IMG/VR virus record: IMGVR_UViG_3300049043_000112
Location: 124,001 to 188,000 of that record
DNA: 64,000 nucleotides
Strand: one strand, 5' to 3'
Translations under genes and position numbers: made by a program
Shown here: positions 1-64,000 of the stretch, piece by piece
Numbering within the stretch: the first letter of the stretch is position 1
Layout: every line of letters begins with the position of its first letter
Notes under the pieces: model-generated
Seen by the model: the letters and a program-made list of their open reading frames with translations, nothing else
What the model was told of the DNA's origin: nothing
Databases searched by the model: none

Positions 1-1743
1 GATTGTATGAGGCAATATTGAAGATTCGGAGATAATTCAAAGGTTTTTTCTGGAATAACATAACTTGTATCACCACTAATATCTCCACCAGTCAGTGCAG
101 TATATCTTAATTCAAGATATGATAAACTTGTATTTGTAAACTTTGGCATTGCACCAGTTAATGGTGATGCATAGAAATACAAAGTACTTAGTGAACTGCA
201 ACCATTAAACTTATAAACATTACTGCCAGTAAAAATACTTCCAATATTTCTACAATAATAACCATAAAATGTAGTTAGAGATGTTCTAGTACTTAAATCG
301 GGGCATGGTAATCCAGTGCTGTGAATGCTAACATATTGAATTTTAGTGTTAGATGAAGAGATACTAAAAGTTGGATCAGTCAGATAATAATTTCCACCTA
401 AATCTAAAGAAACTAGATTTGTAAGGTCTTTTAAATTATAATTACTGCCACTTGTTGTTCCGAATGCTCTAAAATCATTTCCATAAACATTATAAGTTTC
501 GCAGGTATTTGGAACATTTGGCAATGTACAATTAGCATCTGCATTATCTGGATGGAAATATGGTCCACTACTTCTAGATAAATTTAATGTGGTTAATGTT
601 GTAAATCGGTTGCTAATTAGATTTTCTGGAATTGAACCATAAAAAGTTCCACCAAGAGTTAAATTCTTAAGTCCTGTAGGTATTTTTGTAACAATGTTTG
701 AATTTAAACTTCTTTCAGTTGCAGTTTCACTTAAGTATAATGGATTTTGATTTAAAAATAAGTTTTGTATACTAGGAGCAACGAAAGTAAAATCTGGAAA
801 ATTAACAAGACTATTACTTGCAAGATTAAAACTAGTTAAATTCTGAAACTTAACTGCAGGTATACTTGAAATATTTGCAGAATTAATTGTTACAGATGAA
901 ATATTATCAGGATTATAATAATACTGAATATATCTTTCTTTTGAAACTGCAGAACGATAACGAATTGTTGTACCTTGATTTGGAAATCTTGTAAATGAAT
1001 TTGCGTTATCAGTATCTACAATTTTCCAACTTGCTGGAGTATTATTAATTAAAGAAGTAAGTTGAATATTTGCATCTAGGTTTCTAAAGAATCCTGTAAA
1101 TACGACAGGAATTCCTTTCATTGCATAAAGAGATATTGTTCTTCCATCAATATTACACATTATTTTATGTGTAGGAAATTCTGAAGCAAACTCTTTTGCT
1201 TGTGGTGTAAGTGTTGTTTGTAGTCTTGGACCACTTACACTTGGAGATTGTGTTCCAAACTGCAATAGTCCACCAGTAATAATTCCAACTCTTGCACCAT
1301 AAGAAATTGGTGAAGTGTCTAATACTGGAGAGGCACTTGAACTCCAAGCACTGACTCTTGATGTTGAAATGTCTGCGATTTTAACTGTAGCAGAAGGTCC
1401 AGTTCCATCAAGATAACGATAACGAATTGCATTACCACTTAATGCACCGTTTAAAGTTATGTTTCCAAATAAAGTTCTATTGGTTCCTGATTTTGAGTCT
1501 AAAATTGAAGAATATAACTGCGAGTCATAATAATAACAATCTAAAGTCTTATAAAGAGGATTTGATAATCTAGACAGACTAATCCAGTCACCTCTTGTTG
1601 CACCAGCATTTTGCGATCCTCTGATGATATCAAGAATCAAGTGGTGGAAGATTTAATGAATAAAGAGATGTTGTTCTATCTTGAACATCAGAAAGAAAAC
1701 TAGTAACGTTTAAACCAAATAACTTCGGATTGGAAAGTGCCAT
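1..1743 (-). CDS. Leucine-rich-repeat-containing putative virion protein (3' end outside window; one indel near 1635)
   Basis: ATG at 1743 (MALSNPKLFGLNV...). After one frameshift near 1635 the frame reads open to the window edge, with LRR-like units (LTSFNLASNSLVNFPDF, IQKLFLNQNPL, LTTLNLSRSS, LVSLDLGGNYYL). Absent from the ORF track because its stop codon lies outside the window. Confidence 0.7.
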
Positions 1744-1744
1744 A

Positions 1745-2257
1745 CTAGATGGTCCTCATAATAAATGCAAGCGCATAGTATGGTGGACGGTTCTCGTGGT
1801 AATCATCTGCACCTGCTGAATTTGTAGAGTCTGGACCAATATCATTAGTTGTTGCAAGTGCATAACGACCACTTTGACTATTAACGTTATTGTTACCAGA
1901 ATATCTTGAAAGTTGGTGCGTGTGTGATGGCATCTCAGCAGTTGTTAGTTGGTGTGCAGTCTCGCCACCAGTGTTTCCAGGTGCATATGCTCCACTTACA
2001 GCACCAGTATCGGCATTAAATGTGACTCCAGTTCCAGCATCACTACCAGCACCAACGATAAAACGACTTCTTAAGTCTGGTGTTCCACTAGAACCATTAC
2101 AAAGTGCCCATCCTGTTGGAATAGTTGCAATGGTACCAGACCACATAATAATACCACCAATAGGAATTGTTCCATTCCCTACTAATCCGTCAGAATCAGT
2201 TAATTCCTGTATCTGATTCGCAGCAGCATTAACAATTAGAGGTCTACGAGTTGCCAT
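1745..2257 (-). CDS. Phage tail collar domain protein (short fibre / baseplate connector-like)
   Basis: PIGGIIMWSG...IPTGWALCNG...TPDLRSRFIVGAG, GGETAHQLTTAEMPSHTH and ENRPPYYALAFIM are typical tail-collar motifs. Confidence 0.85.
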   Translation of the reverse strand: MATRRPLIVNAAANQIQELTDSDGLVGNGTIPIGGIIMWSGTIATIPTGWALCNGSSGTPDLRSRFIVGAGSDAGTGVTFNADTGAVSGAYAPGNTGGETAHQLTTAEMPSHTHQLSRYSGNNNVNSQSGRYALATTNDIGPDSTNSAGADDYHENRPPYYALAFIMRTI

Positions 2258-2281
2258 TATAATTTCTTTTTTCTTTATTTA

Positions 2282-5200
2282 TTATTGTTCTTTGAAGTTA
2301 AGGCTAACTTCAACAGTTCCACTTCCACCAGCATCAAGTTTTTTAGCAGTAATAAAGGTTGCTTCAAGATTGTTATTGTCTGGTGTAATAACTCGTTTCT
2401 CTGGTCCAAATATTTTTTTCATATCAATAGTTTCAGTAGAATTTGCACCAATATAAAGAGTGTCTCTTTCTGTATAGGTTCTTAAACTTTGTTCATTCTG
2501 AACATCAATCAAAGCAGATGATAATCTAGAAATTTCTTCAAAGTTAGTTGGTGGAACGCCAGTTGTGTCTGCATTTCCACTCGCGTTTGTAATTTCTATT
2601 GCATCGCCAAGAATATACCACTTAGGACTTACAGTTCTTTGGAAATCACCAATTGTTTCTTTAACACTAATATTATTAATTTGTGAATAATCTCTTAGTT
2701 TTGCAACTAAGTAAAGTGGATATGGATTGTAATTATAAAGTTTGGTTGAATTGATCGAACCTTCCGCTGTAATATTAATAGGTCTAATTAGAATTGTGAA
2801 GTTAGACCCTGCGCTTAAAGTTTGATCAATCTCGATATAAGAATATGTATCTCCACCAGAACTATAACTACTTGTAACACCAACAAATCTTGAATTTGTT
2901 ATGTTGACAGTTCCACCCGTTTGCAGAATTGCAATCTGCCCGCCATTGTAATCAATTGCTGGAAATGTTCCTTGAATTTGAACATAAAGATTTCCATCTG
3001 GAAGACCTGTTTTTGGATTTACATTATATTCATTTACATTTGGAATTTGCAATGGATCTTGAACATTAATAGTTGCTTTTGAACACACACCACCTGCAGG
3101 ATTTGCAAGTGTTGGAATACGATAATCAATACCCATACGAATAGATGGTTGTAGTGGAGCCCATCCTTCGGCACGTTCTACACCTTCTTCATTGGAAACG
3201 GTATAACTATGAGTGTGTTCACCATAAAGAATATCACTATTTGGTAACACTGTTGTTGTGCCAACTCCAGGAATAACAAATCCATTTAAAGTATTTGGAA
3301 GACTTGTATCTGGTTGCTTATCAGTGATTCCAATTAGAAAATCTGCAAAGTGACTATAACTATCACCAGCACCAGGATTTACAAACTGCAATTCAATTCT
3401 AGAACCAGTAAATCCAAAATCTGATGCTGCATAACAATCATAATTACTTAATCTAATCTGGTGTGGATATGTAACACCAATTCCAATTGTTGTTGTAATT
3501 CCAAGAACTTGGTCATAAACTAAATTATCAGAAGATGCAATATTACGGTTCGTTAAAGAAAAACTAGACAATCCTCCGAATCCTTTAATAGTTGCAGTTT
3601 GTGTATTCACATTGACGCTTGTAATATAAGCGTTATAAATCGATGGTGCGATAATCTTAGCACCAACATCATCAGCAGTAAAAGAACTTACACCAACAGT
3701 TGTGATTGTATTTGCATCACTAAACTGAATATCAAGATATCTTCCACTTTCTGTTTTTGCAATTCCAGGAGTATAAACGTGACCAAATCCAGGGCAGGCA
3801 GTACAAGTTACAACTTTAACTTCTGTTAATGAATCTGAAGATATATTTAATTCTGTAGGAATAATCAGTTTTTTGTTTTGAATTGGAACTCCATCACGAT
3901 TTAAGATAAAATCTTTTGGTGTAATTCCAAGAAGTGATTTAATTTTTGAAGAACTAATTGTTCTTTGCTTAGAACTTGCCGAATAAATTTGTGACGTTCC
4001 TTCATCACCACCATCAATATAATATGAAGCACCATACTTATAGATGTATTGTGGTGTTCTAACGTCTCCAGTATTTGCAATGTTCAGCGCATACTTAAAT
4101 CTAAAGTAAGAGTCTTGTAAACAAGGAGACCCTAAGGAGTTTTCAATCACTAAAGTATGAATAACTACCCATCGAGCATCGCCATTATCGGTTGGAATAT
4201 AGGCATAGAATCTTGCACCGATTGCACCATACCAACCAAATTCAATCTTATACATTGTAACTTTTTCTGGATTCAACAGATATCCAGAAGGTCCATTTGA
4301 ATTTAATGGATCTCCATTGAACTTATCTCTTGGAATTTGAATTGTCCAATACAATTCATCATCGAAAGGATCACCACTTTCAATACGTGTTTGATCTGCA
4401 AGAGTTAATCCACTTCTTTCTAAAGCACTTCGTTCTAAAGGAATTGTACTTCTACGAACAATATAAAATTGTCCAGCATCAATTCTAAACACATATTGAT
4501 CTGTTGGATTTGAAATACCCCATTCTAAAGTAATACCAGTTACAGGTTCAGTAGATGATCTTAAACCAAATGTAAATCCACTTATTCTACCAGGTTGATA
4601 TCTAAAAACTCTTCTTGATTGTAAGTAAGCATATCTTTGGTCTGAATCAGAATATCCTGGTCGTGTTGTTGTAGAATCTACATAATAATTTAAAAGTAAA
4701 ATAATTTTAGTGAATGTAAATGGATTTCCAGTTACAGGATCAATTAAAATACTATCTTTAATGTCTCTCCAAGTATCAGTCCAGGTATCAATTTGTCTAA
4801 ATGCAGCCGTAATTCCTGCAACATAATTGATATCACCAGATTCGACATAAGCAAAGCTAGGAGATAAGAATTTATCTTTCCAATCAGAAGGATAAGAAGT
4901 TCCTCCAGGACCATTAAAATAATTATACAAATTGTTTCCTAGTTGAATAAAGTTAACATACTGACTAAAAAGTGTGTTATTATAAAGCCCTAGTCTTTCA
5001 AACTTTGGTCCAAATGGAAATGAATATGGAGTAGGAAACGCAGTAATTTTAATTGCAGATTCTTGTGTCTCTTCCGTTCTTGTTGCATCATAACGATTTC
5101 CATAAACTTCATTTCCTCTATTATCCCAGGATCCAAAACTAGTTCCTTCACTAAAAGAATAAAATTCAAATTCATCAGGATCTAGTCCATATGATGAAAC

Positions 5201-5939
5201 ATTAGAAAATAATGCTAGTTGAACTTCAGCACGATTAACACCAAGTAATGTTGTACTAACTTCACTAGATTCTTTAAATTGTTCTTCAATTTTCCAAACA
5301 ACATCTGACTTTCTTGTTGTCTCTACTGCTCTTTTAATTAAAACTTGAGAAGATTGGACACTTGCCGATGAAATATTATTTGATAAGAATGCTTCATAGG
5401 TATTACCGAGACCAACAATTCTAGAAATGAATGTTCCATCAGGAATATCTGGACCATCAACTTGGTCTCCTACTTGTATACCCAAGTTTGATATTGAACT
5501 ATCAAAATAAATTTTATTTCCCTGTAAGCTAACTTTATCAACAACTCTAACTTCCAAATATGGATATTGTGCAAGTGTGACGGCAACACCAACTACATCC
5601 GCAACTGTGGTCCCAAACCCTACTGTACCGCCGCCAGTTGTACCAACACCTGTAGAAACATCAACATCCAAATCACCATATACTGCAGTTACAATACCAA
5701 TTTGTTGAAACTGAAGTCGATTATAAGCAGCATCACGATCATTAAAAACAATAGAAGTCGAATCTCTTTTTACTTGCGTCTAAAGTATAAAAAGTATCAA
5801 CTTCCGTAATGAGAGGGTTGCCAAATTCGTCAGTTAAAAGTTCTCCATTTGAAATATTATATAAATTTTGTTCACTAGCGGGGACAATTGAAACCCGACG
5901 TTTATCATCCCCAAACTTTATATCTTTCCCCCCTGCCAT
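2282..5939 (-). CDS. Large virion structural protein (indel near 5760 joins ORFs 5742-5939 and 2282-5671); paralog of 5943-9131
   Basis: Shares FRYQPGRIS.FTFG, KVTMYKIEF.WYGA.GA and KYGASYYIDGGD.GT blocks with the neighbouring gene; frame is continuous if one base is removed near 5760. Confidence 0.75.
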
Positions 5940-5942
5940 AAA

Positions 5943-8900
5943 TCACTGCTCCTCCCAGGTAATACTTGCAGAAATATCCGCTGCTGATGCTCCGCTATTG
6001 TATGTTGTTTGTGATGAAGCACATAGATATAAACTATCTACTTTATTTGTGAGAGGGAAAGAAAGATACTCTTTGTTGTAATCAAAGTATGGTGATAAAT
6101 CATACTGTGCTCCAGATGCAGGTATGAAAATACTTGCCACAACAGTACCAGTTCCAGGAATTGGACTTCTTACTTGAGGATTAACTTTAATTGAAGATAA
6201 TGCTGCAAGAGTAAATTCGGTTGTAATGCCAGAAACTCCATTTCCAGTTGGATCACTATTTTCTTCTTTCAGGAAACTATTTGTGGTCGTCAGAACAATA
6301 TTATCAGATGTTGAATTCAGGGCATAGAAATAATAACCACTAACTGTTCCTCTATTTTCAAGGTAACCTAAAACTGAAATTGGTTTTTGAGTTACATCAT
6401 TCTGATAATATCCTCTAAAGTATCCATAAACTCCAGTATTATCTGAGAGATAAGATGAATTACTTACACCAACCTGTGTTGGATTTCCAGTCTTTCCAAT
6501 ATTTGCACTTGCAGAAAGAGAAAGAGTTCCTGTTGTTGAAGCAGTTGTTTGGAAAATAGGAGTTTTTAGGAGATTTAATTTAACAACTCCAGTAGATCCA
6601 GAAGAAAGACGAGTTGGATAAACTTGAGTTCTATTTCTTACATTTCTTCCAGTGCTGCTTTGAATAAAATCTCTACACTTCAGACCAATCAATGGAGTAA
6701 GTCTATCTGGAATTACTGTAATTGTAGATAATGATGTTGTATTCAATGGAGCATTCAGATAAAGTCTTCTATTCGTTGTATCTACAAAATTAACTTGAAT
6801 ATTTTGGTCTAAGGGATTTGAAGTAACAACTTTGGCACCAACATAGAAAGATGTTGAAAGTCCTGCAGATGTTCCAGCAGTGATATATGGATCTGATGTG
6901 GAAACTCCTGCATTTGTAAGTACAACTTCTGTTCCACCAGCACCGACAGTGTATAGTCTCTTTGAACCATAAACACTTAGAGTTGATGGAGTTGAATAAC
7001 TAAAGAGTTTTACAGTTCCTCTATCTCCACCATCAATATAGTATGAAGCACCATACTTAACAATATGTTCAGAGGATGAACCATAAGAGAACGTAGATGC
7101 AAGTCTCTTATTGTTCGCATATCCAAAACGATTTGCTCCACCACCACCATAAACAAGATAAGTAATTGGAAGAGTAGCATTTCCAAGAGATGAAACTTTC
7201 AGTTGATTAGATGCTCTAAGGTGATGAACTCTTACCCATCTTGCTTCACCATTGCTTACAGGAACATAAGCAAGGAATAGAGCACCAACAGCACCATACC
7301 AGGAGAATTCAATCTTATACATTGTAACCTTGGTTAGGTCAATGTCCCAGATGCTGGTATCAGTTAATATTTCTCCTGTATCAGGATCAACTACAGGTTC
7401 CCCTGCCCTCTTATCACTTACAACATCACTATAAAGTAGGTCTTCAGTCTCTCCATCAAGACAATCACCACTAAATCTAAATCTTGGAATACGATATTCA
7501 TAAACGTTCCAGTATTCTTTCTTTACGTTTTGATTAACCCACTTATCATAATAAGTATTAACTGCATCAATTTGATCTTTAAGAGTTGATGTATCAGAAA
7601 CTCCGAGAGAAGTGTCAACATATCCTTCATTGTTTCCATCACCATCTTCATACAGATATGGAAACATTCCAGTTGGTTTAACTGTAGTATATTTCGTTCT
7701 CGATGCATTAATCAGAGCACCACTCGTTGGTTGTACAAAAGGAACTGGAGTAATTAAAACGTGTGATGAAATTCCAGTAACATTTGTAATTCCAGTTAAG
7801 GAACTTCCATCTAAATTATTCAGTGTCAGTGTTCCTCTACCAGTCGAACTATTGACAGAAACAGATGCGAGTCTATAAATCTTAGTATCTGTAAATCCAG
7901 TAATGACTCCAACATTTGTCCCTTTGGAGTATGATACGTATTGCCCAGTGGAAAGACCAACTGCCATTCCACCAGATTGATAATAAGTAGGAACCGTCGA
8001 AATACCAATATTAACGGTAAATGAAGTGCTTGAATTAACTTGTAGAACATTATATCCAAAAGTTCTATTTGGATAATATTTTGGAGTAACTGGATCAAGA
8101 TAACAAGTCATCCCAATGCCACTTAGAGTTACATACTTACCAGCATCAAAACCGTGAGCAGCAGAGGTCGTAATGACCATTAAACCTGTGCTTATATCAT
8201 ACGTTGCATTTGTAATGGTTTTACCAAGACCAGCAACTGAAATCGTATTTCCACCAGTAACTGATGTAATTCCAACTTGTGATTCACTTTGAAGTAGTGA
8301 TGGATCATAAACTGCTGCATGAGTCATCAGCAGATTATCTCTTAAAATTACAAGGTCACCAAACTTTTTAGGTGTTGCTACTGGATTTTGAAGCGCAGTT
8401 GAATTACTTTGTGACTCTGAACCTCTTGCCGACAGGGGATTTAAAGGATTCGTTCTTCCATAGTCTTGAGTTTGCTGACCTGCGCCAGTTCCAAATGTAA
8501 GAGGGTTTTCATAAATGATGGATTGTGTTCTTCTTACAACACTAAAGTTATCTCCTGTTCCATCATTTCTAGATTCCCAATAATATCCATCATAGTTATC
8601 AAAAATACCATACTTACGAACCGCAGGGTTTTGGACTGATGCACCATCATCATTGATTAGAGATGTTTTAACACCAAAAGTCGCTGCTGATACACGTCCT
8701 GGTTGGTATCTAAAGAATCTCTTTGATGTTAGGATGGCAGTTCTATCTGCTGGACCTTCAATCAGTGCTCCAGACTCTTCAGGGACGTGAGTTAGACCCC
8801 ATCCCATCGTTTGACCCACACCAGAATAAACACCAGTTCCAGCGACTGTGGAGTATTGTTCAGGAGATGGTGACCATTCTGTAGGGTTTACATCATAAGT

Positions 8901-9131
8901 GTTTACGTCAGCAAAGATACCAAGAGCAACTTCGGAACGAGGAATACCAAGAAGAGAGAGTGCAACTTCGGATTGAACCTTATTTTGTTCAGCAACTGGA
9001 ATTGTTGTTTGGTCACTTGCAATAACAACAGGAATAGACTTTTCAGACGTTTGCTGACCAGGAGGTACAGGAGCAGTTCTACCTACAACAACAACTGCTG
9101 CGTTATTATTGACGTTAGTATTATCTGGCAT
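5943..9131 (-). CDS. Large virion structural protein
   Basis: 1062-aa ORF, Gly/Thr/Ser-rich, paralogous blocks with 2282-5939. Confidence 0.8.
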   Translation of the reverse strand: MPDNTNVNNNAAVVVVGRTAPVPPGQQTSEKSIPVVIASDQTTIPVAEQNKVQSEVALSLLGIPRSEVALGIFADVNTYDVNPTEWSPSPEQYSTVAGTGVYSGVGQTMGWGLTHVPEESGALIEGPADRTAILTSKRFFRYQPGRVSAATFGVKTSLINDDGASVQNPAVRKYGIFDNYDGYYWESRNDGTGDNFSVVRRTQSIIYENPLTFGTGAGQQTQDYGRTNPLNPLSARGSESQSNSTALQNPVATPKKFGDLVILRDNLLMTHAAVYDPSLLQSESQVGITSVTGGNTISVAGLGKTITNATYDISTGLMVITTSAAHGFDAGKYVTLSGIGMTCYLDPVTPKYYPNRTFGYNVLQVNSSTSFTVNIGISTVPTYYQSGGMAVGLSTGQYVSYSKGTNVGVITGFTDTKIYRLASVSVNSSTGRGTLTLNNLDGSSLTGITNVTGISSHVLITPVPFVQPTSGALINASRTKYTTVKPTGMFPYLYEDGDGNNEGYVDTSLGVSDTSTLKDQIDAVNTYYDKWVNQNVKKEYWNVYEYRIPRFRFSGDCLDGETEDLLYSDVVSDKRAGEPVVDPDTGEILTDTSIWDIDLTKVTMYKIEFSWYGAVGALFLAYVPVSNGEARWVRVHHLRASNQLKVSSLGNATLPITYLVYGGGGANRFGYANNKRLASTFSYGSSSEHIVKYGASYYIDGGDRGTVKLFSYSTPSTLSVYGSKRLYTVGAGGTEVVLTNAGVSTSDPYITAGTSAGLSTSFYVGAKVVTSNPLDQNIQVNFVDTTNRRLYLNAPLNTTSLSTITVIPDRLTPLIGLKCRDFIQSSTGRNVRNRTQVYPTRLSSGSTGVVKLNLLKTPIFQTTASTTGTLSLSASANIGKTGNPTQVGVSNSSYLSDNTGVYGYFRGYYQNDVTQKPISVLGYLENRGTVSGYYFYALNSTSDNIVLTTTNSFLKEENSDPTGNGVSGITTEFTLAALSSIKVNPQVRSPIPGTGTVVASIFIPASGAQYDLSPYFDYNKEYLSFPLTNKVDSLYLCASSQTTYNSGASAADISASITWEEQ

Positions 9132-9132
9132 T

Positions 9133-12100
9133 TTAAATAACTCCTACTCTTCCTTTAGCGATTGTAAAGATATTCCTTATAGATATATATCCAGTCTGCG
9201 CTCCGTTAGTTACTGAAGTTGTTGTAATTCCAGTGAGTCGGAGTCTCTTTGTTGTGGCACTAACATCAATCTTTTGAGCAACTGTAAATTCAACTGTGGA
9301 TAAGTCAGGTGATACTGAGTGATTTACTAGTTTTACAATGTCTCCTGTTGAGATTCCACTGAATTGAGTGTAATCATCAAGAGTTACTGTGTATTGTGTT
9401 GCACCAGCACCGATTGTATTCCACGTGCCAGTACCAATACCAATATATGTAGTAAATCCTGCTGGTTGAGTCAGAAACTCTTTGGCAATAATATCATAAC
9501 CAAGTGATGAAGTCAGTCCAAGAGTATTGGTTTGTGTTGATGTTAGACTGAGTTGAATGTATCCATTTTGTCTTCCAAAAGTTCCCGAATCAGGAGTTGT
9601 AATGTTAAAGTTTAGGAATCTTGTACCAAGAGTTTCATTTGTAGTTCCTTGACCAACAACTGTACCAATACCAGCAGAAGTAATTGATACTTTAGTGCTA
9701 CTAATGTCCTTAGCATCTCCATCTTCAACATAAAGAAGAACAGGACTATTAAATGTAACTCCTCTTTGAATTGTGAAGTTGACAGAATTATAATCACTAT
9801 CATAAATGTCTGGTGATGGAATCCATTCATCAGATGGTCCCAGAATAATATTATTTGTGGTTGTAATCTTACCAGAAGCATAAGTTCTAAGACCAGTTCC
9901 ACAGTTGCGAATAATGTTACCTCCAGTTGAAACAACTGAAGTTACAGACAGATCAACAGGTCCTGGATAATTTTCAAATAAACAATCATTAATTCTTAGT
10001 GTTTGTGATTGTTGAGCATTTAATGGTTGGAATGAAAATCTATCCGTAATACAACCGTCAACAAAAGATGAATCTTCGATTGAAAGTCTTCTAGAATCAT
10101 AAACATATAGTCCGTGACCAGAAGAATTACGGATTTCAATTCCTTTAATTAATGAAGAATTGATTTCTGGAAGATACATCAAGTAATTATCAAGATCTGA
10201 ATCGTATAGAATATTGTTTCCAGAGTTTCCATCAATTGTTAAATTAGAAATTGTAATATCAGATATACTTGTTGTTGCAATGCCAACTAGATTGCCATTG
10301 AAAGACATAGAGTTTCCACCACCGTCTGTCAGATCATTTGCAAAATATTGCATCTTAATTACAGTGTTCTTACCATTACCTCTTAACGTAAATCCAGATG
10401 GAATTGTAACGTTATTTGTTAGATAAGTTCCACTTGGAAGATCAAGATAATTTCCACCAGCAGCAGCAACAGATGCAACTGCCTGAGACAATGCATAAGT
10501 GTTATCATGAGCAACTTTGACTGCATTATCAGGGTTAATTCTATATTGACCATTCAGAGTGATAAAGCTTGCTCCTGACTCCAACAATTCTATCAATTGC
10601 CCATCCTCTTCTGCTTGTCGTTACACCAACGTTCGGGAAGTGAATTTGATTAGTTGTGTATTCGTTTGAAGTTCCTTTTGTTGACCACTCTGGTTGTTCA
10701 TAAACTCCATAATCTATCCAAGTAATTCCTGAAGTAGAAGAACTAAGTTCTTTTGGACCAAGAATTCCTACAAGTTTTGCATTGCTAATATTTGCAGTTC
10801 CACTTGTTCCAACACTATCCTGACGATAAACCAATATACCGTAGTTTGTATTGGTTCTAGCAAGTGTTAGTGTAATATTATTTAAATCGTTCCAATCTCC
10901 AATTGCAACCTGACCAATTCCTGCAAGTGGTGTAATTTGTGCTGCAGGACCTACTTTACCGTTTCTAAAGTGATACTGTGCAACCCAGTAGAAATAAGTA
11001 TAAGCAGTTGCTCCTGTTCCAACTTTTACAGCGTTACAAGATGCTGTAACAGGACTTTCAATTAAAGTGGTGTCACTAAAATCAGTTGCACCAAAAACTT
11101 TAACTCTTTGGTTAACTGCAAACTTAGCAGTAGAAATTCCACTAATCTGTAAACGATTGCTTACTGTAGAACCAATACCAGCATAAACTGTAGGATCATT
11201 GCTGACACCAAAGCTTCTAAGTTTATAAAGTTCTAATTCATGACTATCAGTTAATTCATAACCAGTTGCAGCATCATTAACTCTTAGAACACGATCTTGA
11301 GCAAAAGTTGGTTCATCTGTTGTAGGAAGATCACTGAGTTTAAAATTCTCGTAAGTTTTTGCACGAATTGATTCAGCAACATCAATGTTCTTTGCTCTGA
11401 CTTGCTTGTTAAAGGAGACTGGACCATCAAATTGTGATAAGACAGTTCCAGATGGTCCACCTTCTACCCAAAGTCTATTTCTAATCGTAACGTTATCAAA
11501 GATAACATTTACTGCTTCAGGATCTTCTCCAGTTTCAGTTGGTCTTGGAATATCAAATTTAGTCTTGCCGCTGAAGATTTCTCCAGCGTTATTCATACCA
11601 CTATAAACTACAATACCTGCAGAACGTTTTTGACCTTGTGCTAAGAGATTTTCATCTTCGTTAAGTGTCTTAAGTTGAACCTGAGGAAGACCTGTTGAGT
11701 AGTTACCAGGACCATATCCAAGATATTCAAATGTATGTCCAGAAGCACGAAGAATTGATGGTCTACGAAGTTCAATTGCTAATGGTTCAATCTTACGAAT
11801 TAGAGAGTTTGCATCATGACTTTCTTGACGAGTTCCAAGAGATCCACGAATTACAGTTGCAGTAGAATTATTGTTACTACTGATAACTCGCATAACTTCA
11901 TTATCAATTTGGATATAAGATCCAAGTGGAAGTCTTGCTGCAGTTCCAATTCCAGTGCTCTGAATACTAATTGACGTTCCAGTTGTAATTGCAGAACTTA
12001 AAGTAAACTTATCATTTCCATAGAAAGATACATGCCTAATTCCATAATTTTCTTGTGAACTATCTGACACACCTTCATTTGCAGATAATCCATGCTTCAT

Positions 12101-15100
12101 AACAAATCCATTGGTGATGGATAATTGTTTGTTTGTTGTGACTGTAAATTGATTGTAATCTAGTTTTTCTTTTACAACATATTCACCAACTTTATTGTAA
12201 GAAGAATCTAGAATTTGGAATTTATTTCCTGACAACAATCCATGTGCAGCAGTTGTTCTAACTGTTGTAATTCCAGATGTATTATCATAATAAGTCAATA
12301 GAACACGTGAAGATGGTCCAACAACAAACGCATATTGTGTTGGTAAAATATCAGGATCACCTGCAGTCTTTGCAACTGCAACTTGAGTTGAAGAAGGTAT
12401 TGAGGTAATTAAATAGTGATTACTTGCGGTTGTTCCTATACCAGTCATTTGAACAACATCGCCAACATTTGTTGAAATTCCTGTTGTGGCGATTGTATAT
12501 CTTGCAGCACCGTTTCCTGCACCGATTACAGTCTGATCAAAATACAATCCTGCTGCACTGTAACCAGATCCTGGTGCAATAATATCAACTGTTGTAACTG
12601 CACCACCAGAAATAACAACTTTTGCTGTTGCACCATTCCAAGTTCCAGTTTGAGAACTGTTCAGAAGTTTTACATTGTAATAAGTTCCGTTGTTATATCC
12701 ACTACCACCAGTAACTGTTCCTGTTGCAATTCCGGAAAGACCATGGAATCTAGGGAAAGTGATTGTTGCTGTGCCACCACCAGTCGAAACAGAAGAAATC
12801 GTAAGACCAAGACCAACGGATTTTAGAAGAAGATCTGCACTTTCTCTAGTAATGCTATTCTTCAGATCGTTTGTAACGATTGCACCGATTGGAGAACGCT
12901 TTGCAAATGTTTTTGCTGCTGGTGGATTTGAGTTAACATTATCTCTATCTAATTCAGGATAAAGATTTGTTGCTAACTGACTGAATTCAAGATTTGTGAA
13001 TTCAGCATTCATTGCATTGCTTGCATTTAACACATAAACGTGATAAATGCCATCTTGCTGATTGTAAATGTATGGAGAAATTGTATCATAATCATAGATA
13101 TACAGATTGCTTTGGAAATCATTTCTTTCAAATCTTGGCAGATTTGTACTTCTAATTCCAACATTGTTTGCAAAGGTTCCTACAAGATGTGAAGTTCCAT
13201 TAATATCAGTCTGCCCATACTGGAATGAATAAGAGTTTGGAATTCCCGTAACCACGAATGAACCATTATATCCACTGTTTCCAGCCCCAGTTGCATTTGT
13301 ACTGGATTGAACATTCTTAATGTTAATGATATCACCAACTTGAACATTGTGAGGAAGTTCTGTCAATACTGTGATTGTTCCAGAACTTGATGAACACGTT
13401 GCAATAAATCTTGGATTTTTATTGTATTCATAATCTGTACTTGCAATGCTAGTTCTGGTAAAATCAAAGTTATTTCTTGCACCAGTTGTACTGGATTCTT
13501 GAATTACAAAACCTATTTCAGGGTTTCTAGCATTTTCTTGCTCTTTTGGAATAACAACACGAACCTTATAAAGTCTTTCGTCCAAACTTCTTTGGTCAAT
13601 AACTCTCTTAAGATATCCAAGTTCTCTGGTTGAAGAGTATGAAGGAATTGAATCATTTACAAATGCATTATAAATTTCATTGCTTGCATTAACGTGAACA
13701 AACCAATTTCTATTCAGAGCATCATATTGAATTGGAGAACCAAGATCACCAGAATCTTTATCAGATACTCGACTTAAAATATGAAGTTTTGTTCCACCAT
13801 ATAAAGTAATTGCTTGTCCTTGAGTTGCGTTTGTAAATGAAGATGCTAGTTTAACAGTGTTATTGTCACCATTATTGATGGCATAATATGTTACGTGTTC
13901 GTTGATGTTTTCAGGAAGATCGCCATCGTCACTGATGATTTTAACTTTTTCACCAGTTAATAGATTGTTCGCGCCAATTGTGAATGAATTTGATGATGGA
14001 GCAGAGGTAACATCATAAATTTTTACTGCGCTTGTAGTTCCAATTGCTGTTGTAATTCCACTAGTGCTGATTGCGTTATCGCACATGTGAATGGATGCTG
14101 AATATGTTGATCCAGCAGATACTAAGTATAAGGTGTCATTTGTCTTTGCACCAACTCTACATCCTTGTGCTTGAGATGGTGGTGGAACATCTACTGAATT
14201 AAATCCAAAGAGATAAAGATGACTTGAAATTCCAACAGACTTGGTTAATGCATCATCAAATGATAACCACTGAACTTCTGTCTCTGTTTCCGAAACTGCT
14301 CTTGGAGGTAAAACTGAAGTAATAAAAGCTTTATTATCTTTTCCAAATGCTTCTCTTTTAAAACCAGTTGCAGTCAATGAAATCTGACCGAAGTTGGAGT
14401 TAGAGTTTGTAATTGATCCATCACCACCAGATGTTGCATCAAAGTGACGATTAAATCCAATTGCAAAAACAGAAACGATTTGAATGAAACTATCGTTTGA
14501 AATCTTGATATGACTGGTTTCCCATCCACTGCGATAAACAGCATCAGGATCTAAGTGATAAACTTTCGTAGAATCTGTTTGTGATGCACCATCTGGTAAT
14601 GATGATCCATAAACAGTGGTATAATTTACACCTTGATATGTTCTAGAAGATTTGTCATATTTTACAAAAGCACGATCATCTTTTTGAAGAGAAATTGCCG
14701 TGAATTGTGCAACAACTGTACTTCTAAATCCAGCAGACTTATTACCATCGGCATGAAGTCCATTCATACCCCATACTGAACGTAAGGAGCAGTTGAAGAT
14801 ATATGGAGATGCTCCAGAAACAGTGTCAGTTTCAACAGTAACAGTTGCCGAAGCAGCACTGGGACTTGGATTGATATTTGGATATGAGGAAAGTGATGGT
14901 AAAAGGTAAGTAAAAGTTGTGGCATCTACAACGTTCTGAACGATTGTAGAAATATTGTATGGAGCAACCACACCAGAACCACTAACTCCTTTAATCTTAA
15001 TTGGAGTGCCTTGGTTAAGATTATGAGGAACAGCAGTAGTGACAGTTACAACACTGGTTGGTGTTGCACCGTTTCCAGAAATAATTGATGAAATACTGAT

Positions 15101-15971
15101 TGGATTCTGAAGCAAACGCACCAACAATTTGCCATTCTGGATTTCTTTTATTAAATCCACGTGGAGAACTTGGAAACTTTTGATCAATATCACGATATGA
15201 ATTATAAGCATTGGATACTTTACTATAATACATATCAAGGTCTGTCAGACCAGTTGTAGCACCATTTGATAATGTAATTTGATTTACACCATCACAGAAT
15301 TCAAAACACGTTAGTTTATGGTGAGAAAAGTTTGGTGTTGAACGATAATTTGACGCAAAGTTATCAGGATTTGTATAAACTACATCTGTTGAATCGGCAT
15401 CAAAGAATGAAAACTGCCAGAAATAACAAGCACCAGTAATTCTAAAAATTGCAGAGTTTTCTACTGTTGCATCAGTAGGATTTGGAACATATTTTGGACG
15501 AAGTTTTGTTTTACGGAGATTTAATCCAACAATCGAAGTTCCTCTTGGAACTACAACACCACCATAAATACTATTAAACTTATAGAGAATATTATCTTCT
15601 TGAGTTAAATCAAAATTTGAATCAAGACCTAAAGAAAGAACAGAAGCTGCAATGGATCCTACACCACCAGATCTTGGAACTGCATATGCCGTTCCACTAT
15701 TATCATAAACAGCATATCCAGGTCTGTTATCAACAATATATTCTCCAGGGAAAAGGAGAATTGTTGTTTTTTCAACTAAATCGTTATTATCTCCCTTTAC
15801 ATATGAAAATCTTGCTGCTTCTAATAAAGCACGTTGAATTGTTTTAAATGGTTGAGCAAGAGAATTTCCCTGATTTGTGATCGCATCAGTTGCATCAAGG
15901 TCATTTGGATTGACGTAGAGAATGCGACCTTCAGTGTTCTTGATAAAATTGTCTAATTTATTCAAGGGCAC
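9133..15971 (-). CDS. Giant virion/tail protein with pectin-lyase-like beta-helix regions (about 2280 aa; indels near 15100 and 10570)
   Basis: GTG start MPLNKLDNFIKNTEGRILYVNPNDLDATD...PFKTIQRAL; SGASPYIFNCSLRSVWGM; RASGHTFEYLGYGPGNYSTG; C-terminal LPSGTY...LRGNGKNTVIK beta-helix. Three overlapping ORFs (15021-15971, 10541-15238, 9133-10596) join through single indels. Confidence 0.75.
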
Positions 15972-16013
15972 GGTAATATTACTCCCTAAATTTCTTCTTA
16001 TATCCTTTATTTA

Positions 16014-16316
16014 TTAAGTCAAATCTTCCCTATCATATTCAAATTCAAGATCATCAGGAAGGTCTTCAGGGTTTTCTAACTCTACAGGAAAAAAGCAAGG
16101 ATAAGCTTCTTCATCTATCAAATAAAACGAATTTCGGTATAAGTCTTCGGGTTCATATGTACGATTCTTATCTGCTTCTCTACAAAGGTCTTGGTCGTAT
16201 AAGTGCCCTTCTGGAAGTTCATCAAAAGTGAAAGGAACGTGATTGATAAAGTACATCTTCACGATCATACTGCCATCAAGATACCAGCAGTATGCGGTGT
16301 CGATACGATAAGACAT
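16014..16316 (-). CDS. Acidic hypothetical protein of cyanophage type
   Basis: 100-aa ORF; ATAAATA late-promoter-like motif upstream (about 16338-16344). Confidence 0.7.
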   Translation of the reverse strand: MSYRIDTAYCWYLDGSMIVKMYFINHVPFTFDELPEGHLYDQDLCREADKNRTYEPEDLYRNSFYLIDEEAYPCFFPVELENPEDLPDDLEFEYDREDLT

Positions 16317-16349
16317 AGGGGTGTGCCCGATATCTTATATTTATTTTTA

Positions 16350-16433
16350 TGCGAGTAGGGAGACTTGAACTCCCACGGGCATACGCCCAACAGATTTTAA
16401 GTCTGGTGTGTCTACCGATTCCACCATACTCGC
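16350..16433 (-). tRNA. tRNA-Leu(UAA)
   Basis: GCGAGTA/TACTCGC acceptor stem, TGGTGGAATCGGTAGACAC D region, anticodon loop CTTAAAA, long variable arm, GTTCAAGTC T loop; CCA not encoded. Confidence 0.93.
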
Positions 16434-16443
16434 TTGTGGGACC

Positions 16444-16472
16444 ATTATAACTCTTAGAGTCTTAATGGTCAA
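16444..16472 (-). promoter_or_regulatory. Sigma70-type promoter for tRNA-Leu, overlapping an inverted repeat
   Basis: TTGACC-N17-TATAAT on the minus strand; GACCATTA...TAATGGTC inverted repeat spans it. Confidence 0.8.
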
Positions 16473-16473
16473 G

Positions 16474-16546
16474 TGCTGGTTGCGAGGATCGAACTCGCCT
16501 CCCATCGATTATGAGTCGATTGCATTCGCCAGATTGCTAAACCAGC
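16474..16546 (-). tRNA. tRNA with CAU anticodon (non-initiator; probably Ile2/lysidine type, alternatively elongator Met)
   Basis: GCTGGTT/AACCAGC acceptor with paired G1-C72; anticodon arm ATCGA-CTCATAA-TCGAT with C29:G41 as in tRNA-Ile2; GTTCGATC T loop. Confidence 0.88.
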
Positions 16547-16575
16547 ATTCGCTATTCGCAAATAGAGAATAGCAA

Positions 16576-16667
16576 TAGGGACACCTGGATTCGAACCAGG
16601 ACCTCGCGGTAATCTGCCGCTAATACAAGGTATAAGCTTGCTGTTCTAACCGTTGAACTATGCCCCC
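16576..16667 (-). tRNA. tRNA with Ile(UAU) anticodon and a 24-nt variable region (92 nt)
   Basis: GGGGGCA/TGTCCCT acceptor, GTTC/GAAC D stem, GCAAG-CTTATAC-CTTGT anticodon arm, variable region ATTAGCGGCAGATTACCGCGAGGT, CCTGG-TTCGAAT-CCAGG T arm. Confidence 0.88.
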
Positions 16668-16673
16668 GTACTA

Positions 16674-16844
16674 TTATGATGCTTCGTCGTGGTCTGTGTA
16701 TATTCGTAAGAGCTCTTCTTCATCATACTTTACGAGAACTACATTGCCACTTTTGTTCTCGATAAGGTAAGACTCTCCTTGTTCTACCTTATCAAGATAC
16801 TCTTCAAAATTGTTCTCTAGTTCTTCAATCGTGAGTCGTTTCAT
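16674..16844 (-). CDS. Phd/YefM-like antitoxin-domain protein (orphan)
   Basis: MKRLTIEELENNFEEYLDKVEQGESYLIENKSGNVVLV matches the Phd pattern (t.tel+.nf..ll+.v..Ge.v.I......vvl); ATG at 16844 preferred. Confidence 0.7.
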   Translation of the reverse strand: MKRLTIEELENNFEEYLDKVEQGESYLIENKSGNVVLVKYDEEELLRIYTDHDEAS

Positions 16845-17028
16845 AGATTGCAAGATCGGCGTACTCGATTTGGTCTGGTTCAAGATTGCTGGTTACAACT
16901 TCCAGCACATTCATAAATTCTTCGGTGGTGTCACACTGAACGTGCTTTTCGTTACCTTGGTCACTGATAAGCAGAAAGGACTTGGTGCATACATCAATAA
17001 CAATGCCCAGGACGCATTCAGTATTCAT
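16825..17028 (-). CDS. Small hypothetical protein
   Basis: 67-aa ORF immediately downstream of a consensus promoter. Confidence 0.7.
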   Translation of the reverse strand: MNTECVLGIVIDVCTKSFLLISDQGNEKHVQCDTTEEFMNVLEVVTSNLEPDQIEYADLAIYETTHD

Positions 17029-17054
17029 AATGTGGTTTGTTTGATTACCCCCAT

Positions 17055-17083
17055 ATTATAGGGCAGGTTAGAGCGGGTGTCAA
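17055..17083 (-). promoter_or_regulatory. Perfect-consensus sigma70 (early) promoter
   Basis: TTGACA-N17-TATAAT on the minus strand. Confidence 0.9.
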
Positions 17084-17088
17084 GGGTT

Positions 17089-17776
17089 TTAAGAATTACT
17101 TTGGATTGAGGTAATTGCCAGAGAAATTCTTGTATTTTCTTCACCCAAAATGCGAATGCTATAATTTTCACCATATCTTTGAATTTCATAATCAACTCGT
17201 TCACCTTTAATTTTATTTGATGATGAAACTAAATCAGTTAATTGTGTTCTGAGTGTTGTAATTTCAGTTTGTTTTGCAGTAATTGACGCTGCAAAACCAG
17301 CACAAACTCCACTATTACATCCAGAAGCAGGTCTAAAACACGTATTTATTGTCCCAAAAAGACTTCCAATACCAGACTGAGATGTATCATTCTGAGTATA
17401 CACCAATAAAGTTCCAATTCCAGCGTTGGAAAGACTTAAAGTACTTATAGTCACATCATAAGGACTATTTCCATCATAAGAGGAAGTACAAAGATTATAA
17501 CGGTGATTTTTAACAGTGTCTGGAAAAATATTTGTTACTCCTCCAGTCGTTCCACATCCAACAGCAAAAGCACTGGTCGATAAAGTTACAACTTCATTTT
17601 GAAGTGTTACAATGCTAGCAGCGAATCGAAACAATTCTCGTATCAATGTTTGAAGTAATACCAGAAAAAAGTCCAATATTGTTTTGAGTTTCTGGTTGCC
17701 TATCTTTTATTGATTGAATAGCATCACTATTACCAGATATTTTCTTTGAAAGAAGATCAGTTAATTCAACATTCAT
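17089..17776 (-). CDS. Hypothetical coiled-coil structural protein (indel near 17625)
   Basis: ATG at 17776 (MNVELTDLLSKKISG...) joins ORF 17089-17676 through one frameshift. Confidence 0.6.
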
Positions 17777-18425
17777 TTATTTTCTCCCATTTTTCTTTCA
17801 GTTCATCAATTTGTTTTTGTTGTTCTTTAATTGCTTCAATCAGTAGTCCAACAAGATTTCCATATTGAACACCTTTATAACCATCTGGATTTTCTCCAAC
17901 AACTTCTGGTATGACTTGTTCGACTTCTTGAGCAATGACTCCGATTTGTTTCTTTTTATCTTTGGTAAAATCAAAAGACACTCCACGAAGAGAACAAACT
18001 TTTGAAATTGGATCTGTAATGGTATGTATATTCTCTTTTAGGCGTTCGTCTGATGAAGGAAGTGCTTTTGCTTGAATAATTTCTGCTGCAACATCTCCAC
18101 ATCCTGCAAGAATAATTCTTCCGTTTACAATTAGGTTTCGATTCATCGTCACCATATTGTTAAACAAAGAAATGTTGGTAACTGTTAAATTTCTTCCTAA
18201 GAAAGTATTACCAGAAACAAAAAGATTTGGTGGTTTTGGATTTTTTTCAAGTGCATTCAGAGCAAGAGTAACATCTCCACAGATAATTGTTTCACCTAGA
18301 ATAAAAGACCCACCATAGGTAATACTATCTCCACATACGGTTAGGTTCTTATTAAAAGTAGAACTATCGTGATAATATTTCTGTTTACCAATTTCAGGTG
18401 TTAAGAAGTCAAAACTAAATGCCAT
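17766..18425 (-). CDS. Short fibre/spike protein with C-terminal peptidase S74 intramolecular chaperone
   Basis: SSDERLKENI...LRGVSF...GVIAQEVEQVIPEVV...GVQYGNLVGLLIEAIKEQQ. Confidence 0.88.
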   Translation of the reverse strand: MAFSFDFLTPEIGKQKYYHDSSTFNKNLTVCGDSITYGGSFILGETIICGDVTLALNALEKNPKPPNLFVSGNTFLGRNLTVTNISLFNNMVTMNRNLIVNGRIILAGCGDVAAEIIQAKALPSSDERLKENIHTITDPISKVCSLRGVSFDFTKDKKKQIGVIAQEVEQVIPEVVGENPDGYKGVQYGNLVGLLIEAIKEQQKQIDELKEKWEKINEC

Positions 18426-18970
18426 TATGCGATACCTATATTCACACCAACGTTACCAACATATACATCTCTAATATATTCTGCACCAATTGGAACCTTA
18501 GAAAAGCAACGGACACCAAATGTATTTTCAATTGCATTTCCAGTTAATGCTTTTTGGTCTATCTTATTTGCTTTCATTAATATTCTTCCCGAACCACACG
18601 ATGCTGTGATATTTCTTCCTGCTTTCAAATCCAAATCTTCAACTGCTTCAATCATTACACTCTTCCCTTTGATACGAATTGCACCATTTCCTTGAGCAGT
18701 GATTGTAACGTCACCATTTCTACCAACGATTACAATATCTACACTCTTACCTGAATTTTTTTCTCCAGCAGAAATTTCAATTGTTCGGTCATTGATAATT
18801 CTAAATGTACCAGATTCACTAAATGACATTAAATTAACGTCATTATTATCATTATAAGAGTAATAAGTATAAACTTGCTTTCCATCAGCACCAACTTGAA
18901 AGTCGTTGGTTGTAATTCTAAACTTTGGTCCTAGACTAAAAATATCTCTCAGCTTCGTAATTTGTTGCCA
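18425..18970 (-). CDS. gp5 C-terminal-like baseplate spike beta-helix protein (indel near the N-terminus)
   Basis: Repeated beta-strand pattern (GDVTITAQGNGAIRIKGKSVMIEAVEDLDLKAGRNI) directly downstream of gp5; probable ATG at 18970. Confidence 0.6.
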   Translation of the reverse strand, partial: WQQITKLRDIFSLGPKFRITTNDFQVGADGKQVYTYYSYNDNNDVNLMSFSESGTFRIINDRTIEISAGEKNSGKSVDIVIVGRNGDVTITAQGNGAIRIKGKSVMIEAVEDLDLKAGRNITASCGSGRILMKANKIDQKALTGNAIENTFGVRCFSKVPIGAEYIRDVYVGNVGVNIGIA

Positions 18971-18972
18971 TA

Positions 18973-21027
18973 TTATGTGATACAATCTATTTGTGTTTTA
19001 AGTTCTTTATTTGGAATGCTTAAGGAAAGACCAAGAATTGGTTTTAGAATTGCACCAGTGCCAGTTGCAGAATTGATTTCAATTGTAACGTCTTCTGCCA
19101 CTTCAATTTTATTTATTGGTGTAGCAGAAATCACAGCGCCATCATCAATCGTTAATGCATACTGGTTTCCAAGATTATCTGTTGCGGTATCTCCATTTGA
19201 ATAACCATATCCAGGAGACTGAACATAGACATCAGTGACTGCATAAGAATCAGTGTCACCAACTGGATAATTCTCTCCAGAAGAAACCATATAAACTGAA
19301 GTAACTTGCCCTTGGTCGTTGATTAATGCTCTTCCAACAGCACCATATCCCAACCCACAACTATCAACAAACTCTACAAATGGTGGTACAGTGTAACCAG
19401 AACCACCATCGGTAACAATTGTACCAATAATACTTGCAGTTCGATTAACATTATTAATTAATTCATTCGGAACGATTGAACCAAAGAGAGGAACCGCAGA
19501 AGCACCTGTTCCACCACCACCAAAAATATTTACAACTGGTGGTCCACAGGTAAATGGAATTCCTGCATAACATCCTTCTAGTCCAGATAATGCATTGTTC
19601 AAAGCAGTTTCTGGATTAAAGATATCTAAAGTCTGAGTGATATTTTCAAAACTTCCAATGTATCCTTGAGCCTGACCAGCAAGGTCTCCTGCCTGAGCAA
19701 CCATATTGTTTAGATTATTGTAGATATTTTCAAATGTAGAAATTGCATTAACACTTTGTTTTGGTCCCTGTCCAATTACATATTCCTTGGTAAGACCAGA
19801 ACACTTATTTTGATTTTGGTTACAATCAAAAAGACCACCGATTGACTTAATCAAATCACTTGTACTACGTAGGAAGTCAGCAACATCTAACGCTGTTCCC
19901 AGAATACTTGCAACACCATCTAGTGCAGTTGTTAATCCCGTTGCAATTGCATCAACAACAGCATTTAAAAGAGCACCAACAAATTGCTCTGCAGCGCAGG
20001 ATACAAAGTTTTTAACATTATCAATCAAAGATTGAAGCAGAGCTTTAACAAGTGCTTTAAGTCCATTAATGACTTGTGCAGCAACACAGGAGATTGCTTC
20101 TTCTAAAGTCTTAACAGCAGGAACAAAAGGTTCGAGTGCTGCAACACCAGCTTGTTGTGCAACTCCTGGATTTCCAGTTGCCGCTAATGTCGCACCAAAT
20201 ACAGTCTTGTATAACTTATCTAATCCTTCTGTGATTAATCCTGGTTTAGGTGGTGTTGCAGTTTCATCTCCACATAATAAAGTGAATAGACCATCAAACA
20301 TCTGACCAACTTGCCATTCAATACACGATACAATAATATCTACAACTGCATCTGCCTTTTGCTTATAATCACTTACTTTATTTTTTGCATCTTGAATATC
20401 TTTTAGAAGATTATTAATTTCATTCTTAATCGTTTTAATTGATGTATCTTCACACGTGTCTGCAAATACAACTTCCTTTCCAATACTTGTGGATGCAGAA
20501 ACCTTATTTGCTGGAGTCTTATCTGGAGGTAATAATACAGGAGATGGATTTGATTTAACGTTAGACTCACTTGTTTGGTCTGGTATTAATCGTCCATTTG
20601 GTTTTTTAATATTATCGGTATATCCAGTAAATGGAACAAATGGAGTTGTGAATTGACTATTCAGAGTTGCAATCTGTGATGTGTTGCCCAAAGCTCCCAT
20701 AATGACCGGAACTTGAGCATTATCACCATCTAGGAAAAATCCAATTACAACATCACCTGGACTTACTTTTGGATTAACTGCATAATTTGCTGCACCAGTT
20801 CCTGCCGTTGTAGGCAGCATAACCTGTGCCCAAGGTAAGTCATCATTTGGAAGATCTTCTAGACTATAAGGATGATAACCAATAATTCTAACCTTATATC
20901 TGTGACCCCAACCCTGCCCCTCAGAAACTTGCCCCTTCATAGTAGATATTGGAGCAATCTGCCCTATCCACCAACGGAAACCATCTCTTCCTATAAAATT
21001 ACTTTGGAGTAGTGATTGATTTAACAT
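18973..21027 (-). CDS. gp5: Baseplate hub subunit, gp5-like (N-terminal OB fold)
   Basis: FIGRDGFRWWIGQ...RYKVRIIGYH...DLPWAQVMLP...GDVVIGFFLDGDNAQVPVIMG. Confidence 0.88.
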   Translation of the reverse strand: MLNQSLLQSNFIGRDGFRWWIGQIAPISTMKGQVSEGQGWGHRYKVRIIGYHPYSLEDLPNDDLPWAQVMLPTTAGTGAANYAVNPKVSPGDVVIGFFLDGDNAQVPVIMGALGNTSQIATLNSQFTTPFVPFTGYTDNIKKPNGRLIPDQTSESNVKSNPSPVLLPPDKTPANKVSASTSIGKEVVFADTCEDTSIKTIKNEINNLLKDIQDAKNKVSDYKQKADAVVDIIVSCIEWQVGQMFDGLFTLLCGDETATPPKPGLITEGLDKLYKTVFGATLAATGNPGVAQQAGVAALEPFVPAVKTLEEAISCVAAQVINGLKALVKALLQSLIDNVKNFVSCAAEQFVGALLNAVVDAIATGLTTALDGVASILGTALDVADFLRSTSDLIKSIGGLFDCNQNQNKCSGLTKEYVIGQGPKQSVNAISTFENIYNNLNNMVAQAGDLAGQAQGYIGSFENITQTLDIFNPETALNNALSGLEGCYAGIPFTCGPPVVNIFGGGGTGASAVPLFGSIVPNELINNVNRTASIIGTIVTDGGSGYTVPPFVEFVDSCGLGYGAVGRALINDQGQVTSVYMVSSGENYPVGDTDSYAVTDVYVQSPGYGYSNGDTATDNLGNQYALTIDDGAVISATPINKIEVAEDVTIEINSATGTGAILKPILGLSLSIPNKELKTQIDCIT

Positions 21028-22376
21028 TTATTTTTTAATTCCAAATGTATCTCTAATTAATTTAAGTGATGTATATGAATTCCTAGTATCAAAATGATGA
21101 CACACTTCTTTAATCATATATAGACCACCTTTTTGAGTGTCATCATATTCTCTTGCATCACCTCTTGTAATTTTTGGAAACTGGCATTCAATCAAATCAC
21201 CTGCTCTTAAATTTGTATTTGAAGGAATCATTACACTTAATGATTGAGTGAATAAAGTATTATATCTCATTAATGCTTGAGATTGATATTTTGATTGGTC
21301 GGAATTAATTGCTGTCGAAACTCCTGGATCTAGTGTCCCAATATCATAAACAGCAGTGATAATTCTAGAAGGAACATCTGCTAATGTCTTATCTGACCCT
21401 TTTGTAACAGGAGGTAAGTCTATTTTTTCAGTTCCTAATCTTGTTGCCTTTCCCTTGTAATTATTTTGATCATAAATTGGATTAGAAAATGTATGACGTA
21501 ATGGATCAAAGAACATTCGATTACTTGAATATGTTCCTAATCTTAGTTTTTCAATTAGGTTTTGATTTTTTTCTGTTCTATAGCTTAAAATTTTAAAATC
21601 ATTATCTACTTTATTTAAATCTGTATCATAAGATTGTGTTGCTTCACTGTAAATAAGAACAATTGGATTACCATTTATATCCTTTCTTGGTTTTTGCTGA
21701 TTTAAATTATCAATACCACGAAACTGAAATCCATCTACAGTTTGATAAAAGAAAAATCCAGCAGTAGCATCACCAGTTTCAGGAATGTATGGAACAGATT
21801 TGGATGCTAACCAGGTTAAAACTGTAAATGGTTTTCTTAAATTGCCAATAAAAGAATATTTGTTTGAAGTCTGATCAATTTTACCAATTGTATTTGCCTT
21901 TAAGACATCGGTAAGAATTTTATTGACTGACTCATTAATTGGTAAATTTGAATACTTTTTAGAAACTCTAGATGTTTCATTTGTAATTGCTTCTCGTGAA
22001 ACTAGATTTAAAGTAAAACTTTCTCGATTGTTTTCAGAAATTACATCAGTAATGCTTGAAACATACAAATATTTTTTGAATTTGTGGAAAAATCTAGTCC
22101 TGGATTTTTATTTGAATTTGGAGCAATTTTAATCGAAACTCTTTCCCCACCTCTTAAAGGAAGTCCTTCATAAAGAGATTGTTTCTGTGCTGTTTTGCTG
22201 TCTGCACCAACAATCGTACTACCAGTATTAATAACTCTTATCTTTGCAGTAATCGTAGGAGAAAATACATCTTCATAATAATCAATCATTGCAGATCCAG
22301 AGGTAATATCTACTGTCCTCTGACCATCTGTTGACTCGATTAGTATTTCTTCAAATATTGACTGCTTAATTGACAT
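21028..22376 (-). CDS. Baseplate hub protein, gp27-like (indel near 22070)
   Basis: IDYYEDVFSPTITA, LPLRGGERV, FFFYQTVDGFQFR, NLRAGDLIEC, GLYMIKEVCHHF...LKLIRD; located just upstream of gp5. Confidence 0.75.
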
Positions 22377-24344
22377 TATACGTAGCTTAAGTCTAAGAGG
22401 AATCTATTCTTGATAAGACTATTTAATATAGAAGATTCATCTACTGATATATCACTAATTATACTATTATCACTGGAAGGAATCATCATTGTACTAGAAG
22501 GTTGTCTATCATCAACAACAACTACTTTTCTACCTTCTCTTTCTTAAGATAACCCTCCAAGTAAAACTTGCAGTGCAATAGTAGATTCCATATTAACTTC
22601 GGGTGCTTGTTGAGTAGAAATTGATGGTGCTCCAGGAACTAATGGTGTTGTTCCAGAGAATGCTTTACCAACTGCAGTGCTTGTAAGATATAATAGTCTT
22701 ACATATGCCTCTGGATTTCCAGCACCACCTCCAGTCATTCTTCCTTTTTTGTATCATATTCAAAGTGAATATGTGGACCAGTTGCATTTCCTGTTGCACC
22801 AACTCTAGCAAAAGAAGTTCCTGCTGGTATTTTTCCAGTTTTAATTAGAACAGCACTTAGGTGTGCCATTCTTAACTGAACTCCATATGCAGGAACCCAA
22901 ACATCCATTACCAATCCATAATCTCCATAAGTTCCTTGTCCTACAACTTCACAGTCTGCTCTTAAGGAAATATAAGTTCCACTTGGTATTAGAATATCAA
23001 TTCCACCGTGCTTTCCACCTCTAGAACCATATAAATCACCAATTTGAATATAATCAACATTTTTTCCTAAAGATTTTGTAAAAATATCACCTTTTTGAAG
23101 GCGTCTTTGTCCTGTTGGAGTTACTGATGGAGTTTGTCCTGTGGGTGATGGTGTTACTTTTGCTGTTGATGGCGTTGATTTTACTTTTTTAAAATTGGTT
23201 TTAATTTATCGAATCCAATACTTCCTGTATTTCCAGGTAAAACATATCCACTGGCACTCCTAAAAGCTCCCCATTTTCCGGCAAGATACTCACTAAATTC
23301 CTCATCCGTAATTTTTCCACTCAACCAATATTTACCTTTCCTTTTACCTTCAATAATATTAATTGCCATTCTATCTTGATTTTCTGGACTAAATGTGTCT
23401 TTATCTGGATTTAATCCAGCAGCCTTTGCCTGTGCTTTAACTGTTGTAAATTGATATCTACCAACAGCATAATTTCTACCATCTCCAGGATCTCCAGCAT
23501 ATCTACTTGCCTGACTGATTGTCATTTTGGAGACTGGTTTACCTTCCTTTTTAGTGTTTCTGCCAGGATACATTGCATCATAACCACCAGAGGAACTAGA
23601 CTCTCCACTAGCAATCAAATCTAATAATGGTTTCCATTTTCCACCACTACCTCCACTAGGAGGTGGTTCTGGTCCATCAAATCCTGGTAAAATTGAAGGT
23701 AATTTATCATAAGCGTCAGGAATTTTTTCAATTGCACTAAAAGGTTGAATTAAAACCTGAAATGCTTGACTAATACCATCACCTAAACTATCAATTGAAA
23801 GTTTTAATTCATTCAATGAACTTCTAACAAGATATGAACTATCAGAAAAATCAAATCTAGATAAGTTTTGTACAACGGATGAAAAAACATCACCAACGTC
23901 AGTAATTACTTTTAACAATTCATCACCATAATTACCTAAAATAGATGTTGCAATTGTAATTCTAGTTACAAATTGTTCGCCTAATCCAATCCAAGTAGGT
24001 AAATTTGATAACGCCCATCCAGCAGTTAAATATCCAACAAATCCAAGAAGACGATTTACAACACTTGTACCAGAATCAGAAGCAGATAATATTCTTGGAC
24101 CCGTTGGTTTAATTGCAATCAAAGGTGCAGACATTCTATCAATTAAAATATTTCTTTTTTCTCTTTGAATTCTTCTGCTTTTTAAAGACTTAATATCAGA
24201 AGATATATTTCTTTTATCACTTATATTTTTATTTAAAAGTTTAGAAATTCTAATTGTTGTTTTACCAGTCTCTGCTGCCACAGATTTTGTCTTTGAAACT
24301 GAATCTGATATTCTTTTAAATGAAATTCCAGATGATATTGCCAT
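22376..24344 (-). CDS. Tail-associated peptidoglycan hydrolase with lysozyme-like and peptidase M23 domains (several indels)
   Basis: LLDLIASGES...YDAM...AVGRYQF lysozyme-like domain. In the shifted frame (about 22750-23045): KHGGIDI...YG...RMAHLS...VGATGNATGPHIHFEY, the M23 HxxxD/HxH motifs. Ends LLDLSYV* overlapping the next ATG. Confidence 0.75.
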
Positions 24345-24345
24345 A

Positions 24346-25593
24346 CTATGTCACCACACTATAACTGACCTGAGCATATAATGCATAGAAATTATCAGGA
24401 TTTGATGATGGAATTAAAGGAACGTCCGTAAGAGTTTCTACTCCACCAGACACAACTGCATTATTATTTTGTTGACTATTTTGTAAATAAACAACATCAG
24501 GTGATGGTTCTGGAAGTGCTCCAATTTTTGGTGGTTGTTTAACTGGTTGATATGGAACTGTATCTAATTTAATTGGTGTCGGAGTTGTTTTTGGAGTTTC
24601 TACTTTACCTTGAACTTCTTTTGCAGGTGCGTCAAGATTTGTTTCTCCAGACCCAAAAAGATTTTTTCCCAGTTCGGAAAAATTAATATTCATTGGGTTT
24701 AATTGATTAATATTAAAATTATATTTTTGCATTGCACCTTTACCCTGAGATAACATTTTTCCAATATCAACTCCACCACCAGTAAAAGTTTCATATGCAA
24801 GACTTCCCAATGCTGCTGGAAATTGTACAGGTGATGGAATTGTTGCTACACCACTTAAAGCAGCTCCAGCAATATCACCTTCTTTGATATTCTGTGCTGT
24901 TGCAACTGCACCTACAACACTTGTGCCTGCTTTGCCAATAGTTTGAAGAATTTTTAATAGACCAGATTCTGATGCAGTTGCAGCAGCTCCAGCCGCTGCG
25001 GCGCCAGACTTTCCACCCAAGTTAAATAAGTTCTTAAAAATGTCAGAAATTGCTTTAAATGGAGACGATGCTAATTTAATTGCACTTTTTGCAATTTTTG
25101 ATGTAATTGACTGAACTCCACTAATCAGTGAAGAAAAACCATTTTTCAACAAAGAAAATCCTGATCCAATAAATCCAAAAGCATTTCTAACAATGCTTCC
25201 GATTGAACTTATTGCTTGAACACTTTTGGTGGTACCTGCTTTTAAAATACCTAATATATTCTTTCCTAAAAATCCAACAAATAAGAATTTTAGAGCATTT
25301 GTAATTCTTTCAAATAATGGAGTAATCTTATTTTCAAGTTTAACTACAGGTTGAACTAGAGATGCAGAAACTCTTTGTTGTAACTGTTCTTCCTGTCCAA
25401 GTCTTATTTCTCTTTCGTTTAATATTCTTTGCTGCTCTCTCTCATCACGAAGTTTCTGTTGATCAAGAAAACTATCAGTCTGAATTAACCCCGCTATGTT
25501 CTGAAGTCCAGAATTAATCGTAAAGACTTCCGAACGTACAGTATTTAATTGATCTTGGAGACCTACAAGTGCTGCGGTGTTTCCGTTAGCCAT
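24346..25593 (-). CDS. Tail/baseplate hub protein, tape-measure-like (gp29 position)
   Basis: N-terminal coiled coil, Ala/Gly-rich amphipathic middle, position downstream of gp26/gp51-like genes. Confidence 0.55.
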   Translation of the reverse strand: MANGNTAALVGLQDQLNTVRSEVFTINSGLQNIAGLIQTDSFLDQQKLRDEREQQRILNEREIRLGQEEQLQQRVSASLVQPVVKLENKITPLFERITNALKFLFVGFLGKNILGILKAGTTKSVQAISSIGSIVRNAFGFIGSGFSLLKNGFSSLISGVQSITSKIAKSAIKLASSPFKAISDIFKNLFNLGGKSGAAAAGAAATASESGLLKILQTIGKAGTSVVGAVATAQNIKEGDIAGAALSGVATIPSPVQFPAALGSLAYETFTGGGVDIGKMLSQGKGAMQKYNFNINQLNPMNINFSELGKNLFGSGETNLDAPAKEVQGKVETPKTTPTPIKLDTVPYQPVKQPPKIGALPEPSPDVVYLQNSQQNNNAVVSGGVETLTDVPLIPSSNPDNFYALYAQVSYSVVT

Positions 25594-26479
25594 TAGATGA
25601 ATTCTTTAAGTTTTCTTCTTCAATATATTGATGAAGTAATCCAATATAAATTTCCCTTTCCCAAGGGATCATATTTTCCAGTTCATTCAAAGAATATTTA
25701 TGGTGCTGAATCAACGCAAAATTAGTTTTATAGTATGACGCAAGATCAACGTGCGCCATTCCTAACCAAAAAGATGTTAGTCCCTCCAAGAGAATTTCAT
25801 TTTCAACACCAGTATTTGGATTTGTTACAGTCACAGTGTGTGAAAGTTTAGGCATTGTTTCAAAGAATTTTTCAATCTGCTTAAACTGTTTTGAACTAAG
25901 TTGTTCTAAAAATTCATTCAGTTCTTTTTTAGTTACATCAGAAGATGTCCAAGACTCTTCTTCGCTGTAAATTTGCTCAACGCAAGAAGAAATCATACTA
26001 AAAGTATCATCAACAGTCATATCACCTTCATTTGAAAAATTACTCTTAACAAATTCTTGCATTGAAGGATATTTCATTCTTAATGTAAGTTCATCATCAA
26101 GTTTAATATCTCTCTTATGTTCTGGTTTTACTTGAACTGTAATTTCATCTAAATTGATTGCTATTGGAACCTGTGTTACTCCATCATCGGGGCAGGTGAT
26201 AATTACTTCTACTTCTTCTCCTACAGACTTTCCACGAATGTTTAGGAAAAGATATTCGATATCAAATGTAGATAATTGTTCAATCTTAATTCCCCTAGTT
26301 AAAATACAGTTTCCAATTACTGTTTTAACTGCTTCTGCAATTTGCTTTGGATCCTCACTCTCCATTGCAATAATCAGAATTTTTTCTTCTTTAACTAGAA
26401 AGGGGCGATATTTGATTACTTTTTTTAATGAAGGAATTTCCAACTCATAAGTTGGTGTAACGATTTTTGGTAAAGGCAT
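25586..26479 (-). CDS. gp26: Baseplate hub assembly protein gp26, read in frame with the downstream gp51-like ORF (MAHVDL..., ATG at 25759)
   Basis: MPLPKIVTPTYELEIPS...KYRPFLVKEEKIL...FDIEYLFLNIRGKSVGE; the C-terminal 57 aa (NFALIQHHKYSLNELENMIPWEREIY) is usually a separate gene. Confidence 0.85.
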   Translation of the reverse strand: MPLPKIVTPTYELEIPSLKKVIKYRPFLVKEEKILIIAMESEDPKQIAEAVKTVIGNCILTRGIKIEQLSTFDIEYLFLNIRGKSVGEEVEVIITCPDDGVTQVPIAINLDEITVQVKPEHKRDIKLDDELTLRMKYPSMQEFVKSNFSNEGDMTVDDTFSMISSCVEQIYSEEESWTSSDVTKKELNEFLEQLSSKQFKQIEKFFETMPKLSHTVTVTNPNTGVENEILLEGLTSFWLGMAHVDLASYYKTNFALIQHHKYSLNELENMIPWEREIYIGLLHQYIEEENLKNSSNG

Positions 26480-26507
26480 AATAACTTATTCAGATAAAAA
26501 TATTTAT

Positions 26508-27338
26508 CTAGTATCCGTTAATGATTGTACGTCCTTGTGAGTCAGTAAAACTATTTGAAACTGTTGCTTCAGCCTGTGTTTGAGTGCTGGATCTAAAAAC
26601 AACTCCACTATTTCCGCGAACAGGAGTTAATGATTGCTGTTCAACATTTGCAGGTTGTGTTGGTGGTGCAGATGGATCAATATTATTAAAATCACCATTA
26701 AGTGTATTAACACTTAAAGCACGTCCAGCAATATAACGATCATACTGAAATGATGCTGACACTTTTAATACATCAGATTGAACATATGAAACTGTTGGAG
26801 CACTCATAGATACTGGCCATAATCCAATAAAAGTATATTCAATCTCTGCCTGATAATTTCGGTCAAATTTAATAATCTTAGTAGAATTACACTTATAATT
26901 TTCAGGATATTGCATTCTCATAAAATAATTTGCGTTTCCCTGACTTACAAATCCAGCAGAGGGATTATCAATTGGATTATGAGATCCACTTGCAATAAAC
27001 TCCATCCAGTGCTCTAAGAATTTTAAATTATAATAGTTATTATCAACATAAAAATCTAAACCAATTTCACTGTATAATCTTGCAACCGCAAACTTCTCCT
27101 GAATTCCTGTAAAGTTGCCATCAACAGTTTTAGTGTTATAAGATGTTGTAGGTAAAGACGCAGAGTAGCAAAGAAGTCCTGCATTTTCAGCAATAAAAAA
27201 CGAATTAACCCCTCTACGACTTAAATAAGATATTAAAGCCGTAGGTAACCCACCAAATATTACTTGGTAATGAGAGGTCTGAGCAAGATTTGTAAATAGT
27301 GGCTTGATATCAGATATTCTACGTGGTGTAGCGGTCAC
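26508..27338 (-). CDS. Tail tube / baseplate-tube initiator (gp54/gp19-like)
   Basis: LAQTSHYQV, LLCYSASLP, LDFYVD...FLEHWMEFI, YTFIGLWP, LKVSASFQYDRY. Confidence 0.75.
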   Translation of the reverse strand: MTATPRRISDIKPLFTNLAQTSHYQVIFGGLPTALISYLSRRGVNSFFIAENAGLLCYSASLPTTSYNTKTVDGNFTGIQEKFAVARLYSEIGLDFYVDNNYYNLKFLEHWMEFIASGSHNPIDNPSAGFVSQGNANYFMRMQYPENYKCNSTKIIKFDRNYQAEIEYTFIGLWPVSMSAPTVSYVQSDVLKVSASFQYDRYIAGRALSVNTLNGDFNNIDPSAPPTQPANVEQQSLTPVRGNSGVVFRSSTQTQAEATVSNSFTDSQGRTIINGY

Positions 27339-27339
27339 T

Positions 27340-27378
27340 CTAAATACCTTATATGATTTGAATAGTATAAGTATTTAG
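27340..27378. promoter_or_regulatory. Pair of oppositely oriented late promoters in the divergent intergenic gap
   Basis: CTAAATA at 27340-27346 (+, towards gp4) and CTAAATA at 27378-27372 (-, towards the tube gene). Confidence 0.65.
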
Positions 27379-27810
27379 ATGTCGTATAAGGGAAAATACA
27401 AACCATCGTTTCCAGAAAAATACTCTGGAGACCCAACCAATATCATTTATCGTTCTTTATGGGAACGTAAGTTCTGTGTTTATTGCGATTTAAACGAAAA
27501 CATTTTATCTTGGTCCTCAGAAGAAAAAGCAATCGCGTATCGTTCACCAATAGATGGTAAAGTACATCGGTATTTTCCAGACTTTCTTATTAAAGTAAAA
27601 GAATCTAACGGGTCTATTAAGAAGTATGTGATTGAAATAAAACCAAAAAAACAAACGGTTCCTCCAACAAAACCCCAAAGGCAAACTAAAAAATATATTA
27701 GTGAGGTTTATGAATACGCTAAAAATCAAGCAAAATGGGAAGCAGCAAAAGAGTGGTGTGCAGACCGTGGTTATGAGTTTAAAGTTATTACAGAAAAAGA
27801 ACTTTTTTAA
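27379..27810 (+). CDS. gp4: Head completion nuclease gp4 (TnsA-like PD-(D/E)XK)
   Basis: YKGKYKP..PEKY.GDPTNIIYRSLWE, HRYFPDF, IEIKP, NQAKWEAA. Confidence 0.93.
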   Translation: MSYKGKYKPSFPEKYSGDPTNIIYRSLWERKFCVYCDLNENILSWSSEEKAIAYRSPIDGKVHRYFPDFLIKVKESNGSIKKYVIEIKPKKQTVPPTKPQRQTKKYISEVYEYAKNQAKWEAAKEWCADRGYEFKVITEKELF

Positions 27811-27813
27811 ATA

Positions 27814-28191
27814 ATGCCTAGAAAAACAATTCAACAGAGAGGAAAAATAAATCGTATTGCTCCATTAGTTAAGAGACTAATTGGAACAGAAAGTTCTGAT
27901 GATTTAATGATTGAACTAATGAATATTTTACCAGAAACTAGAACTCGTCCTGTTGCTGGTAAGTTTTATATCTTTGTTTACAATGCTAAAACAGCAGGAA
28001 TTCAATACGATCAAAATCCATTAGTTGCTGTGACTGATGTTTATACCTGGGGATTTAAAGGTGTTAATTTCCACTGGGGAGAAACTAGACAGTATACTTG
28101 GGATGAAGTTGCAGGAGGACTGTATGAAGTTTATCAACAAGAACTTCAAGACTTAAGAAGACTGCCTTTTAGCAATATTCGTTCTAAATAA
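27814..28191 (+). CDS. gp2: DNA end protector gp2-like (short cyanophage form)
   Basis: GKFYIFVYNAKT...YDQNPLV...GFKGVNFHW; position after gp4. Confidence 0.75.
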   Translation: MPRKTIQQRGKINRIAPLVKRLIGTESSDDLMIELMNILPETRTRPVAGKFYIFVYNAKTAGIQYDQNPLVAVTDVYTWGFKGVNFHWGETRQYTWDEVAGGLYEVYQQELQDLRRLPFSNIRSK

Positions 28192-28205
28192 TTAGAAAAG
28201 GATAA

Positions 28206-29117
28206 ATGGCAGAGTTTAACTACAGATATCCATTAACAAAACTTACATCATCTGACGATTATTTGAAAATTGATATTGTTGAATATATTCCTCCAGGATT
28301 TATTCCCGAAGAAGGGACTTTTGCACTTCCTTCTTCAGATGATGTTGGTTATATTGATAAACTCAGTGGAGACACTGCTAATATAGTAGGAACAATTATT
28401 CTTCCAATACCTGACGACGTAAAAGATAATAATAATGTTCAATGGGGCACTAGTTCTCTTAATCCACTACAAGCAGGAGTAGCATCTGCCATTGAGGGTT
28501 TGTACAAAACTAAATCGGGAGACGATTTTAAAAATAAAATTAGCACTACTTTGCAAAAATTTTCAGGAACTGCAAAATCCGGAACAACACAAAAAGCAAT
28601 TCAAGCAATATCAATTGAACTTGCACAAAACTTAATTCTTGGAAAAAGTGATTCCAACAATATTCTTCCAAGATTTGCAGGTGTTGTAGCAAACTCTAAT
28701 ATAGAACTAGTTTTTACTGGTGTTAATCTTAGAGATGGATTTTCTTTTGGATTTGATATGACTCCTCGTTCACAGAAAGAAGCAGAAGTCATCAAACAAA
28801 TTATTAGAAAATTTAAAATTCATAGTGCTGGTAAAAAAGGAAAAACAGGTAAAGGGTCTGCAGGGTTGTTTCTACAAGCGCCCGAAGTTTTTAGAATTCA
28901 ATATATGAGTGGGTCTAAACCACATCCATATCTGAATAAATTTAAAATTTGTGCTCTTAAGGGAATGTCAGTTAGTTACACTCCTGGTGGAACTTATGCA
29001 ACATATACCGATGGAGCACCAGTTAATATTCAATTAGCATTAGGATTTCAAGAACTCACACCAATTTACGCTGAAGATTATAATACTACAGTTGGTTCAG
29101 AAGGAGTTGGATACTAA
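28206..29117 (+). CDS. gp48: Baseplate tail-tube cap gp48
   Basis: IILPIP..VKDNN.V.W, N.ELVFTGV.LR.FSF.F.MTPRS..EA..IKQIIR.FK, APEVF.I.Y, L.FQELTPI. Confidence 0.9.
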   Translation: MAEFNYRYPLTKLTSSDDYLKIDIVEYIPPGFIPEEGTFALPSSDDVGYIDKLSGDTANIVGTIILPIPDDVKDNNNVQWGTSSLNPLQAGVASAIEGLYKTKSGDDFKNKISTTLQKFSGTAKSGTTQKAIQAISIELAQNLILGKSDSNNILPRFAGVVANSNIELVFTGVNLRDGFSFGFDMTPRSQKEAEVIKQIIRKFKIHSAGKKGKTGKGSAGLFLQAPEVFRIQYMSGSKPHPYLNKFKICALKGMSVSYTPGGTYATYTDGAPVNIQLALGFQELTPIYAEDYNTTVGSEGVGY

Positions 29118-29763
29118 TGTCTTACTTTAGAGAATTACCAAATCTAGAATACCAATCATTTTTATCAGACAGTAGATCATCTGATGATTACTTGTTGGTA
29201 AAAAACGTATTTCGTCGCGTTAAACTTCGTGATGATTTACAAAATGTCTTCACTATTTTTGATAAGTATCAGATTGTTGATGGTGCGCGTCCAGAAACAG
29301 TTGCACAAGAACTTTATGGAAGTGTTCAGTATGATTGGATTGTTTTAGTCTGTGCTGGAATTACAAGAGTTAGAGATCAATGGCCCCTTTCAGATAAGCA
29401 AATTTATGATTATGCCTATGAAATTTATGGAAACGATTTAAACTCTGTACATCATTATGAAACAACAGAAGTTAAAGATTCTCAGGACCGTTTAATTCTT
29501 CCTGCTGGGAAAATTGTTGATTCTAATTTTACAATTCCAAATCCAAGTTCTCCAACTGCAACATTAAATCCTGTAGTTGGTATTAGCAATTATGAATACG
29601 AAATTAGAAAAAATAATGATAAAAGGGGAATTTACGTTCTTAAACCAAGGTATCTTCAACAAGTACTTTTAGACACAAGAAAGAGATGAATTATGATAAG
29701 TCATCTCAGTATGTTAATGAAAGATTAATTAAAACTGAAAATACTAAAGCATCAAACCCATAA
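29117..29763 (+). CDS. gp53: Baseplate wedge subunit gp53 (indel near 29680; true stop probably 29761-29763)
   Basis: MSYFRELPNLEY, RPETVA.ELYG...YDWIVL, QWPLS, VHHYET, SNYEYE..ND.KR.I.VLKP.Y. Confidence 0.9.
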
Positions 29764-30342
29764 GAGTTCTAGACTCTTATCAAACATCATTACATATCGG
29801 TGTTTGCGGGAGCGGTCTTTCCATTCTCCTTCAGCACCTTTAATTTTGCCTCTAGAGTGCTTAGTTCCGTCTGCATAGTAGAAATCTTTCTTTGGGTCTG
29901 TGAGTCCGCAATATTTAAAATTACAAGCGCGATAGATTGTGCCAGTATGAAAATCGTTATCAGCGTAAGAGATGATTGCTTTGACTTCAGTATCCTTTCG
30001 TAACTGTTTAATCGCTCTTGAAACGAACCAAGAAGTGATATTATATTCTCGTTGTTGGGTTTCAGGGTGTATGCAAAGTCGTGAAAGTTCAAATAATCCT
30101 TCTTGTTCATTCCTCTCTAAACCAAATGCTCCTTGTGCGACTTCAGGAACAGGGAGTCCAGTGAAAACACAGACTCCCTGAATACCTCCAATATTCAATG
30201 GGCAAAAGTCATTATTCTTATAAAGACCATAATTATACCCAGATTTAAAACTTTTAGAAAAGTCCTTAAGATAATGAAACCGCAGAAGTAACTCTGCGGC
30301 TTCGGACTTGCTTACACGATCAATGGTGTAATCAGACTTCAC
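29752..30342 (-). CDS. Mom-like (GNAT-fold) DNA modification protein
   Basis: HYL, GVCVF, FELSRLC, SWFVSRAIKQLRK, IISYAD..HTGTIYRACNF.YCG, KHRYV: the motif order of the Mu Mom family. Confidence 0.75.
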   Translation of the reverse strand: MKSDYTIDRVSKSEAAELLLRFHYLKDFSKSFKSGYNYGLYKNNDFCPLNIGGIQGVCVFTGLPVPEVAQGAFGLERNEQEGLFELSRLCIHPETQQREYNITSWFVSRAIKQLRKDTEVKAIISYADNDFHTGTIYRACNFKYCGLTDPKKDFYYADGTKHSRGKIKGAEGEWKDRSRKHRYVMMFDKSLELLWV

Positions 30343-31259
30343 TCTTCGGCAAGACGGGCAAAGTAGGACAGGGCATCATCATCCTCATCTTCTACAGGTG
30401 CGGCAGCACGACGAGTAGGTTGAAGGTTGCTGAGTTCAGAACGAAGGTCTTCAGTCAGTTCACGAGTAGAACCACGGGTATCATCTTCATCCTCAACTTC
30501 AGGGTCAACACGACGGGAACCTTTAGAACCAAGCACATAGTCAAGACGCTTCTTCAGTTCATCATAAGATTTAAACTGGTCAGCAGCGGTAAGTTCGGCA
30601 AGCGAATACTGCTTCTTCCAGATTGCTTCCATCGCATCATCATCGTCCAGAAGTGCCTCAGAACGGGCAAACTCACTAGAGTCATAGTTACGATAACCAG
30701 CAACATTCTTTGCCTTCAGTTTGAAGTTGGCACCTTGCCAGAAGTCAAACGGATCGATTGCTTCCTCATCTTCAAACTCAGGTTGCATCGCAGCAGTCAG
30801 TTTGTCAAAGATCTTCTTACCATACTTGAACAGGAAGACTTTGCCTTCGTTGGCGGGGTTGGCAGGATCCTTCACCACGTAGATATTAGACACATAAGTC
30901 AGTTTGCGCTTCTGCTTACGTGCCACTTCTTTGCCAGCATCAGTACCGTTATTCCACAGTTCGGAATTCAGTTCGGACACAGGATCCTTCTGACCCAGAG
31001 TGGTAAGCGAATTTTCGATGAACCAACCACCAGGACCTTGGAATGCGTGACTGTAGAGTTTCACGAACGGCAGGTCTTCACCGTTGGGAGCAGGAAGGAA
31101 ACGGATAACGGCATAACCATTGCCGCTCTTATCTACATCCAGTTTCCATACGCGGTCATCACTAGAACCGCTACTCGTATTCATTTTTTCAACTTCTTTG
31201 ACCAGTTTAGCGGTCAGATTACCAAGTTTAGATTGTTTTTTAAGGTCGGAAAACGACAT
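30339..31259 (-). CDS. gp32: Single-stranded DNA-binding protein gp32
   Basis: DKSGNGYAVIRFLP, HAFQGPGGWFIENSLTT, RKQKRKL, FKYGKKIFDK, YRNYDSSEF, acidic C-terminal tail. Confidence 0.97.
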   Translation of the reverse strand: MSFSDLKKQSKLGNLTAKLVKEVEKMNTSSGSSDDRVWKLDVDKSGNGYAVIRFLPAPNGEDLPFVKLYSHAFQGPGGWFIENSLTTLGQKDPVSELNSELWNNGTDAGKEVARKQKRKLTYVSNIYVVKDPANPANEGKVFLFKYGKKIFDKLTAAMQPEFEDEEAIDPFDFWQGANFKLKAKNVAGYRNYDSSEFARSEALLDDDDAMEAIWKKQYSLAELTAADQFKSYDELKKRLDYVLGSKGSRRVDPEVEDEDDTRGSTRELTEDLRSELSNLQPTRRAAAPVEDEDDDALSYFARLAEE

Positions 31260-31301
31260 TAGATTACCTCGGATTAATTGGATTCGGGGGATTACTCGGA
31301 T

Positions 31302-31330
31302 ATTATAGCAGGGATAACCTTAACGGTCAA
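31302..31330 (-). promoter_or_regulatory. Sigma70-type promoter for gp32
   Basis: TTGACC-N17-TATAAT with extended -10 TG. Confidence 0.85.
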
Positions 31331-31652
31331 CGTACTGCTTTAAAGATTCGATTGTTTTGTCCATACTGCTGAACAGAATGCTCATATCAGTCTCTGGTGG
31401 GAAACCCATCAGAGCAACTGACTTACGAAGATTCTCTTTCATCTCAACCGCTTCAGGGTCATCAGAAAGAGACAGACGTGTGTACATTACACGCTGCTTT
31501 TCAAGGAGCACTTGTAGTTTTTCAATGTGTTTCAGTTTTGTTTCACGGTCCATTGCACCAAAAGTAAGAATACTTCCGTAAATCTCCTCTTGCAACTTAT
31601 TGATTTCTTTCAGTTCTTCTTGAATAATATCGGAGTCAAAAAAGCTACTCAT
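31320..31652 (-). CDS. DUF1825-like cyanobacterial/cyanophage protein
   Basis: FFDSDIIQEE...LLEKQRVMYTRLSLSDDPEA. Confidence 0.8.
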   Translation of the reverse strand: MSSFFDSDIIQEELKEINKLQEEIYGSILTFGAMDRETKLKHIEKLQVLLEKQRVMYTRLSLSDDPEAVEMKENLRKSVALMGFPPETDMSILFSSMDKTIESLKQYVDR

Positions 31653-32235
31653 TTACAATTTCCCGTAAAATTTTCTTGTAAGAAAACACATCAATATTTA
31701 GAAACGGATTATACTTCTTAATTTTCAAACTGACGGTTTCCCACACTGGGTCCAAAAGTTTCTTATCAAAATCCTTTGAAAAAGAAAAGATTTTGTCGTA
31801 GATTACGAATGTTTCTGGAGATAATCTCCCGCTTAGAAACCTTTTTAGGACTGGTGGATGACCTCTGGAACAACTCAGCGCATCCTCTAATTTTGTCTCC
31901 GAGAACAATTCGTTGCTTTGCTCCTTGAACAAGTAAGTCAAACTCTGTTGTCTCCGCATCCAATCTGCGTATGTTCTTTCTCCAGAATTGATAATTTCTC
32001 CAATCCATAAGTTACTCGGTGAATCTACTGCTACAAAATTTGCTAATAGAAAATCTACTACTTCTTTATCTGAATATTTGCGACTGGTTTTCTCGAACCA
32101 GTATTTGTCCTTGCGTTTATTAAACGAAGTGACTGTTGCTCTAGACTTACCTCCATACTTAAAAAAGTCATATTTACTATTCGTAAAATGACTTTTCATC
32201 GAAAGATAAGTTTGATATGTCTCAAATGGACTCAT
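31645..32235 (-). CDS. gp59: Helicase loader gp59
   Basis: YLSMKSHFT..KYDFFKYGGK...FNKRKDKYWFEK...ANF. Confidence 0.92.
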   Translation of the reverse strand: MSPFETYQTYLSMKSHFTNSKYDFFKYGGKSRATVTSFNKRKDKYWFEKTSRKYSDKEVVDFLLANFVAVDSPSNLWIGEIINSGERTYADWMRRQQSLTYLFKEQSNELFSETKLEDALSCSRGHPPVLKRFLSGRLSPETFVIYDKIFSFSKDFDKKLLDPVWETVSLKIKKYNPFLNIDVFSYKKILREIVNE

Positions 32236-32492
32236 AACGGAAGTTTTGCTTTCGAAGTTCGTTTCATAAAGTTAAGACGGGTTGCGTCCCACTTTAATCG
32301 CTCTTTTAAAGGTTTTGAAATTAACTTTGTTACTGATTCTACTTCAAGACTATTAATTTCGCAATAGTGGACAATTGCGTCGATATAGTTGAAGTTTTCT
32401 TCTGCAACAATCTTTTCGATTTCCAGAGCAAACTTGGAAGGCGTTAGAAACTTATTCTCAATGACTTGTTCTAGTTCTTTATTTGGTTCCAT
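32232..32492 (-). CDS. gp33: Late transcription co-activator gp33
   Basis: KFALEIEKIV...NYIDAIVHYCE...KLISKPLKERL..DA..LNF; ATG at 32492. Confidence 0.92.
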   Translation of the reverse strand: MEPNKELEQVIENKFLTPSKFALEIEKIVAEENFNYIDAIVHYCEINSLEVESVTKLISKPLKERLKWDATRLNFMKRTSKAKLPL

Positions 32493-33159
32493 AGAGCTCC
32501 AGTTTATCTCCAACAAACTTTCTAATGTATTTGCCGAGTAGTTTGATGTACTTTGATTTGTCTCTTTCTTCATAAACGACGCATTCTCCATTTTCACAAG
32601 CCATAATGATTACAAGTTTTTTGACTGAAATACCAGTCAACTCGTATAGCATACAACCGTAGGCCATACATTGAACAAAATAATGTTCAATCCACTCACG
32701 TGGTTTTGGTTTTTTAGAAGTTTTAAAGTCGATTATTGATAACTCGCCATCATATTCAGCGATACAGTCAACAGTCCCAGCAATACCTAGTTGCTTACTA
32801 TATAGGGACCCTTCAAGGGCGTAAATATTATTTATACGATTTAATTCTGTTTTTGAGATTTTAAACAGAAAATCTGAAAGAGGTTGAACAGGAGGAAGGT
32901 CACGATTATAAAGATAGTTCTCTACAAGCGTGTGCATATCAGTTCCACGACTTGTTGCCTGTCGTGTAATCTTTTCTGCTTCTTCCTCTCCGACTTTTTT
33001 ACGCCAGTTAATAAAGATTTCTTTATTAAAGTGACTGGTAATTGAAGTGATTGAAACTAATTTAATTAGTTCTTCTTCATCTGGTACAGAGTAATAACGG
33101 ACACCATCAATGGTTTCACGCTCCAACTGAGGGAGTTCAATATCAATATGATTAAACAT
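32479..33159 (-). CDS. PD-(D/E)XK exonuclease
   Basis: SITS, WRKKVGEEEA, RGT.MH, IAGTVDCIAEYDG.LSIIDFKTS, YFVQ..AY. Confidence 0.9.
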   Translation of the reverse strand: MFNHIDIELPQLERETIDGVRYYSVPDEEELIKLVSITSITSHFNKEIFINWRKKVGEEEAEKITRQATSRGTDMHTLVENYLYNRDLPPVQPLSDFLFKISKTELNRINNIYALEGSLYSKQLGIAGTVDCIAEYDGELSIIDFKTSKKPKPREWIEHYFVQCMAYGCMLYELTGISVKKLVIIMACENGECVVYEERDKSKYIKLLGKYIRKFVGDKLELYGTK

Positions 33160-33914
33160 TAAAAACCAGATTCTATTTTTGCAAGGATGTATTCTTTAAC
33201 AAGTCCAGAACGAACAATATCTTCTACACCAAACTCAATTATATCAAAAGAAGGCATTTTACGCAATACCGTCATAAAATCTACAATACCATTGCGCTCA
33301 TTTGTTTTCTGTAAGTCCGACTGTGATGCATCACCACAGAAGACAATTCTGGTATTTTCACCAACACGAGTAATAATAGAATCTAATTCGTGGAAGTTAA
33401 GGTTTTGAAATTCGTCTACGATAATAATTGAGTTGTCAAGAGTCGTTCCACGAAGGAAAGAAGTGCTCCAGAACTTGATTGTCTCTTGTGACTTTAAGTT
33501 ACCATAGAGCATCTCAAAGTCTGCATCAGAAGGCATCTGGAACATATACTTTACCATATTCTTATAAGGAATCTGGTAGATATCTGCCTTATCATCGTGT
33601 GTACCAGGTAAGAAACCAATCTCTCTTGTAGCAACTAATGAACGAACAAGATAGATTCTTTCATAAGGAGTTCTTTCATCAAGAACATCTTTTAGAGCAT
33701 TATAAAGAGTAATAAACGTTTTACCAGTTCCAGCGCATCCATAAGCAACTAAATGCTTTTGGTCGGCATAAGATTCAAAAAGTTTTTTCTGATTTTCTGT
33801 AAGAGGATCAATATCAACTAGATAATCAGAACTTAATGGTTTTTTACGCTTCATTTGACGAGTAGTAAGACCAACCCCGATAGGTTGTTCTGCTCTTCTG
33901 TTTCTTCTAGCCAT
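33159..33914 (-). CDS. phoH: PhoH-family ATPase
   Basis: GCAGTGKT Walker A, IGFLPG, FLRGTT, IVDEFQN, RVGEN..I.FCGD..QSDL, DIVRSGLVK. Confidence 0.95.
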   Translation of the reverse strand: MARRNRRAEQPIGVGLTTRQMKRKKPLSSDYLVDIDPLTENQKKLFESYADQKHLVAYGCAGTGKTFITLYNALKDVLDERTPYERIYLVRSLVATREIGFLPGTHDDKADIYQIPYKNMVKYMFQMPSDADFEMLYGNLKSQETIKFWSTSFLRGTTLDNSIIIVDEFQNLNFHELDSIITRVGENTRIVFCGDASQSDLQKTNERNGIVDFMTVLRKMPSFDIIEFGVEDIVRSGLVKEYILAKIESGF

Positions 33915-33915
33915 A

Positions 33916-34164
33916 TTAGAGTTTTTTAACGGTTGAACCTGGTGCCTTACTGAGCTTTTCTAGTACATCATTCCACCCTGGATTACGATTAATCAGTTTG
34001 TTTCTCCACTCACCAACTTCTCCAGGAGATGGGCAAGTTGAAGGATCAGACCAATCACGAATCCAGTCTTCGTTATCTTTTTTCCACTGGTCCCAGTCGT
34101 GGATACTCATTTCCACTTCTTTCTGTTCACCAGTTTTTGTATTCACTACGGGGTACGTTGGCAT
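33916..34164 (-). CDS. Conserved cyanophage-type hypothetical protein
   Basis: MPTYPVVNTKTGEQKEV...GWNDVL.K..KAPGS; lies between thyX and phoH. Confidence 0.8.
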   Translation of the reverse strand: MPTYPVVNTKTGEQKEVEMSIHDWDQWKKDNEDWIRDWSDPSTCPSPGEVGEWRNKLINRNPGWNDVLEKLSKAPGSTVKKL

Positions 34165-34188
34165 TGTTAAAAATTCAAGATAATTTAT

Positions 34189-34825
34189 TTAGACCCACTC
34201 CAGAGCTTCGGCAACTGTTGGAAACTGTTCGGTAAACACCTTCTTACATTCCAGAGCAATGTCCATATGCTCTTTCTGAGTACCGTTTGCGGAACGAAGA
34301 TTGATGTAATGAATCCAGGAACGGCAAGAATCCTGTCATGTAAATGCGCGTAGGGGTCGCCAGAGGCAGTACAAACCTTGCACACTCCTTAGCAACTCCG
34401 TGGTCTAGAAGTTCCTTGTAGAGGCGCATAGAGTGTGCAAAATGCTCTTGAATCTTGCTCTGGAGACCCAGTTTCTCATACTCACCAATATCGTCAATCG
34501 AGTTCTGACGATTCTTAGTGTCCTGACGGCGAAGGTCAGGCACAGGAATATATTCACTCAACAGGGAAGAATCAGCATAACGCTGTGAAAACTCTTGGAA
34601 CGTGAAACTACGATGGCGCAGAATCTGTGCTGCAATACCACGGTTCGTTTCAATCTCAAGACTCATAGACGACTGCTCAAAAACAGACCAATGATTGTGC
34701 TTAATACAATAACGTAGCAGACCTGCATAGTTTTCAGAATCTTGATTTGCTGGATTAGAAACCCTAGCAATATACGCCATTGTTTGTTCTGCATCGGGAG
34801 TTACACTGATAAGTTTTACAGTCAT
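34189..34825 (-). CDS. thyX: Flavin-dependent thymidylate synthase ThyX (indel near 34330)
   Basis: [38 protein letters not shown]; the shifted frame continues [17 protein letters not shown]...EALEWV*. Confidence 0.93.
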
Positions 34826-34986
34826 TTACCAAATCCTTTTGATGTTTTCTTTTCTAGTTCTGCGAGTTCTTGTTTTACAACTCGCAGTTGTTTTTTCATT
34901 TCAATCAATTTTTCAGGAGGATAAAGGTGCTCCTGCTTTGCCATTCTTTCTAAAAGTTTTACTAATTCTCTTGCCCTATTAGTCAT
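34822..34986 (-). CDS. Small coiled-coil hypothetical protein (54 aa)
   Basis: MTNRARELVKLLERM...KTSKGFGK*; ATGA overlap with thyX. Confidence 0.7.
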   Translation of the reverse strand: MTNRARELVKLLERMAKQEHLYPPEKLIEMKKQLRVVKQELAELEKKTSKGFGK

Positions 34987-35152
34987 CTAAATCGGAATCC
35001 TCGAAAATTTCATCGTAATCTAAAATTGGTCTTTTTCTAACTTCTGGATTAGTATAAGAATAAACAGAAACATCAGAATAGACTTCTGCTTTCAATGAGT
35101 CAACCAAGAGTTCAAGATTACGAACAAGAAGTTTTAGTTTGTCTTTGTCCAT
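34979..35152 (-). CDS. Small hypothetical protein (57 aa)
   Basis: MDKDKLKLLVRNLELLVDSLKAEVYSD...DYDEIFEDSDLDD*. Confidence 0.75.
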   Translation of the reverse strand: MDKDKLKLLVRNLELLVDSLKAEVYSDVSVYSYTNPEVRKRPILDYDEIFEDSDLDD

Positions 35153-35183
35153 AAAATACTTTTCTCTTTTAGTATCTTAGCAT

Positions 35184-35210
35184 AAAAAAAGGGGGGAATC
35201 AACCCCCCGA
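35184..35210 (-). terminator. Intrinsic terminator closing the riboswitch/DUF4278 unit
   Basis: GGGGGG-TTGATT-CCCCCC followed by T7 on the minus strand. Confidence 0.85.
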
Positions 35211-35212
35211 CT

Positions 35213-35296
35213 TTAATTGAATAAAAACTGAATATAAAGCGATAATAGCATAATTGCAACTGCACAACCTGCGGTAATTTGTAATATCGCAAACAT
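35213..35296 (-). CDS. 27-aa hydrophobic micropeptide
   Basis: MFAILQITAGCAVAIMLLSLYIQFLFN*; start overlaps the upstream stop (TGATG). Confidence 0.55.
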   Translation of the reverse strand: MFAILQITAGCAVAIMLLSLYIQFLFN

Positions 35297-35556
35297 CACT
35301 TTGCACCAACTAGTTGTGCTAATTGTGCTTGATGACGACGCTCTTCTTTTTGTTTTTGTTCTTTAATTAATTGAAGGAAGTTAAGTTTCTTCATTTCCCA
35401 CCTCCCTTGGATTTTTCCATTAGAGAGTTTGTTTCCATTTTCATCCACCCAGAACATTGCTCCGCGATAGATTTCTACGTGTGGTTGAATCTTGAACGTT
35501 TGATTTGGACGTTCAGTAGTGTCATATTCGACACCACGATATACGACTTTAGACAT
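35296..35556 (-). CDS. DUF4278-like small protein, possibly plus a separate basic peptide (MKKLNFLQ..., ATG at 35394)
   Basis: Two YRG(V/A) motifs (VVYRGVEY, EIYRGAMF); strong RBS AAGGAG. A second RBS-like GGAGGTGG before ATG 35394 suggests two genes joined by an indel. Confidence 0.7.
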   Translation of the reverse strand: MSKVVYRGVEYDTTERPNQTFKIQPHVEIYRGAMFWVDENGNKLSNGKIQGRWEMKKLNFLQLIKEQKQKEERRHQAQLAQLVGAK

Positions 35557-35588
35557 TAGGTTTTCTCCTTAATTTTGAGGCTAAAGAG

Positions 35589-35772
35589 CGTTCCTTCAGT
35601 CGGCTTTTGCGTCTAATGGAAAGTTATCCCACCTACAAGTTTTTGGCGAAACATCTTTGATTTGTTGTACGAGTTCTTTTTTAACTTCCAAAGGAAGATT
35701 TTAAGAACCAATATTTGAAATCAAGACATTTGCTTGAAAACAAGTTAATAGCAGAGTTTCCATAGATGAACG
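35589..35772 (-). promoter_or_regulatory. Glutamine-riboswitch-like aptamer 2 (glnA / Downstream-peptide family) with expanded P2
   Basis: CGTTCA-TCTATGGAAA ... TTTCCATTAGA-CGCAAAAGCCGACTGAAG-GAACG; P1 CGTTC/GAACG; directly upstream of the DUF4278-like RBS. Confidence 0.75.
35596..35763 (-). CDS. Small two-Cys ORF nested in aptamer 2 (56 codons; in-frame TAA at codon 21)
   Basis: METLLLTCFQANVLISNIGS*NLPLEVKKELVQQIKDVSPKTCRWDNFPLDAKAD*. Confidence 0.6.
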
Positions 35773-35776
35773 ATTC

Positions 35777-36033
35777 CGTTCCGAGTCGGCTTACTTCCGT
35801 CCTATTGAATTGTTCAGCACTTAAGTCTCACAACATCCTTTCGGAGTTCTAATAGCAATCGGTCTTCTCTTCTTTGGTCTACTACATCGTCGTTTTTAAC
35901 GATGTCCATTAGTTCCCAAGCTGCACCACAACTTATCGTCACTTGAGTATCAGATTTGGTAAGTTGTGGAGTAGAGATAGAAAGAAGTGGAACCCATGCT
36001 AAAAGCAAAAGTGCTTTAGTCATAGGATGAACG
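35777..36033 (-). promoter_or_regulatory. Glutamine-riboswitch-like aptamer 1 with expanded P2
   Basis: CGTTCA-TCCTAT ... ATAGGA-CGGAAGTAAG-CCGACTCG-GAACG; GGAAGTAA is the E-loop-like segment of glnA-type aptamers. Confidence 0.75.
35814..36023 (-). CDS. 69-aa ORF nested in aptamer 1 (signal-peptide-like N-terminus, two Cys)
   Basis: MTKALLLLAWVPLLSIS...SCGAAWELMDIV...LELRKDVVRLKC*. Confidence 0.7.
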   Translation of the reverse strand: MTKALLLLAWVPLLSISTPQLTKSDTQVTISCGAAWELMDIVKNDDVVDQRREDRLLLELRKDVVRLKC

Positions 36034-36043
36034 TTAGAGGGAT

Positions 36044-36097
36044 ATTATACCTCTATTCATTGATATTTAGGGAGTTTTGTGTGTATTTCCTGATACA
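36044..36097 (-). promoter_or_regulatory. Composite promoter: NtcA box, late CTAAATA and -10 TATAAT
   Basis: TGTA-N8-TACA at 36082-36097; CTAAATA at 36070-36064; TATAAT at 36049-36044, 10 nt upstream of aptamer 1. Confidence 0.7.
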
Positions 36098-36156
36098 ATT
36101 TTAAAAACCTTCACACAGGAAAATTTTGCCGGGAAATTTTCCGCCGATTATGGAAA

Positions 36157-36495
36157 TTACTTCCGCTTTTTCCTTTCAGGTGCTTTGTATCCCCAGGTCT
36201 TTGGATTATAACGCCCATATCCAAAGTCGATACTCTTCAAATTTTCACGAAACTTATCCCAATACATATCAAACAATTTAATTCTAGAGCCTCTAGTTAA
36301 ATCGAAACAAAGTTTTTCATCAACCATATACTTGACAATATAAGCATCATTAGGTGCTTCTTTGGTACAGACATCAGCATACGAACCATTCTCAATCATA
36401 ATTTCACAACCGTAACGTGACTTACAGGTTTCTTTTTCTGCTGATGTCCAATAATCCATATCTGTTTCCTTTACTTCATCAACAACTGAACTCAC
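36157..36495 (-). CDS. Hypothetical protein
   Basis: ORF with a GTG start overlapping the upstream stop (GTGA); FDMYWDKF...GYGRYNPKTWGY. Confidence 0.75.
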   Translation of the reverse strand: MSSVVDEVKETDMDYWTSAEKETCKSRYGCEIMIENGSYADVCTKEAPNDAYIVKYMVDEKLCFDLTRGSRIKLFDMYWDKFRENLKSIDFGYGRYNPKTWGYKAPERKKRK

Positions 36496-37115
36496 GAACG
36501 CCCACCCCAATGAATATCAGGATATGCTTCTGCAACAATTTCTTTGGTGATTTTATACTTTTCTCCAAGTTTCTTATCCTTAACTAGAATTAAAATCTCC
36601 GCTTCAAAAGGATGCAAACCTTGTAAAATATTAATGAACATTGTTTCTCTGCGAAGAGAACTTAGTCCATCATTACCACCTTTTACAAAATTATAAAACT
36701 TAGAATATTCTTTGCGAATGGAAGAACGCCCTTGGTCTTGTGACCCTAGAGAATTACTTTGAATTTCTCCCATTTTAGAAACTGCATCATTAATCTTGCC
36801 TGAAAGAGTTCCACTAAATGAGGTTTGTTCATTTGTAGCGGCATAAGGAACATCTCCAGGAGGGAGCATAGAAACTATAGTCTCATCAAAGTTCCAAATG
36901 AAAAGTGCTTTCAGAGAAGGATGATTAAATTTTTGAAGTACTTCAACTTTTTTAGCACTAGACCTTTGTTTTGAAGCAAGTTGAAGAACTTCAAAAGCAA
37001 ATGGATTTCCAGGAAGGTCTGGAATTGGTTGGTCTACTGGTTTTGCTTTTACTGCTTTTGGAGCAGTAGTTTTTGTACTAGTCTTCTGCGCTGTCGTCTT
37101 CTTCGTCGTAGTCAT
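36492..37115 (-). CDS. Conserved T4-like cyanophage hypothetical protein
   Basis: KKVEVLQ...LFIWNFD...LPPGDVPY...YNFVKGGN.....RRETMFI..L.GLHP.EAE; ATG at 37115. Confidence 0.8.
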   Translation of the reverse strand: MTTTKKTTAQKTSTKTTAPKAVKAKPVDQPIPDLPGNPFAFEVLQLASKQRSSAKKVEVLQKFNHPSLKALFIWNFDETIVSMLPPGDVPYAATNEQTSFSGTLSGKINDAVSKMGEIQSNSLGSQDQGRSSIRKEYSKFYNFVKGGNDGLSSLRRETMFINILQGLHPFEAEILILVKDKKLGEKYKITKEIVAEAYPDIHWGGRS

Positions 37116-37308
37116 GATAGTTTTCAAAGTTAAATGCAATTACTTCGTCAGGTATAAGATTACCTTGTTGGTCAAACATTTCGGGATAAGGTCTTGGAAT
37201 TTCCCGATAATTCATCATATATTCTCTCGCAACCCAACCTGCCATTACTCCCACTATAAGAAATAATACTGTTAGAAAGGAACCAAATACTAAGCTAACT
37301 GCTAACAT
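37078..37308 (-). CDS. Small single-pass membrane protein
   Basis: Hydrophobic N-terminal helix, PEMFD..GN, acidic tail. Confidence 0.75.
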   Translation of the reverse strand: MLAVSLVFGSFLTVLFLIVGVMAGWVAREYMMNYREIPRPYPEMFDQQGNLIPDEVIAFNFENYHDYDEEDDSAED

Positions 37309-37499
37309 TTCTTTTTCTCCGGGAAACTACTCTTTTCTTTCTTGAGTGAAAGGAAAATTCAAAGTAGATGGTTACTTCCCGATTTAGAAAGCAAATCATC
37401 TTCTCAAAAATGATGTGGAACGGTTAAGTTTGCTTTCTTTTACCTCCATTAAGAATAAATTCAACACCACGGTTTCGGTGGTCTTCTTTTTTATTTAGG

Positions 37500-37742
37500 T
37501 CAGGATTTGATGATTTGGTGTTCTTTGAGGAATTTGATTGTGTCAACAGAACCTCCTAACTTTTTATCATTACATATAACTTGTGGAAACGTAGCACCCT
37601 GACCAAATTCAGAATAGAATTCTTCTCTATTAAAGTGCTCTCCCAAATTATAAACCACAAAGTTACTTCCTGTCAACTCCAATACTTGTTTGACTTTATA
37701 GCAATATGGACAGTCCTCTTTGCTGTATACAGTGAAATTCAT
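37500..37742 (-). CDS. nrdC: Glutaredoxin
   Basis: CPYC active site, TFPQV, GG motif. Confidence 0.93.
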   Translation of the reverse strand: MNFTVYSKEDCPYCYKVKQVLELTGSNFVVYNLGEHFNREEFYSEFGQGATFPQVICNDKKLGGSVDTIKFLKEHQIIKS

Positions 37743-37775
37743 AAGGTTTATAAGATTTATATTAATTTATATAAG

Positions 37776-37877
37776 AAAAAGGAGGGTATAAAACCCCCCT
37801 TAGTAACCACCAACTCACCTCTTCACACCACTGAAGAGGGTCTTCATTCCCAAAGATACAAGGATGTTGAAGACCTT
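37776..37877 (-). ncRNA. Stand-alone structured small RNA, wcaG-motif-like
   Basis: Own promoter; hairpins GGTCTTCA/TGAAGACC and CTCTTCA/TGAAGAG; two TGGTG motifs; ends in a GGGGGT-TTTAT-ACCCTCC-T5 terminator. Confidence 0.7.
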
Positions 37878-37880
37878 GAT

Positions 37881-37909
37881 ATTATAAGGGATTTTTTGAA
37901 AGGTGTCAA
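37881..37909 (-). promoter_or_regulatory. Perfect-consensus sigma70 promoter driving the sRNA
   Basis: TTGACA-N17-TATAAT; the -35 box overlaps the TGA stop of ORF 37906-38118. Confidence 0.9.
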
Positions 37910-38118
37910 GCAGGTACTTCAGTCTCTTCTACAGGTTCTTCAGTTACTTCTGGTTCTGGAAGAGTTACTCCAGTTTGCTGTAGATATTCAATAATACCCT
38001 GAAGCTTAACTGCCATCTCTCTCTTTTCAACGACTTTAGTATTCAACTCTTGAATTTCTTGAATTAAGTCGCTTTGTTGTTGAATTGCAGACTGTAGGTG
38101 TAGTTGTTGTTCGTTCAT
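37906..38118 (-). CDS. Small acidic coiled-coil protein
   Basis: 70-aa ORF with heptad pattern. Confidence 0.7.
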   Translation of the reverse strand: MNEQQLHLQSAIQQQSDLIQEIQELNTKVVEKREMAVKLQGIIEYLQQTGVTLPEPEVTEEPVEETEVPA

Positions 38119-38170
38119 TGTTCTGTTTAAATTCTTATAGAATAACTTAAAAAATTAATTAAGTCAAGTC

Positions 38171-38199
38171 TTGACAGAATGCCAAAACTTGACTAGACT
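38171..38199 (+). promoter_or_regulatory. Sigma70-type promoter in antisense orientation
   Basis: TTGACA-N17-TAGACT on the plus strand, with no plus-strand gene downstream. Confidence 0.65.
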
Positions 38200-38226
38200 A
38201 GGTTTGTCGCCTTTGAAGATATAACT

Positions 38227-38485
38227 TTAGCTATTTTCTGCAACAAAAGCTTTACCAGCTTCAATTGCTGCTTCAACATCAGAAAGGTCATCATCTGAAC
38301 CAGTGATATGCTCACTGGTCATTTGAAGTTCTAAGTGTGCAACATTTCTGCCAACAGCATCAACAACTTCTTTGGTGACTTCTTCTTTTTCCATCTCACT
38401 CGGTAATTACCCAGACACTATCTCTCATTGCGGAAATTGCACCAGCAATTTCTTCAGCAGTAGGAACTCTATTTTCTTCAGGCAT
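38227..38485 (-). CDS. Small acidic protein, possible fibre-assembly helper (indel near 38400)
   Basis: RBS AAGGAG; MPEENRVPTAEEIAGAISAMRDSVWVIT / EMEKEEV...GRNVAHLELQM...AIEAGKAFVAENS*. Confidence 0.6.
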
Positions 38486-38513
38486 TGTTTAACTCCTTTT
38501 TGATATTTAGTAA

Positions 38514-39464
38514 TTAACCACCAATTAGGTCAGTGGTGTCATCCGAACTTTCATCAACTGCAGTGACTTCTTCGGTTTCAGTTTCCTCTTGACTTGTTTC
38601 ACCAAGAACTCTCCAGAACTCAGTGTTCTTGCACTTCTCTAGAATTTCTTCGGAAAGAATTTCTTCAGGAGCAGGTGCAGTAGACTTTACAACTGGACGA
38701 ACTTCATGCATATCAGCAAAGCCATAGACCTTACCATCATTTTCACGGTTCTCGTTTTTCAGATTATCAAACGTATGTTCAAAAGGTTCTTCACCTAAGA
38801 ACTCATACAGTTTCTGCATTGTCTCTGCAGGATTGTTTACTAGGTCTTGATACTCTACAAAGTGTAGGGACTGGTCATAACCCTCCATCAGCGCCTTCTG
38901 GAGACCCTCTACGGACTGTCCAAGGATACCTGCGGGGCTTGCTAGCAGTTCGCAGCGATTGTCGTCTGTCAGGGGGATATTGTTCTTAATCAACATCTCA
39001 TCAACAAAGTTGATTTTTCCATCCACCTGATAAGGATTGCGACGAAGCATCGAAATAAACGAAGTCAGGATTTCTGCAGTGTCTCTGACAGGGCAGATAA
39101 CCTTTGGTGCAATATCAAAGTACCCAGGAATATATTCCATACGAACAGTCCAAGAACGGTTCTTATCGAAGATGACAGGTTCTGAACGGTCACCATAATA
39201 CTGTGGCAGAACTGATGCAATGATTTCTTTTGCCTGTTGTGGTTTTGGATAACCAAGGAACAGTTCGTCATTTGCCAGACTATTCTCCAGTGCAATCATT
39301 GTAGGAACGACTGGTGAACTAGGACCAGAATAGAACCTAGGGTTTTGGTTCAGAATAGATGACAGCAGCGTGCTTCCCGAACGTGGAAGTCCTGCCATAA
39401 AGTAGAATGTTTTGTTCAATCTGCTCATCTCTTCACGGATAATTTCTTTAATCATTTCTTTCAT
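38514..39464 (-). CDS. PAPS-dependent sulfotransferase
   Basis: 5'-PSB loop GLPRSGSTLL; DKNR.W; 3'-PB motif VRD..EIL.S; V.YQDLV.NP...M..LYEFLG. Confidence 0.9.
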   Translation of the reverse strand: MKEMIKEIIREEMSRLNKTFYFMAGLPRSGSTLLSSILNQNPRFYSGPSSPVVPTMIALENSLANDELFLGYPKPQQAKEIIASVLPQYYGDRSEPVIFDKNRSWTVRMEYIPGYFDIAPKVICPVRDTAEILTSFISMLRRNPYQVDGKINFVDEMLIKNNIPLTDDNRCELLASPAGILGQSVEGLQKALMEGYDQSLHFVEYQDLVNNPAETMQKLYEFLGEEPFEHTFDNLKNENRENDGKVYGFADMHEVRPVVKSTAPAPEEILSEEILEKCKNTEFWRVLGETSQEETETEEVTAVDESSDDTTDLIGG

Positions 39465-39479
39465 TGGTTTTTAATCCTC

Positions 39480-40391
39480 CTATTGTTTGTCGATGGATGC
39501 AATGATTTTGTCAAAATCATAAAGTTCTTCTTGTTCTCCAAATGGATACTCTACTTCACTTCCGTTGAAATCAAAATCAAAGAAGTAACTACCTGGAAGT
39601 TTAAAGTCATATGGAATTTCAGTGCAGATATTATCGTGCATTGCATAACCAAAAACTTTCGGACTTGTGCCGTTCCAAAGAACTGTAGATGGCAGTCTTA
39701 ATGCTGCAGCTGCGTGTTGTACGCAACTGTCAATTAAAACTCTCTTCTTACTATGTAGTAGAATACTGAACAACTCCATCAGCGATAATGAACTTTCTGG
39801 AGTTGCAAAAATTGGATATGTATCTTCCAGTTTTGGAGAGTTCAGTTTTGTGATTTGGTAAATATGGTATTTGTCTTTATAATGGTCTACAATACGCTGT
39901 GCAAGGTCTTCAGGCATATCCCGTGTCCAGGAATATGGTTTTGCATCAGTCGTCATCATACCGCCATTGGTATGAAGAACCATTATAGGTTTCTTACCTT
40001 TTGCCCATACTTCTCTAGAAATATTCTTCTGGAGATTGTTGAACTTTAATTCTGGTTTTTCGTTATTAAATTTTAAATTGTATAACTTGCACCAATTTTC
40101 AATTAGGGGCAGTTTCTTATGAATGTGTTCTGTGGTATAATATGGTTCGTGATAAAAGATTAAACTATCCTTGTCCCGAACATAGTTCTGATAAAAATAA
40201 CTCGTGTTTCCAAGTTGATATACTCTATCAACAAAAGAAACATTAATGTAAACTTCCGTGTAAACACAGACAACAATTAGTTTTCTATCAGGATAATTAT
40301 TCTTGATACACTTTGCAACAGCAATTGAAGCAATGTGTTTTCCAATTCCACCTTGGACGTGGAATATACAATACTTTGATTTTGAACTCAT
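39480..40391 (-). CDS. GT-B glycosyltransferase, GT9/heptosyltransferase-like
   Basis: N-terminal GGIGKHIA...IK.NYPD; C-terminal LIDSCVQHAAAALRLPSTVLW, matching the GT9 DS..xH.AAA..P.V.L motif. Confidence 0.72.
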   Translation of the reverse strand: MSSKSKYCIFHVQGGIGKHIASIAVAKCIKNNYPDRKLIVVCVYTEVYINVSFVDRVYQLGNTSYFYQNYVRDKDSLIFYHEPYYTTEHIHKKLPLIENWCKLYNLKFNNEKPELKFNNLQKNISREVWAKGKKPIMVLHTNGGMMTTDAKPYSWTRDMPEDLAQRIVDHYKDKYHIYQITKLNSPKLEDTYPIFATPESSLSLMELFSILLHSKKRVLIDSCVQHAAAALRLPSTVLWNGTSPKVFGYAMHDNICTEIPYDFKLPGSYFFDFDFNGSEVEYPFGEQEELYDFDKIIASIDKQ

Positions 40392-40437
40392 AAAAGATAT
40401 CAACTCATTATCTATTATATATCATTTTTACAAAAAG

Positions 40438-41020
40438 TTAAAGCTGGAAAGTAGTCTTGATTTCATCAATCAATTCTTGGTCTTTTGATGCAACACCAAG
40501 ACCATGCGAGCAGGTAAAGTTTGTCTTCGGCAAATCTTAATTCAGCAAAAAACTTATTTACTTCATAACCTGGACGTTCTACAATCGTATCGTGAAATAA
40601 AATCACACCATCATCTTTAACAAACTTATTCCAGGTATCATAATCATTCTTGACTGCCTGATAAGTGTGAAAACCATCAATATGTAGAATATCAATCGGG
40701 TGCTTCCATTGTTTTGCAACCAGTCCAAAATATCCTTTGATAAACTGAATATTGTTCAGTTGTAGTTCTTGTTTCTTTTGCTTGACGTATTCATAGGTAT
40801 TCTTCACACCTGCCATTGCATCACCAGCAAAACTATCAACACCATAAACAGTACCGATTTGTGGAAGTGCAAAACAGAATGTAGAGTAACCATAATCTAC
40901 ACCTAAGTCTACAACGACTTTTGGTTGTTTTCTATTCACTATCCACTGTGCAAATGTAATGTGGTCAGTCCAACCCGTTGGAATTGTTTTAAGTAATTCC
41001 AGTTTATCGTTTAATTCCAT
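40438..41020 (-). CDS. Class I SAM methyltransferase, Methyltransf_24-like (indel near 40535)
   Basis: VVDLGVDYGYST, YGVDSF, IDILHIDGFHTYQAV..DY..W...V...GVILFHD. Confidence 0.88.
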
Positions 41021-41540
41021 AAAAATATAAGTCCTTAATTTTTGTATTGACAGAAAACTTGTACTTGCTAAAGTGTGAAGAGAAATCTACCTTCTCTGTG
41101 AAGTCTTGTTCAGTCAGGTTTTGGTAATAGTCCCATCCCAAATCAATGGTCAGTGGACTATCTTGCACTGATGTTCGTCGTGTTCCGTGCTCTTGTCTTC
41201 CCGTTGTTGCACAGGTGAAGAATACAAGACCGTCTTTCTTGCATAGACGTATCATATTCATAAAGGTTTCATACCAATAAGGGTTATGTTCAAAACATTC
41301 TAAGGAACAAACCACATCATAACTTTCATCAGGTGCGTCATAGTCCTGCCCTTCACAGACGATATCAACATTTTCACCGTATCCAACATCAATTCCAGTG
41401 TAATCACAGTTCTTAAAGTGCTTCTTGACTGAACCATTGATGTCTAAACTTCCAATATCCAATACTTTTTGATTTGCAAAGTAATATTGGTGTTTATTCT
41501 TTAGGTCCATTACAAAGAAGTCTTGTTCAGGATGTGCCAT
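41004..41540 (-). CDS. Class I SAM methyltransferase, Methyltransf_11-like
   Basis: KVLDIGSLDING, YTGIDV..G.NVD, YDVVCSLECFEH; ATG of MAHPEQ at 41540. Confidence 0.88.
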   Translation of the reverse strand: MAHPEQDFFVMDLKNKHQYYFANQKVLDIGSLDINGSVKKHFKNCDYTGIDVGYGENVDIVCEGQDYDAPDESYDVVCSLECFEHNPYWYETFMNMIRLCKKDGLVFFTCATTGRQEHGTRRTSVQDSPLTIDLGWDYYQNLTEQDFTEKVDFSSHFSKYKFSVNTKIKDLYFYGIKR

Positions 41541-41541
41541 A

Positions 41542-42282
41542 TTAATATCCAAAAATGTTTGTTTTAGGTTTTAAAGTGTGCTTAATGATGTCCCATTGCT
41601 TTGCACCTTTAAAATGATTGTATTGATAAGCATTATGAGTATCCAAATCAATTCGTTTTTGTATTGGACCCTTTTTGTTTCCAAGAGTTTTTGAAATTTC
41701 TCCTGTGATTTTATTGGTCTTCAGAGCGTAGATATGTTCACAGTTTTGAATTAAATAATCATCTCCATACCAGACTTTATAAAGACTTGGAATTGGTTTG
41801 TAGACGGAGCGTTTGATGAACATACAGACACCAAACGCATAACTCTGACTACCAATTGGTCTGTTTTTTAGGATGTTCAGTTTGATTAATTCATCCCCTT
41901 CAATTGATTGATGTGCAATATGAAAATTATCAATACTTCCTTTTAAGTATGAACCAATAATATCAATATTTGACATATCTAATGTGGAGATATAATTGAA
42001 AATATCTTCTTCTACAAAAACATCATCATTCAGAATACCAAGTACGTCTGCATTGGAACGATAATATCCTTCGTTCCAAGCAGGATTAACATAAATGTTC
42101 TTATTATAACACACCAATTTAATTTTAGGATGATTTAGAATATCATCCTGTGGTCTATTGGACTTCTGATTATCTACAAGAATAATTGAATTGATTGAAG
42201 AATAATCGCAGTATTGTTTTAAGTATTGAATGAAATTATCAACACACCACATCGTTGGTATGACTATATCAATGCTGTTCAT
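41542..42282 (-). CDS. GT-A (GT2-like) glycosyltransferase
   Basis: IDIVIPT, IILVDN, N.YVNPAWN.G, ILNDD, WYGDD. Confidence 0.85.
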   Translation of the reverse strand: MNSIDIVIPTMWCVDNFIQYLKQYCDYSSINSIILVDNQKSNRPQDDILNHPKIKLVCYNKNIYVNPAWNEGYYRSNADVLGILNDDVFVEEDIFNYISTLDMSNIDIIGSYLKGSIDNFHIAHQSIEGDELIKLNILKNRPIGSQSYAFGVCMFIKRSVYKPIPSLYKVWYGDDYLIQNCEHIYALKTNKITGEISKTLGNKKGPIQKRIDLDTHNAYQYNHFKGAKQWDIIKHTLKPKTNIFGY

Positions 42283-42917
42283 AGGTTATACGACTTCTGA
42301 AAATCTCCTTTAAATTTCTTTGTTCCCATATGTGTCACAGTATGAACTGGATTTAACCAAATCTGATAACCAAGTTCTTTAATCTTTTCACATAAAACAA
42401 TATCTTCTCCGTGGAAGCTGTCGTTAATCACCGTGTACTCGCAGATATACTTTAACTGTCTGCCTCTGAATTCACACACAGGGTTGCTTTCCCATAGGTC
42501 TTTAATCACCTTTTGTGATAACTTTAGAAAACCAGTACCACACCGACCAATCTTTAAGTACCCGTCTGTGTCTGGTTCTTTCTGAACATCATAGACATTA
42601 TACTGGATTTTTTTATCACCTTTATTCACCACTGGAACTGCAACAACGTCTTTGGAAGAGTTGACGATGTTAAGTAATACTGTAGGGTCCCATTCTTCAT
42701 CATCATCAATAAAGACCATTGCATCATAACGTTCCCGATATGCTAGATTAAGCAGTTCATTTCTTGCCATCGGGAGGATGCTTTCATTTGCAAGAAACAC
42801 TGGTTGGAACATTACATTGTTCGCAAGACCAAGTTTTGTGCTTTCATATAATGAATTGACGAACCAAGCATCAACCTTGCCGTCTAAGCACGGGGTTGCA
42901 ATTAATACTCTTTTCAT
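42279..42917 (-). CDS. GT-A fold glycosyltransferase
   Basis: RVLIATP, ES.LPMARN, VFIDDD, GTGFL, GEDI.LC, GY.IWL.P...H.G. Confidence 0.82.
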   Translation of the reverse strand: MKRVLIATPCLDGKVDAWFVNSLYESTKLGLANNVMFQPVFLANESILPMARNELLNLAYRERYDAMVFIDDDEEWDPTVLLNIVNSSKDVVAVPVVNKGDKKIQYNVYDVQKEPDTDGYLKIGRCGTGFLKLSQKVIKDLWESNPVCEFRGRQLKYICEYTVINDSFHGEDIVLCEKIKELGYQIWLNPVHTVTHMGTKKFKGDFQKSYNL

Positions 42918-42935
42918 TTGGACTAATGATGTATT

Positions 42936-45846
42936 TTAAGTATTTAGTTTGTTCTCCAATGCCTCTATTCTTGCCTTAAGGTCTTGGTTTTCTTGGTCTA
43001 GTTCTTTAATCGCATTAACGAGTACTGGTATCATATAGTCGTGAGTGATACCAAGATTATCAGGGTCAGAATTATTAACAATGATTGGTTCATCACCTTC
43101 TAGAGACATTACCTCCTGAGCACTAAATCCATATCTCTTTCTAGGGTCTTTGACTTCACCAGTTTCTTTATCTTTAAAGGAATACTTAATCGGATTGACG
43201 CCTCTTAAGAAGTCACGTCCATAAGGAACTGCACCATAAACACACTTGTATCTAATGTCTGATGCAACACCCCACGCAATTTGGATACAGACCGTGGTAT
43301 GGTTTGCATTACCCATAACAATGCAGTTGGAACCAGTGATGGCGATAAGTCCACTAGGACTTCCACCTGACCCTGCATTAAATCCTATAGCAATATTATT
43401 ACTTCCAGTAACATTAGAAAGACCTGCATTTGTACCTAAGAAAAGATTACAGGCTCCACTGGTAATACACCAACCAGTTGCTTCCCCCATTAATATATTA
43501 TAATTAGCAGTACTATTTCTTCCTGTTTGGTTTCCAATCATAATATTGGAAAGTCCTATGATATTGGAACATCCAGTACCAGGTCCTATGAAAACGTTGT
43601 TGGACCCTGTTGTATTATTAAGTCCTGAATCTCCACCCAAAGAAGTTATTATAAGAACCAGTAGTATTATTGACACCTGTATAATAACCAAACATAACAT
43701 TATGATTTCCTGTGGTGTTGCTACATCCAGTACGATATCCACCAAAGAAGTTATCAGTTCCAATGGTATTAGAACATCCTGCACGACGACCAATGAACGT
43801 ATTAGAACATCCAGTGGTGTTACAACGTCCAGCAAGAGGACCAAAGAAGTTATTATTTACTCCTGTGGTGTTGGATTGTCCTGCAAATCTTCCAAAAAAG
43901 TTGTTGTAATTTCCAGATGTATTGGCACATCCAGCATAACGACCAAAGAAGTTATTATCAATTCCAAAAGTATTAGAATATCCAGCACATTGCCCTATGA
44001 AGTTGTTGTTGTTTCCTGTAGTGTTGCAATAACCAACACGTTTACCAAAAAAGTTGTTATTAGTTCCAGTTGTATTAGAATACCCAGTAAGACGACCTAA
44101 AAAGTTATTGTATTCACCAGTTGTATTTGAATATCCAGAAAGACGACCAAAGAAGTTATTGTATGCACCAAAAGTATTATTATACCCAGCGCATCTTCCT
44201 ATAAAACTATTATTACCTCCTGTGGTGTTGCAGTATCCTGTTTCTGTTCCAAAGAAGTTATTATTACTTCCTGTGGTATTATAACGTCCAGCAAAACATC
44301 CAAAGAAATTATTAGAACTTCCAGTCGTTGTGGAACTACCAGCACCAACACCAGCAAAGAAGTTATTGGTACCACTGGTAATACTTGCACCAGTTGTGGT
44401 ATCACCAATCTTGATATTCGTATCACTAAAACCAATTACACCACCAGAACCAATTCTAACAGTGCTATCAGTAATTCTAAGTCTTTCATTCGCTGCTAAT
44501 GTACCACCAGTGAAGAATGAAAGGGTCTTACCAATTCCAGCAACACCAATACTTAAACTACCATCACTGGTGTATAAGTAAGCATCATTTGCTCCATTGA
44601 TTGTCCAAGTAGACGTTGAAAATCCACTGTTGTTAATTCCTAAGTCTACAAAGTTCGTTGTATCACTACCATTATCTGCAGTTATAACAAGGTCAGCAGA
44701 AGCAGTGTTACCAGTGTTTGCGTTACGAATATTAACTTGAGTATAATTATTCGCAAATGCTGTGAAGTCTGCAACACAGGAAGTCAGTCCAGATAATGCA
44801 GGAGTTCCAGTTGGTGAAACTGTTAGATTATACGTTGGATTTGTAATTCCTATTCCAAAATTACCAGAAACATAAGAACCACCAACGACTTGTAGTGTTT
44901 GATTTGCAGTTCCAGAAGACGTTGCAGTACCGACTAGAAGAGTACCAACATTAACAACATCATTGGTTGTCAGTCCAACGTTACCAGTTCTTCCATAGAA
45001 CCCAGTAACTGCACTGGACGTAGCACCAGCAAAACCAATGTGTCTTACTTGAATTAAACTACCATTTCCAGGTGCTTCAACAAACGTTAGAATGTTTCCA
45101 GTAACACTATATGCTCTAACGTTCGTTGCGTCATTTGGATACTGAACAACACCGTTGATTGTAACTAATACGTTCTGATTGTTTGGTGGTGTTTTGGATA
45201 ATGCAAAGTTTGTTGTGGACCCATCACCAGTGAAACTATCAACGGTGTTGTCACTGGTATCAAACGTTGGATAATTATTTGCAATGACATTACCCCAGAA
45301 GACATCTGTGTTAACTGGAGGTGTTGAAAATACAATGGTGCTGTCTGCATCAATTCCAAAACCATCTGAAGGTGAAGAGGTATCACTTGGTTGTTGGAGA
45401 ACACCATTAATCGAAATCGTTAACTGCGCTGCTCTGGTGACTTGTGCTTTGGTGCCGTTGTTATAAGTCGCTTTGAACTTGGTGTTAATCCCATCAAAAG
45501 CAACGTTGATTGTATGAGTTGCTCCAGTTCCTAATGCTGTAAGAGTAATATATGTACTACTATTTGCGTTTGAAAGAGATGTTGCAAGTTGAATTGTATT
45601 TTGGTCTTGCTTGATAATATAATAATATGTACCCGACGTTAAACCACCAATTGCAGTTCCAGTGGTTGAATAAAGAACTCTCTGACCGGTAATAAAACGG
45701 TGACCAGTTAGAGAAATCGTTGAACCACTTGTAGACACAGAGGCAGAAGAAGACCCATCAAACGTCTGTGTGAACGTTGATATTTGGTCTAAAATCCGGA
45801 AACTGTTGTCTCCTGTTACAGGTTGGTTGCCGATATAGGAAGCCAT
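42936..45846 (-). CDS. Fibre protein A: 14-aa Asn/Gly/Cys repeats plus peptidase S74 chaperone (about 970 aa; indel near 43635)
   Basis: ORFs 43618-45846 and 42936-43844 join; repeats G.NNNFFG..AG..NTT; C-terminal ASDIRYK...YGFSAQEV...PVLVNAIKEL. Confidence 0.85.
42941..42947 (-). promoter_or_regulatory. Late-promoter-like motif upstream of the glycan-modification cluster
   Basis: CTAAATA 23 nt upstream of ATG 42917. Confidence 0.55.
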
Positions 45847-45861
45847 ATATGGTTTTTTAGG

Positions 45862-45869
45862 TATTTATA
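45862..45869 (-). promoter_or_regulatory. T4-type late promoter
   Basis: TATAAATA 15 nt upstream of fibre A. Confidence 0.8.
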
Positions 45870-48800
45870 GACCCGCAGCATCTAAACGAGCACGGATTTC
45901 TTGATTTTCATTTTGAAGAGTTTGTACAGTTTCTTTGAGTTCTGTGTTCTCTTGGTCTAATTCTTTAATCGCATTAACAAGAACTGGTATCATATAATCG
46001 TGAGTGATACCAAGATTATCAGGGTCAGAGTTATTGACGATAATTGGTTCATCACTTTCCAGCGCAAGAACTTCTTGAGCACTGAAACCATATCTCTTTC
46101 TAGGGTCTTTGATTTCTCCAGTTTCCTTGTCCTTAAAGGAGTACTTAATTGGATTTACATTTTTCAGGAAATCTCTGCCGTGTGGTACAGTTCCATAGAC
46201 GCACTTGTATCTGATGTCTGATGCAACACCCCAAGCAATTTGGATGCAAGCTGTTGTGTGGTTTGCATTACCCATAACAATTTGGTTACCAGTGGTGGTG
46301 AAATTGATAAGACCACTTGGAGTTCCACCTGTTGTTCCTGCACGATGTCCAATTGCAATATTGTTGACTGCTGTTGTGTTATTAACTCCCGAAAGACCGC
46401 CGATAAAAACATTACAAGTTCCTGTAGTGTTATTAGAACCAGCACTATCTCCAAAAAATGAATTATAGCATCCAGTTGTAGTTTTGCAACCTGCATCGGC
46501 ACCAAAGAAGTTGTTATTAGTTGCTGTGGTGTTACAACGTCCAGCATTATTACCAAAGAAGTTGTTATTAACACCAATAGTATTTGCAAGTCCTGCATAT
46601 TTTCCAATAAAATTATTAAAGCATCCTGTCGTATTACTAGACCCTGCATAAACTCCAATAAAAACATTGCAAGAAGCAGTGGTATTGCAACGTCCAGCAG
46701 CTTGACCAACAAAAATATTTCTAGTTCCAGTAGTATTTGCACATCCTGCAAGATATCCAAAGAAGTTATTATAACATCCAGTGGTATTGCAAAATCCTGC
46801 AAGATTACCAAAGAAATTATTAAGTCTACCAGTAGTATTAGAATATCCAGCACATTGCCCTATGAAGTTATTGTTGTCTCCTGTGGTGTTTGAGTATCCT
46901 GCATAACGACCGAAGAAATTATTATTGGACCCTGTGGTATTTTTCCACCCAGAACGATATGCAAGAAAAAGATTATTATTTCCAAAAGTGTTACAAAATC
47001 CTGCTTGATATCCTATAAAAGTGTTGCAAGTTCCAGTAGTACTACTATATCCAGCACTATCACCTATAATAATATTTCCGCTTCCTGTAGTATTAGATTT
47101 ACCTGCTTCACGACCAATAAAAGTATTATAACCACCAAAAGTATTAGAACATCCCGCGATGTTACCTATGAAGGTGTTGTTGTTTCCTGTGGTGTTTGAT
47201 TGTCCTGCTTGCAATCCAAAGAAGTTATTATGAGTTCCTGTAGTGTTGCTTCTACCTGCATAATAACCAAAGAAGTTATTATGAGTTCCAGTGGTATTAC
47301 ACCATCCAGATTGAGCACCAAAGAAGTTATTATAACATCCTGTTGTATTAGCGCATCCTGCACCATACCCAATAAAGTTATTATATCTACCAAACGTATT
47401 AACACGTCCCGATATTTGACCTATAAAATTATTATTGTTTCCTGTGGTATTACAACAACCTGCAAGAGAACCAAAGAAGTTATTGTTTGACCCAGTGGTG
47501 TTATTTTGCCCTGCACGTAATCCAATAAAGTTATTATATCCACCAAAAGTATTAGAACATCCAGCACGATTACCTATGAAATTGTTATTATTTCCTGTGG
47601 TGTTTGAGTATCCTGCAGCATATCCGCCAAAGAAATTAAAAATACCAAAAGTATTGGAATATCCAGCACATTGCCCTATGAAGTTGTTGTTGGACCCTGT
47701 GGTGTTTTGATTACCTGCACTTAATCCAATAAAGTTATTATGATTTCCTGTAGTATTAACACATCCAGCACCAAGTCCAAAGAAGTTATTATGGCATCCA
47801 GTAGTATTATTACGCCCCGCATTAGCACCAAAGAAGTTATTATAACATCCAGTAGTGTTATATTTTCCTGCTCCAGTTCCAGAGAAATTATTAAAGTTTC
47901 CAAAAGTATTAGAATATCCAGCACATCTTCCTATGAAGTTGTTGTTGTTTCCTGTGGTATTCGAGTACCCTGCTTGATATCCACCAAAGAAGTTATTAGA
48001 CCCTGTGGTGTTGCTTCTGCCTGCAGCATAACCACCAAAGAAATTATGACTTCCTGTAGTATTAAAACGTCCTGCATAAAAACCAAAGAAATTATTACAA
48101 CTTCCCGTGGTATTTTCTTGTCCAGCACGACCACCAATAAAGTTATTAAAACCTCCTGTAGTATTACAACATCCAGCATTAACACCAAAGAAATTATTAT
48201 AGCAACCAGTAGTGTTAAACCTTCCTGCACTAAGACCAAAGAAGTTATTAAAAAATCCAGTAGTATTACACCATCCAGCACCACATCCAAAGAAATTATT
48301 ATGACATCCAAAAGTATTAGAATATCCAGCACATTGCCCTATGAAGTTGTTGTTGGAACCGGTGGTGTTATAATATCCCGTAAGTTCTCCAAAAAAGTTA
48401 TTGTCTGTACCAATAGTATTAAAATATCCAGCACATTTTCCTATAAAGTTGTTATCGTTTCCTGTGGTGTTGCAACGACCTGCATTAAATCCTAAGAAGT
48501 TGTTAAAAGACCCTGTAGTATTTTCACGTCCTGCAGTATTTCCTAAAAAGTTATTATGACATCCTCCAGTATTGCACTGTCCAGCATTTAAACCAATAAA
48601 ATTATTTCTAGAACCAGAAACATTATTTTGTCCAGCATAAGCACCAATAAAGTTATTAAATATTCCTATTGTATTGCAACGTCCAGCATAAGCACCAATA
48701 AAGTTATTAAAACAACCAGTTGTAACATTTGCACCGGTGAAACTATTACCAATGCTGATATTCGTGTCATTAAACCCAATGGTTCCACCGACTTGTAACT

Positions 48801-49161
48801 TAACCAGTGGATTTGTGGTTCCTATACCGACAGAACCAGAAACATAAGCACCACCAACAACCTGTAAGTCTTGATTGGCAGTATTAGTACTTGAACCCGT
48901 ACCAATCAATACAGGTCCATTCACGAATGTACCTACACCAGTAACTTGTAGGTCTGCAAAAGTATTAGGACCAACTGATATAACACTCTCTATGGTCGCT
49001 GCAGTAACGGCATCAAGAGAAGCAATGTTTTGAAGTTCTCTGGCACCTGAAACAACTTGTGTCGAACCAACACTTAACGCAGAGATTGTGGTAACACCTG
49101 ATAAAGAAATACCAGTTGCTATACCAAGACTTGTAATCTGAGTGAGACCTTCAAGTGCCAT
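45865..49161 (-). CDS. Fibre protein B: roughly 55-60 14-aa repeats plus peptidase S74 chaperone
   Basis: Intact 1098-aa ORF; S74 domain nearly identical to that of fibre A. Confidence 0.9.
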   Translation of the reverse strand: MALEGLTQITSLGIATGISLSGVTTISALSVGSTQVVSGARELQNIASLDAVTAATIESVISVGPNTFADLQVTGVGTFVNGPVLIGTGSSTNTANQDLQVVGGAYVSGSVGIGTTNPLVKLQVGGTIGFNDTNISIGNSFTGANVTTGCFNNFIGAYAGRCNTIGIFNNFIGAYAGQNNVSGSRNNFIGLNAGQCNTGGCHNNFLGNTAGRENTTGSFNNFLGFNAGRCNTTGNDNNFIGKCAGYFNTIGTDNNFFGELTGYYNTTGSNNNFIGQCAGYSNTFGCHNNFFGCGAGWCNTTGFFNNFFGLSAGRFNTTGCYNNFFGVNAGCCNTTGGFNNFIGGRAGQENTTGSCNNFFGFYAGRFNTTGSHNFFGGYAAGRSNTTGSNNFFGGYQAGYSNTTGNNNNFIGRCAGYSNTFGNFNNFSGTGAGKYNTTGCYNNFFGANAGRNNTTGCHNNFFGLGAGCVNTTGNHNNFIGLSAGNQNTTGSNNNFIGQCAGYSNTFGIFNFFGGYAAGYSNTTGNNNNFIGNRAGCSNTFGGYNNFIGLRAGQNNTTGSNNNFFGSLAGCCNTTGNNNNFIGQISGRVNTFGRYNNFIGYGAGCANTTGCYNNFFGAQSGWCNTTGTHNNFFGYYAGRSNTTGTHNNFFGLQAGQSNTTGNNNTFIGNIAGCSNTFGGYNTFIGREAGKSNTTGSGNIIIGDSAGYSSTTGTCNTFIGYQAGFCNTFGNNNLFLAYRSGWKNTTGSNNNFFGRYAGYSNTTGDNNNFIGQCAGYSNTTGRLNNFFGNLAGFCNTTGCYNNFFGYLAGCANTTGTRNIFVGQAAGRCNTTASCNVFIGVYAGSSNTTGCFNNFIGKYAGLANTIGVNNNFFGNNAGRCNTTATNNNFFGADAGCKTTTGCYNSFFGDSAGSNNTTGTCNVFIGGLSGVNNTTAVNNIAIGHRAGTTGGTPSGLINFTTTGNQIVMGNANHTTACIQIAWGVASDIRYKCVYGTVPHGRDFLKNVNPIKYSFKDKETGEIKDPRKRYGFSAQEVLALESDEPIIVNNSDPDNLGITHDYMIPVLVNAIKELDQENTELKETVQTLQNENQEIRARLDAAGL

Positions 49162-49175
49162 TTTTGTTTTTTAAG

Positions 49176-49183
49176 TATTTATA
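49176..49183 (-). promoter_or_regulatory. T4-type late promoter
   Basis: TATAAATA 14 nt upstream of fibre B. Confidence 0.8.
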
Positions 49184-49194
49184 GACGTGTTCTT

Positions 49195-52100
49195 TCAGTT
49201 TATTTTATTTTCTAAAGCTTCAATTCTGCTTCTTAAGTCTTGGTTTTCTTGTTTGACTTCTGTGAGTTCAGTGTCGAGTTCTTTGATTGCATTAATCAAG
49301 TACCAAGTTAGATTAGAAGTATCAACACTATAAACACCAGTGCTTTCTTGCTTAACAATTTCTGGTAATACTTCTAGTGCCTCTTGAGCGATTAGACCAA
49401 TTTGTACTCCTTCTTTGTTGATTGCAGTGTGCTCTGGAAGTTCAGTAATTTCTTCTGGTTTTCTATATTCGAAATTACGAACTCGGAATGCATTAATGAT
49501 TTCTAAACCAACAGTGTTATCTACAATGTTCTTTTTAATTCTTTCATCTGATGTAGTAGACCAAGTGGAACTATTATTACCTTGATAAATTCCACCACCA
49601 CCAGCATTGATAAAACCGGTTTGTGATCCCTTGCCCACTATCCAAGCGCCATTATGAGCAGCGATAACCATTTCACAATTCACACCTGTACCCGAAGCAC
49701 AAGATGCATAACCTATAAAAGTATTACCCTGTCCTGTTGAGGCAACCTGACCTGCTTGAAATCCTAAGAAAGTATTTTGAGCTCCAGTGGTAAGGTTTTG
49801 ACCCGCTTGAGCACCTAAAAAGACATTATTACTTCCAGCGGTAAGGGAATATCCAGCATTACATCCTAAAGCTGTATTGCAAGTTCCAACTGTATTGTAA
49901 CGTCCCGCATTACATCCTAAAAAGACATTATGAGATCCACATGTGTTTGTAACTCCTGCTTCTCTACCAATAAAAACGTTATGAGTTCCAACAGTATTGC
50001 TAAATCCTGCAGCATAACCAATAAAGACATTGCAAGTACCTGTAGTATTTCTTTCTCCAGCAGAAGTTCCAAAAAATATATTATAAGATCCAGTGGTATT
50101 ACAACGTCCAGCATTCTGTCCCATAAAGGCGTTGTTAGATCCTGTGGTGTTGTTAAGTCCAGCAAGAAAACCGAAGAAAGTGTTGTGGTTTCCTGTGGTA
50201 TTTGCACATCCTGCACGACATCCAAAGAAGTTATTGCTGTTTCCAGTGGTGTTGCAAAGCCCTGCAAGATATCCAAAGAAATTGTTGTAACATCCAGTGG
50301 TATTATAACGTCCTGCCTGAGAACCCATAAAGACATTATAGGAACCATAACTATTGCATTGACCTGCTCTTCTTCCTATAAAAGTATTATGACTTCCAGT
50401 GGAATTAAAGCATCCTGCATAGAAACCAAAGAAGTTGTTGTTGCCTCCTGTAGTGTTAGATTGTCCTGCACTCTGTCCAATAAAGTTATTATTTGCACCA
50501 AAAGTATTAGCGTATCCAGCACATTGCCCTATGAAGTTGTTGTTGTTTCCTGTGGTGTTTGAGTATCCAGTATAACGACCGAAGAAATTATTATTAGACC
50601 CTGTGGTATTTAATTGTCCTGCACGTACTCCAAAGAAGTTATTGCAACCTCCTGTGGTCGTGAAATATCCAGCATATTTTCCAAAGTAATTATTATAAGC
50701 ACCAGTGGTGTTAGCAAGACCAGCAGCTCTACCTAAGAAGTTATTATATGCACCAAAGGTATTGCATCTACCTGCACTACTTCCAATAAAGTTATTAAAT
50801 GAACCAGTCGTATTACACCATCCTGTAAGAGGACCAATGAAATTATTATTATCACCAAAAGTATTAGCAAATCCAGAACATTGCCCTATGAAGGTGTTGT
50901 TGGACCCTGTGGTGTTTGAGTATCCAGTATTAAATCCAAAGAAGTTATTATTACTACCAAAAGTATTAGCGTATCCAGCAAAAACACCAATAAAATTATT
51001 ACTATTTCCAGTAGTATTGAGCCAACCTGTACCACGACCAAAGAAGGTATTATAAGAACCAGTGGTGTTACAGTATCCGGCAAAACATCCAAAAAAGTTA
51101 TTAGCAATTCCAGTCAGATTATAACGACCTGCAGCATAACCTATAAATTGATTATATCTACCAAAACTATTTGTTGTTCCTGTTAAAGCTCCGATAAAAG
51201 TATTAAAACCTCCTGTAGTATTAGAACGTCCAGCAGCCCATCCTAAGAAAGTATTATAGTTTCCAAAAGTATTATTACATCCTGCCCTATCACCAATAAA
51301 AATATTTCCATTTCCAGTTGTATTTTTATACCCACCTAAACAACCAGCAAAGAAATTACACCCACCAAAAGTATTAAACTGACCGGCAGCGTATCCAATA
51401 AAAGTATTATGATTTCCAGTGGTGTTGCAATATCCACTAGTGTACCCAAAGAAGTTGTTATGACATCCTGTAGTATTATTAATTCCAGCAAGAGGACCAA
51501 AGAAGTTATTGCAATTTCCAGTAGTATTACATCTACCTGCGGAAGAACCAAAGAAATTATTGGAAGTCCCTGTAGTGTTACAATACCCAGCAAGAGGACC
51601 AAAGAAGTTATTGTTTCCACCAAAAGTATTAGAAAATCCAGCACATTGCCCTATAAAAATATTATCGCTTCCTGTTGTGTTTGAATATCCAGCATTAACA
51701 CCAAAAAAGTTGTTAGTATATCCAGTAGTATTGCTATAACCTGCTTGATATCCAAAGAAGTTATTATTACTTCCCGATGTATTTGCAATTCCAGAAAAAC
51801 GACCTAAGAAGTTATTATAAGCACCAAAAGTATTAGAATATCCAGCACATTGCCCTATGAAGTTGTTGTTGTTTCCTGTGGTGTTACTTGCACCTGCTTG
51901 ATATCCACCGAAGAAATTAAAACTTCCAGTAGTATTACATACACCTGCAACACGACCAAAGAAGTTGTTATGACATCCAAAAGTATTAGCAAATCCAGCA
52001 GAAGAACCAATAAAATTATTACAACCTCCAGTGGTGTTATTACATCCTGAACGTTCACCAATAAAAATATTGCAACAACCAAAAGTATTACAAAATCCAG

Positions 52101-54878
52101 AACATCTTCCTATAAAGACATTATCGTTTCCTGTAGTATTACTTCTACCAGAACTTATACCAAAGAAGTTATTATTTGACCCTGTAGTATTATAACGTCC
52201 TGCAGCAAGACCAAAGAAGTTATTATAATTTCCAGTGGTATTACAACGACCTGCAAAACGACCAATGAAGTTATTATAACCACCAAAAGTATTAGCAAAT
52301 CCCGCACAGGTACCTATAAATGTGTTGTAGTTTCCTGTAGTATTACAACGTCCTGCCTGGTTTCCAAAGAAATTATTGTTACAACCAGTTGTATTTTCTC
52401 TTCCAGCATTAACTCCTAAGAAATTATTAGAACTACCAGTAGTAGTTTTATAACCACCATAACGTCCAAAGAAGTTATTATAACACCCAGTGGTGCTAAA
52501 ATACCCAGCAAATTGCCCTAAGAAATTATTACAAGAACCAAAAGTATTGCAATAACCAGCCCAGAACCAATAAAATTATTATTACTTCCTGTGGTATTAT
52601 AACGTCCTGCACCAGAACCAAAGAAGTTATTGTATCCTCCAAAAGTATTGCATAGTCCTGCAGATACTCCTATAAAGTTATTACGAACGCCTGTTGTATT
52701 GCAGAAACCAGCACGTAATCCTAAGAAATTATTATATTGTCCAAAAGTATTAGAAAATCCAGCACATTGCCCTATGAAGTTGTTGTTGTTTCCTGTGGTG
52801 TTGTTTCTACCAGCAGAAGAACCAAAGAAGTTATTGTTGCTTCCAGTGGTATTACAAAGTCCAGAATTAAGACCAAAGAAATTATTATATGAACCTGTAG
52901 TATTATACCTACCTGCACTACGACCCATCAAATTATTAAAACATCCTGTAGTATTACGATATCCAGCAGAGCATCCTATAAAATTGTTACTACTACCAAA
53001 AGTGTTGATACATCCAGCACATTGCCCTATAAAAGTGTTGTAGTTTCCTGTGGTGTTGCAGAAACCTGCAAAGTATCCAAAGAAATTATTAGATTGTCCA
53101 AAAGTATTAAAATACCCAGCACATTGCCCTATGAAGGTGTTGTTGGACCCTGTGGTGTTTGAGTAACCACCAGCAAATCCAATAAAGTTATTATAATTAC
53201 CAAAAGTATTTCTGTATCCTGCAGATACACCTATAAAGTTATTAGCATTTCCAGTTGTATTTAATTGCCCTGCAAACGCTCCAAAGAAGTTGTTGTATTT
53301 TCCTGTCGTATTAGAATATCCAGCACATTGCCCTATAAAAATATTATTGGTTCCTGTAGTATTTTGATTTCCTGCAGCACTTCCGATGAAATTATTATTA
53401 CAACCAATAGTATTAAAACGTCCAGCACCTCTTCCTATAAAGTTGTTATTAGACCCTGTGGTGTTGTTTCTACCTGCATAGAAACCAAAGAAGTTATTAT
53501 AGCAACCAGTAGTATTAGAACATCCAGCAAATATACCAAAGAAGTTGTTATAAGTACCAAAGGTATTAGAAAATCCAGCACATTGCCCTATGAAGGTGTT
53601 GTGGTTTCCTGTGGTGTTGCAAAATCCAGCACGTGATCCAAAGAAATTATTGCAACTTCCATAAACATTAGAAAAACCTGCATAACGACCTATAAAATTA
53701 TTATCATTTCCAGTAGTATTTTGACATCCAGCACCACGCCCAAAGAAATTATTACCAAATCCAGTGGTATTAAGAACTCCTGTAGCAACACCAAAGAAGT
53801 TATTAAAACAACCTGTAGTATTACATAATCCTGAACTTTGTCCAAAAAAGTTATTATAAGAACCAAAAGTATTATTTGCTCCAGCATTGGAACCTATAAA
53901 GGTGTTGTGGTTTCCTGTGGTGTTACAACGACCTGCATTAAACCCGAAGAAGTTATTATTTCCACCAAAAGTATTAGAATATCCAGCACATCTTCCTATG
54001 AAGTTGTTGTTGTTTCCTGTGGTATTAAATCTTCCACTGTAAGCACCAAAGAAGTTATTATAAGAACCACTAATATTACATAAACCAGCAGTTGTACTTA
54101 AAAAGATATTTCCATTTCCAATGGAATTATTTTTCCCTGCGTTTAAACCTATAAAAATATTTCTAATTCCAATTGTATTATAATATCCAGCACAGGTTCC
54201 TATGAAGGTGTTATCAGTTCCTGTGGTGTTACAAAATCCTGCACTAAATCCAAAGAAGTTATTAAAACAACCAGAAGTATTAAAAGCACCAGCACTATTT
54301 CCTACAAAGAAATTACTACATCCAAATGTATTACAAACTCCAGCGGTACGACCAATAAAAGTATTATTAGACCCAGTAGTATTTGCTTGTCCAGCACCAC
54401 TTCCTATAAAGACATTACGGGTTCCAGTGGTATTACATTGTCCAGCATTTTGTCCAATAAAAGTATTATAAACTCCAATTGTATTAGAATATCCAGCACA
54501 TTGTCCTATAAAAATATTATGATTACCAGTCGTTGTGGAACTACCAGCACCAACACCAGCAAAGAAGTTATTTTGCCCACCACTTAAACTACTTCCAGTT
54601 GTGGTATCACCAATTCTTATATTCGCTGTAGAACCAAAAGATACCTGAGTAAACGTAGAAACACCAGTGATATTCAGGTCTGCAAACGTGTTAGGACCAG
54701 TTGATATAGCACTTTCAATTGTTGCCGCTGTTGTAGCGTCTAGCGACGTAATGTTTTGAAGTTGTCTTGCAGAACTGATAACTTGTGTTGAACCAATGGA
54801 TAAGGTTCTTACGCTTGTAATACCAACACTAAAATTATCGTCTTGTACGTTATCTCCGCTAATTCTAGTTAGTGGCAT
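49195..54878 (-). CDS. Fibre protein C: more than 100 14-aa repeats plus peptidase S74 chaperone (about 1890 aa; indel near 52561)
   Basis: ORF 52518-54878 shifts near 52561 into the same frame as ORF 49195-50328; C-terminal STTSDERIKKNI...GLIAQE...YLINAIKEL. Confidence 0.85.
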
Positions 54879-54879
54879 A

Positions 54880-55206
54880 TCAGGTCATCTCCAGAATTGA
54901 TAAACTTGCGTCTAAACTTGAATTTGTATCACTAATTGCAGTAATGCTATCATTCGCTTCCATAATAATTTTGTTCCCCTGCATTACTTCTAATGAGGAA
55001 CCTTGTGGAATTGGAACATTCTTAACTAAACTTACACTATCAGAACTCGTTCTTGAAATTCCAACCGTGACATTAATACTTCCACCAGAAATATTTGCTA
55101 ATGTCAGACCAATCACTGTGGTCATAGTAGCAGATGGAACTGTATAAATTCCAACGGTCGTAACACCGATGTTTGTTTTTGTGCGTAGCTTGAAAACGTT
55201 CGCCAT
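54880..55206 (-). CDS. Small beta-rich virion protein
   Basis: MANVFK...IYTVPSA.TTVIGLTLAN...LVKNVPIP.GSSL...KIIME..D...SILEMT; resembles 63045-63386. Confidence 0.8.
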   Translation of the reverse strand: MANVFKLRTKTNIGVTTVGIYTVPSATMTTVIGLTLANISGGSINVTVGISRTSSDSVSLVKNVPIPQGSSLEVMQGNKIIMEANDSITAISDTNSSLDASLSILEMT

Positions 55207-55213
55207 TTATAGT

Positions 55214-58200
55214 TTATCCAAATGCTATTGAGAGACGTAGTGCTTCATCAAGAATATTAACTCCACCCACTTTAAGCGCGGTTGAACTATTTATATCACC
55301 CACCACATCCAGTTTATAATTTGGTACTGAGGTTCCTATACCGACGCTGCGAGTTTGAGTATCAAATACAAACGGGTCAGTGGATGTTGAAATACCGATA
55401 ATGGAGGTTGTAGCACTTCCAACAAACGCAATACTCTGATAACGTGGATTGGTGACTGTGGAGATACTTAAGGCACCAGCGGCAGCAGAGAGTTGTGTGA
55501 AATCAACAACAACTGTGCTTCCGTATCCAGCGATTGTAATTCCACTTCCAACAATATTAATGTCAGTGAACCCAACACCAATTCTGCGGTTGATAACACC
55601 AGATTGTGGATTAACACTTGTGGAACCAATACCAATTCCAGAAGTGAATAACTGACCACTTTGATACAATGCACCACTGAAGTTAATGTTTCCACCAACG
55701 TCTAAGGTGTATCCAGGAGCAGTGGAATTAATACCAACTCTTGGTCCGTTGGTTGTGGTAAGAATTGTTCCACCAACACCAACGTTTAGAAGTCCCGTTG
55801 TTGTAGCAGCACTGACACTGAGATTGGTTGCGTTCAGTGCTGCAATTGTTCCAACACCAGTGTAGTTAAGATAAGTTCCAGAAATATATGGAAGTGATGC
55901 AGTTCCACTGACTGTTAGATTATTCAGTGTTCCAACAGAAGTCAGTGAAGAGTTTGTTACACCAGTCCCAAGTGATGTTGAAGATAAGACATCTATACCA
56001 TTAATCTTATAAGTCTTACCTGTCGGAATATTTAAATTTTCACTAGATTTTAGTGAATTATTAACATAATCATAAGTGAAAGTCTTACGAATATTCGTAG
56101 AACCAATTCCAATTCCAGCACCATCAAGAAGAACATTGCTTGCAACACTTGTAGCAATACCAACAATAAAGTCCCCAAGAGCAATGGCAGTTGAATTAAC
56201 TACAACCTGACTACCATCAACATAAAGGTCACCCTTAATTCGAACTGCTCCACTATTGTCTCCAATGGCAGCAGGGTCGATAACAATACTTGAAGGTCCA
56301 GTGATTGTATCAGTGGTAATATTAATTCCAGTACCAATTGCACCCGTTGAAAGGCGAGTTGCAGTTACAATTCCCGTTAAGTTTAGATTTGTAATTGAAG
56401 CTGCAGTGCTATTGAAGTTGGTGATTGTACCAACTCCAGTGTAGTTCAGATTAGTACCACTGATTGTTGTAACGACACCAGTTACAAGATTGCCTCTATT
56501 TGCGTTAAGAGTAGAAGCATCTATGTTCGTATAATTTGCAGTTGTACCAGTGATTGAAGTTACAACACCAGAAGTAATATAAGCATTATCAAAGTCTGCA
56601 AATGTATAAGTAAGATTTGTACCGCTTAAAGTATCAACCGTACCAATACCAGTGTAATTTAAGAAAATACCTGTTGCACTGGTTATAATACCAGTAACGA
56701 TATTTGCACGATTAAAGTTACCAGTTGCATATGTTAAATTAGTTCCACTGAGAGTTGTAATTGAACCAGTAGTGCTATTCAGTGTTGCAATTGTACCAAC
56801 ACCAGTATAGTTAAGGTTTGTACCAGTTAAGTTGGTTGCGACACCAGTAACAATGTTTGCAGTTCCAAAGTTTCCAGTACCATACGTTAAGTTAGTACCA
56901 CTAAGAGTTGCAATTGTACCGATACCAGTGTAATTCAGTGTTGTACCAGTGATTGAAGTTACAACACCAGTGACTACATTTGCGGTCCCAAAATTACCAG
57001 TGGTATAGGTTGCACTTGTACCACTAATCGTTGAGATACTTCCAGTGGTACTATTAAGTGTTGTAATCGTACCAACACCAGTGTAGTTAAGATTTGTACC
57101 ACTAATGGTCGTAACTACACCAGCAACAACGTTTGCTGTACCAAAATTACCAGTGGTGTATGTGGCATTAGTACCAGAAATCGTGGTAACAACACCAGTT
57201 ACAATATTGCCAGTTGTAAGATTGCCAGTACCATAAGTCAGATTAGTACCACTAAGTGTCGTAACAACACCTGTTACAATATTACCAGTTCCTAAGTTAC
57301 CTGTGGTATAAGTTAAGTTGGTTCCACTGAGAGTTGTAATTGAACCCGTAGTACTGTTAAGCGTTGTAATTGTACCAACACCAGTATAATTTAAATTACT
57401 ACCTGAAATCGTGGTAACAACGCCAGTAACGATATTACCAGTTGTAATGTTTGCAGTTCCAAGATTACCTGTGGTATAAGTAAGATTAGTACCACTAATT
57501 GTTGTGACGACACCAGTAACGATATTACCAGTTGTAAGATTACCAGTACCATAAGTCAGATTAGTACCACTAAGTGTCGTAACAACACCTGTAACTACAT
57601 TAGCAGTGCCTAAGTTACCTGTAGTATAGGTAAGATTAGTACCACTTAAAGTTACGATACTACCTGTAGTGCTATTCAGTGTTGCAATCGTACCAATACC
57701 ACTATAAGTTAAGTTAGTACCACTAAGTGTCGTAACTACACCAGTAACAATATTACCAGTAGTAATATTTGCAGTTCCTAAGTTACCAGTCGTATAAGTT
57801 AAGTCAGTACCTGAAATCGTGGTAACAACACCAGTAACGATATTTCCAGTTGTGAAGTTACCGTTACCATACGTTAAGTTAGTGCCACTAAGAGTAGTAA
57901 CAACACCAGTTACAATATTTCCTGTAGCAGCATTGAGTGTTGTAAGAGTTCCTGTTGTACCAGTTAGATTGGTAATTGTACCAACACCAGTGTAATTCAG
58001 ATAAGTACCACTGATATTGGTAACAATACCAGTTACAACATTTGCATTTGTAATGTTTGCAGTTGTAATAATAGCAGTTGGTGCCGTGATAATACCAGAA
58101 GCATTGATATTTCTAACAACTGCTAAATCTCTTTCAGTGAATTGAACACTTCCAGCAGCAAGTCTTGTACCAACTGGAAACTGAGTTGAACCAATACCAA

Positions 58201-60223
58201 CAGCATAGTTTGTTAACCAAGCATCAGTTCCTAAACCAGAGAAGGAACCTGCCTTAAACCACATAATTTTCTTATATGTGGCAGGAGTGGTTTCAATTCC
58301 AGCAATGAATAGTTGAGTTAATGGTGTTCCTTCTGTCGATGCAACTGCAATACCACCATGATTTGCTGTTGTATCTGTAGAAACATCATTATTATAAGCA
58401 TCTGTAGTGAAACCAAGAACAATATCTGCGTCTTTAACTCTAAAGTCTTGTGCAACAATATAAGCACTTGTACCACCAATCGTGATATTGCCAGTTACAT
58501 TCAGATTGTTATTAACCTGTAAGTCATTTGCAATCGTGACATTTCCAGGTAACGTTGGATTGTTTGCAATTGCAACAACTGGTGTTGAGCTCTCTCCAGT
58601 TCCACCAGTAATTGTAATTTGATTTGTAGTTCCAGAAATATTCTGAACATAATCACCAGTTGTATCAGAACCAAGTGCAACAGAGTTAGGTTGAATTGTT
58701 GCAGCAAGAGAAACATTACCCGTTCCATCAAAGAAGATTGGTGAAGCAACAACATCACCAGTAATTTCAAATGTTCTTCTAGTTACAAGTTGAGTTGCAG
58801 ATGCTGCAATACCTGTAAGAGCACCTACAAATCCACCAGTTGAAGTTGTAACACCAGATATTAATAGATTGCTTCCACTGATATTTCCTGCAACTGTTAG
58901 ATTTCCAGTACCACCAAGTCGCATAACTTGAGTGGTGTTTCCATACCATTTAAATCCAACAGCATCAATATTATCATCAACTCCAAACCAAACATTATTT
59001 CCTTCAACACCAATTGCATAATTGGTTTTGGTGTTATTAGTAAAGTCATATAAACGAAGTCTTTCACCACTATAGTTACCAGCAGTTGGTGCTAAGAGTG
59101 ATGTACTGGTCGAAATAAAAGCGTTCCGAGTTGTTACAAACCCAAGAGCATTTAAATTATTTTGAACTGTAACTGTTGGAGTTGTGCTTCCAGTAAATTC
59201 AAGTGCCTTATATCCCCCAGCACTATTAATCTGCCCAACACCAATCGTTCCTTGGAAAGCAACGTTTCCAGTACCGCTATAAATGTAGAATGAATTAGTT
59301 CCGTCTGCTGCTTGAATATATCCTGTGCTTGGACGGAATGTGGAACCAGTTACAATACCTGATGAATTAATACTCTGAGCAGTCAGGTGTGTTACAGAAG
59401 TAACTCCAAGAGTGCTAATTCCAGTATAATTTAAATATGTACCAGTTAAATTAGTTGCGATACCAGTTACAATGTTCGCAGTACCAAAATTACCAGTTGT
59501 GTAAGTTAAGTTACTACCAGAAATCGTGGTAACGACACCTGTTACAGCGTTAGCGGTCGTGAAGTTACCATTACCATACGTCAGGTTAGTACCAGAAATC
59601 GTGGTAACAACTCCAGTAACGACATTTGCTGTTCCTAAGTTACCAGTAGTATAAGTGAGATTAGTACCACTTAGAGTTGCAATAGTACCAATGCCACTGT
59701 AATTCAGAGTGGTACCAGAAATCGTGGTGACGATACCTGCGACTACATTAGCAGTACCTAAGTTACCCGTAGTATAAGTGAGATTAGTACCACTTAATGT
59801 GTTAATCGTACCAATGCCACTATAATTTAAAGTAGTACCAGAAATTGTGGTTACAATACCACTAACAATGTTCGCGTTTGTATAATTAACTGTTGTACCA
59901 TTGAGTGTTGCAATTGTACCAACACCAGTATAATTTAAGTTGGTACCTGAGATTGTGGTAACAACACCAGTTACAATATTCCCTGTTCCTAAATTACCAG
60001 TTGTATAGGTTAAATTGGTACCACTTAATGTTGCAACGGTACCAATGCCTGTGACATTTAAATTTGTGCCGGTAATATTTGTAAGAGTTGCAATACCAGC
60101 ATTAATATTTCCGTTAAAAGTAGTGGCTGTAACTACACCAGTAACTAATACATCTCCAATTACGTGTAGAGCAGAAGTTGGATTTGTTGTCCCTATTCCA
60201 GTATTAGTCTTAAGTAGAGCCAT
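55214..60223 (-). CDS. Long Thr/Gly/Asn-repeat tail fibre-like protein (1669 aa)
   Basis: GIGTTNPTSALHV.G fibre motif; repeats of GNIVTGVVTTISGTNLTYTTGNLG and NLNYTGVGTI; ATAAATA upstream (about 60244-60250). Confidence 0.85.
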   Translation of the reverse strand: MALLKTNTGIGTTNPTSALHVIGDVLVTGVVTATTFNGNINAGIATLTNITGTNLNVTGIGTVATLSGTNLTYTTGNLGTGNIVTGVVTTISGTNLNYTGVGTIATLNGTTVNYTNANIVSGIVTTISGTTLNYSGIGTINTLSGTNLTYTTGNLGTANVVAGIVTTISGTTLNYSGIGTIATLSGTNLTYTTGNLGTANVVTGVVTTISGTNLTYGNGNFTTANAVTGVVTTISGSNLTYTTGNFGTANIVTGIATNLTGTYLNYTGISTLGVTSVTHLTAQSINSSGIVTGSTFRPSTGYIQAADGTNSFYIYSGTGNVAFQGTIGVGQINSAGGYKALEFTGSTTPTVTVQNNLNALGFVTTRNAFISTSTSLLAPTAGNYSGERLRLYDFTNNTKTNYAIGVEGNNVWFGVDDNIDAVGFKWYGNTTQVMRLGGTGNLTVAGNISGSNLLISGVTTSTGGFVGALTGIAASATQLVTRRTFEITGDVVASPIFFDGTGNVSLAATIQPNSVALGSDTTGDYVQNISGTTNQITITGGTGESSTPVVAIANNPTLPGNVTIANDLQVNNNLNVTGNITIGGTSAYIVAQDFRVKDADIVLGFTTDAYNNDVSTDTTANHGGIAVASTEGTPLTQLFIAGIETTPATYKKIMWFKAGSFSGLGTDAWLTNYAVGIGSTQFPVGTRLAAGSVQFTERDLAVVRNINASGIITAPTAIITTANITNANVVTGIVTNISGTYLNYTGVGTITNLTGTTGTLTTLNAATGNIVTGVVTTLSGTNLTYGNGNFTTGNIVTGVVTTISGTDLTYTTGNLGTANITTGNIVTGVVTTLSGTNLTYSGIGTIATLNSTTGSIVTLSGTNLTYTTGNLGTANVVTGVVTTLSGTNLTYGTGNLTTGNIVTGVVTTISGTNLTYTTGNLGTANITTGNIVTGVVTTISGSNLNYTGVGTITTLNSTTGSITTLSGTNLTYTTGNLGTGNIVTGVVTTLSGTNLTYGTGNLTTGNIVTGVVTTISGTNATYTTGNFGTANVVAGVVTTISGTNLNYTGVGTITTLNSTTGSISTISGTSATYTTGNFGTANVVTGVVTSITGTTLNYTGIGTIATLSGTNLTYGTGNFGTANIVTGVATNLTGTNLNYTGVGTIATLNSTTGSITTLSGTNLTYATGNFNRANIVTGIITSATGIFLNYTGIGTVDTLSGTNLTYTFADFDNAYITSGVVTSITGTTANYTNIDASTLNANRGNLVTGVVTTISGTNLNYTGVGTITNFNSTAASITNLNLTGIVTATRLSTGAIGTGINITTDTITGPSSIVIDPAAIGDNSGAVRIKGDLYVDGSQVVVNSTAIALGDFIVGIATSVASNVLLDGAGIGIGSTNIRKTFTYDYVNNSLKSSENLNIPTGKTYKINGIDVLSSTSLGTGVTNSSLTSVGTLNNLTVSGTASLPYISGTYLNYTGVGTIAALNATNLSVSAATTTGLLNVGVGGTILTTTNGPRVGINSTAPGYTLDVGGNINFSGALYQSGQLFTSGIGIGSTSVNPQSGVINRRIGVGFTDINIVGSGITIAGYGSTVVVDFTQLSAAAGALSISTVTNPRYQSIAFVGSATTSIIGISTSTDPFVFDTQTRSVGIGTSVPNYKLDVVGDINSSTALKVGGVNILDEALRLSIAFG

Positions 60224-62700
60224 CTTCTTCCTTTATATAAGGTTATTTATTTCCTAGTAATTAACATTATATCCAGTATAAATCGTCCAACTCGTACCAT
60301 CACTATTTCCTTCAAAAACATAACTTTGATTTTGCGATAATGTATAAGTTGCATATTGTGTTGTAGCACTTGCAACCATTCTTGCACCAGTAATCCTAGA
60401 ATGATTACCAACTAATAATTCCAAGACATTTTTTCCACCCATAATGCTTGGATTGAATAATGTAATCTCCAGAACAATGTTAGGAGACCCAACAGTTCCT
60501 GAAGTCGCTGCAGTTCCTTCATAACGAATTCTCTGATAATTCGTTCCACTTGCAAATCTAGAAACTCTTTGGTATGAGTTATCAGCAGAACCAAAATGGA
60601 ACTTAGGAACTGGTGGACGAGTTGCACCCAGTGCTCCAAGATTTCCATATTCACTTGCACCTGCACTAAAAGTTAGATACGTATTAGAACCCATATAGGT
60701 TGTTGTATATCCACTTCCAGCAATATAGAATGTAAATGGAAGAGTAATCGTTAAGAAACTATCATCGACAGAAGCATTTTGAATACTTGTCCACCCAGAA
60801 GGTGGATGTGGAGATGCCGCTCCAGCACCATAAGTAGGTGCTTTTGTTCCTGATACAATCGAATAAGAACCAGCAGGTGGTGGAGGTGTTACATCACTTA
60901 CACCAGTCAATTCATCAAAATAATTATAAACTCTTAAGTCCTTATTACTTACAATTCGCATTGGAACACTGCTGGTTAAGTCAGAAAACGTTCCTTCTTG
61001 CATTGTATTGGAGTAAAAAACTCCATACTGGTCTACACTTACATTTCTACTTGGTGCAGAAAATTCATCAAACAAGTTTGTAAATAAAACTCCATCTGAA
61101 CGTAATCTTGCTACAGTATTCATTAGATAAAGATAAAGTCTAAGGAATTTAATGTAGAATTATGTTGAATTTCAAAACGATTTGTTGAACCACTTGCCTG
61201 AACACCAACAGTACCAATCACGTCCAAGGTTTCTCTTGGTACTGCTGTTCCAATTCCAACTTCACCACTTACGTAAGCACCACCAGTAACTTGCAATCTT
61301 TGACTTGCAGTTCCAGTGCTTGTACCACTACCAATGAGTACTGGTCCATTGGTGAATGTCGAAACACCAGTAACACGAAGTTGTGTAAGTGTTCCAACAG
61401 AAGTCAGTGAAGAGTTAACAACTCCAGCACCTAAAGTTGTTGCAGATAATACATCAGTACCATTAATCTTATAGGTCTTTCCGGAAGGAAGATTGAAGTT
61501 TTCACTAGACTTCAGAGCATCATTTGTGAAATCATAAGTGAAGGTCTTACGAATATTCGTAGAACCAATTCCAATTCCAGCACCATCAAGAAGAGTATTT
61601 GATGCAACTGTGGTCGCAATACCAACATTGAAGTCAGCAAGTTCAATTGTTGATGAATTAACAATAAACTGAGTACCGTCTACATAAAGGTCTCCCTTAA
61701 TTCTAACTGCCCCAGTATTATCACCAACTCCAGCAGGGTCGATGGTAATCGTTGATGGTCCAGTAATTGAACCACTTGTAATATTAATTCCAGTACCAGA
61801 AGCGCCAGTTGAAAACTGAGTTGCAGTAATAATTCCTGATGAATTAATATAAGTAGCATTCAGATTGGTAATCGTACCGACACCAGTATAATTTAAGTTG
61901 GTACCACTGATTGTCGTAACAACACCAGTAACAATATTACCAGTTGTAAAATTGCCTGTTGTGTATGATACATTTACACCATTGAGAGTAGTGATACTTC
62001 CAAGAGTGCTATTCAGTGTTGCAATTGTACCAACACCAGTATAGTTTAAGTTAGTACCACTGATTGTGGTAACAACACCAGTGACGACATTTGCAGTTCC
62101 TAAGTTACCAGTCGTGTATGTTAAGTTAGTACCACTTAATGTGGCAATCGTACCAATACCACTGTAGTTCAGAGTGGTACCAGAAATTGTGGTAACAATA
62201 CCAGTAACAATATTTGCAGTTCCTAAGTTACCAGTTGTATAAGTGAGATTGGTACCACTTAAAGTTGCGACAGTACCAATGCCACTATAACTAATATCAG
62301 TTCCTCTTAAGGTGGTAACAACACCAACTACAACGTTTGCTGTTCCTAAGTTGCCAGTTGTATACGTTAAGTTAGTACCACTTAATGTAGCAATCGTACC
62401 AATGCCACTATAATTTAAAGTAGTACCAGTAATACTTGTTACTAGACCACTAACAATATTAGCAGTGCCCAAGTTACCAGTGGTGTATGTTAAGTTAGTA
62501 CCACCTACCGTAGCAATCGTACCAATACCACTGTAGTTTAGATTAGTACCAGTAATACTTGTAACAACACCAGTTACAATATTTCCAGTTGTAAAATTAC
62601 CATTGTTAAAGGTAAGATTTGTACCACTGGCAGTAATCAGTACACTATTAACACTATTGAAGTTGGTAATACTACCAGTTCCAGTGTAGTTTAAATTAAC
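56430..62700 (-). repeat. Degenerate Thr-rich coding repeats built from 5-aa multiples (about 56430-58060, 59400-60060, 61850-62700)
   Basis: Recurrent plus-strand TTAGTACCAC, AACACCAGT and CCTAAGTTACC in two paralogous genes. Confidence 0.88.
60254..61123 (-). CDS. Hypothetical virion-associated protein
   Basis: 289-aa ORF translationally coupled (TAATG) to the upstream fibre gene; Pro linker then a beta-rich domain (DDSF..ITLPFTF...Y...YMGSN.YLTF). Confidence 0.7.
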   Translation of the reverse strand: MNTVARLRSDGVLFTNLFDEFSAPSRNVSVDQYGVFYSNTMQEGTFSDLTSSVPMRIVSNKDLRVYNYFDELTGVSDVTPPPPAGSYSIVSGTKAPTYGAGAASPHPPSGWTSIQNASVDDSFLTITLPFTFYIAGSGYTTTYMGSNTYLTFSAGASEYGNLGALGATRPPVPKFHFGSADNSYQRVSRFASGTNYQRIRYEGTAATSGTVGSPNIVLEITLFNPSIMGGKNVLELLVGNHSRITGARMVASATTQYATYTLSQNQSYVFEGNSDGTSWTIYTGYNVNY

Positions 62701-63042
62701 ACCTCTTACGGTGTCAATCGTACCATCAGCATAAAAGAGTTCTGAACCATATAGAATTGCAATCGTACCAACACCAGAACTGACCTGTCCACTGAATGTT
62801 CTAGCAGTTACAACTCCAGTAAAAAGTCCATCACCAACAACAGACAATTTTGAAGTTGGAATTGTTGTACCAATTCCAAGATTGCGATCAATATAAACGT
62901 CACCAAAAACATCTAAAGAAGTGCTTGCATTTGTTGTTGCAATACCAACTCTTCCAGTTACATCAAGTACTGTCTGATTTTCGGTATAAGAACTAATACC
63001 AACTTTAATTTTTTGTTGTCTGCCGCTGGTATATTTTGCCAT
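61123..63042 (-). CDS. Thr/Gly/Asn-repeat fibre-like protein, paralog of 55214-60223
   Basis: Same repeats; shared IDPA..GDN.GAVRIKGDLYVDG and LLDGAGIGIGSTNIRKTFTYD blocks. Confidence 0.85.
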   Translation of the reverse strand: MAKYTSGRQQKIKVGISSYTENQTVLDVTGRVGIATTNASTSLDVFGDVYIDRNLGIGTTIPTSKLSVVGDGLFTGVVTARTFSGQVSSGVGTIAILYGSELFYADGTIDTVRGVNLNYTGTGSITNFNSVNSVLITASGTNLTFNNGNFTTGNIVTGVVTSITGTNLNYSGIGTIATVGGTNLTYTTGNLGTANIVSGLVTSITGTTLNYSGIGTIATLSGTNLTYTTGNLGTANVVVGVVTTLRGTDISYSGIGTVATLSGTNLTYTTGNLGTANIVTGIVTTISGTTLNYSGIGTIATLSGTNLTYTTGNLGTANVVTGVVTTISGTNLNYTGVGTIATLNSTLGSITTLNGVNVSYTTGNFTTGNIVTGVVTTISGTNLNYTGVGTITNLNATYINSSGIITATQFSTGASGTGINITSGSITGPSTITIDPAGVGDNTGAVRIKGDLYVDGTQFIVNSSTIELADFNVGIATTVASNTLLDGAGIGIGSTNIRKTFTYDFTNDALKSSENFNLPSGKTYKINGTDVLSATTLGAGVVNSSLTSVGTLTQLRVTGVSTFTNGPVLIGSGTSTGTASQRLQVTGGAYVSGEVGIGTAVPRETLDVIGTVGVQASGSTNRFEIQHNSTLNSLDFIFI

Positions 63043-63044
63043 TG

Positions 63045-63386
63045 TTAGTTAAGAGTTTCTAGAATACTTCCTAAGAACTTAATGTCTGTTGCGTTACTTG
63101 CAGAAAGAACAAGCACGTCACCGGATTCAAGAACAAGTTTTCCTGCAAGAAGATTTGCAGTGTCACTTGAAGAAATTGGAAAGTTCTTTAAGATTTCTGT
63201 TGTAACTGCAATTCCAGAGGTTGTTCTCTTATGAGAAAATGAAATTGTTTGAGTATTGCTTCCAATGTTTGCTGCTTGTGCTAAAAGAACAACACCCGTG
63301 TATCCAACGGGTGCTGTATAAATTCCTACTGCACTTGTTGTTGCAACTTTTGTAACCGTCTTAAATACATTTAATGGTAATGCCAT
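63045..63386 (-). CDS. Small beta-rich virion protein
   Basis: MALPLNVFKT...IYTAPVGYTGVVLLAQ...GKLVLESGD...SILETLN. Confidence 0.8.
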   Translation of the reverse strand: MALPLNVFKTVTKVATTSAVGIYTAPVGYTGVVLLAQAANIGSNTQTISFSHKRTTSGIAVTTEILKNFPISSSDTANLLAGKLVLESGDVLVLSASNATDIKFLGSILETLN

Positions 63387-63390
63387 TCTA

Positions 63391-64000
63391 TTAATCTCCT
63401 CCTAATGCTAGAATGAATGGTGTCATTGTGGCGAACAAACTCTTCGAATAGAATGTTCCAGATATGGTTCCAGTGTTTTGATTAACTATGACACCATCAC
63501 CAATTCTAAAGTTACCAGACTGGTCAGTACTTGTGAAAACAACAAGACCACCATTACGAGCATCAGTTTCATTATCTTGAATTGGAACTCCACCTTGAGC
63601 AGGAAGAGCAGAACCAATGTTTGTTCCAGAACCAATGTATTCAAACGAATGCCCAGAAGCTAAAACTCTACTTTGCTTATAAAATGGAACTGTCGAACCA
63701 ACACCAACTGCATAAGGTACATTTTCAGAAACTGTAATTGTAGAAATTCCAGCAGAAATTGGAGTTGCTTGAGTGATTGAATAATATGTTGGAAGTAATT
63801 CTAAAGTCGCTGTTGCTGTATTTATTCCAACATCAGGACCAGCGATTGTGATTGTTGGAGTTGTTGTATATCCTCTTCCACTTGAAACAATATCAATTGC
63901 AATCACACTTCCATTTCTAATTTCTGCGACTGCGGTTGCTTGAACACCCCAATCAGTACTTGGTGCTGAAGATTGTAACAGTTGGAGTTGAAGTATATCC
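63391..64000 (-). CDS. C-terminal part of a large virion/fibre protein (5' end outside window)
   Basis: GRGYTTTPTITI; LASGHSFEYIGSG; GG.VVFTSTDQ.GNFRIG; related to the RASGHTFEY block of 9133-15971. Confidence 0.8.
   Translation of the reverse strand, partial: DILQLQLLQSSAPSTDWGVQATAVAEIRNGSVIAIDIVSSGRGYTTTPTITIAGPDVGINTATATLELLPTYYSITQATPISAGISTITVSENVPYAVGVGSTVPFYKQSRVLASGHSFEYIGSGTNIGSALPAQGGVPIQDNETDARNGGLVVFTSTDQSGNFRIGDGVIVNQNTGTISGTFYSKSLFATMTPFILALGGD

What the first reader, a model, noticed from the sequence alone, without database searches (positions are those of the whole stretch)
37776..37909. Self-contained early sRNA with two UGGUG motifs
A consensus promoter, two hairpins sharing the CTTCA/TGAAG core (so alternative pairings are possible), TGGTG in the loop of hairpin 2 and again in the next segment, then an intrinsic terminator, and no ORF. 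From memory the cyanophage wcaG motif carries two UGGYG elements and was proposed to be cis-regulatory. Here the terminator before glutaredoxin suggests a roughly 100-nt trans-acting RNA (protein sponge) or an attenuator for nrdC.
Basis: partly seen in the sequence, partly recalled or inferred. Interest (0 to 1): 0.6.

Follow-up and report, generated by a model that had tools for sequence, protein, structure and literature searches.

The report
New cyanophage early small RNA family
The flagged stretch is a real, conserved gene for a roughly 100-base non-coding RNA with its own promoter and terminator, found in freshwater T4-like cyanophages and in no RNA family catalogued in Rfam; what it does is still unknown.

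Summary
A perfect TTGACA-17-TATAAT promoter (37909-37881) is followed by two hairpins. TGGTG sits in the loop of the second hairpin and again in the spacer. An intrinsic terminator (37801-37773) comes next, and there is no conserved ORF.

I collected 78 distinct homologues: IMG/VR contigs plus one isolate, Synechococcus phage S-SRM01.
- 72 keep the promoter, ending exactly 6 nt before hairpin 1.
- Every pair of hairpin 2 and of the terminator shows compensatory changes.
- The hairpin-1 loop UUGUA(U/A)CUUUG is nearly invariant.
- 66 carry exactly two UGGUG. In a distant subgroup the second copy has moved into the terminator loop.

The unit usually precedes glutaredoxin. It also sits before at least seven unrelated genes, several times with a second sigma-70 promoter after its terminator. 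That fits a self-contained RNA gene better than a dedicated nrdC leader.

It is not wcaG: there is no Rfam hit, while a genuine wcaG (100 bits) lies elsewhere in the same genome. Neither the alternative pairing of the shared CUUCA/UGAAG core nor an antiterminator is conserved.

No RNA run was listed, so expression is untested. Function is inferred only. My best reading is a trans-acting early sRNA that uses its exposed loop and UGGUG motifs, with terminator read-through feeding glutaredoxin.

The parts
37904..37909 (-). -35 hexamer TTGACA. It overlaps the TGA stop (37908-37906) of the upstream 70-aa ORF.
   Evidence: 12/12 promoter; kept as TTGAC(A/G/T) in 72 of 78 homologues
37881..37886 (-). 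-10 hexamer TATAAT, 17-nt spacer. It ends exactly 6 nt before GUCUU of hairpin 1.
   Evidence: the distance is invariant in all 72 homologues that have the promoter
37874..37875 (-). Inferred transcription start, 6-7 nt after the -10, at the base of hairpin 1.
   Evidence: Inference from promoter geometry; not measured
37839..37875 (-). Hairpin 1: outer stem GGUCUUCA/UGAAGACC, inner stem UCCU/GGGA, apical loop.
   Evidence: The outer stem is nearly invariant. Covarying pairs: C-G to G-C and C-G to U-A. A compensated insertion gives GUCUUUCA/UGAAAGAC.
37851..37861 (-). Near-invariant hairpin-1 loop UUGUAUCUUUG (family consensus UUGUA(U/A)CUUUG).
   Evidence: this sense-strand motif occurs only once in the 236-kb genome
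37818..37839 (-). Hairpin 2: CUCUUCA/UGAAGAG with a 6-nt loop. C37839 can close either hairpin.
   Evidence: all 8 pairs show changes on both sides and 98.9% of cells are paired
37826..37830 (-). UGGUG motif 1, in the loop of hairpin 2.
   Evidence: a GGUG-containing loop is kept across stem variants
37806..37814 (-). Single-stranded GUUGGUGGU holding UGGUG motif 2.
   Evidence: 66 of 78 homologues have exactly two TGGTG; in L319, L314/L242 and L248 the second copy lies in the terminator loop
37773..37801 (-). Intrinsic terminator AAGGGGGGU-UUUAU-ACCCUCCUU followed by a U-tract.
   Evidence: all 8 pairs covary and 98.5% of cells are paired
37755..37771 (-). Conserved AT-rich box TATAAATTA..TATAAAT between the terminator and the glutaredoxin ATG. 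It belongs to the glutaredoxin 5' region, not to the RNA.
   Evidence: The same box precedes glutaredoxin in several loci that lack the RNA and is absent from other contexts of the RNA. It resembles the T4 late-promoter consensus (my own knowledge, untested).
37500..37742 (-). Glutaredoxin (nrdC-like), 80 aa: the usual downstream neighbour, reached only by read-through or from its own signals.
   Evidence: Pfam PF00462, E = 1.1e-11
37906..38118 (-). Upstream 70-aa ORF with no Pfam hit. In L208/L218 its homologue lies downstream of the RNA instead.

Best explanation
This is an independent gene for a small non-coding RNA of about 100 nt. The family is not in Rfam. It is found in freshwater T4-like cyanophages (relatives of Synechococcus phage S-SRM01, Kyanoviridae).

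Shown by comparison:
- A consensus host-type promoter starts transcription at the foot of hairpin 1.
- The RNA folds into hairpin 1 (near-invariant loop UUGUA(U/A)CUUUG), hairpin 2 (GGUG-containing loop) and a spacer with a second UGGUGG.
- It ends at a strong intrinsic terminator.

Inferred:
- Because the promoter is of the sigma-70 type, the RNA is made early by unmodified host RNA polymerase.
- It acts in trans through its exposed invariant loop and its two G-rich motifs. These either base-pair with C/A-rich sites (..CCACCA..) in other RNAs or hold a protein that recognises UGGUG.
- In the common arrangement the fraction of polymerases that reads through the terminator also supplies early glutaredoxin mRNA, so the terminator throttles nrdC as a by-product.
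For: - Promoter kept in 72 of 78 distinct homologues at a fixed 6-nt distance from hairpin 1. Three of the six without it are cut by contig ends.
- Covariation: 18 of 27 pairs change on both sides; 97.9% paired against 90.1% in shuffles and 53-71% with slid partners.
- Distant members fold independently into the same three hairpins.
- No conserved ORF; the possible ATG in hairpin 1 gives different frames and peptides.
- Two UGGUG in 66 of 78. The second copy moves to the terminator loop in a distant subgroup but stays single-stranded.
- The unit occurs before glutaredoxin and also before a collagen-like protein, a 410-aa protein that looks like a glycosyltransferase (my reading, no family search), a 64-aa ORF, a 325-aa ORF, a protein with an HExxH motif that looks like a metallopeptidase (no Pfam hit), and ORF76.
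- In L290, L256/L282, L253/L271 and L319 a second sigma-70 consensus promoter follows its terminator.
- Two copies lie on one contig (G003).
- A copy without a promoter (L189) has lost both motifs.
- Only one other ORF-less promoter-to-terminator unit exists in the 236-kb genome.
Against: - No transcript evidence: no RNA run was listed.
- About 63 of 78 copies sit directly in front of glutaredoxin with no sigma-70 promoter in between. Loci without the RNA have a sigma-70 promoter directly before glutaredoxin. The RNA therefore lies inside the early glutaredoxin leader, and a purely cis role is not excluded.
- No conserved target was found. The complement of the hairpin-1 loop is no more frequent than a control in 301 cyanobacterial genomes.
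- The best candidate in the phage itself is a 15-nt perfect complement in front of an autotransporter-domain gene (-30.3 kcal/mol). A shared word that long arises in 6.7% of shuffles, and a complete genome that has the RNA lacks the gene.
Confidence: 0.6

Rival explanations
1. Cis-acting leader or attenuator of glutaredoxin (nrdC). The structured RNA exists only to end most early transcripts before nrdC, constitutively or in response to a signal. The short RNA is a by-product with no function of its own.
For: - About 63 of 78 copies lie directly upstream of glutaredoxin, in the same orientation, 19-24 nt from the end of the aligned unit (which includes the AT-rich box) to the ATG (34 nt from terminator to ATG in the window), with no sigma-70 promoter in between.
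- Glutaredoxin loci that lack the element carry a sigma-70 promoter directly.
- The element and glutaredoxin stay linked while the upstream gene varies.
Against: - The same RNA stands before at least seven unrelated genes, several times followed by a second consensus promoter.
- No conserved antiterminator: hairpin-2 5' arm against terminator 5' arm is 84.1% paired, against 83.4% in shuffles and 87.6% when slid by one column.
- Hairpin-1/hairpin-2 cross-pairing is uncompensated.
- A plain terminator would not need a near-invariant 11-nt loop and two conserved UGGUG motifs.
- No Rfam riboswitch or leader family matches.
Confidence: 0.25
2. A divergent member of the wcaG RNA family (RF01761).
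For: Both RNAs carry two single-stranded UGGYG elements and occur in T4-like cyanophages.
Against: - No RF01761 match at E <= 10 over 37400-38300.
- The same model finds a true wcaG at 100 bits elsewhere in this genome and at 101 bits in S-SRM01.
- The architecture differs. wcaG has three hairpins with UGGUGCGGA and GUGGCG directly 3' of stems. Here one motif is in a loop and one in a spacer.
- The gene contexts differ.
Confidence: 0.03
3. No RNA function. The unit is an empty early-promoter/terminator cassette of the PeSL type, left after recombination and conserved only as a recombination or regulatory DNA signal. That signal could be a Chi-like GTTGGTGG or the extended -10-like TGGTATAAT seen in some variants.
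For: - T4-like phages shuffle genes at composite promoter/terminator motifs (PMC4122927).
- GTCAA..TTGAC palindromes overlap the -35 in many copies.
- The unit does move between contexts.
- GTTGGTGG resembles enterobacterial Chi (my own knowledge).
Against: - It is single-copy in three complete genomes, whereas PeSLs are repeated many times.
- Compensatory changes in hairpin 2 and the terminator show selection on RNA pairing.
- Only GGUGG is constant in the motif, not an 8-nt word.
- TGGTATAAT is absent from the window and from about half of the variants.
Confidence: 0.07
4. A very small protein gene or leader peptide starting at the ATG in the 3' arm of hairpin 1.
For: In the window an ATG (37848-37846) opens a 10-codon frame that ends at TGA in GAGGUGA (read).
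Against: - The ATG is present in only 58 of 78 copies.
- One-base insertions and deletions shift the frame.
- The peptides differ: MKTLFGGVKR, MKTTSLWWER, MKDPLQWCEEV...
Confidence: 0.01

Closest known systems
wcaG RNA (Rfam RF01761), an orphan candidate cis-regulator or riboswitch of marine cyanophages
   Same: Both are found in T4-like cyanophages, are structured and about 100 nt long, and carry two single-stranded UGGYG elements. In this genome the true wcaG is also followed by an intrinsic terminator.
   Different: No covariance-model match. The hairpin layout and motif placement differ, and so do the neighbouring genes. Both RNAs coexist in the same genome, so this is not a replacement.
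Terminated trans-acting small RNAs of bacteria and phages (for example prophage DicF and IpeX, Yersinia phage phiR1-37 Misc_4, cyanophage S-PM2 CfrI; named in PMC10690425 and from my own knowledge)
   Same: Own promoter, 50-300 nt, a 5' hairpin, exposed conserved loops, an intrinsic terminator with a U-tail, and no ORF.
   Different: No sequence or model similarity to any of them. It is encoded by a lytic cyanophage under an early host-type promoter. No target or partner is known.
Leader-derived small RNAs and attenuators (premature termination in a 5' leader that also releases a functional short RNA, as in riboswitch-derived SreA/SreB of Listeria; my own knowledge)
   Same: In the common arrangement it lies between the early promoter and glutaredoxin and ends at a terminator just before the gene.
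   Different: No conserved antiterminator and no ligand-type core. The unit also occurs detached from glutaredoxin, with a fresh promoter behind it.
PeSLs, the composite terminator/early-promoter motifs of T4-like phages (PMC4122927)
   Same: A near-perfect sigma-70 promoter and a G-rich/C-rich terminator stem of the PeSL kind. It lies in a variable early region and moves between contexts.
   Different: PeSLs are short terminator-then-promoter composites repeated many times per genome. This is promoter, then a 100-nt conserved structured RNA, then terminator, in one copy.

Membership tests
wcaG RNA (RF01761) | Scores at or above the Rfam gathering threshold (42 bits) with the family covariance model | tested here: not met
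   No hit even at E <= 10 in 37400-38300. The window-wide gathering search gave only tRNAs. Positive control: true wcaG at G000:C1:211828-211926 scores 100 bits.
wcaG RNA (RF01761) | Three hairpins, with UGGUGCGGA directly 3' of P1 and GUGGCG directly 3' of P3 | tested here: not met
   Consensus. Here UGGUG lies in the hairpin-2 loop and in the spacer or terminator loop.
wcaG RNA (RF01761) | Two single-stranded UGGYG elements | tested here: met
   66 of 78 homologues have exactly two TGGTG, both unpaired in the folds.
wcaG RNA (RF01761) | Lies in 5' UTRs of exopolysaccharide or high-light genes | tested here: not met
   The neighbours are glutaredoxin and assorted other genes. The family context is taken from PMC2864571.
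Trans-acting terminated sRNA gene | Own promoter at a fixed distance from the conserved RNA core | tested here: met
   72 of 78 have TTGACN-17-TANNNT ending 6 nt before GUCUU.
Trans-acting terminated sRNA gene | Own intrinsic terminator supported by covariation | tested here: met
   All 8 terminator pairs change on both sides; 98.5% paired.
Trans-acting terminated sRNA gene | No conserved reading frame | tested here: met
Trans-acting terminated sRNA gene | Independence from any one neighbouring gene | tested here: met
   At least 8 downstream contexts, with a second promoter after the terminator in four of them. Caveat: about 80% of copies are next to glutaredoxin.
Trans-acting terminated sRNA gene | A discrete transcript of the predicted size | not testable with these tools
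   No RNA run was listed for this sequence.
Trans-acting terminated sRNA gene | A target or partner with conserved complementarity or binding | tested here: inconclusive
   One 15-nt complement in the phage itself. It is not significant and the gene is missing from a complete relative. No host enrichment.
Transcription attenuator / riboswitch | A conserved, mutually exclusive antiterminator | tested here: not met
   Candidate pairings equal the shuffled and slid controls or are uncompensated.
PeSL (promoter-early stem-loop) | A short terminator-plus-promoter composite repeated many times per genome | tested here: not met
   One copy in each of G000, G001 and G005. The order here is promoter, RNA, terminator. 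Definition taken.

The most novel reading that the evidence does not exclude
This RNA and the orphan wcaG RNA are both encoded by the same phages, and each displays two single-stranded UGGYG elements. They could be two unrelated scaffolds for one ligand. That ligand would be a host or phage factor recognising UGGYG: an RNA-binding protein, or an RNA end such as ..CACCA-3' of tRNAs or AUCACC near the 16S rRNA 3' end, both of which the motif can pair with. The phage would titrate it early in infection. If true, this small, promoter-defined RNA would give the first experimental handle on what wcaG senses or binds.
Probability: 0.1. Interest if true: 0.8.

Novelty: new member of a known kind. Interest (0 to 1): 0.6.

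Why it matters
Few small RNAs of lytic phages are characterised, and almost none for cyanophages, which control much of aquatic primary production. Here a whole transcription unit (promoter, start, structured core, motifs, terminator) is defined by comparison of 78 variants. It is present in a cultured phage-host pair, S-SRM01 and Synechococcus sp. KCZYC6, so it is directly testable. Its motif resemblance to wcaG links it to a 15-year-old orphan RNA. It also shows how an sRNA gene can sit inside the early leader of a nucleotide-metabolism gene and move as a cassette between contexts.

One caveat on novelty: a 2023 catalogue of 8,495 unnamed candidate structured RNAs from IMG/VR (PMC10690425) may already list it. 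Its tables were not available here.

Tried and rejected
- Rfam: the gathering search on the window gave only three tRNAs. E <= 10 on 37400-38300 gave only noise and no wcaG, Yfr or other cyanobacterial family.
- GenBank phages: only S-SRM01 matches. Megablast of 3 kb gave nothing. Distant variants gave nothing.
- One viral-contig pattern was too loose and returned mostly chance hits. None of the 120 returned loci passed a simple check for the closing hairpin-1 stem, GGTG and a T-run. No host homologue was seen in the rows returned, which does not show absence.
- RNA runs: none was listed, so no reads were laid.
- Alternative pairing of the two hairpins: not conserved.
- Antiterminator: no support.
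- Leader peptide: not conserved.
- Host target for the hairpin-1 loop: 48 of 301 cyanobacterial genomes have the 13-mer complement, about the same as the backwards control.
- Same-sense loop motif as a shared protein operator: unique in the genome.
- Repeated ACACCACTG complements turned out to be coding repeats in fibre-like genes.
- Candidate target hairpin before the autotransporter-domain gene. It is the best non-self duplex in the genome (-30.3 against -26.3 kcal/mol for the next best). A 13-nt complement is kept in G001. But p is about 0.07 by shuffles, the gene is absent from the complete genome G005 and the locus is not syntenic in S-SRM01. I keep it only as a lead.
- Kissing between the hairpin-1 loop and the wcaG P3 loop: only 5-6 bp by eye. 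Dropped.
- Chi-like DNA reading: only GGTGG is constant.
- Supplements of the IMG/VR structured-RNA catalogue are not held.

Full report
**What is there.** All genes around the finding run on the minus strand, and so does the element.
- Read 5' to 3', the stop codon of a 70-aa ORF (38118-37906) overlaps a -35 TTGACA (37909-37904).
- Seventeen bases later comes TATAAT (37886-37881). The promoter scores 12/12.
- Six bases after the -10 starts hairpin 1 (37875-37839). It has an 8-bp outer stem, a 4-bp inner stem and an apical loop within UUGUAUCUUUG (37861-37851).
- Hairpin 2 follows directly (37838-37819), with the loop GUGGUG.
- Next is the spacer UGA-GUUGGUGGU-UACU (motif at 37814-37806).
- A canonical intrinsic terminator closes the unit (37801-37773).
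- Thirty-odd AT-rich bases later glutaredoxin starts (37742-37500; Pfam PF00462).
- The 104-nt RNA folds as three hairpins at -39.4 kcal/mol, z = -3.43.

**Where the window comes from.** The window is bases 124001-188000 of a 236-kb IMG/VR virus record rated complete. The only GenBank relative of the element is Synechococcus phage S-SRM01, a freshwater T4-like cyanophage (Kyanoviridae, Serangoonvirus). There the stretch, MW015081 10960-11104, is unannotated and also precedes glutaredoxin. The S-SRM01 paper does not mention it.

**Homologues and structure.**
- Homologues came from an exact pattern for hairpin 2, from loci found through the glutaredoxin protein and from a pattern for hairpin 1.
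- A covariance model built from the first 17 sequences picked out the true members. This gave 78 distinct sequences (alignment A6).
- On A6 the three-hairpin structure is 97.9% paired, against 90.1% in column shuffles and 53-71% when partners are slid.
- 18 of 27 pairs change on both sides, and 0 of 500 shuffles reach any observed measure.
- Hairpin 2 and the terminator each have 8 of 8 pairs with compensatory changes.
- Hairpin 1 varies little. It shows C-G to G-C and C-G to U-A exchanges and a compensated one-base insertion in both arms.
- Seven members, including the most distant, fold on their own into the same architecture.

**What is conserved beyond pairing.**
- The hairpin-1 loop UUGUA(U/A)CUUUG is almost invariant.
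- A GGUG-containing loop is kept in hairpin 2 whatever the stem sequence (CUCUUC, CUCUC, CUUCUC, CUUUC, UUCUUC, UUCC, CGUCU).
- A second (U)GGUGG stays single-stranded. In L319, L314/L242 and L248 it has moved from the spacer into the terminator loop.
- 66 of 78 sequences have exactly two TGGTG.
- The CUUCA/UGAAG core shared by the two hairpins in the window is not a family feature. The cross-pairing it allows is only 80-82% maintained and uncompensated.

**A transcription unit of its own.**
- 72 of 78 members have TTGAC(A/G/T)-17-TANNNT ending exactly 6 nt before GUCUU. Three of the six exceptions are cut by contig ends. The transcript therefore starts at the foot of hairpin 1 and is about 100 nt long.
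- About 63 of 78 copies precede glutaredoxin.
- The rest precede other genes: a 212-aa ORF inserted before glutaredoxin; the homologue of the window's upstream ORF; a 453-aa collagen-like protein; a 410-aa protein that looks like a glycosyltransferase (my reading, no family search); a 64-aa ORF; a 325-aa ORF; and a 574-739-aa protein with an HExxH motif (no Pfam hit).
- In four of these contexts a second consensus sigma-70 promoter follows the terminator.
- One half-complete contig carries two different copies. Three complete genomes carry one.
- A promoter-less copy (L189) has lost both UGGUG motifs.
- In the 236-kb genome only one other promoter-to-terminator unit lacks an ORF above 32 aa.
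- No reading frame is conserved.

**Relation to glutaredoxin.** Loci that lack the RNA have a sigma-70 promoter, often with the same TATAAATTA box, directly before glutaredoxin. In the common arrangement the RNA gene therefore sits inside the early glutaredoxin leader, and its terminator must reduce early nrdC transcription. I found no sign of a switch. The only plausible antiterminator (hairpin-2 5' arm with terminator 5' arm) pairs in 84.1% of cells, against 83.4% in shuffles and 87.6% when slid by one column. I take attenuation to be a constitutive side effect, not the reason for the conserved loops.

**Relation to wcaG.** The Rfam consensus shows UGGUGCGGA after P1 and GUGGCG after P3, both unpaired. 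Weinberg et al. classed it as a likely cis-regulator of cyanophages. The present RNA is not a member. It gives no RF01761 match at E <= 10, while the same model finds genuine wcaG RNAs at 100 and 101 bits elsewhere in this genome and in S-SRM01. The two RNAs coexist. The shared motif is a functional lead only.

**Search for a function.**
- The complement of the hairpin-1 loop is not enriched in 301 cyanobacterial genomes.
- The loop motif is unique in the phage genome.
- The best complementary site in the phage is a perfect 15-mer to AGGUGAGUUGGUGGU. It forms the 3' arm of a long hairpin ending 6 nt before the start of a 538-aa autotransporter-beta-domain protein that follows the phage lysozyme. 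At -30.3 kcal/mol it is the best non-self duplex in the genome. A 13-nt version is kept in another complete genome.
- However, shuffled RNAs share a word that long with the genome in 6.7% of trials. A complete genome with an identical spacer lacks the gene, and S-SRM01 is not syntenic there. It remains a lead, not a finding.
- No RNA sequencing run was listed for the region, so expression is untested.

**Verdict.** The feature is real. It is a conserved, structured small RNA gene with its own promoter and terminator, has no Rfam match, and is best described as a new cyanophage sRNA family. That much rests on tool results. Early timing, trans action through the loop and the UGGUG motifs, and the throttling of glutaredoxin are inferences. 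It may already be one of the thousands of unnamed candidates in the IMG/VR catalogue of PMC10690425, which I could not check.

Noticed in passing
window 37647-37676 (-): A second perfect sigma-70 promoter (TTGACA-18-TATAAT) lies inside the glutaredoxin ORF, on codons L-T-G-S-N-F-V-V-Y-N. A promoter-like match (TTGACN, 16-18 nt, TANNNT) is found just downstream of the RNA in 52 glutaredoxin loci, although the spacer varies. It could drive the downstream small genes.
   Followed up: partly
window 37295-37546 (-): A basic ORF of 82-83 aa is conserved as one frame in relatives (for example L185, L188, L237). Here it carries an in-frame TAA where the relatives have CAA. It is either a nonsense allele or not a real gene.
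   Followed up: partly
window 38162-38194 (-), and upstream of the sRNA promoter in many loci (for example L180, L152, L289): GTCAA-N3-5-TTGAC palindromes overlap the -35 box. They look like the composite terminator/early-promoter motifs (PeSLs) that shuffle genes in T4-like phages, and may explain how the RNA unit moves between contexts.
   Followed up: partly
G000:C1:211828-211926 (-), outside the window; locus L230 1501-1599: A genuine wcaG RNA (100 bits), followed directly by its own intrinsic terminator. In this genome wcaG may also be released as a short RNA.
   Followed up: partly
G000:C1 about 220147 (-), outside the window: This is the only other promoter-to-terminator unit in the genome without an ORF above 32 aa (188 nt). 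It may be a second small RNA gene.
   Followed up: no
G000:C1 229270-229330 (-); locus L462 1771-1835: A long conserved hairpin (-31.6 kcal/mol, z = -5.6) lies between the phage lysozyme and an autotransporter-beta-domain gene. Its 5' arm shares 12 nt with the sRNA spacer. A second, unrelated hairpin type occupies the same place in other relatives.
   Followed up: partly
L010/L188 546-1184, L185 552-1190, L283: A 212-aa ORF with no Pfam hit is inserted precisely between the sRNA terminator and glutaredoxin in some phages. It behaves like a mobile gene.
   Followed up: no
L228 2469-2568 (S-SRM01 192395-192494, +): A weak second match to the model (29 bits), about 870 nt downstream of the S-SRM01 wcaG. 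It has a hairpin with GGGUGGU in the loop followed directly by a terminator, but no hairpin-1 loop motif.
   Followed up: partly
alignment A6, second motif (window 37806-37814): In about half of the variants the second motif reads TGGTATAAT, an extended -10-like box whose transcripts would start inside the terminator stem. The window has TGGTTACTA instead.
   Followed up: no

What the first reader, a model, noticed from the sequence alone, without database searches (positions are those of the whole stretch)
38514..54878. Candidate virion glycosylation island: six modifying enzymes directly downstream of sequon-packed fibres
Seen: two GT-A glycosyltransferases, two SAM methyltransferases, a GT9-like GT-B enzyme and a PAPS sulfotransferase form a tightly packed unit (gaps of 0-50 nt). 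It begins 18 nt after fibre A and has a late-type CTAAATA. Most of the 14-aa fibre repeats contain N-T-T, an N-X-S/T sequon, and the Thr-rich fibres at 55-63 kb are dense in NLT/NYT/NYS/NST. Established: cytoplasmic enzymes glycosylate repetitive beta-helical adhesins (HMW1C on N-X-S/T; the GT9-like AAH/TibC heptosyltransferases on Ser/Thr). Inference: the phage may build a methylated, sulfated glycan on its own fibres for shielding, adhesion or charge, rather than remodelling host LPS. Caveat: no HMW1C-like enzyme is recognisable here.
Basis: inference. Interest (0 to 1): 0.75.

Follow-up and report, generated by a model that had tools for sequence, protein, structure and literature searches.

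The report
Tail-fibre-linked sugar-modifying gene cassette
A large freshwater cyanophage carries six soluble sugar-building and sugar-decorating enzymes immediately after its repeat-rich tail-fibre genes; they may coat the phage's own fibres with a modified sugar, but remodelling of the host surface is nearly as likely, and the "N-glycosylation sequon" argument does not hold.

Summary
The six enzymes exist, at 38514-42917 on the minus strand, 18 nt after the last of three repeat fibres. In order they are a small viral-type GT-A, a GT2-like GT-A, two SAM methyltransferases, a GT9-like GT-B and a PAPS sulfotransferase.

- The fibre repeat is 17 aa, not 14.
- NTT is part of the repeat's structural consensus. 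Related fibres of phages without the enzyme keep it equally well, and no GT41/HMW1C enzyme is in the genome.
- The record has single-base indel errors. One truncates a methyltransferase. Two fibre frame breaks at G-runs are probably errors too.

New findings:
- The four-gene core (GT-A, GT2, GT9-like, sulfotransferase) is conserved at 60-96% identity. In most T4-like relatives it lies between the last fibre gene and neck gene gp13.
- Unrelated 32-kb pelagiphages (HTVC111P-type) pair a 17-aa-repeat fibre with a GT9-like gene directly behind it, in 63 of 68 loci.
- The genome encodes ADP-heptose synthesis in a second, larger glycan island.

- Several relatives drive the cassette from perfect sigma70-type (early) promoters.
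- The GT9-like fold is closer to LPS heptosyltransferases than to Aah/TibC.

Verdict: a real fibre-linked glycan cassette. Fibre glycosylation is about 0.4, host-surface remodelling about 0.3.

The parts
55288..55295 (-). TATAAATA late-type promoter motif ahead of p108 and fibre C
   Evidence: Genome-wide, 20 of 26 TATAAATA sites lie within 45 nt upstream of an ATG-ORF.
54880..55206 (-). 108-aa ORF (phrog_1276) just upstream of fibre C. It is a paralogue of the 113-aa ORF at 63045-63386.
49198..54878 (-). Fibre C. It has about 70 17-aa repeats and a C-terminal Peptidase_S74 chaperone domain. It reads in two frames with a break at the G-run 52560-52562, where a fourth G would restore the repeat.
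49176..49183 (-). TATAAATA late-type promoter motif, 14 nt before the fibre B ATG
45865..49161 (-). Fibre B, intact, 1098 aa. The repeat consensus is NNFIGxxAGxxNTTGxx with period 17, and it has a C-terminal Peptidase_S74 domain.
45862..45869 (-). TATAAATA late-type promoter motif, 15 nt before the fibre A ATG
42939..45846 (-). Fibre A. It has a non-repeat N-terminal part, then 17-aa repeats, then an S74 domain. The frame break lies at the G-run 43636-43638. Independent contigs end at 43626 and 43636, so this break is unresolved.
42941..42947 (-). CTAAATA motif inside the last codons of fibre A, 23 nt before the ATG of the first enzyme gene
   Evidence: Genome-wide, 17 of 32 CTAAATA sites precede an ORF start, against 13 of 73 for TTAAATA. 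The motif is conserved in L001, L003 and L033.
42279..42917 (-). GTA_212: a small phage-type GT-A glycosyltransferase with an invariant DDD (D71-D73). It is the most conserved gene of the cassette.
41542..42282 (-). GT2_246: a GT2-like GT-A glycosyltransferase. In relatives it is fused to a Methyltransf_24 domain.
41004..41552 (-). MT23_182: class I SAM methyltransferase (Methyltransf_23/11; phrog_32762). It was not matched (tblastn, E <= 1e-5) in any related locus compared.
40466..41020 (-). MT24: Methyltransf_24 SAM methyltransferase. The record has an extra base near 40537, so the last ~25 residues of the 184-aa ORF are out of frame. The intact orthologue is 191 aa.
39480..40403 (-). GTB_307: GT9-like GT-B glycosyltransferase and putative heptosyltransferase. 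It carries the D225-S226...H230-AAAAL motif.
38514..39464 (-). ST_316: PAPS-dependent sulfotransferase with a PAPS-binding loop at residues ~20-62
38227..38484 (-). Small ORF that follows the sulfotransferase in relatives as an intact 85-95 aa protein. Here it is split by the record's extra base at 38401. CTAAATA lies at 38504-38510.
38162..38194 (-). Terminator-like hairpin (15 pairs) that ends the fibre-cassette transcription unit
37881..37909 (-). Perfect sigma70-type promoter (TTGACA-17-TATAAT) that opens the next, early-type unit. A second one lies at 37647-37676.

Best explanation
The region is the distal end of the tail-fibre operon of a 236-kb T4-like freshwater cyanomyovirus. Three trimeric fibres are built from 17-aa repeats and end in self-cleaving S74 chaperone domains. 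A cassette of six soluble cytoplasmic enzymes follows them.

Proposed mechanism (steps inferred, none shown):
1. The enzymes assemble a short hetero-oligosaccharide.
2. The two GT-A enzymes add the first sugars.
3. The GT9-like GT-B adds a heptose from ADP-heptose. The phage can make this donor with its own split HldE, encoded elsewhere in the genome.
4. The two SAM methyltransferases O-methylate sugars. One of them is fused to the GT2 in relatives.
5. The sulfotransferase adds sulfate from PAPS.

Most likely acceptor: the phage's own fibres, modified in the cytoplasm before or during assembly. Linkage would be to Ser/Thr or other surface residues, in the manner of autotransporter heptosylation and of chlorovirus, STIV and mycobacteriophage virion glycosylation. 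It would not be HMW1C-type N-glycosylation at the NTT motif. The result would be charged, methyl-capped glycans on the fibre shaft that alter adhesion, shielding or stability.
For: - Families and folds.
- All six enzymes lack membrane-span-like segments.
- The cassette lies inside the fibre transcription unit. Late-type motifs precede fibres A and B and the p108 ORF just upstream of fibre C, and CTAAATA precedes the cassette. The scan lists no terminator-like hairpin in the 18-nt gap between fibre A and the cassette. A hairpin and two perfect sigma70 promoters come only after it.
- The core GTA-GT2-GT9-like-ST order is conserved at 60-96% identity. A 17-aa-repeat, S74-ended fibre lies within 2 kb upstream in 13 of 16 distinct loci. 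The usual position is between the last fibre gene and gp13.
- L011's record, which has another fibre type next to the cassette, still has a repeat fibre about 17 kb upstream.
- Independent lineage: in HTVC111P and HTVC112P a 17-aa-repeat fibre (NTAIGxxALxxNTTGxx) abuts a GT9-like gene, sharing one base. The GT9-like protein is 26% identical, with profile E 3e-41.
- That adjacency holds in 63 of 68 IMG/VR loci while fibre length varies from 340 to 1992 aa.
- Other viral GT9-like genes also sit right after large ORFs; two of those resemble fibres by C-terminal sequence, judged by eye and not tested.
- The best solved-structure match of GTA_212 is the viral enzyme STIV A197. Protein O-glycosyltransferases follow: COLGALT1, LH3, ppGalNAc-Ts and Mimivirus R699.
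- GT-methyltransferase fusions occur in relatives.
- The phage encodes RfaE domain I and II homologues.
- Precedent cited in the literature read: virion glycosylation in mycobacteriophages.
- Precedent read directly: a prediction that sulfotransferase operons modify co-encoded tail-collar proteins.
Against: - There is no direct evidence of any glycan on any fibre.
- NTT is structural, not a maintained sequon.
- Repeat fibres exist without the enzyme.
- The cassette also sits next to non-repeat fibres with no extra enzyme divergence.
- In L008, L011 and L014 (perfect) and L006, L030 and L012 (near-perfect), a sigma70-type early promoter precedes the cassette.
- The GT9-like fold ranks nearer to LPS heptosyltransferases than to Aah or BimC. 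It also lacks their size and conserved cysteines.
- GT-A structural matches are promiscuous.
- The end of a fibre module is a common landing site for accessory genes.
- The genome's second island looks like the 'LPS clusters' of P-SSM2-type cyanophages.
- The complex prediction of GT9-like enzyme plus fibre fragment gave no answer.
Confidence: 0.4

Rival explanations
1. Host-surface remodelling. The enzymes act on lipid-linked or nascent host envelope glycans such as LPS O-chain, exopolysaccharide or S-layer glycan. They add heptose, methyl and sulfate groups. The changed surface would block superinfection, or would stop progeny fibres from being trapped on debris. The gene position next to the fibres would then reflect co-evolution of receptor binding and receptor masking, or simply an accessory-gene hot spot.
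For: - The GT9-like model's nearest reviewed neighbours are LPS/LOS heptosyltransferases.
- Perfect sigma70-type promoters precede the cassette in L008, L011 and L014, and near-perfect ones in L006, L030 and L012.
- The same genome has a second island with GT25, three GT11, GT10, Gmd/Fcl-like enzymes and HldE, typical of O-antigen clusters.
- In AG-345-L05 and S-SRM01 the homologues lie in larger sugar islands.
- A bacterial member of the GT9-like family sits next to a GT4 gene.
- The literature reads such phage glycosyltransferases as host LPS modifiers.
- The sulfotransferase weakly resembles the Nod-factor sulfotransferase NoeE.
Against: - No membrane, flippase, polymerase or GtrA/B-type component is in the cassette.
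- In this phage the cassette has late-type signals and lies inside the fibre operon, which leaves little time to rebuild a surface.
- A 32-kb pelagiphage keeps only the GT9-like gene, abutting its fibre gene.
Confidence: 0.3
2. One reading: HMW1C-like N-glycosylation of the N-T-T sequons, followed by glycan extension.
For: 63-70% of the 17-aa units carry N-x-S/T at the same position. The control cyanobacterium genome has GT41-family genes, so a host enzyme could in principle prime the sites.
Against: - No GT41 gene is in the phage genome.
- NTT is equally conserved in fibres of phages without the enzymes.
- 30-37% of units have NTF or NTI with no sign of selection.
- The sequon excess over composition is small.
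- The invariant Asn and Gly fit a structural turn of a beta-solenoid. This is my inference from the hexapeptide-like pattern.
Confidence: 0.06
3. Direct protein or small-molecule tailoring. The sulfotransferase and methyltransferases act on amino-acid side chains of fibres (Tyr, or hydroxylated residues) or on a glycolipid or metabolite. They would not act on a fibre-borne glycan. The glycosyltransferases would serve a separate product.
For: - The sulfotransferase's best solved-sequence matches are tyrosylprotein sulfotransferases, though only over the PAPS loop. CurM ST matches over the full length.
- 2OG-Fe(II) oxygenases lie beside the cassette in L011 and L027.
- Iyer et al. 2010 predicted hydroxylation followed by sulfation of tail-collar and collagen-like proteins.
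Against: GT2-methyltransferase and GT9-like-FkbM fusions tie methylation to sugar transfer. The four-gene order is conserved as a unit.
Confidence: 0.12

Closest known systems
Autotransporter heptosyltransferases Aah/TibC (BAHT family, GT9-like) with AIDA-I/TibA
   Same: A GT9-type GT-B enzyme is encoded next to a long beta-solenoid adhesin built of short imperfect repeats rich in Asn, Thr and Gly. Both are cytoplasmic and soluble. TibC is among the PDB fold matches.
   Different: The phage enzyme is 307 aa, against about 400. Its family has no conserved four-Cys iron finger. Its fold ranks nearer to WaaC, WaaF and WaaQ than to Aah or BimC. The partner is a phage fibre with an S74 chaperone domain, not a secreted autotransporter. 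No glycan has been shown.
LPS-core heptosyltransferases WaaC/WaaF/WaaQ (CAZy GT9)
   Same: These are the best structural and profile matches, and they share the C-terminal D-S-x-x-x-H-x-A-A-A motif. The phage encodes the ADP-heptose pathway enzyme HldE.
   Different: The window protein is below the Pfam cut-off (13.8 bits) and about 11-14% identical. The family is fused to FkbM methyltransferase or GT25 domains in relatives. In viruses it sits next to fibre genes.
Virus-encoded virion glycosylation (chlorovirus PBCV-1 capsid glycans; STIV A197; mycobacteriophage Che8/Corndog, Freeman 2023; Mimivirus fibrils)
   Same: - Soluble viral GT-A enzymes are encoded beside structural genes.
- GTA_212's best PDB match is STIV A197. 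BFVD matches include PBCV-1, Megavirus and Che8 glycosyltransferases.
- Methyltransferases are coupled to glycosyltransferases.
- The virus encodes Gmd/Fcl-like sugar-nucleotide enzymes. The PBCV-1 parallel for these is from my own knowledge.
   Different: The supposed target would be tail fibres, not capsid or tail tube. A sulfotransferase and a GT9-like enzyme are added. There is no biochemical evidence here.
'LPS / cell-wall synthesis and modification' gene clusters of large cyanomyoviruses and pelagimyophages (P-SSM2, S-SCSM1, S-SCSM2R; host recognition cluster)
   Same: Glycosyltransferases and nucleotide-sugar enzymes lie in the hypervariable fibre region. The second island of this genome is of exactly this type.
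   Different: The six-gene cassette is a distinct, conserved four-gene core with a fixed order, abutting a fibre gene. A minimal form of the pairing, fibre plus GT9-like gene, recurs in 32-kb pelagiphages.

Membership tests
CAZy GT9 / Pfam PF01075 heptosyltransferases | GT-B fold that matches solved GT9 enzymes | tested here: met
   The AF2 model has pLDDT 94.7. The top PDB hits are 3tov, 1psw (WaaF), WaaC and TibC, with E 4e-11 to 1e-6. Swiss-Prot ranks 1-13 and 15-17 are LPS/LOS heptosyltransferases or related GT9 enzymes.
CAZy GT9 / Pfam PF01075 heptosyltransferases | Sequence match to PF01075 above the gathering score | tested here: not met
   The window protein scores 13.8 bits against a cut-off of 22 and has no hit. 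However, 12 of 80 family members match PF01075, best E 6.5e-9. The family profile hits WaaF at the DSxxxHxAAA motif with E 0.04.
CAZy GT9 / Pfam PF01075 heptosyltransferases | Uses ADP-heptose as donor | not testable with these tools
   Indirect support only: the genome encodes RfaE domain I (E 3e-31) and domain II (E 5e-35) homologues, both below the equivalog cut-offs.
Autotransporter heptosyltransferases (BAHT: Aah, TibC, BimC) | About 400 aa with a Cys-coordinated iron finger and a dodecamer-forming insert | tested here: not met
   The protein is 307 aa. No Cys is among the invariant or near-invariant columns of the 80-sequence family. Oligomeric state was not tested.
Autotransporter heptosyltransferases (BAHT: Aah, TibC, BimC) | Closest structural kin are BAHT enzymes rather than LPS heptosyltransferases | tested here: not met
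   BimC ranks 19 and Aah ranks 22 with TM about 0.5. They fall below 16 LPS/LOS-type GT9 enzymes with TM 0.54-0.64.
Autotransporter heptosyltransferases (BAHT: Aah, TibC, BimC) | Encoded next to its repeat beta-solenoid substrate | tested here: inconclusive
   Adjacency to 17-aa-repeat fibres holds in two unrelated phage lineages. Whether the fibre is a substrate is unknown.
HMW1C-type N-glycosyltransferase system (GT41) | A GT41 enzyme is present | tested here: not met
   PF13844 has no match in the 236-kb genome at E <= 0.1. None of the six enzymes has a GT41 hit.
HMW1C-type N-glycosylation system (GT41) | Sequons kept as acceptor sites | tested here: not met
   NTT is kept equally in fibres of phages that lack the enzymes. 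The excess over composition is small.
PAPS-dependent sulfotransferases (PF13469 / PF00685) | Pfam match above cut-off that includes the PAPS-binding loop | tested here: met
   60.4 bits (cut-off 27) and 47.4 bits (cut-off 22). Residues 20-62 align to the TPST and CurM PAPS loop. The acceptor class (sugar, Tyr or other) was not resolved.
Class I SAM methyltransferases | Pfam match above cut-off | tested here: met
   Methyltransf_24 scores 68.8 bits against 26.3. Methyltransf_23 scores 33.3 against 27. The C-terminus of the first is out of frame in the record.
GT-A fold glycosyltransferases (GT2-like) | GT-A fold with a DxD motif | tested here: met
   GTA_212: the model has pLDDT 94.1, invariant D71 and D73 with D72 nearly invariant, and its PDB matches are dominated by GT-A glycosyltransferases. 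GT2_246: only a sub-threshold PF00535 hit (19.4 against 23.3 bits), and its structure was not modelled.
Phage virion glycosylation (mycobacteriophage type) | Glycan demonstrated on virion proteins | not testable with these tools
   This needs glycoproteomics or glycostaining of virions.
Cyanophage LPS / cell-surface modification cluster | Altered host surface glycan during infection | not testable with these tools
   Only gene content is comparable.

The most novel reading that the evidence does not exclude
Two abundant and unrelated groups of aquatic phages decorate their 17-aa-repeat beta-solenoid tail fibres with heptose, using a dedicated short GT9-like enzyme. These are T4-like cyanomyoviruses and HTVC111P-type pelagiphages. 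It would be a phage counterpart of autotransporter heptosylation. In cyanophages the sugar would be extended, O-methylated and sulfated by the rest of the cassette. Tail-fibre glycosylation would then be a widespread, unrecognised determinant of adsorption in lakes and oceans.
Probability: 0.3. Interest if true: 0.8.

Novelty: new variant of a known kind. Interest (0 to 1): 0.6.

Why it matters
Glycosyltransferase islands in cyanophage and pelagiphage fibre regions have been noted since the first genomes. They are routinely read as host-LPS modifiers, without any test.

This analysis isolates a conserved four-gene core with a fixed order that abuts a fibre gene. It also finds a minimal two-gene form, repeat fibre plus GT9-like enzyme, in cultured 32-kb pelagiphages. 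That turns an open question into a simple experiment: mass spectrometry of one fibre, or co-expression of two genes in E. coli, which makes ADP-heptose.

If the fibres are glycosylated, this would extend virion glycosylation from mycobacteriophage capsids to the receptor-binding organelles of some of the most abundant viruses on Earth. Sulfation would add a new chemistry.

If they are not, the cassette becomes a defined handle on phage remodelling of cyanobacterial surfaces.

Tried and rejected
- Complex prediction of GT9-like enzyme plus a 136-aa fibre fragment: no answer, not evidence either way.
- The search for related loci with the 80-sequence GT9-like alignment failed for lack of a conserved stretch.
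- Two mid-distance family members found no viral loci.
- Four distant family members lay on contigs too short for context.
- PDB sequence searches for GTB_307 and GTA_212 as single sequences, and for GT2_246 and MT23, were uninformative.
- I considered arguing that cyanobacteria lack GT9 and heptose, so the enzyme could not be an LPS enzyme. The control genome of Synechococcus elongatus matches PF01075 above cut-off, so I dropped the argument.
- I rejected sequon enrichment as evidence.
- I rejected programmed frameshifting in the fibres. Both breaks are +/-1 at G-runs and there is no slippery heptamer. The same record has three proven indel errors, and close relatives have intact fibres.
- CTAAATA is not over-represented in the window: 9 sites against 16.5 expected. 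Only its position ahead of ORF starts is informative.

Full report
CONTEXT

The window is bases 124001-188000 of a 236,016-bp IMG/VR virus record judged complete. Gene content marks it as a T4-like cyanomyovirus: gp32-like SSB, PhoH, ThyX, baseplate hub, tail tube and T4-type fibres. psbA and psbD lie just beyond the window; I recognised them from their N-termini.

The nearest isolate by DNA is the freshwater Synechococcus phage S-SRM01. The only run that holds 91% of the region's words is a lake-water metagenome.

All genes discussed are on the minus strand.

ANATOMY

Read 5' to 3' on the minus strand:
- A 1669-aa Thr-rich fibre, 60223-55214.
- A 108-aa ORF.
- Fibre C, 54878-49198.
- Fibre B, 49161-45865, 1098 aa.
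- Fibre A, 45846-42939.
- After 18 nt, six enzyme genes running from 42917 to 38514.

Fibres A, B and C end in a Peptidase_S74 intramolecular chaperone domain. They are built from a repeat whose autocorrelation peaks at 17, 34 and 51 residues, not 14. The consensus is NNF[FI]GxxAGxxNTTGxx.

RECORD QUALITY

Fibres A and C are each split into two frames at a run of G. I laid independent contigs from four metagenome runs on 38300-44200. In every run, including the one that holds this same strain letter for letter, the record has one base too many at 38401 and near 40537. It also lacks a T after 38496 relative to that same-strain run and to a minority of contigs in two other runs.
- The extra base at 38401 splits a small ORF that follows the sulfotransferase in relatives as an intact 85-95 aa protein.
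- The extra base near 40537 puts the last ~25 residues of the Methyltransf_24 gene out of frame. The orthologue in L001 is 191 aa.

The contigs stop at 43626 and 43636, beside the fibre A break, so that break is unresolved. Close relatives have uninterrupted fibres of 1288-1886 aa. I therefore treat both fibre breaks as probable record errors, not as pseudogenes or programmed frameshifts.

THE ENZYMES

- ST_316 is a PAPS sulfotransferase by Pfam, well above cut-off. It has a weak NoeE resemblance. It matches tyrosylprotein sulfotransferases only over the PAPS loop. Its acceptor class is open.
- The two methyltransferases are class I SAM enzymes.
- GTB_307 has no Pfam hit of its own. It belongs to a large family with 653 representatives. 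12 of 80 sampled members hit PF01075, and the family profile finds WaaF at the DSxxxHxAAA motif.
- The GTB_307 AF2 model (pLDDT 94.7) matches only GT9 enzymes at the top of PDB. In Swiss-Prot, LPS/LOS heptosyltransferases and related GT9 enzymes fill ranks 1-13 and 15-17. BimC and Aah are at ranks 19 and 22 with lower TM. It is GT9-like, but it is not a member of the autotransporter heptosyltransferase family.
- GTA_212 belongs to a phage-only family related to Anp1/GT2 and has an invariant DDD motif. Its model (pLDDT 94.1) is closest to the viral enzyme STIV A197. Collagen and mucin-type protein O-glycosyltransferases and Mimivirus R699 come next. BFVD matches include PBCV-1, Megavirus and Che8 enzymes.
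- GT2_246 is a weak GT2 match.
- None of the six has a membrane-span-like segment.

FUNCTIONAL COUPLING WITHIN THE CASSETTE

In relatives the GT2 is fused to the Methyltransf_24 domain, in proteins of 430 aa (L012) and 450 aa (L014). GT9-like family members are fused to FkbM methyltransferase or GT25 domains. The methyltransferases are therefore sugar-tailoring partners of the transferases.

Many relatives carry an APS-kinase-like gene just after the sulfotransferase. This genome has none.

The genome has a second, larger sugar island at 196-212 kb, beside psbA and psbD. It holds:
- GT25, three GT11, GT10, and GT7C-like and GT1-like transferases.
- Gmd/Fcl-like dehydratases.
- FkbM and Methyltransf_23 methyltransferases.
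- Adjacent RfaE domain I and domain II homologues, that is, ADP-heptose synthesis.

This supplies a donor for the GT9-like enzyme. It also shows that the six genes are part of a much larger glycan capacity.

TRANSCRIPTION SIGNALS

TATAAATA sits 14-15 nt ahead of fibres A and B, and also ahead of the 108-aa ORF. Genome-wide, 20 of 26 such sites precede an ORF start.

CTAAATA, 23 nt ahead of GTA_212, is not enriched in number. However, 17 of 32 sites precede ORF starts, against 13 of 73 for TTAAATA and 6 of 46 for GTAAATA.

A 15-pair hairpin and two perfect TTGACA-17-TATAAT promoters follow the cassette. In this phage the cassette therefore looks like the tail of a late fibre operon.

Relatives differ:
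- L001, L003 and L033 keep CTAAATA.
- L025 and L027 have ATAAATA.
- L032 has TATAAATA.
- L008, L011 and L014 have perfect sigma70-type promoters directly upstream of the first enzyme gene. L006, L030 and L012 have near-perfect ones.
- L031 has a hairpin with a T-run there.

Timing is therefore not a conserved property. That removes much of the 'late, hence virion' argument.

CO-OCCURRENCE

The order GTA-GT2-(methyltransferases)-GT9-like-ST is kept at 60-96% identity in every related locus long enough to show all four genes. In most of the more distant relatives it lies between the last fibre gene and neck gene gp13. In this phage and its closest relatives, early-type genes follow the cassette instead.

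In 13 of 16 distinct loci with enough upstream DNA, a 17-aa-repeat, S74-ended fibre lies within 2 kb. L009, L011 and L014 have another large ORF there. L011's record nevertheless has a repeat fibre about 17 kb upstream.

These loci are kin, so this is largely conserved synteny.

The informative case is independent. The 32-kb Pelagibacter phages HTVC111P and HTVC112P have a fibre with the same 17-aa architecture (NTAIGxxALxxNTTGxx, S74 end). A GT9-like gene follows it directly, sharing one base with it. The enzyme is 26% identical, with profile E 3e-41. In IMG/VR, 63 of 68 loci of that lineage keep the pairing while the fibre varies from 340 to 1992 aa.

Other viral GT9-like genes also follow large ORFs that lack the repeat; two of those resemble fibres by C-terminal sequence, which I judged by eye and did not test.

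Conversely, repeat fibres in Roseobacter phages CRP-1 and CRP-7, Methylophilales phage Venkman and vir515 come with no GT9-like gene.

THE SEQUON ARGUMENT

Units with N-x-S/T at the fixed position make up 63-70% in this phage and 80-86% in the pelagiphages. They make up 50-100% in the four phages without the enzyme. NTT is therefore part of the fold's consensus.

The sequon excess over composition is small. No GT41 gene is present.

WEIGHING

What the cassette is can be stated with high confidence: a soluble unit that builds and tailors a glycan, linked to fibre genes.

What it acts on is inference.
- For the fibres: the recurrent, independent fibre/GT9-like pairing, the absence of any export or membrane component, the viral and protein-O-glycosyltransferase flavour of GTA_212, and the precedents.
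- For the host surface: the LPS-type fold of the GT9-like enzyme, early-type promoters in relatives, the O-antigen-like second island, and the fact that fibre-module ends collect accessory genes.

The remainder is unassigned.

LITERATURE

Papers on pelagimyophages and cyanomyoviruses describe glycosyltransferases in the fibre ('host recognition') region and assign them to host LPS modification or DNA glucosylation. The paper on the HTVC111P-type phages only labels the gene 'GTF'. Iyer et al. 2010 predicted that sulfotransferase operons modify co-encoded tail-collar proteins. My searches of the held library found no report of tail-fibre glycosylation in these phages.

Noticed in passing
window 38401, 38496, ~40537; 43636-43638; 52560-52562: The record has single-base indel errors, proven by independent contigs at the first three places. 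There are two further frame breaks at G-runs in fibres A and C. Gene calls on this record will be fragmented.
   Followed up: partly
L133 (genome 196001-215000, outside the window): A second, larger glycan island lies beside psbA and psbD. It holds GT25, three GT11, GT10, GT7C-like and GT1-like transferases, Gmd/Fcl-like dehydratases, FkbM and Methyltransf_23 methyltransferases, and split HldE (RfaE domains I and II).
   Followed up: partly
L034 453-839 and L035 240-647 (HTVC112P gp46, HTVC111P gp50): A HlyC-type toxin-activating lysine acyltransferase gene sits directly before the large tail protein gene in both pelagiphages. This hints at acylation of a tail protein.
   Followed up: no
L006 11216-12052; L011 11261-12118; L031 15059-15916: Relatives carry a 278-285 aa protein just after the sulfotransferase. 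It has an APS-kinase-like N-terminus and a faint cytidylyltransferase-like C-terminus, so it may supply PAPS. The window's genome has none.
   Followed up: partly
window 54880-55206 and 63045-63386: Two small paralogous ORFs (phrog_1276, 108 and 113 aa) each lie immediately upstream of a large fibre gene. They may be fibre adaptors or chaperones.
   Followed up: no
window 37647-37676 and 37881-37909: Two perfect TTGACA-N17/18-TATAAT promoters follow the cassette's terminator-like hairpins. They mark a sharp late-to-early boundary.
   Followed up: partly
window 16350-16667: A cluster of three tRNA genes on the minus strand: Leu-TAA, Met-CAT and Ile-TAT.
   Followed up: no
window 10541-15238 and 15021-15971: Two large minus-strand ORFs overlap by about 220 nt. 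This may be another frame break in a single giant structural gene.
   Followed up: no
L012 4517-7105: The opposite-strand frames of this relative's 862-aa fibre gene read as Gly-Pro-X triplets around 4450-5352. This hints at a collagen-like or otherwise triplet-periodic stretch in the fibre ahead of the 17-aa repeats. The fibre's own frame was not examined.
   Followed up: no
L134 (AG-345-L05, 100000-135000): In this marine Kyanoviridae relative, the same slot between the repeat fibres and the p80/thyX genes holds a ~16-kb island. It has two sulfotransferase copies, a GTA-like gene and the GT9-like gene in a different order.
   Followed up: partly
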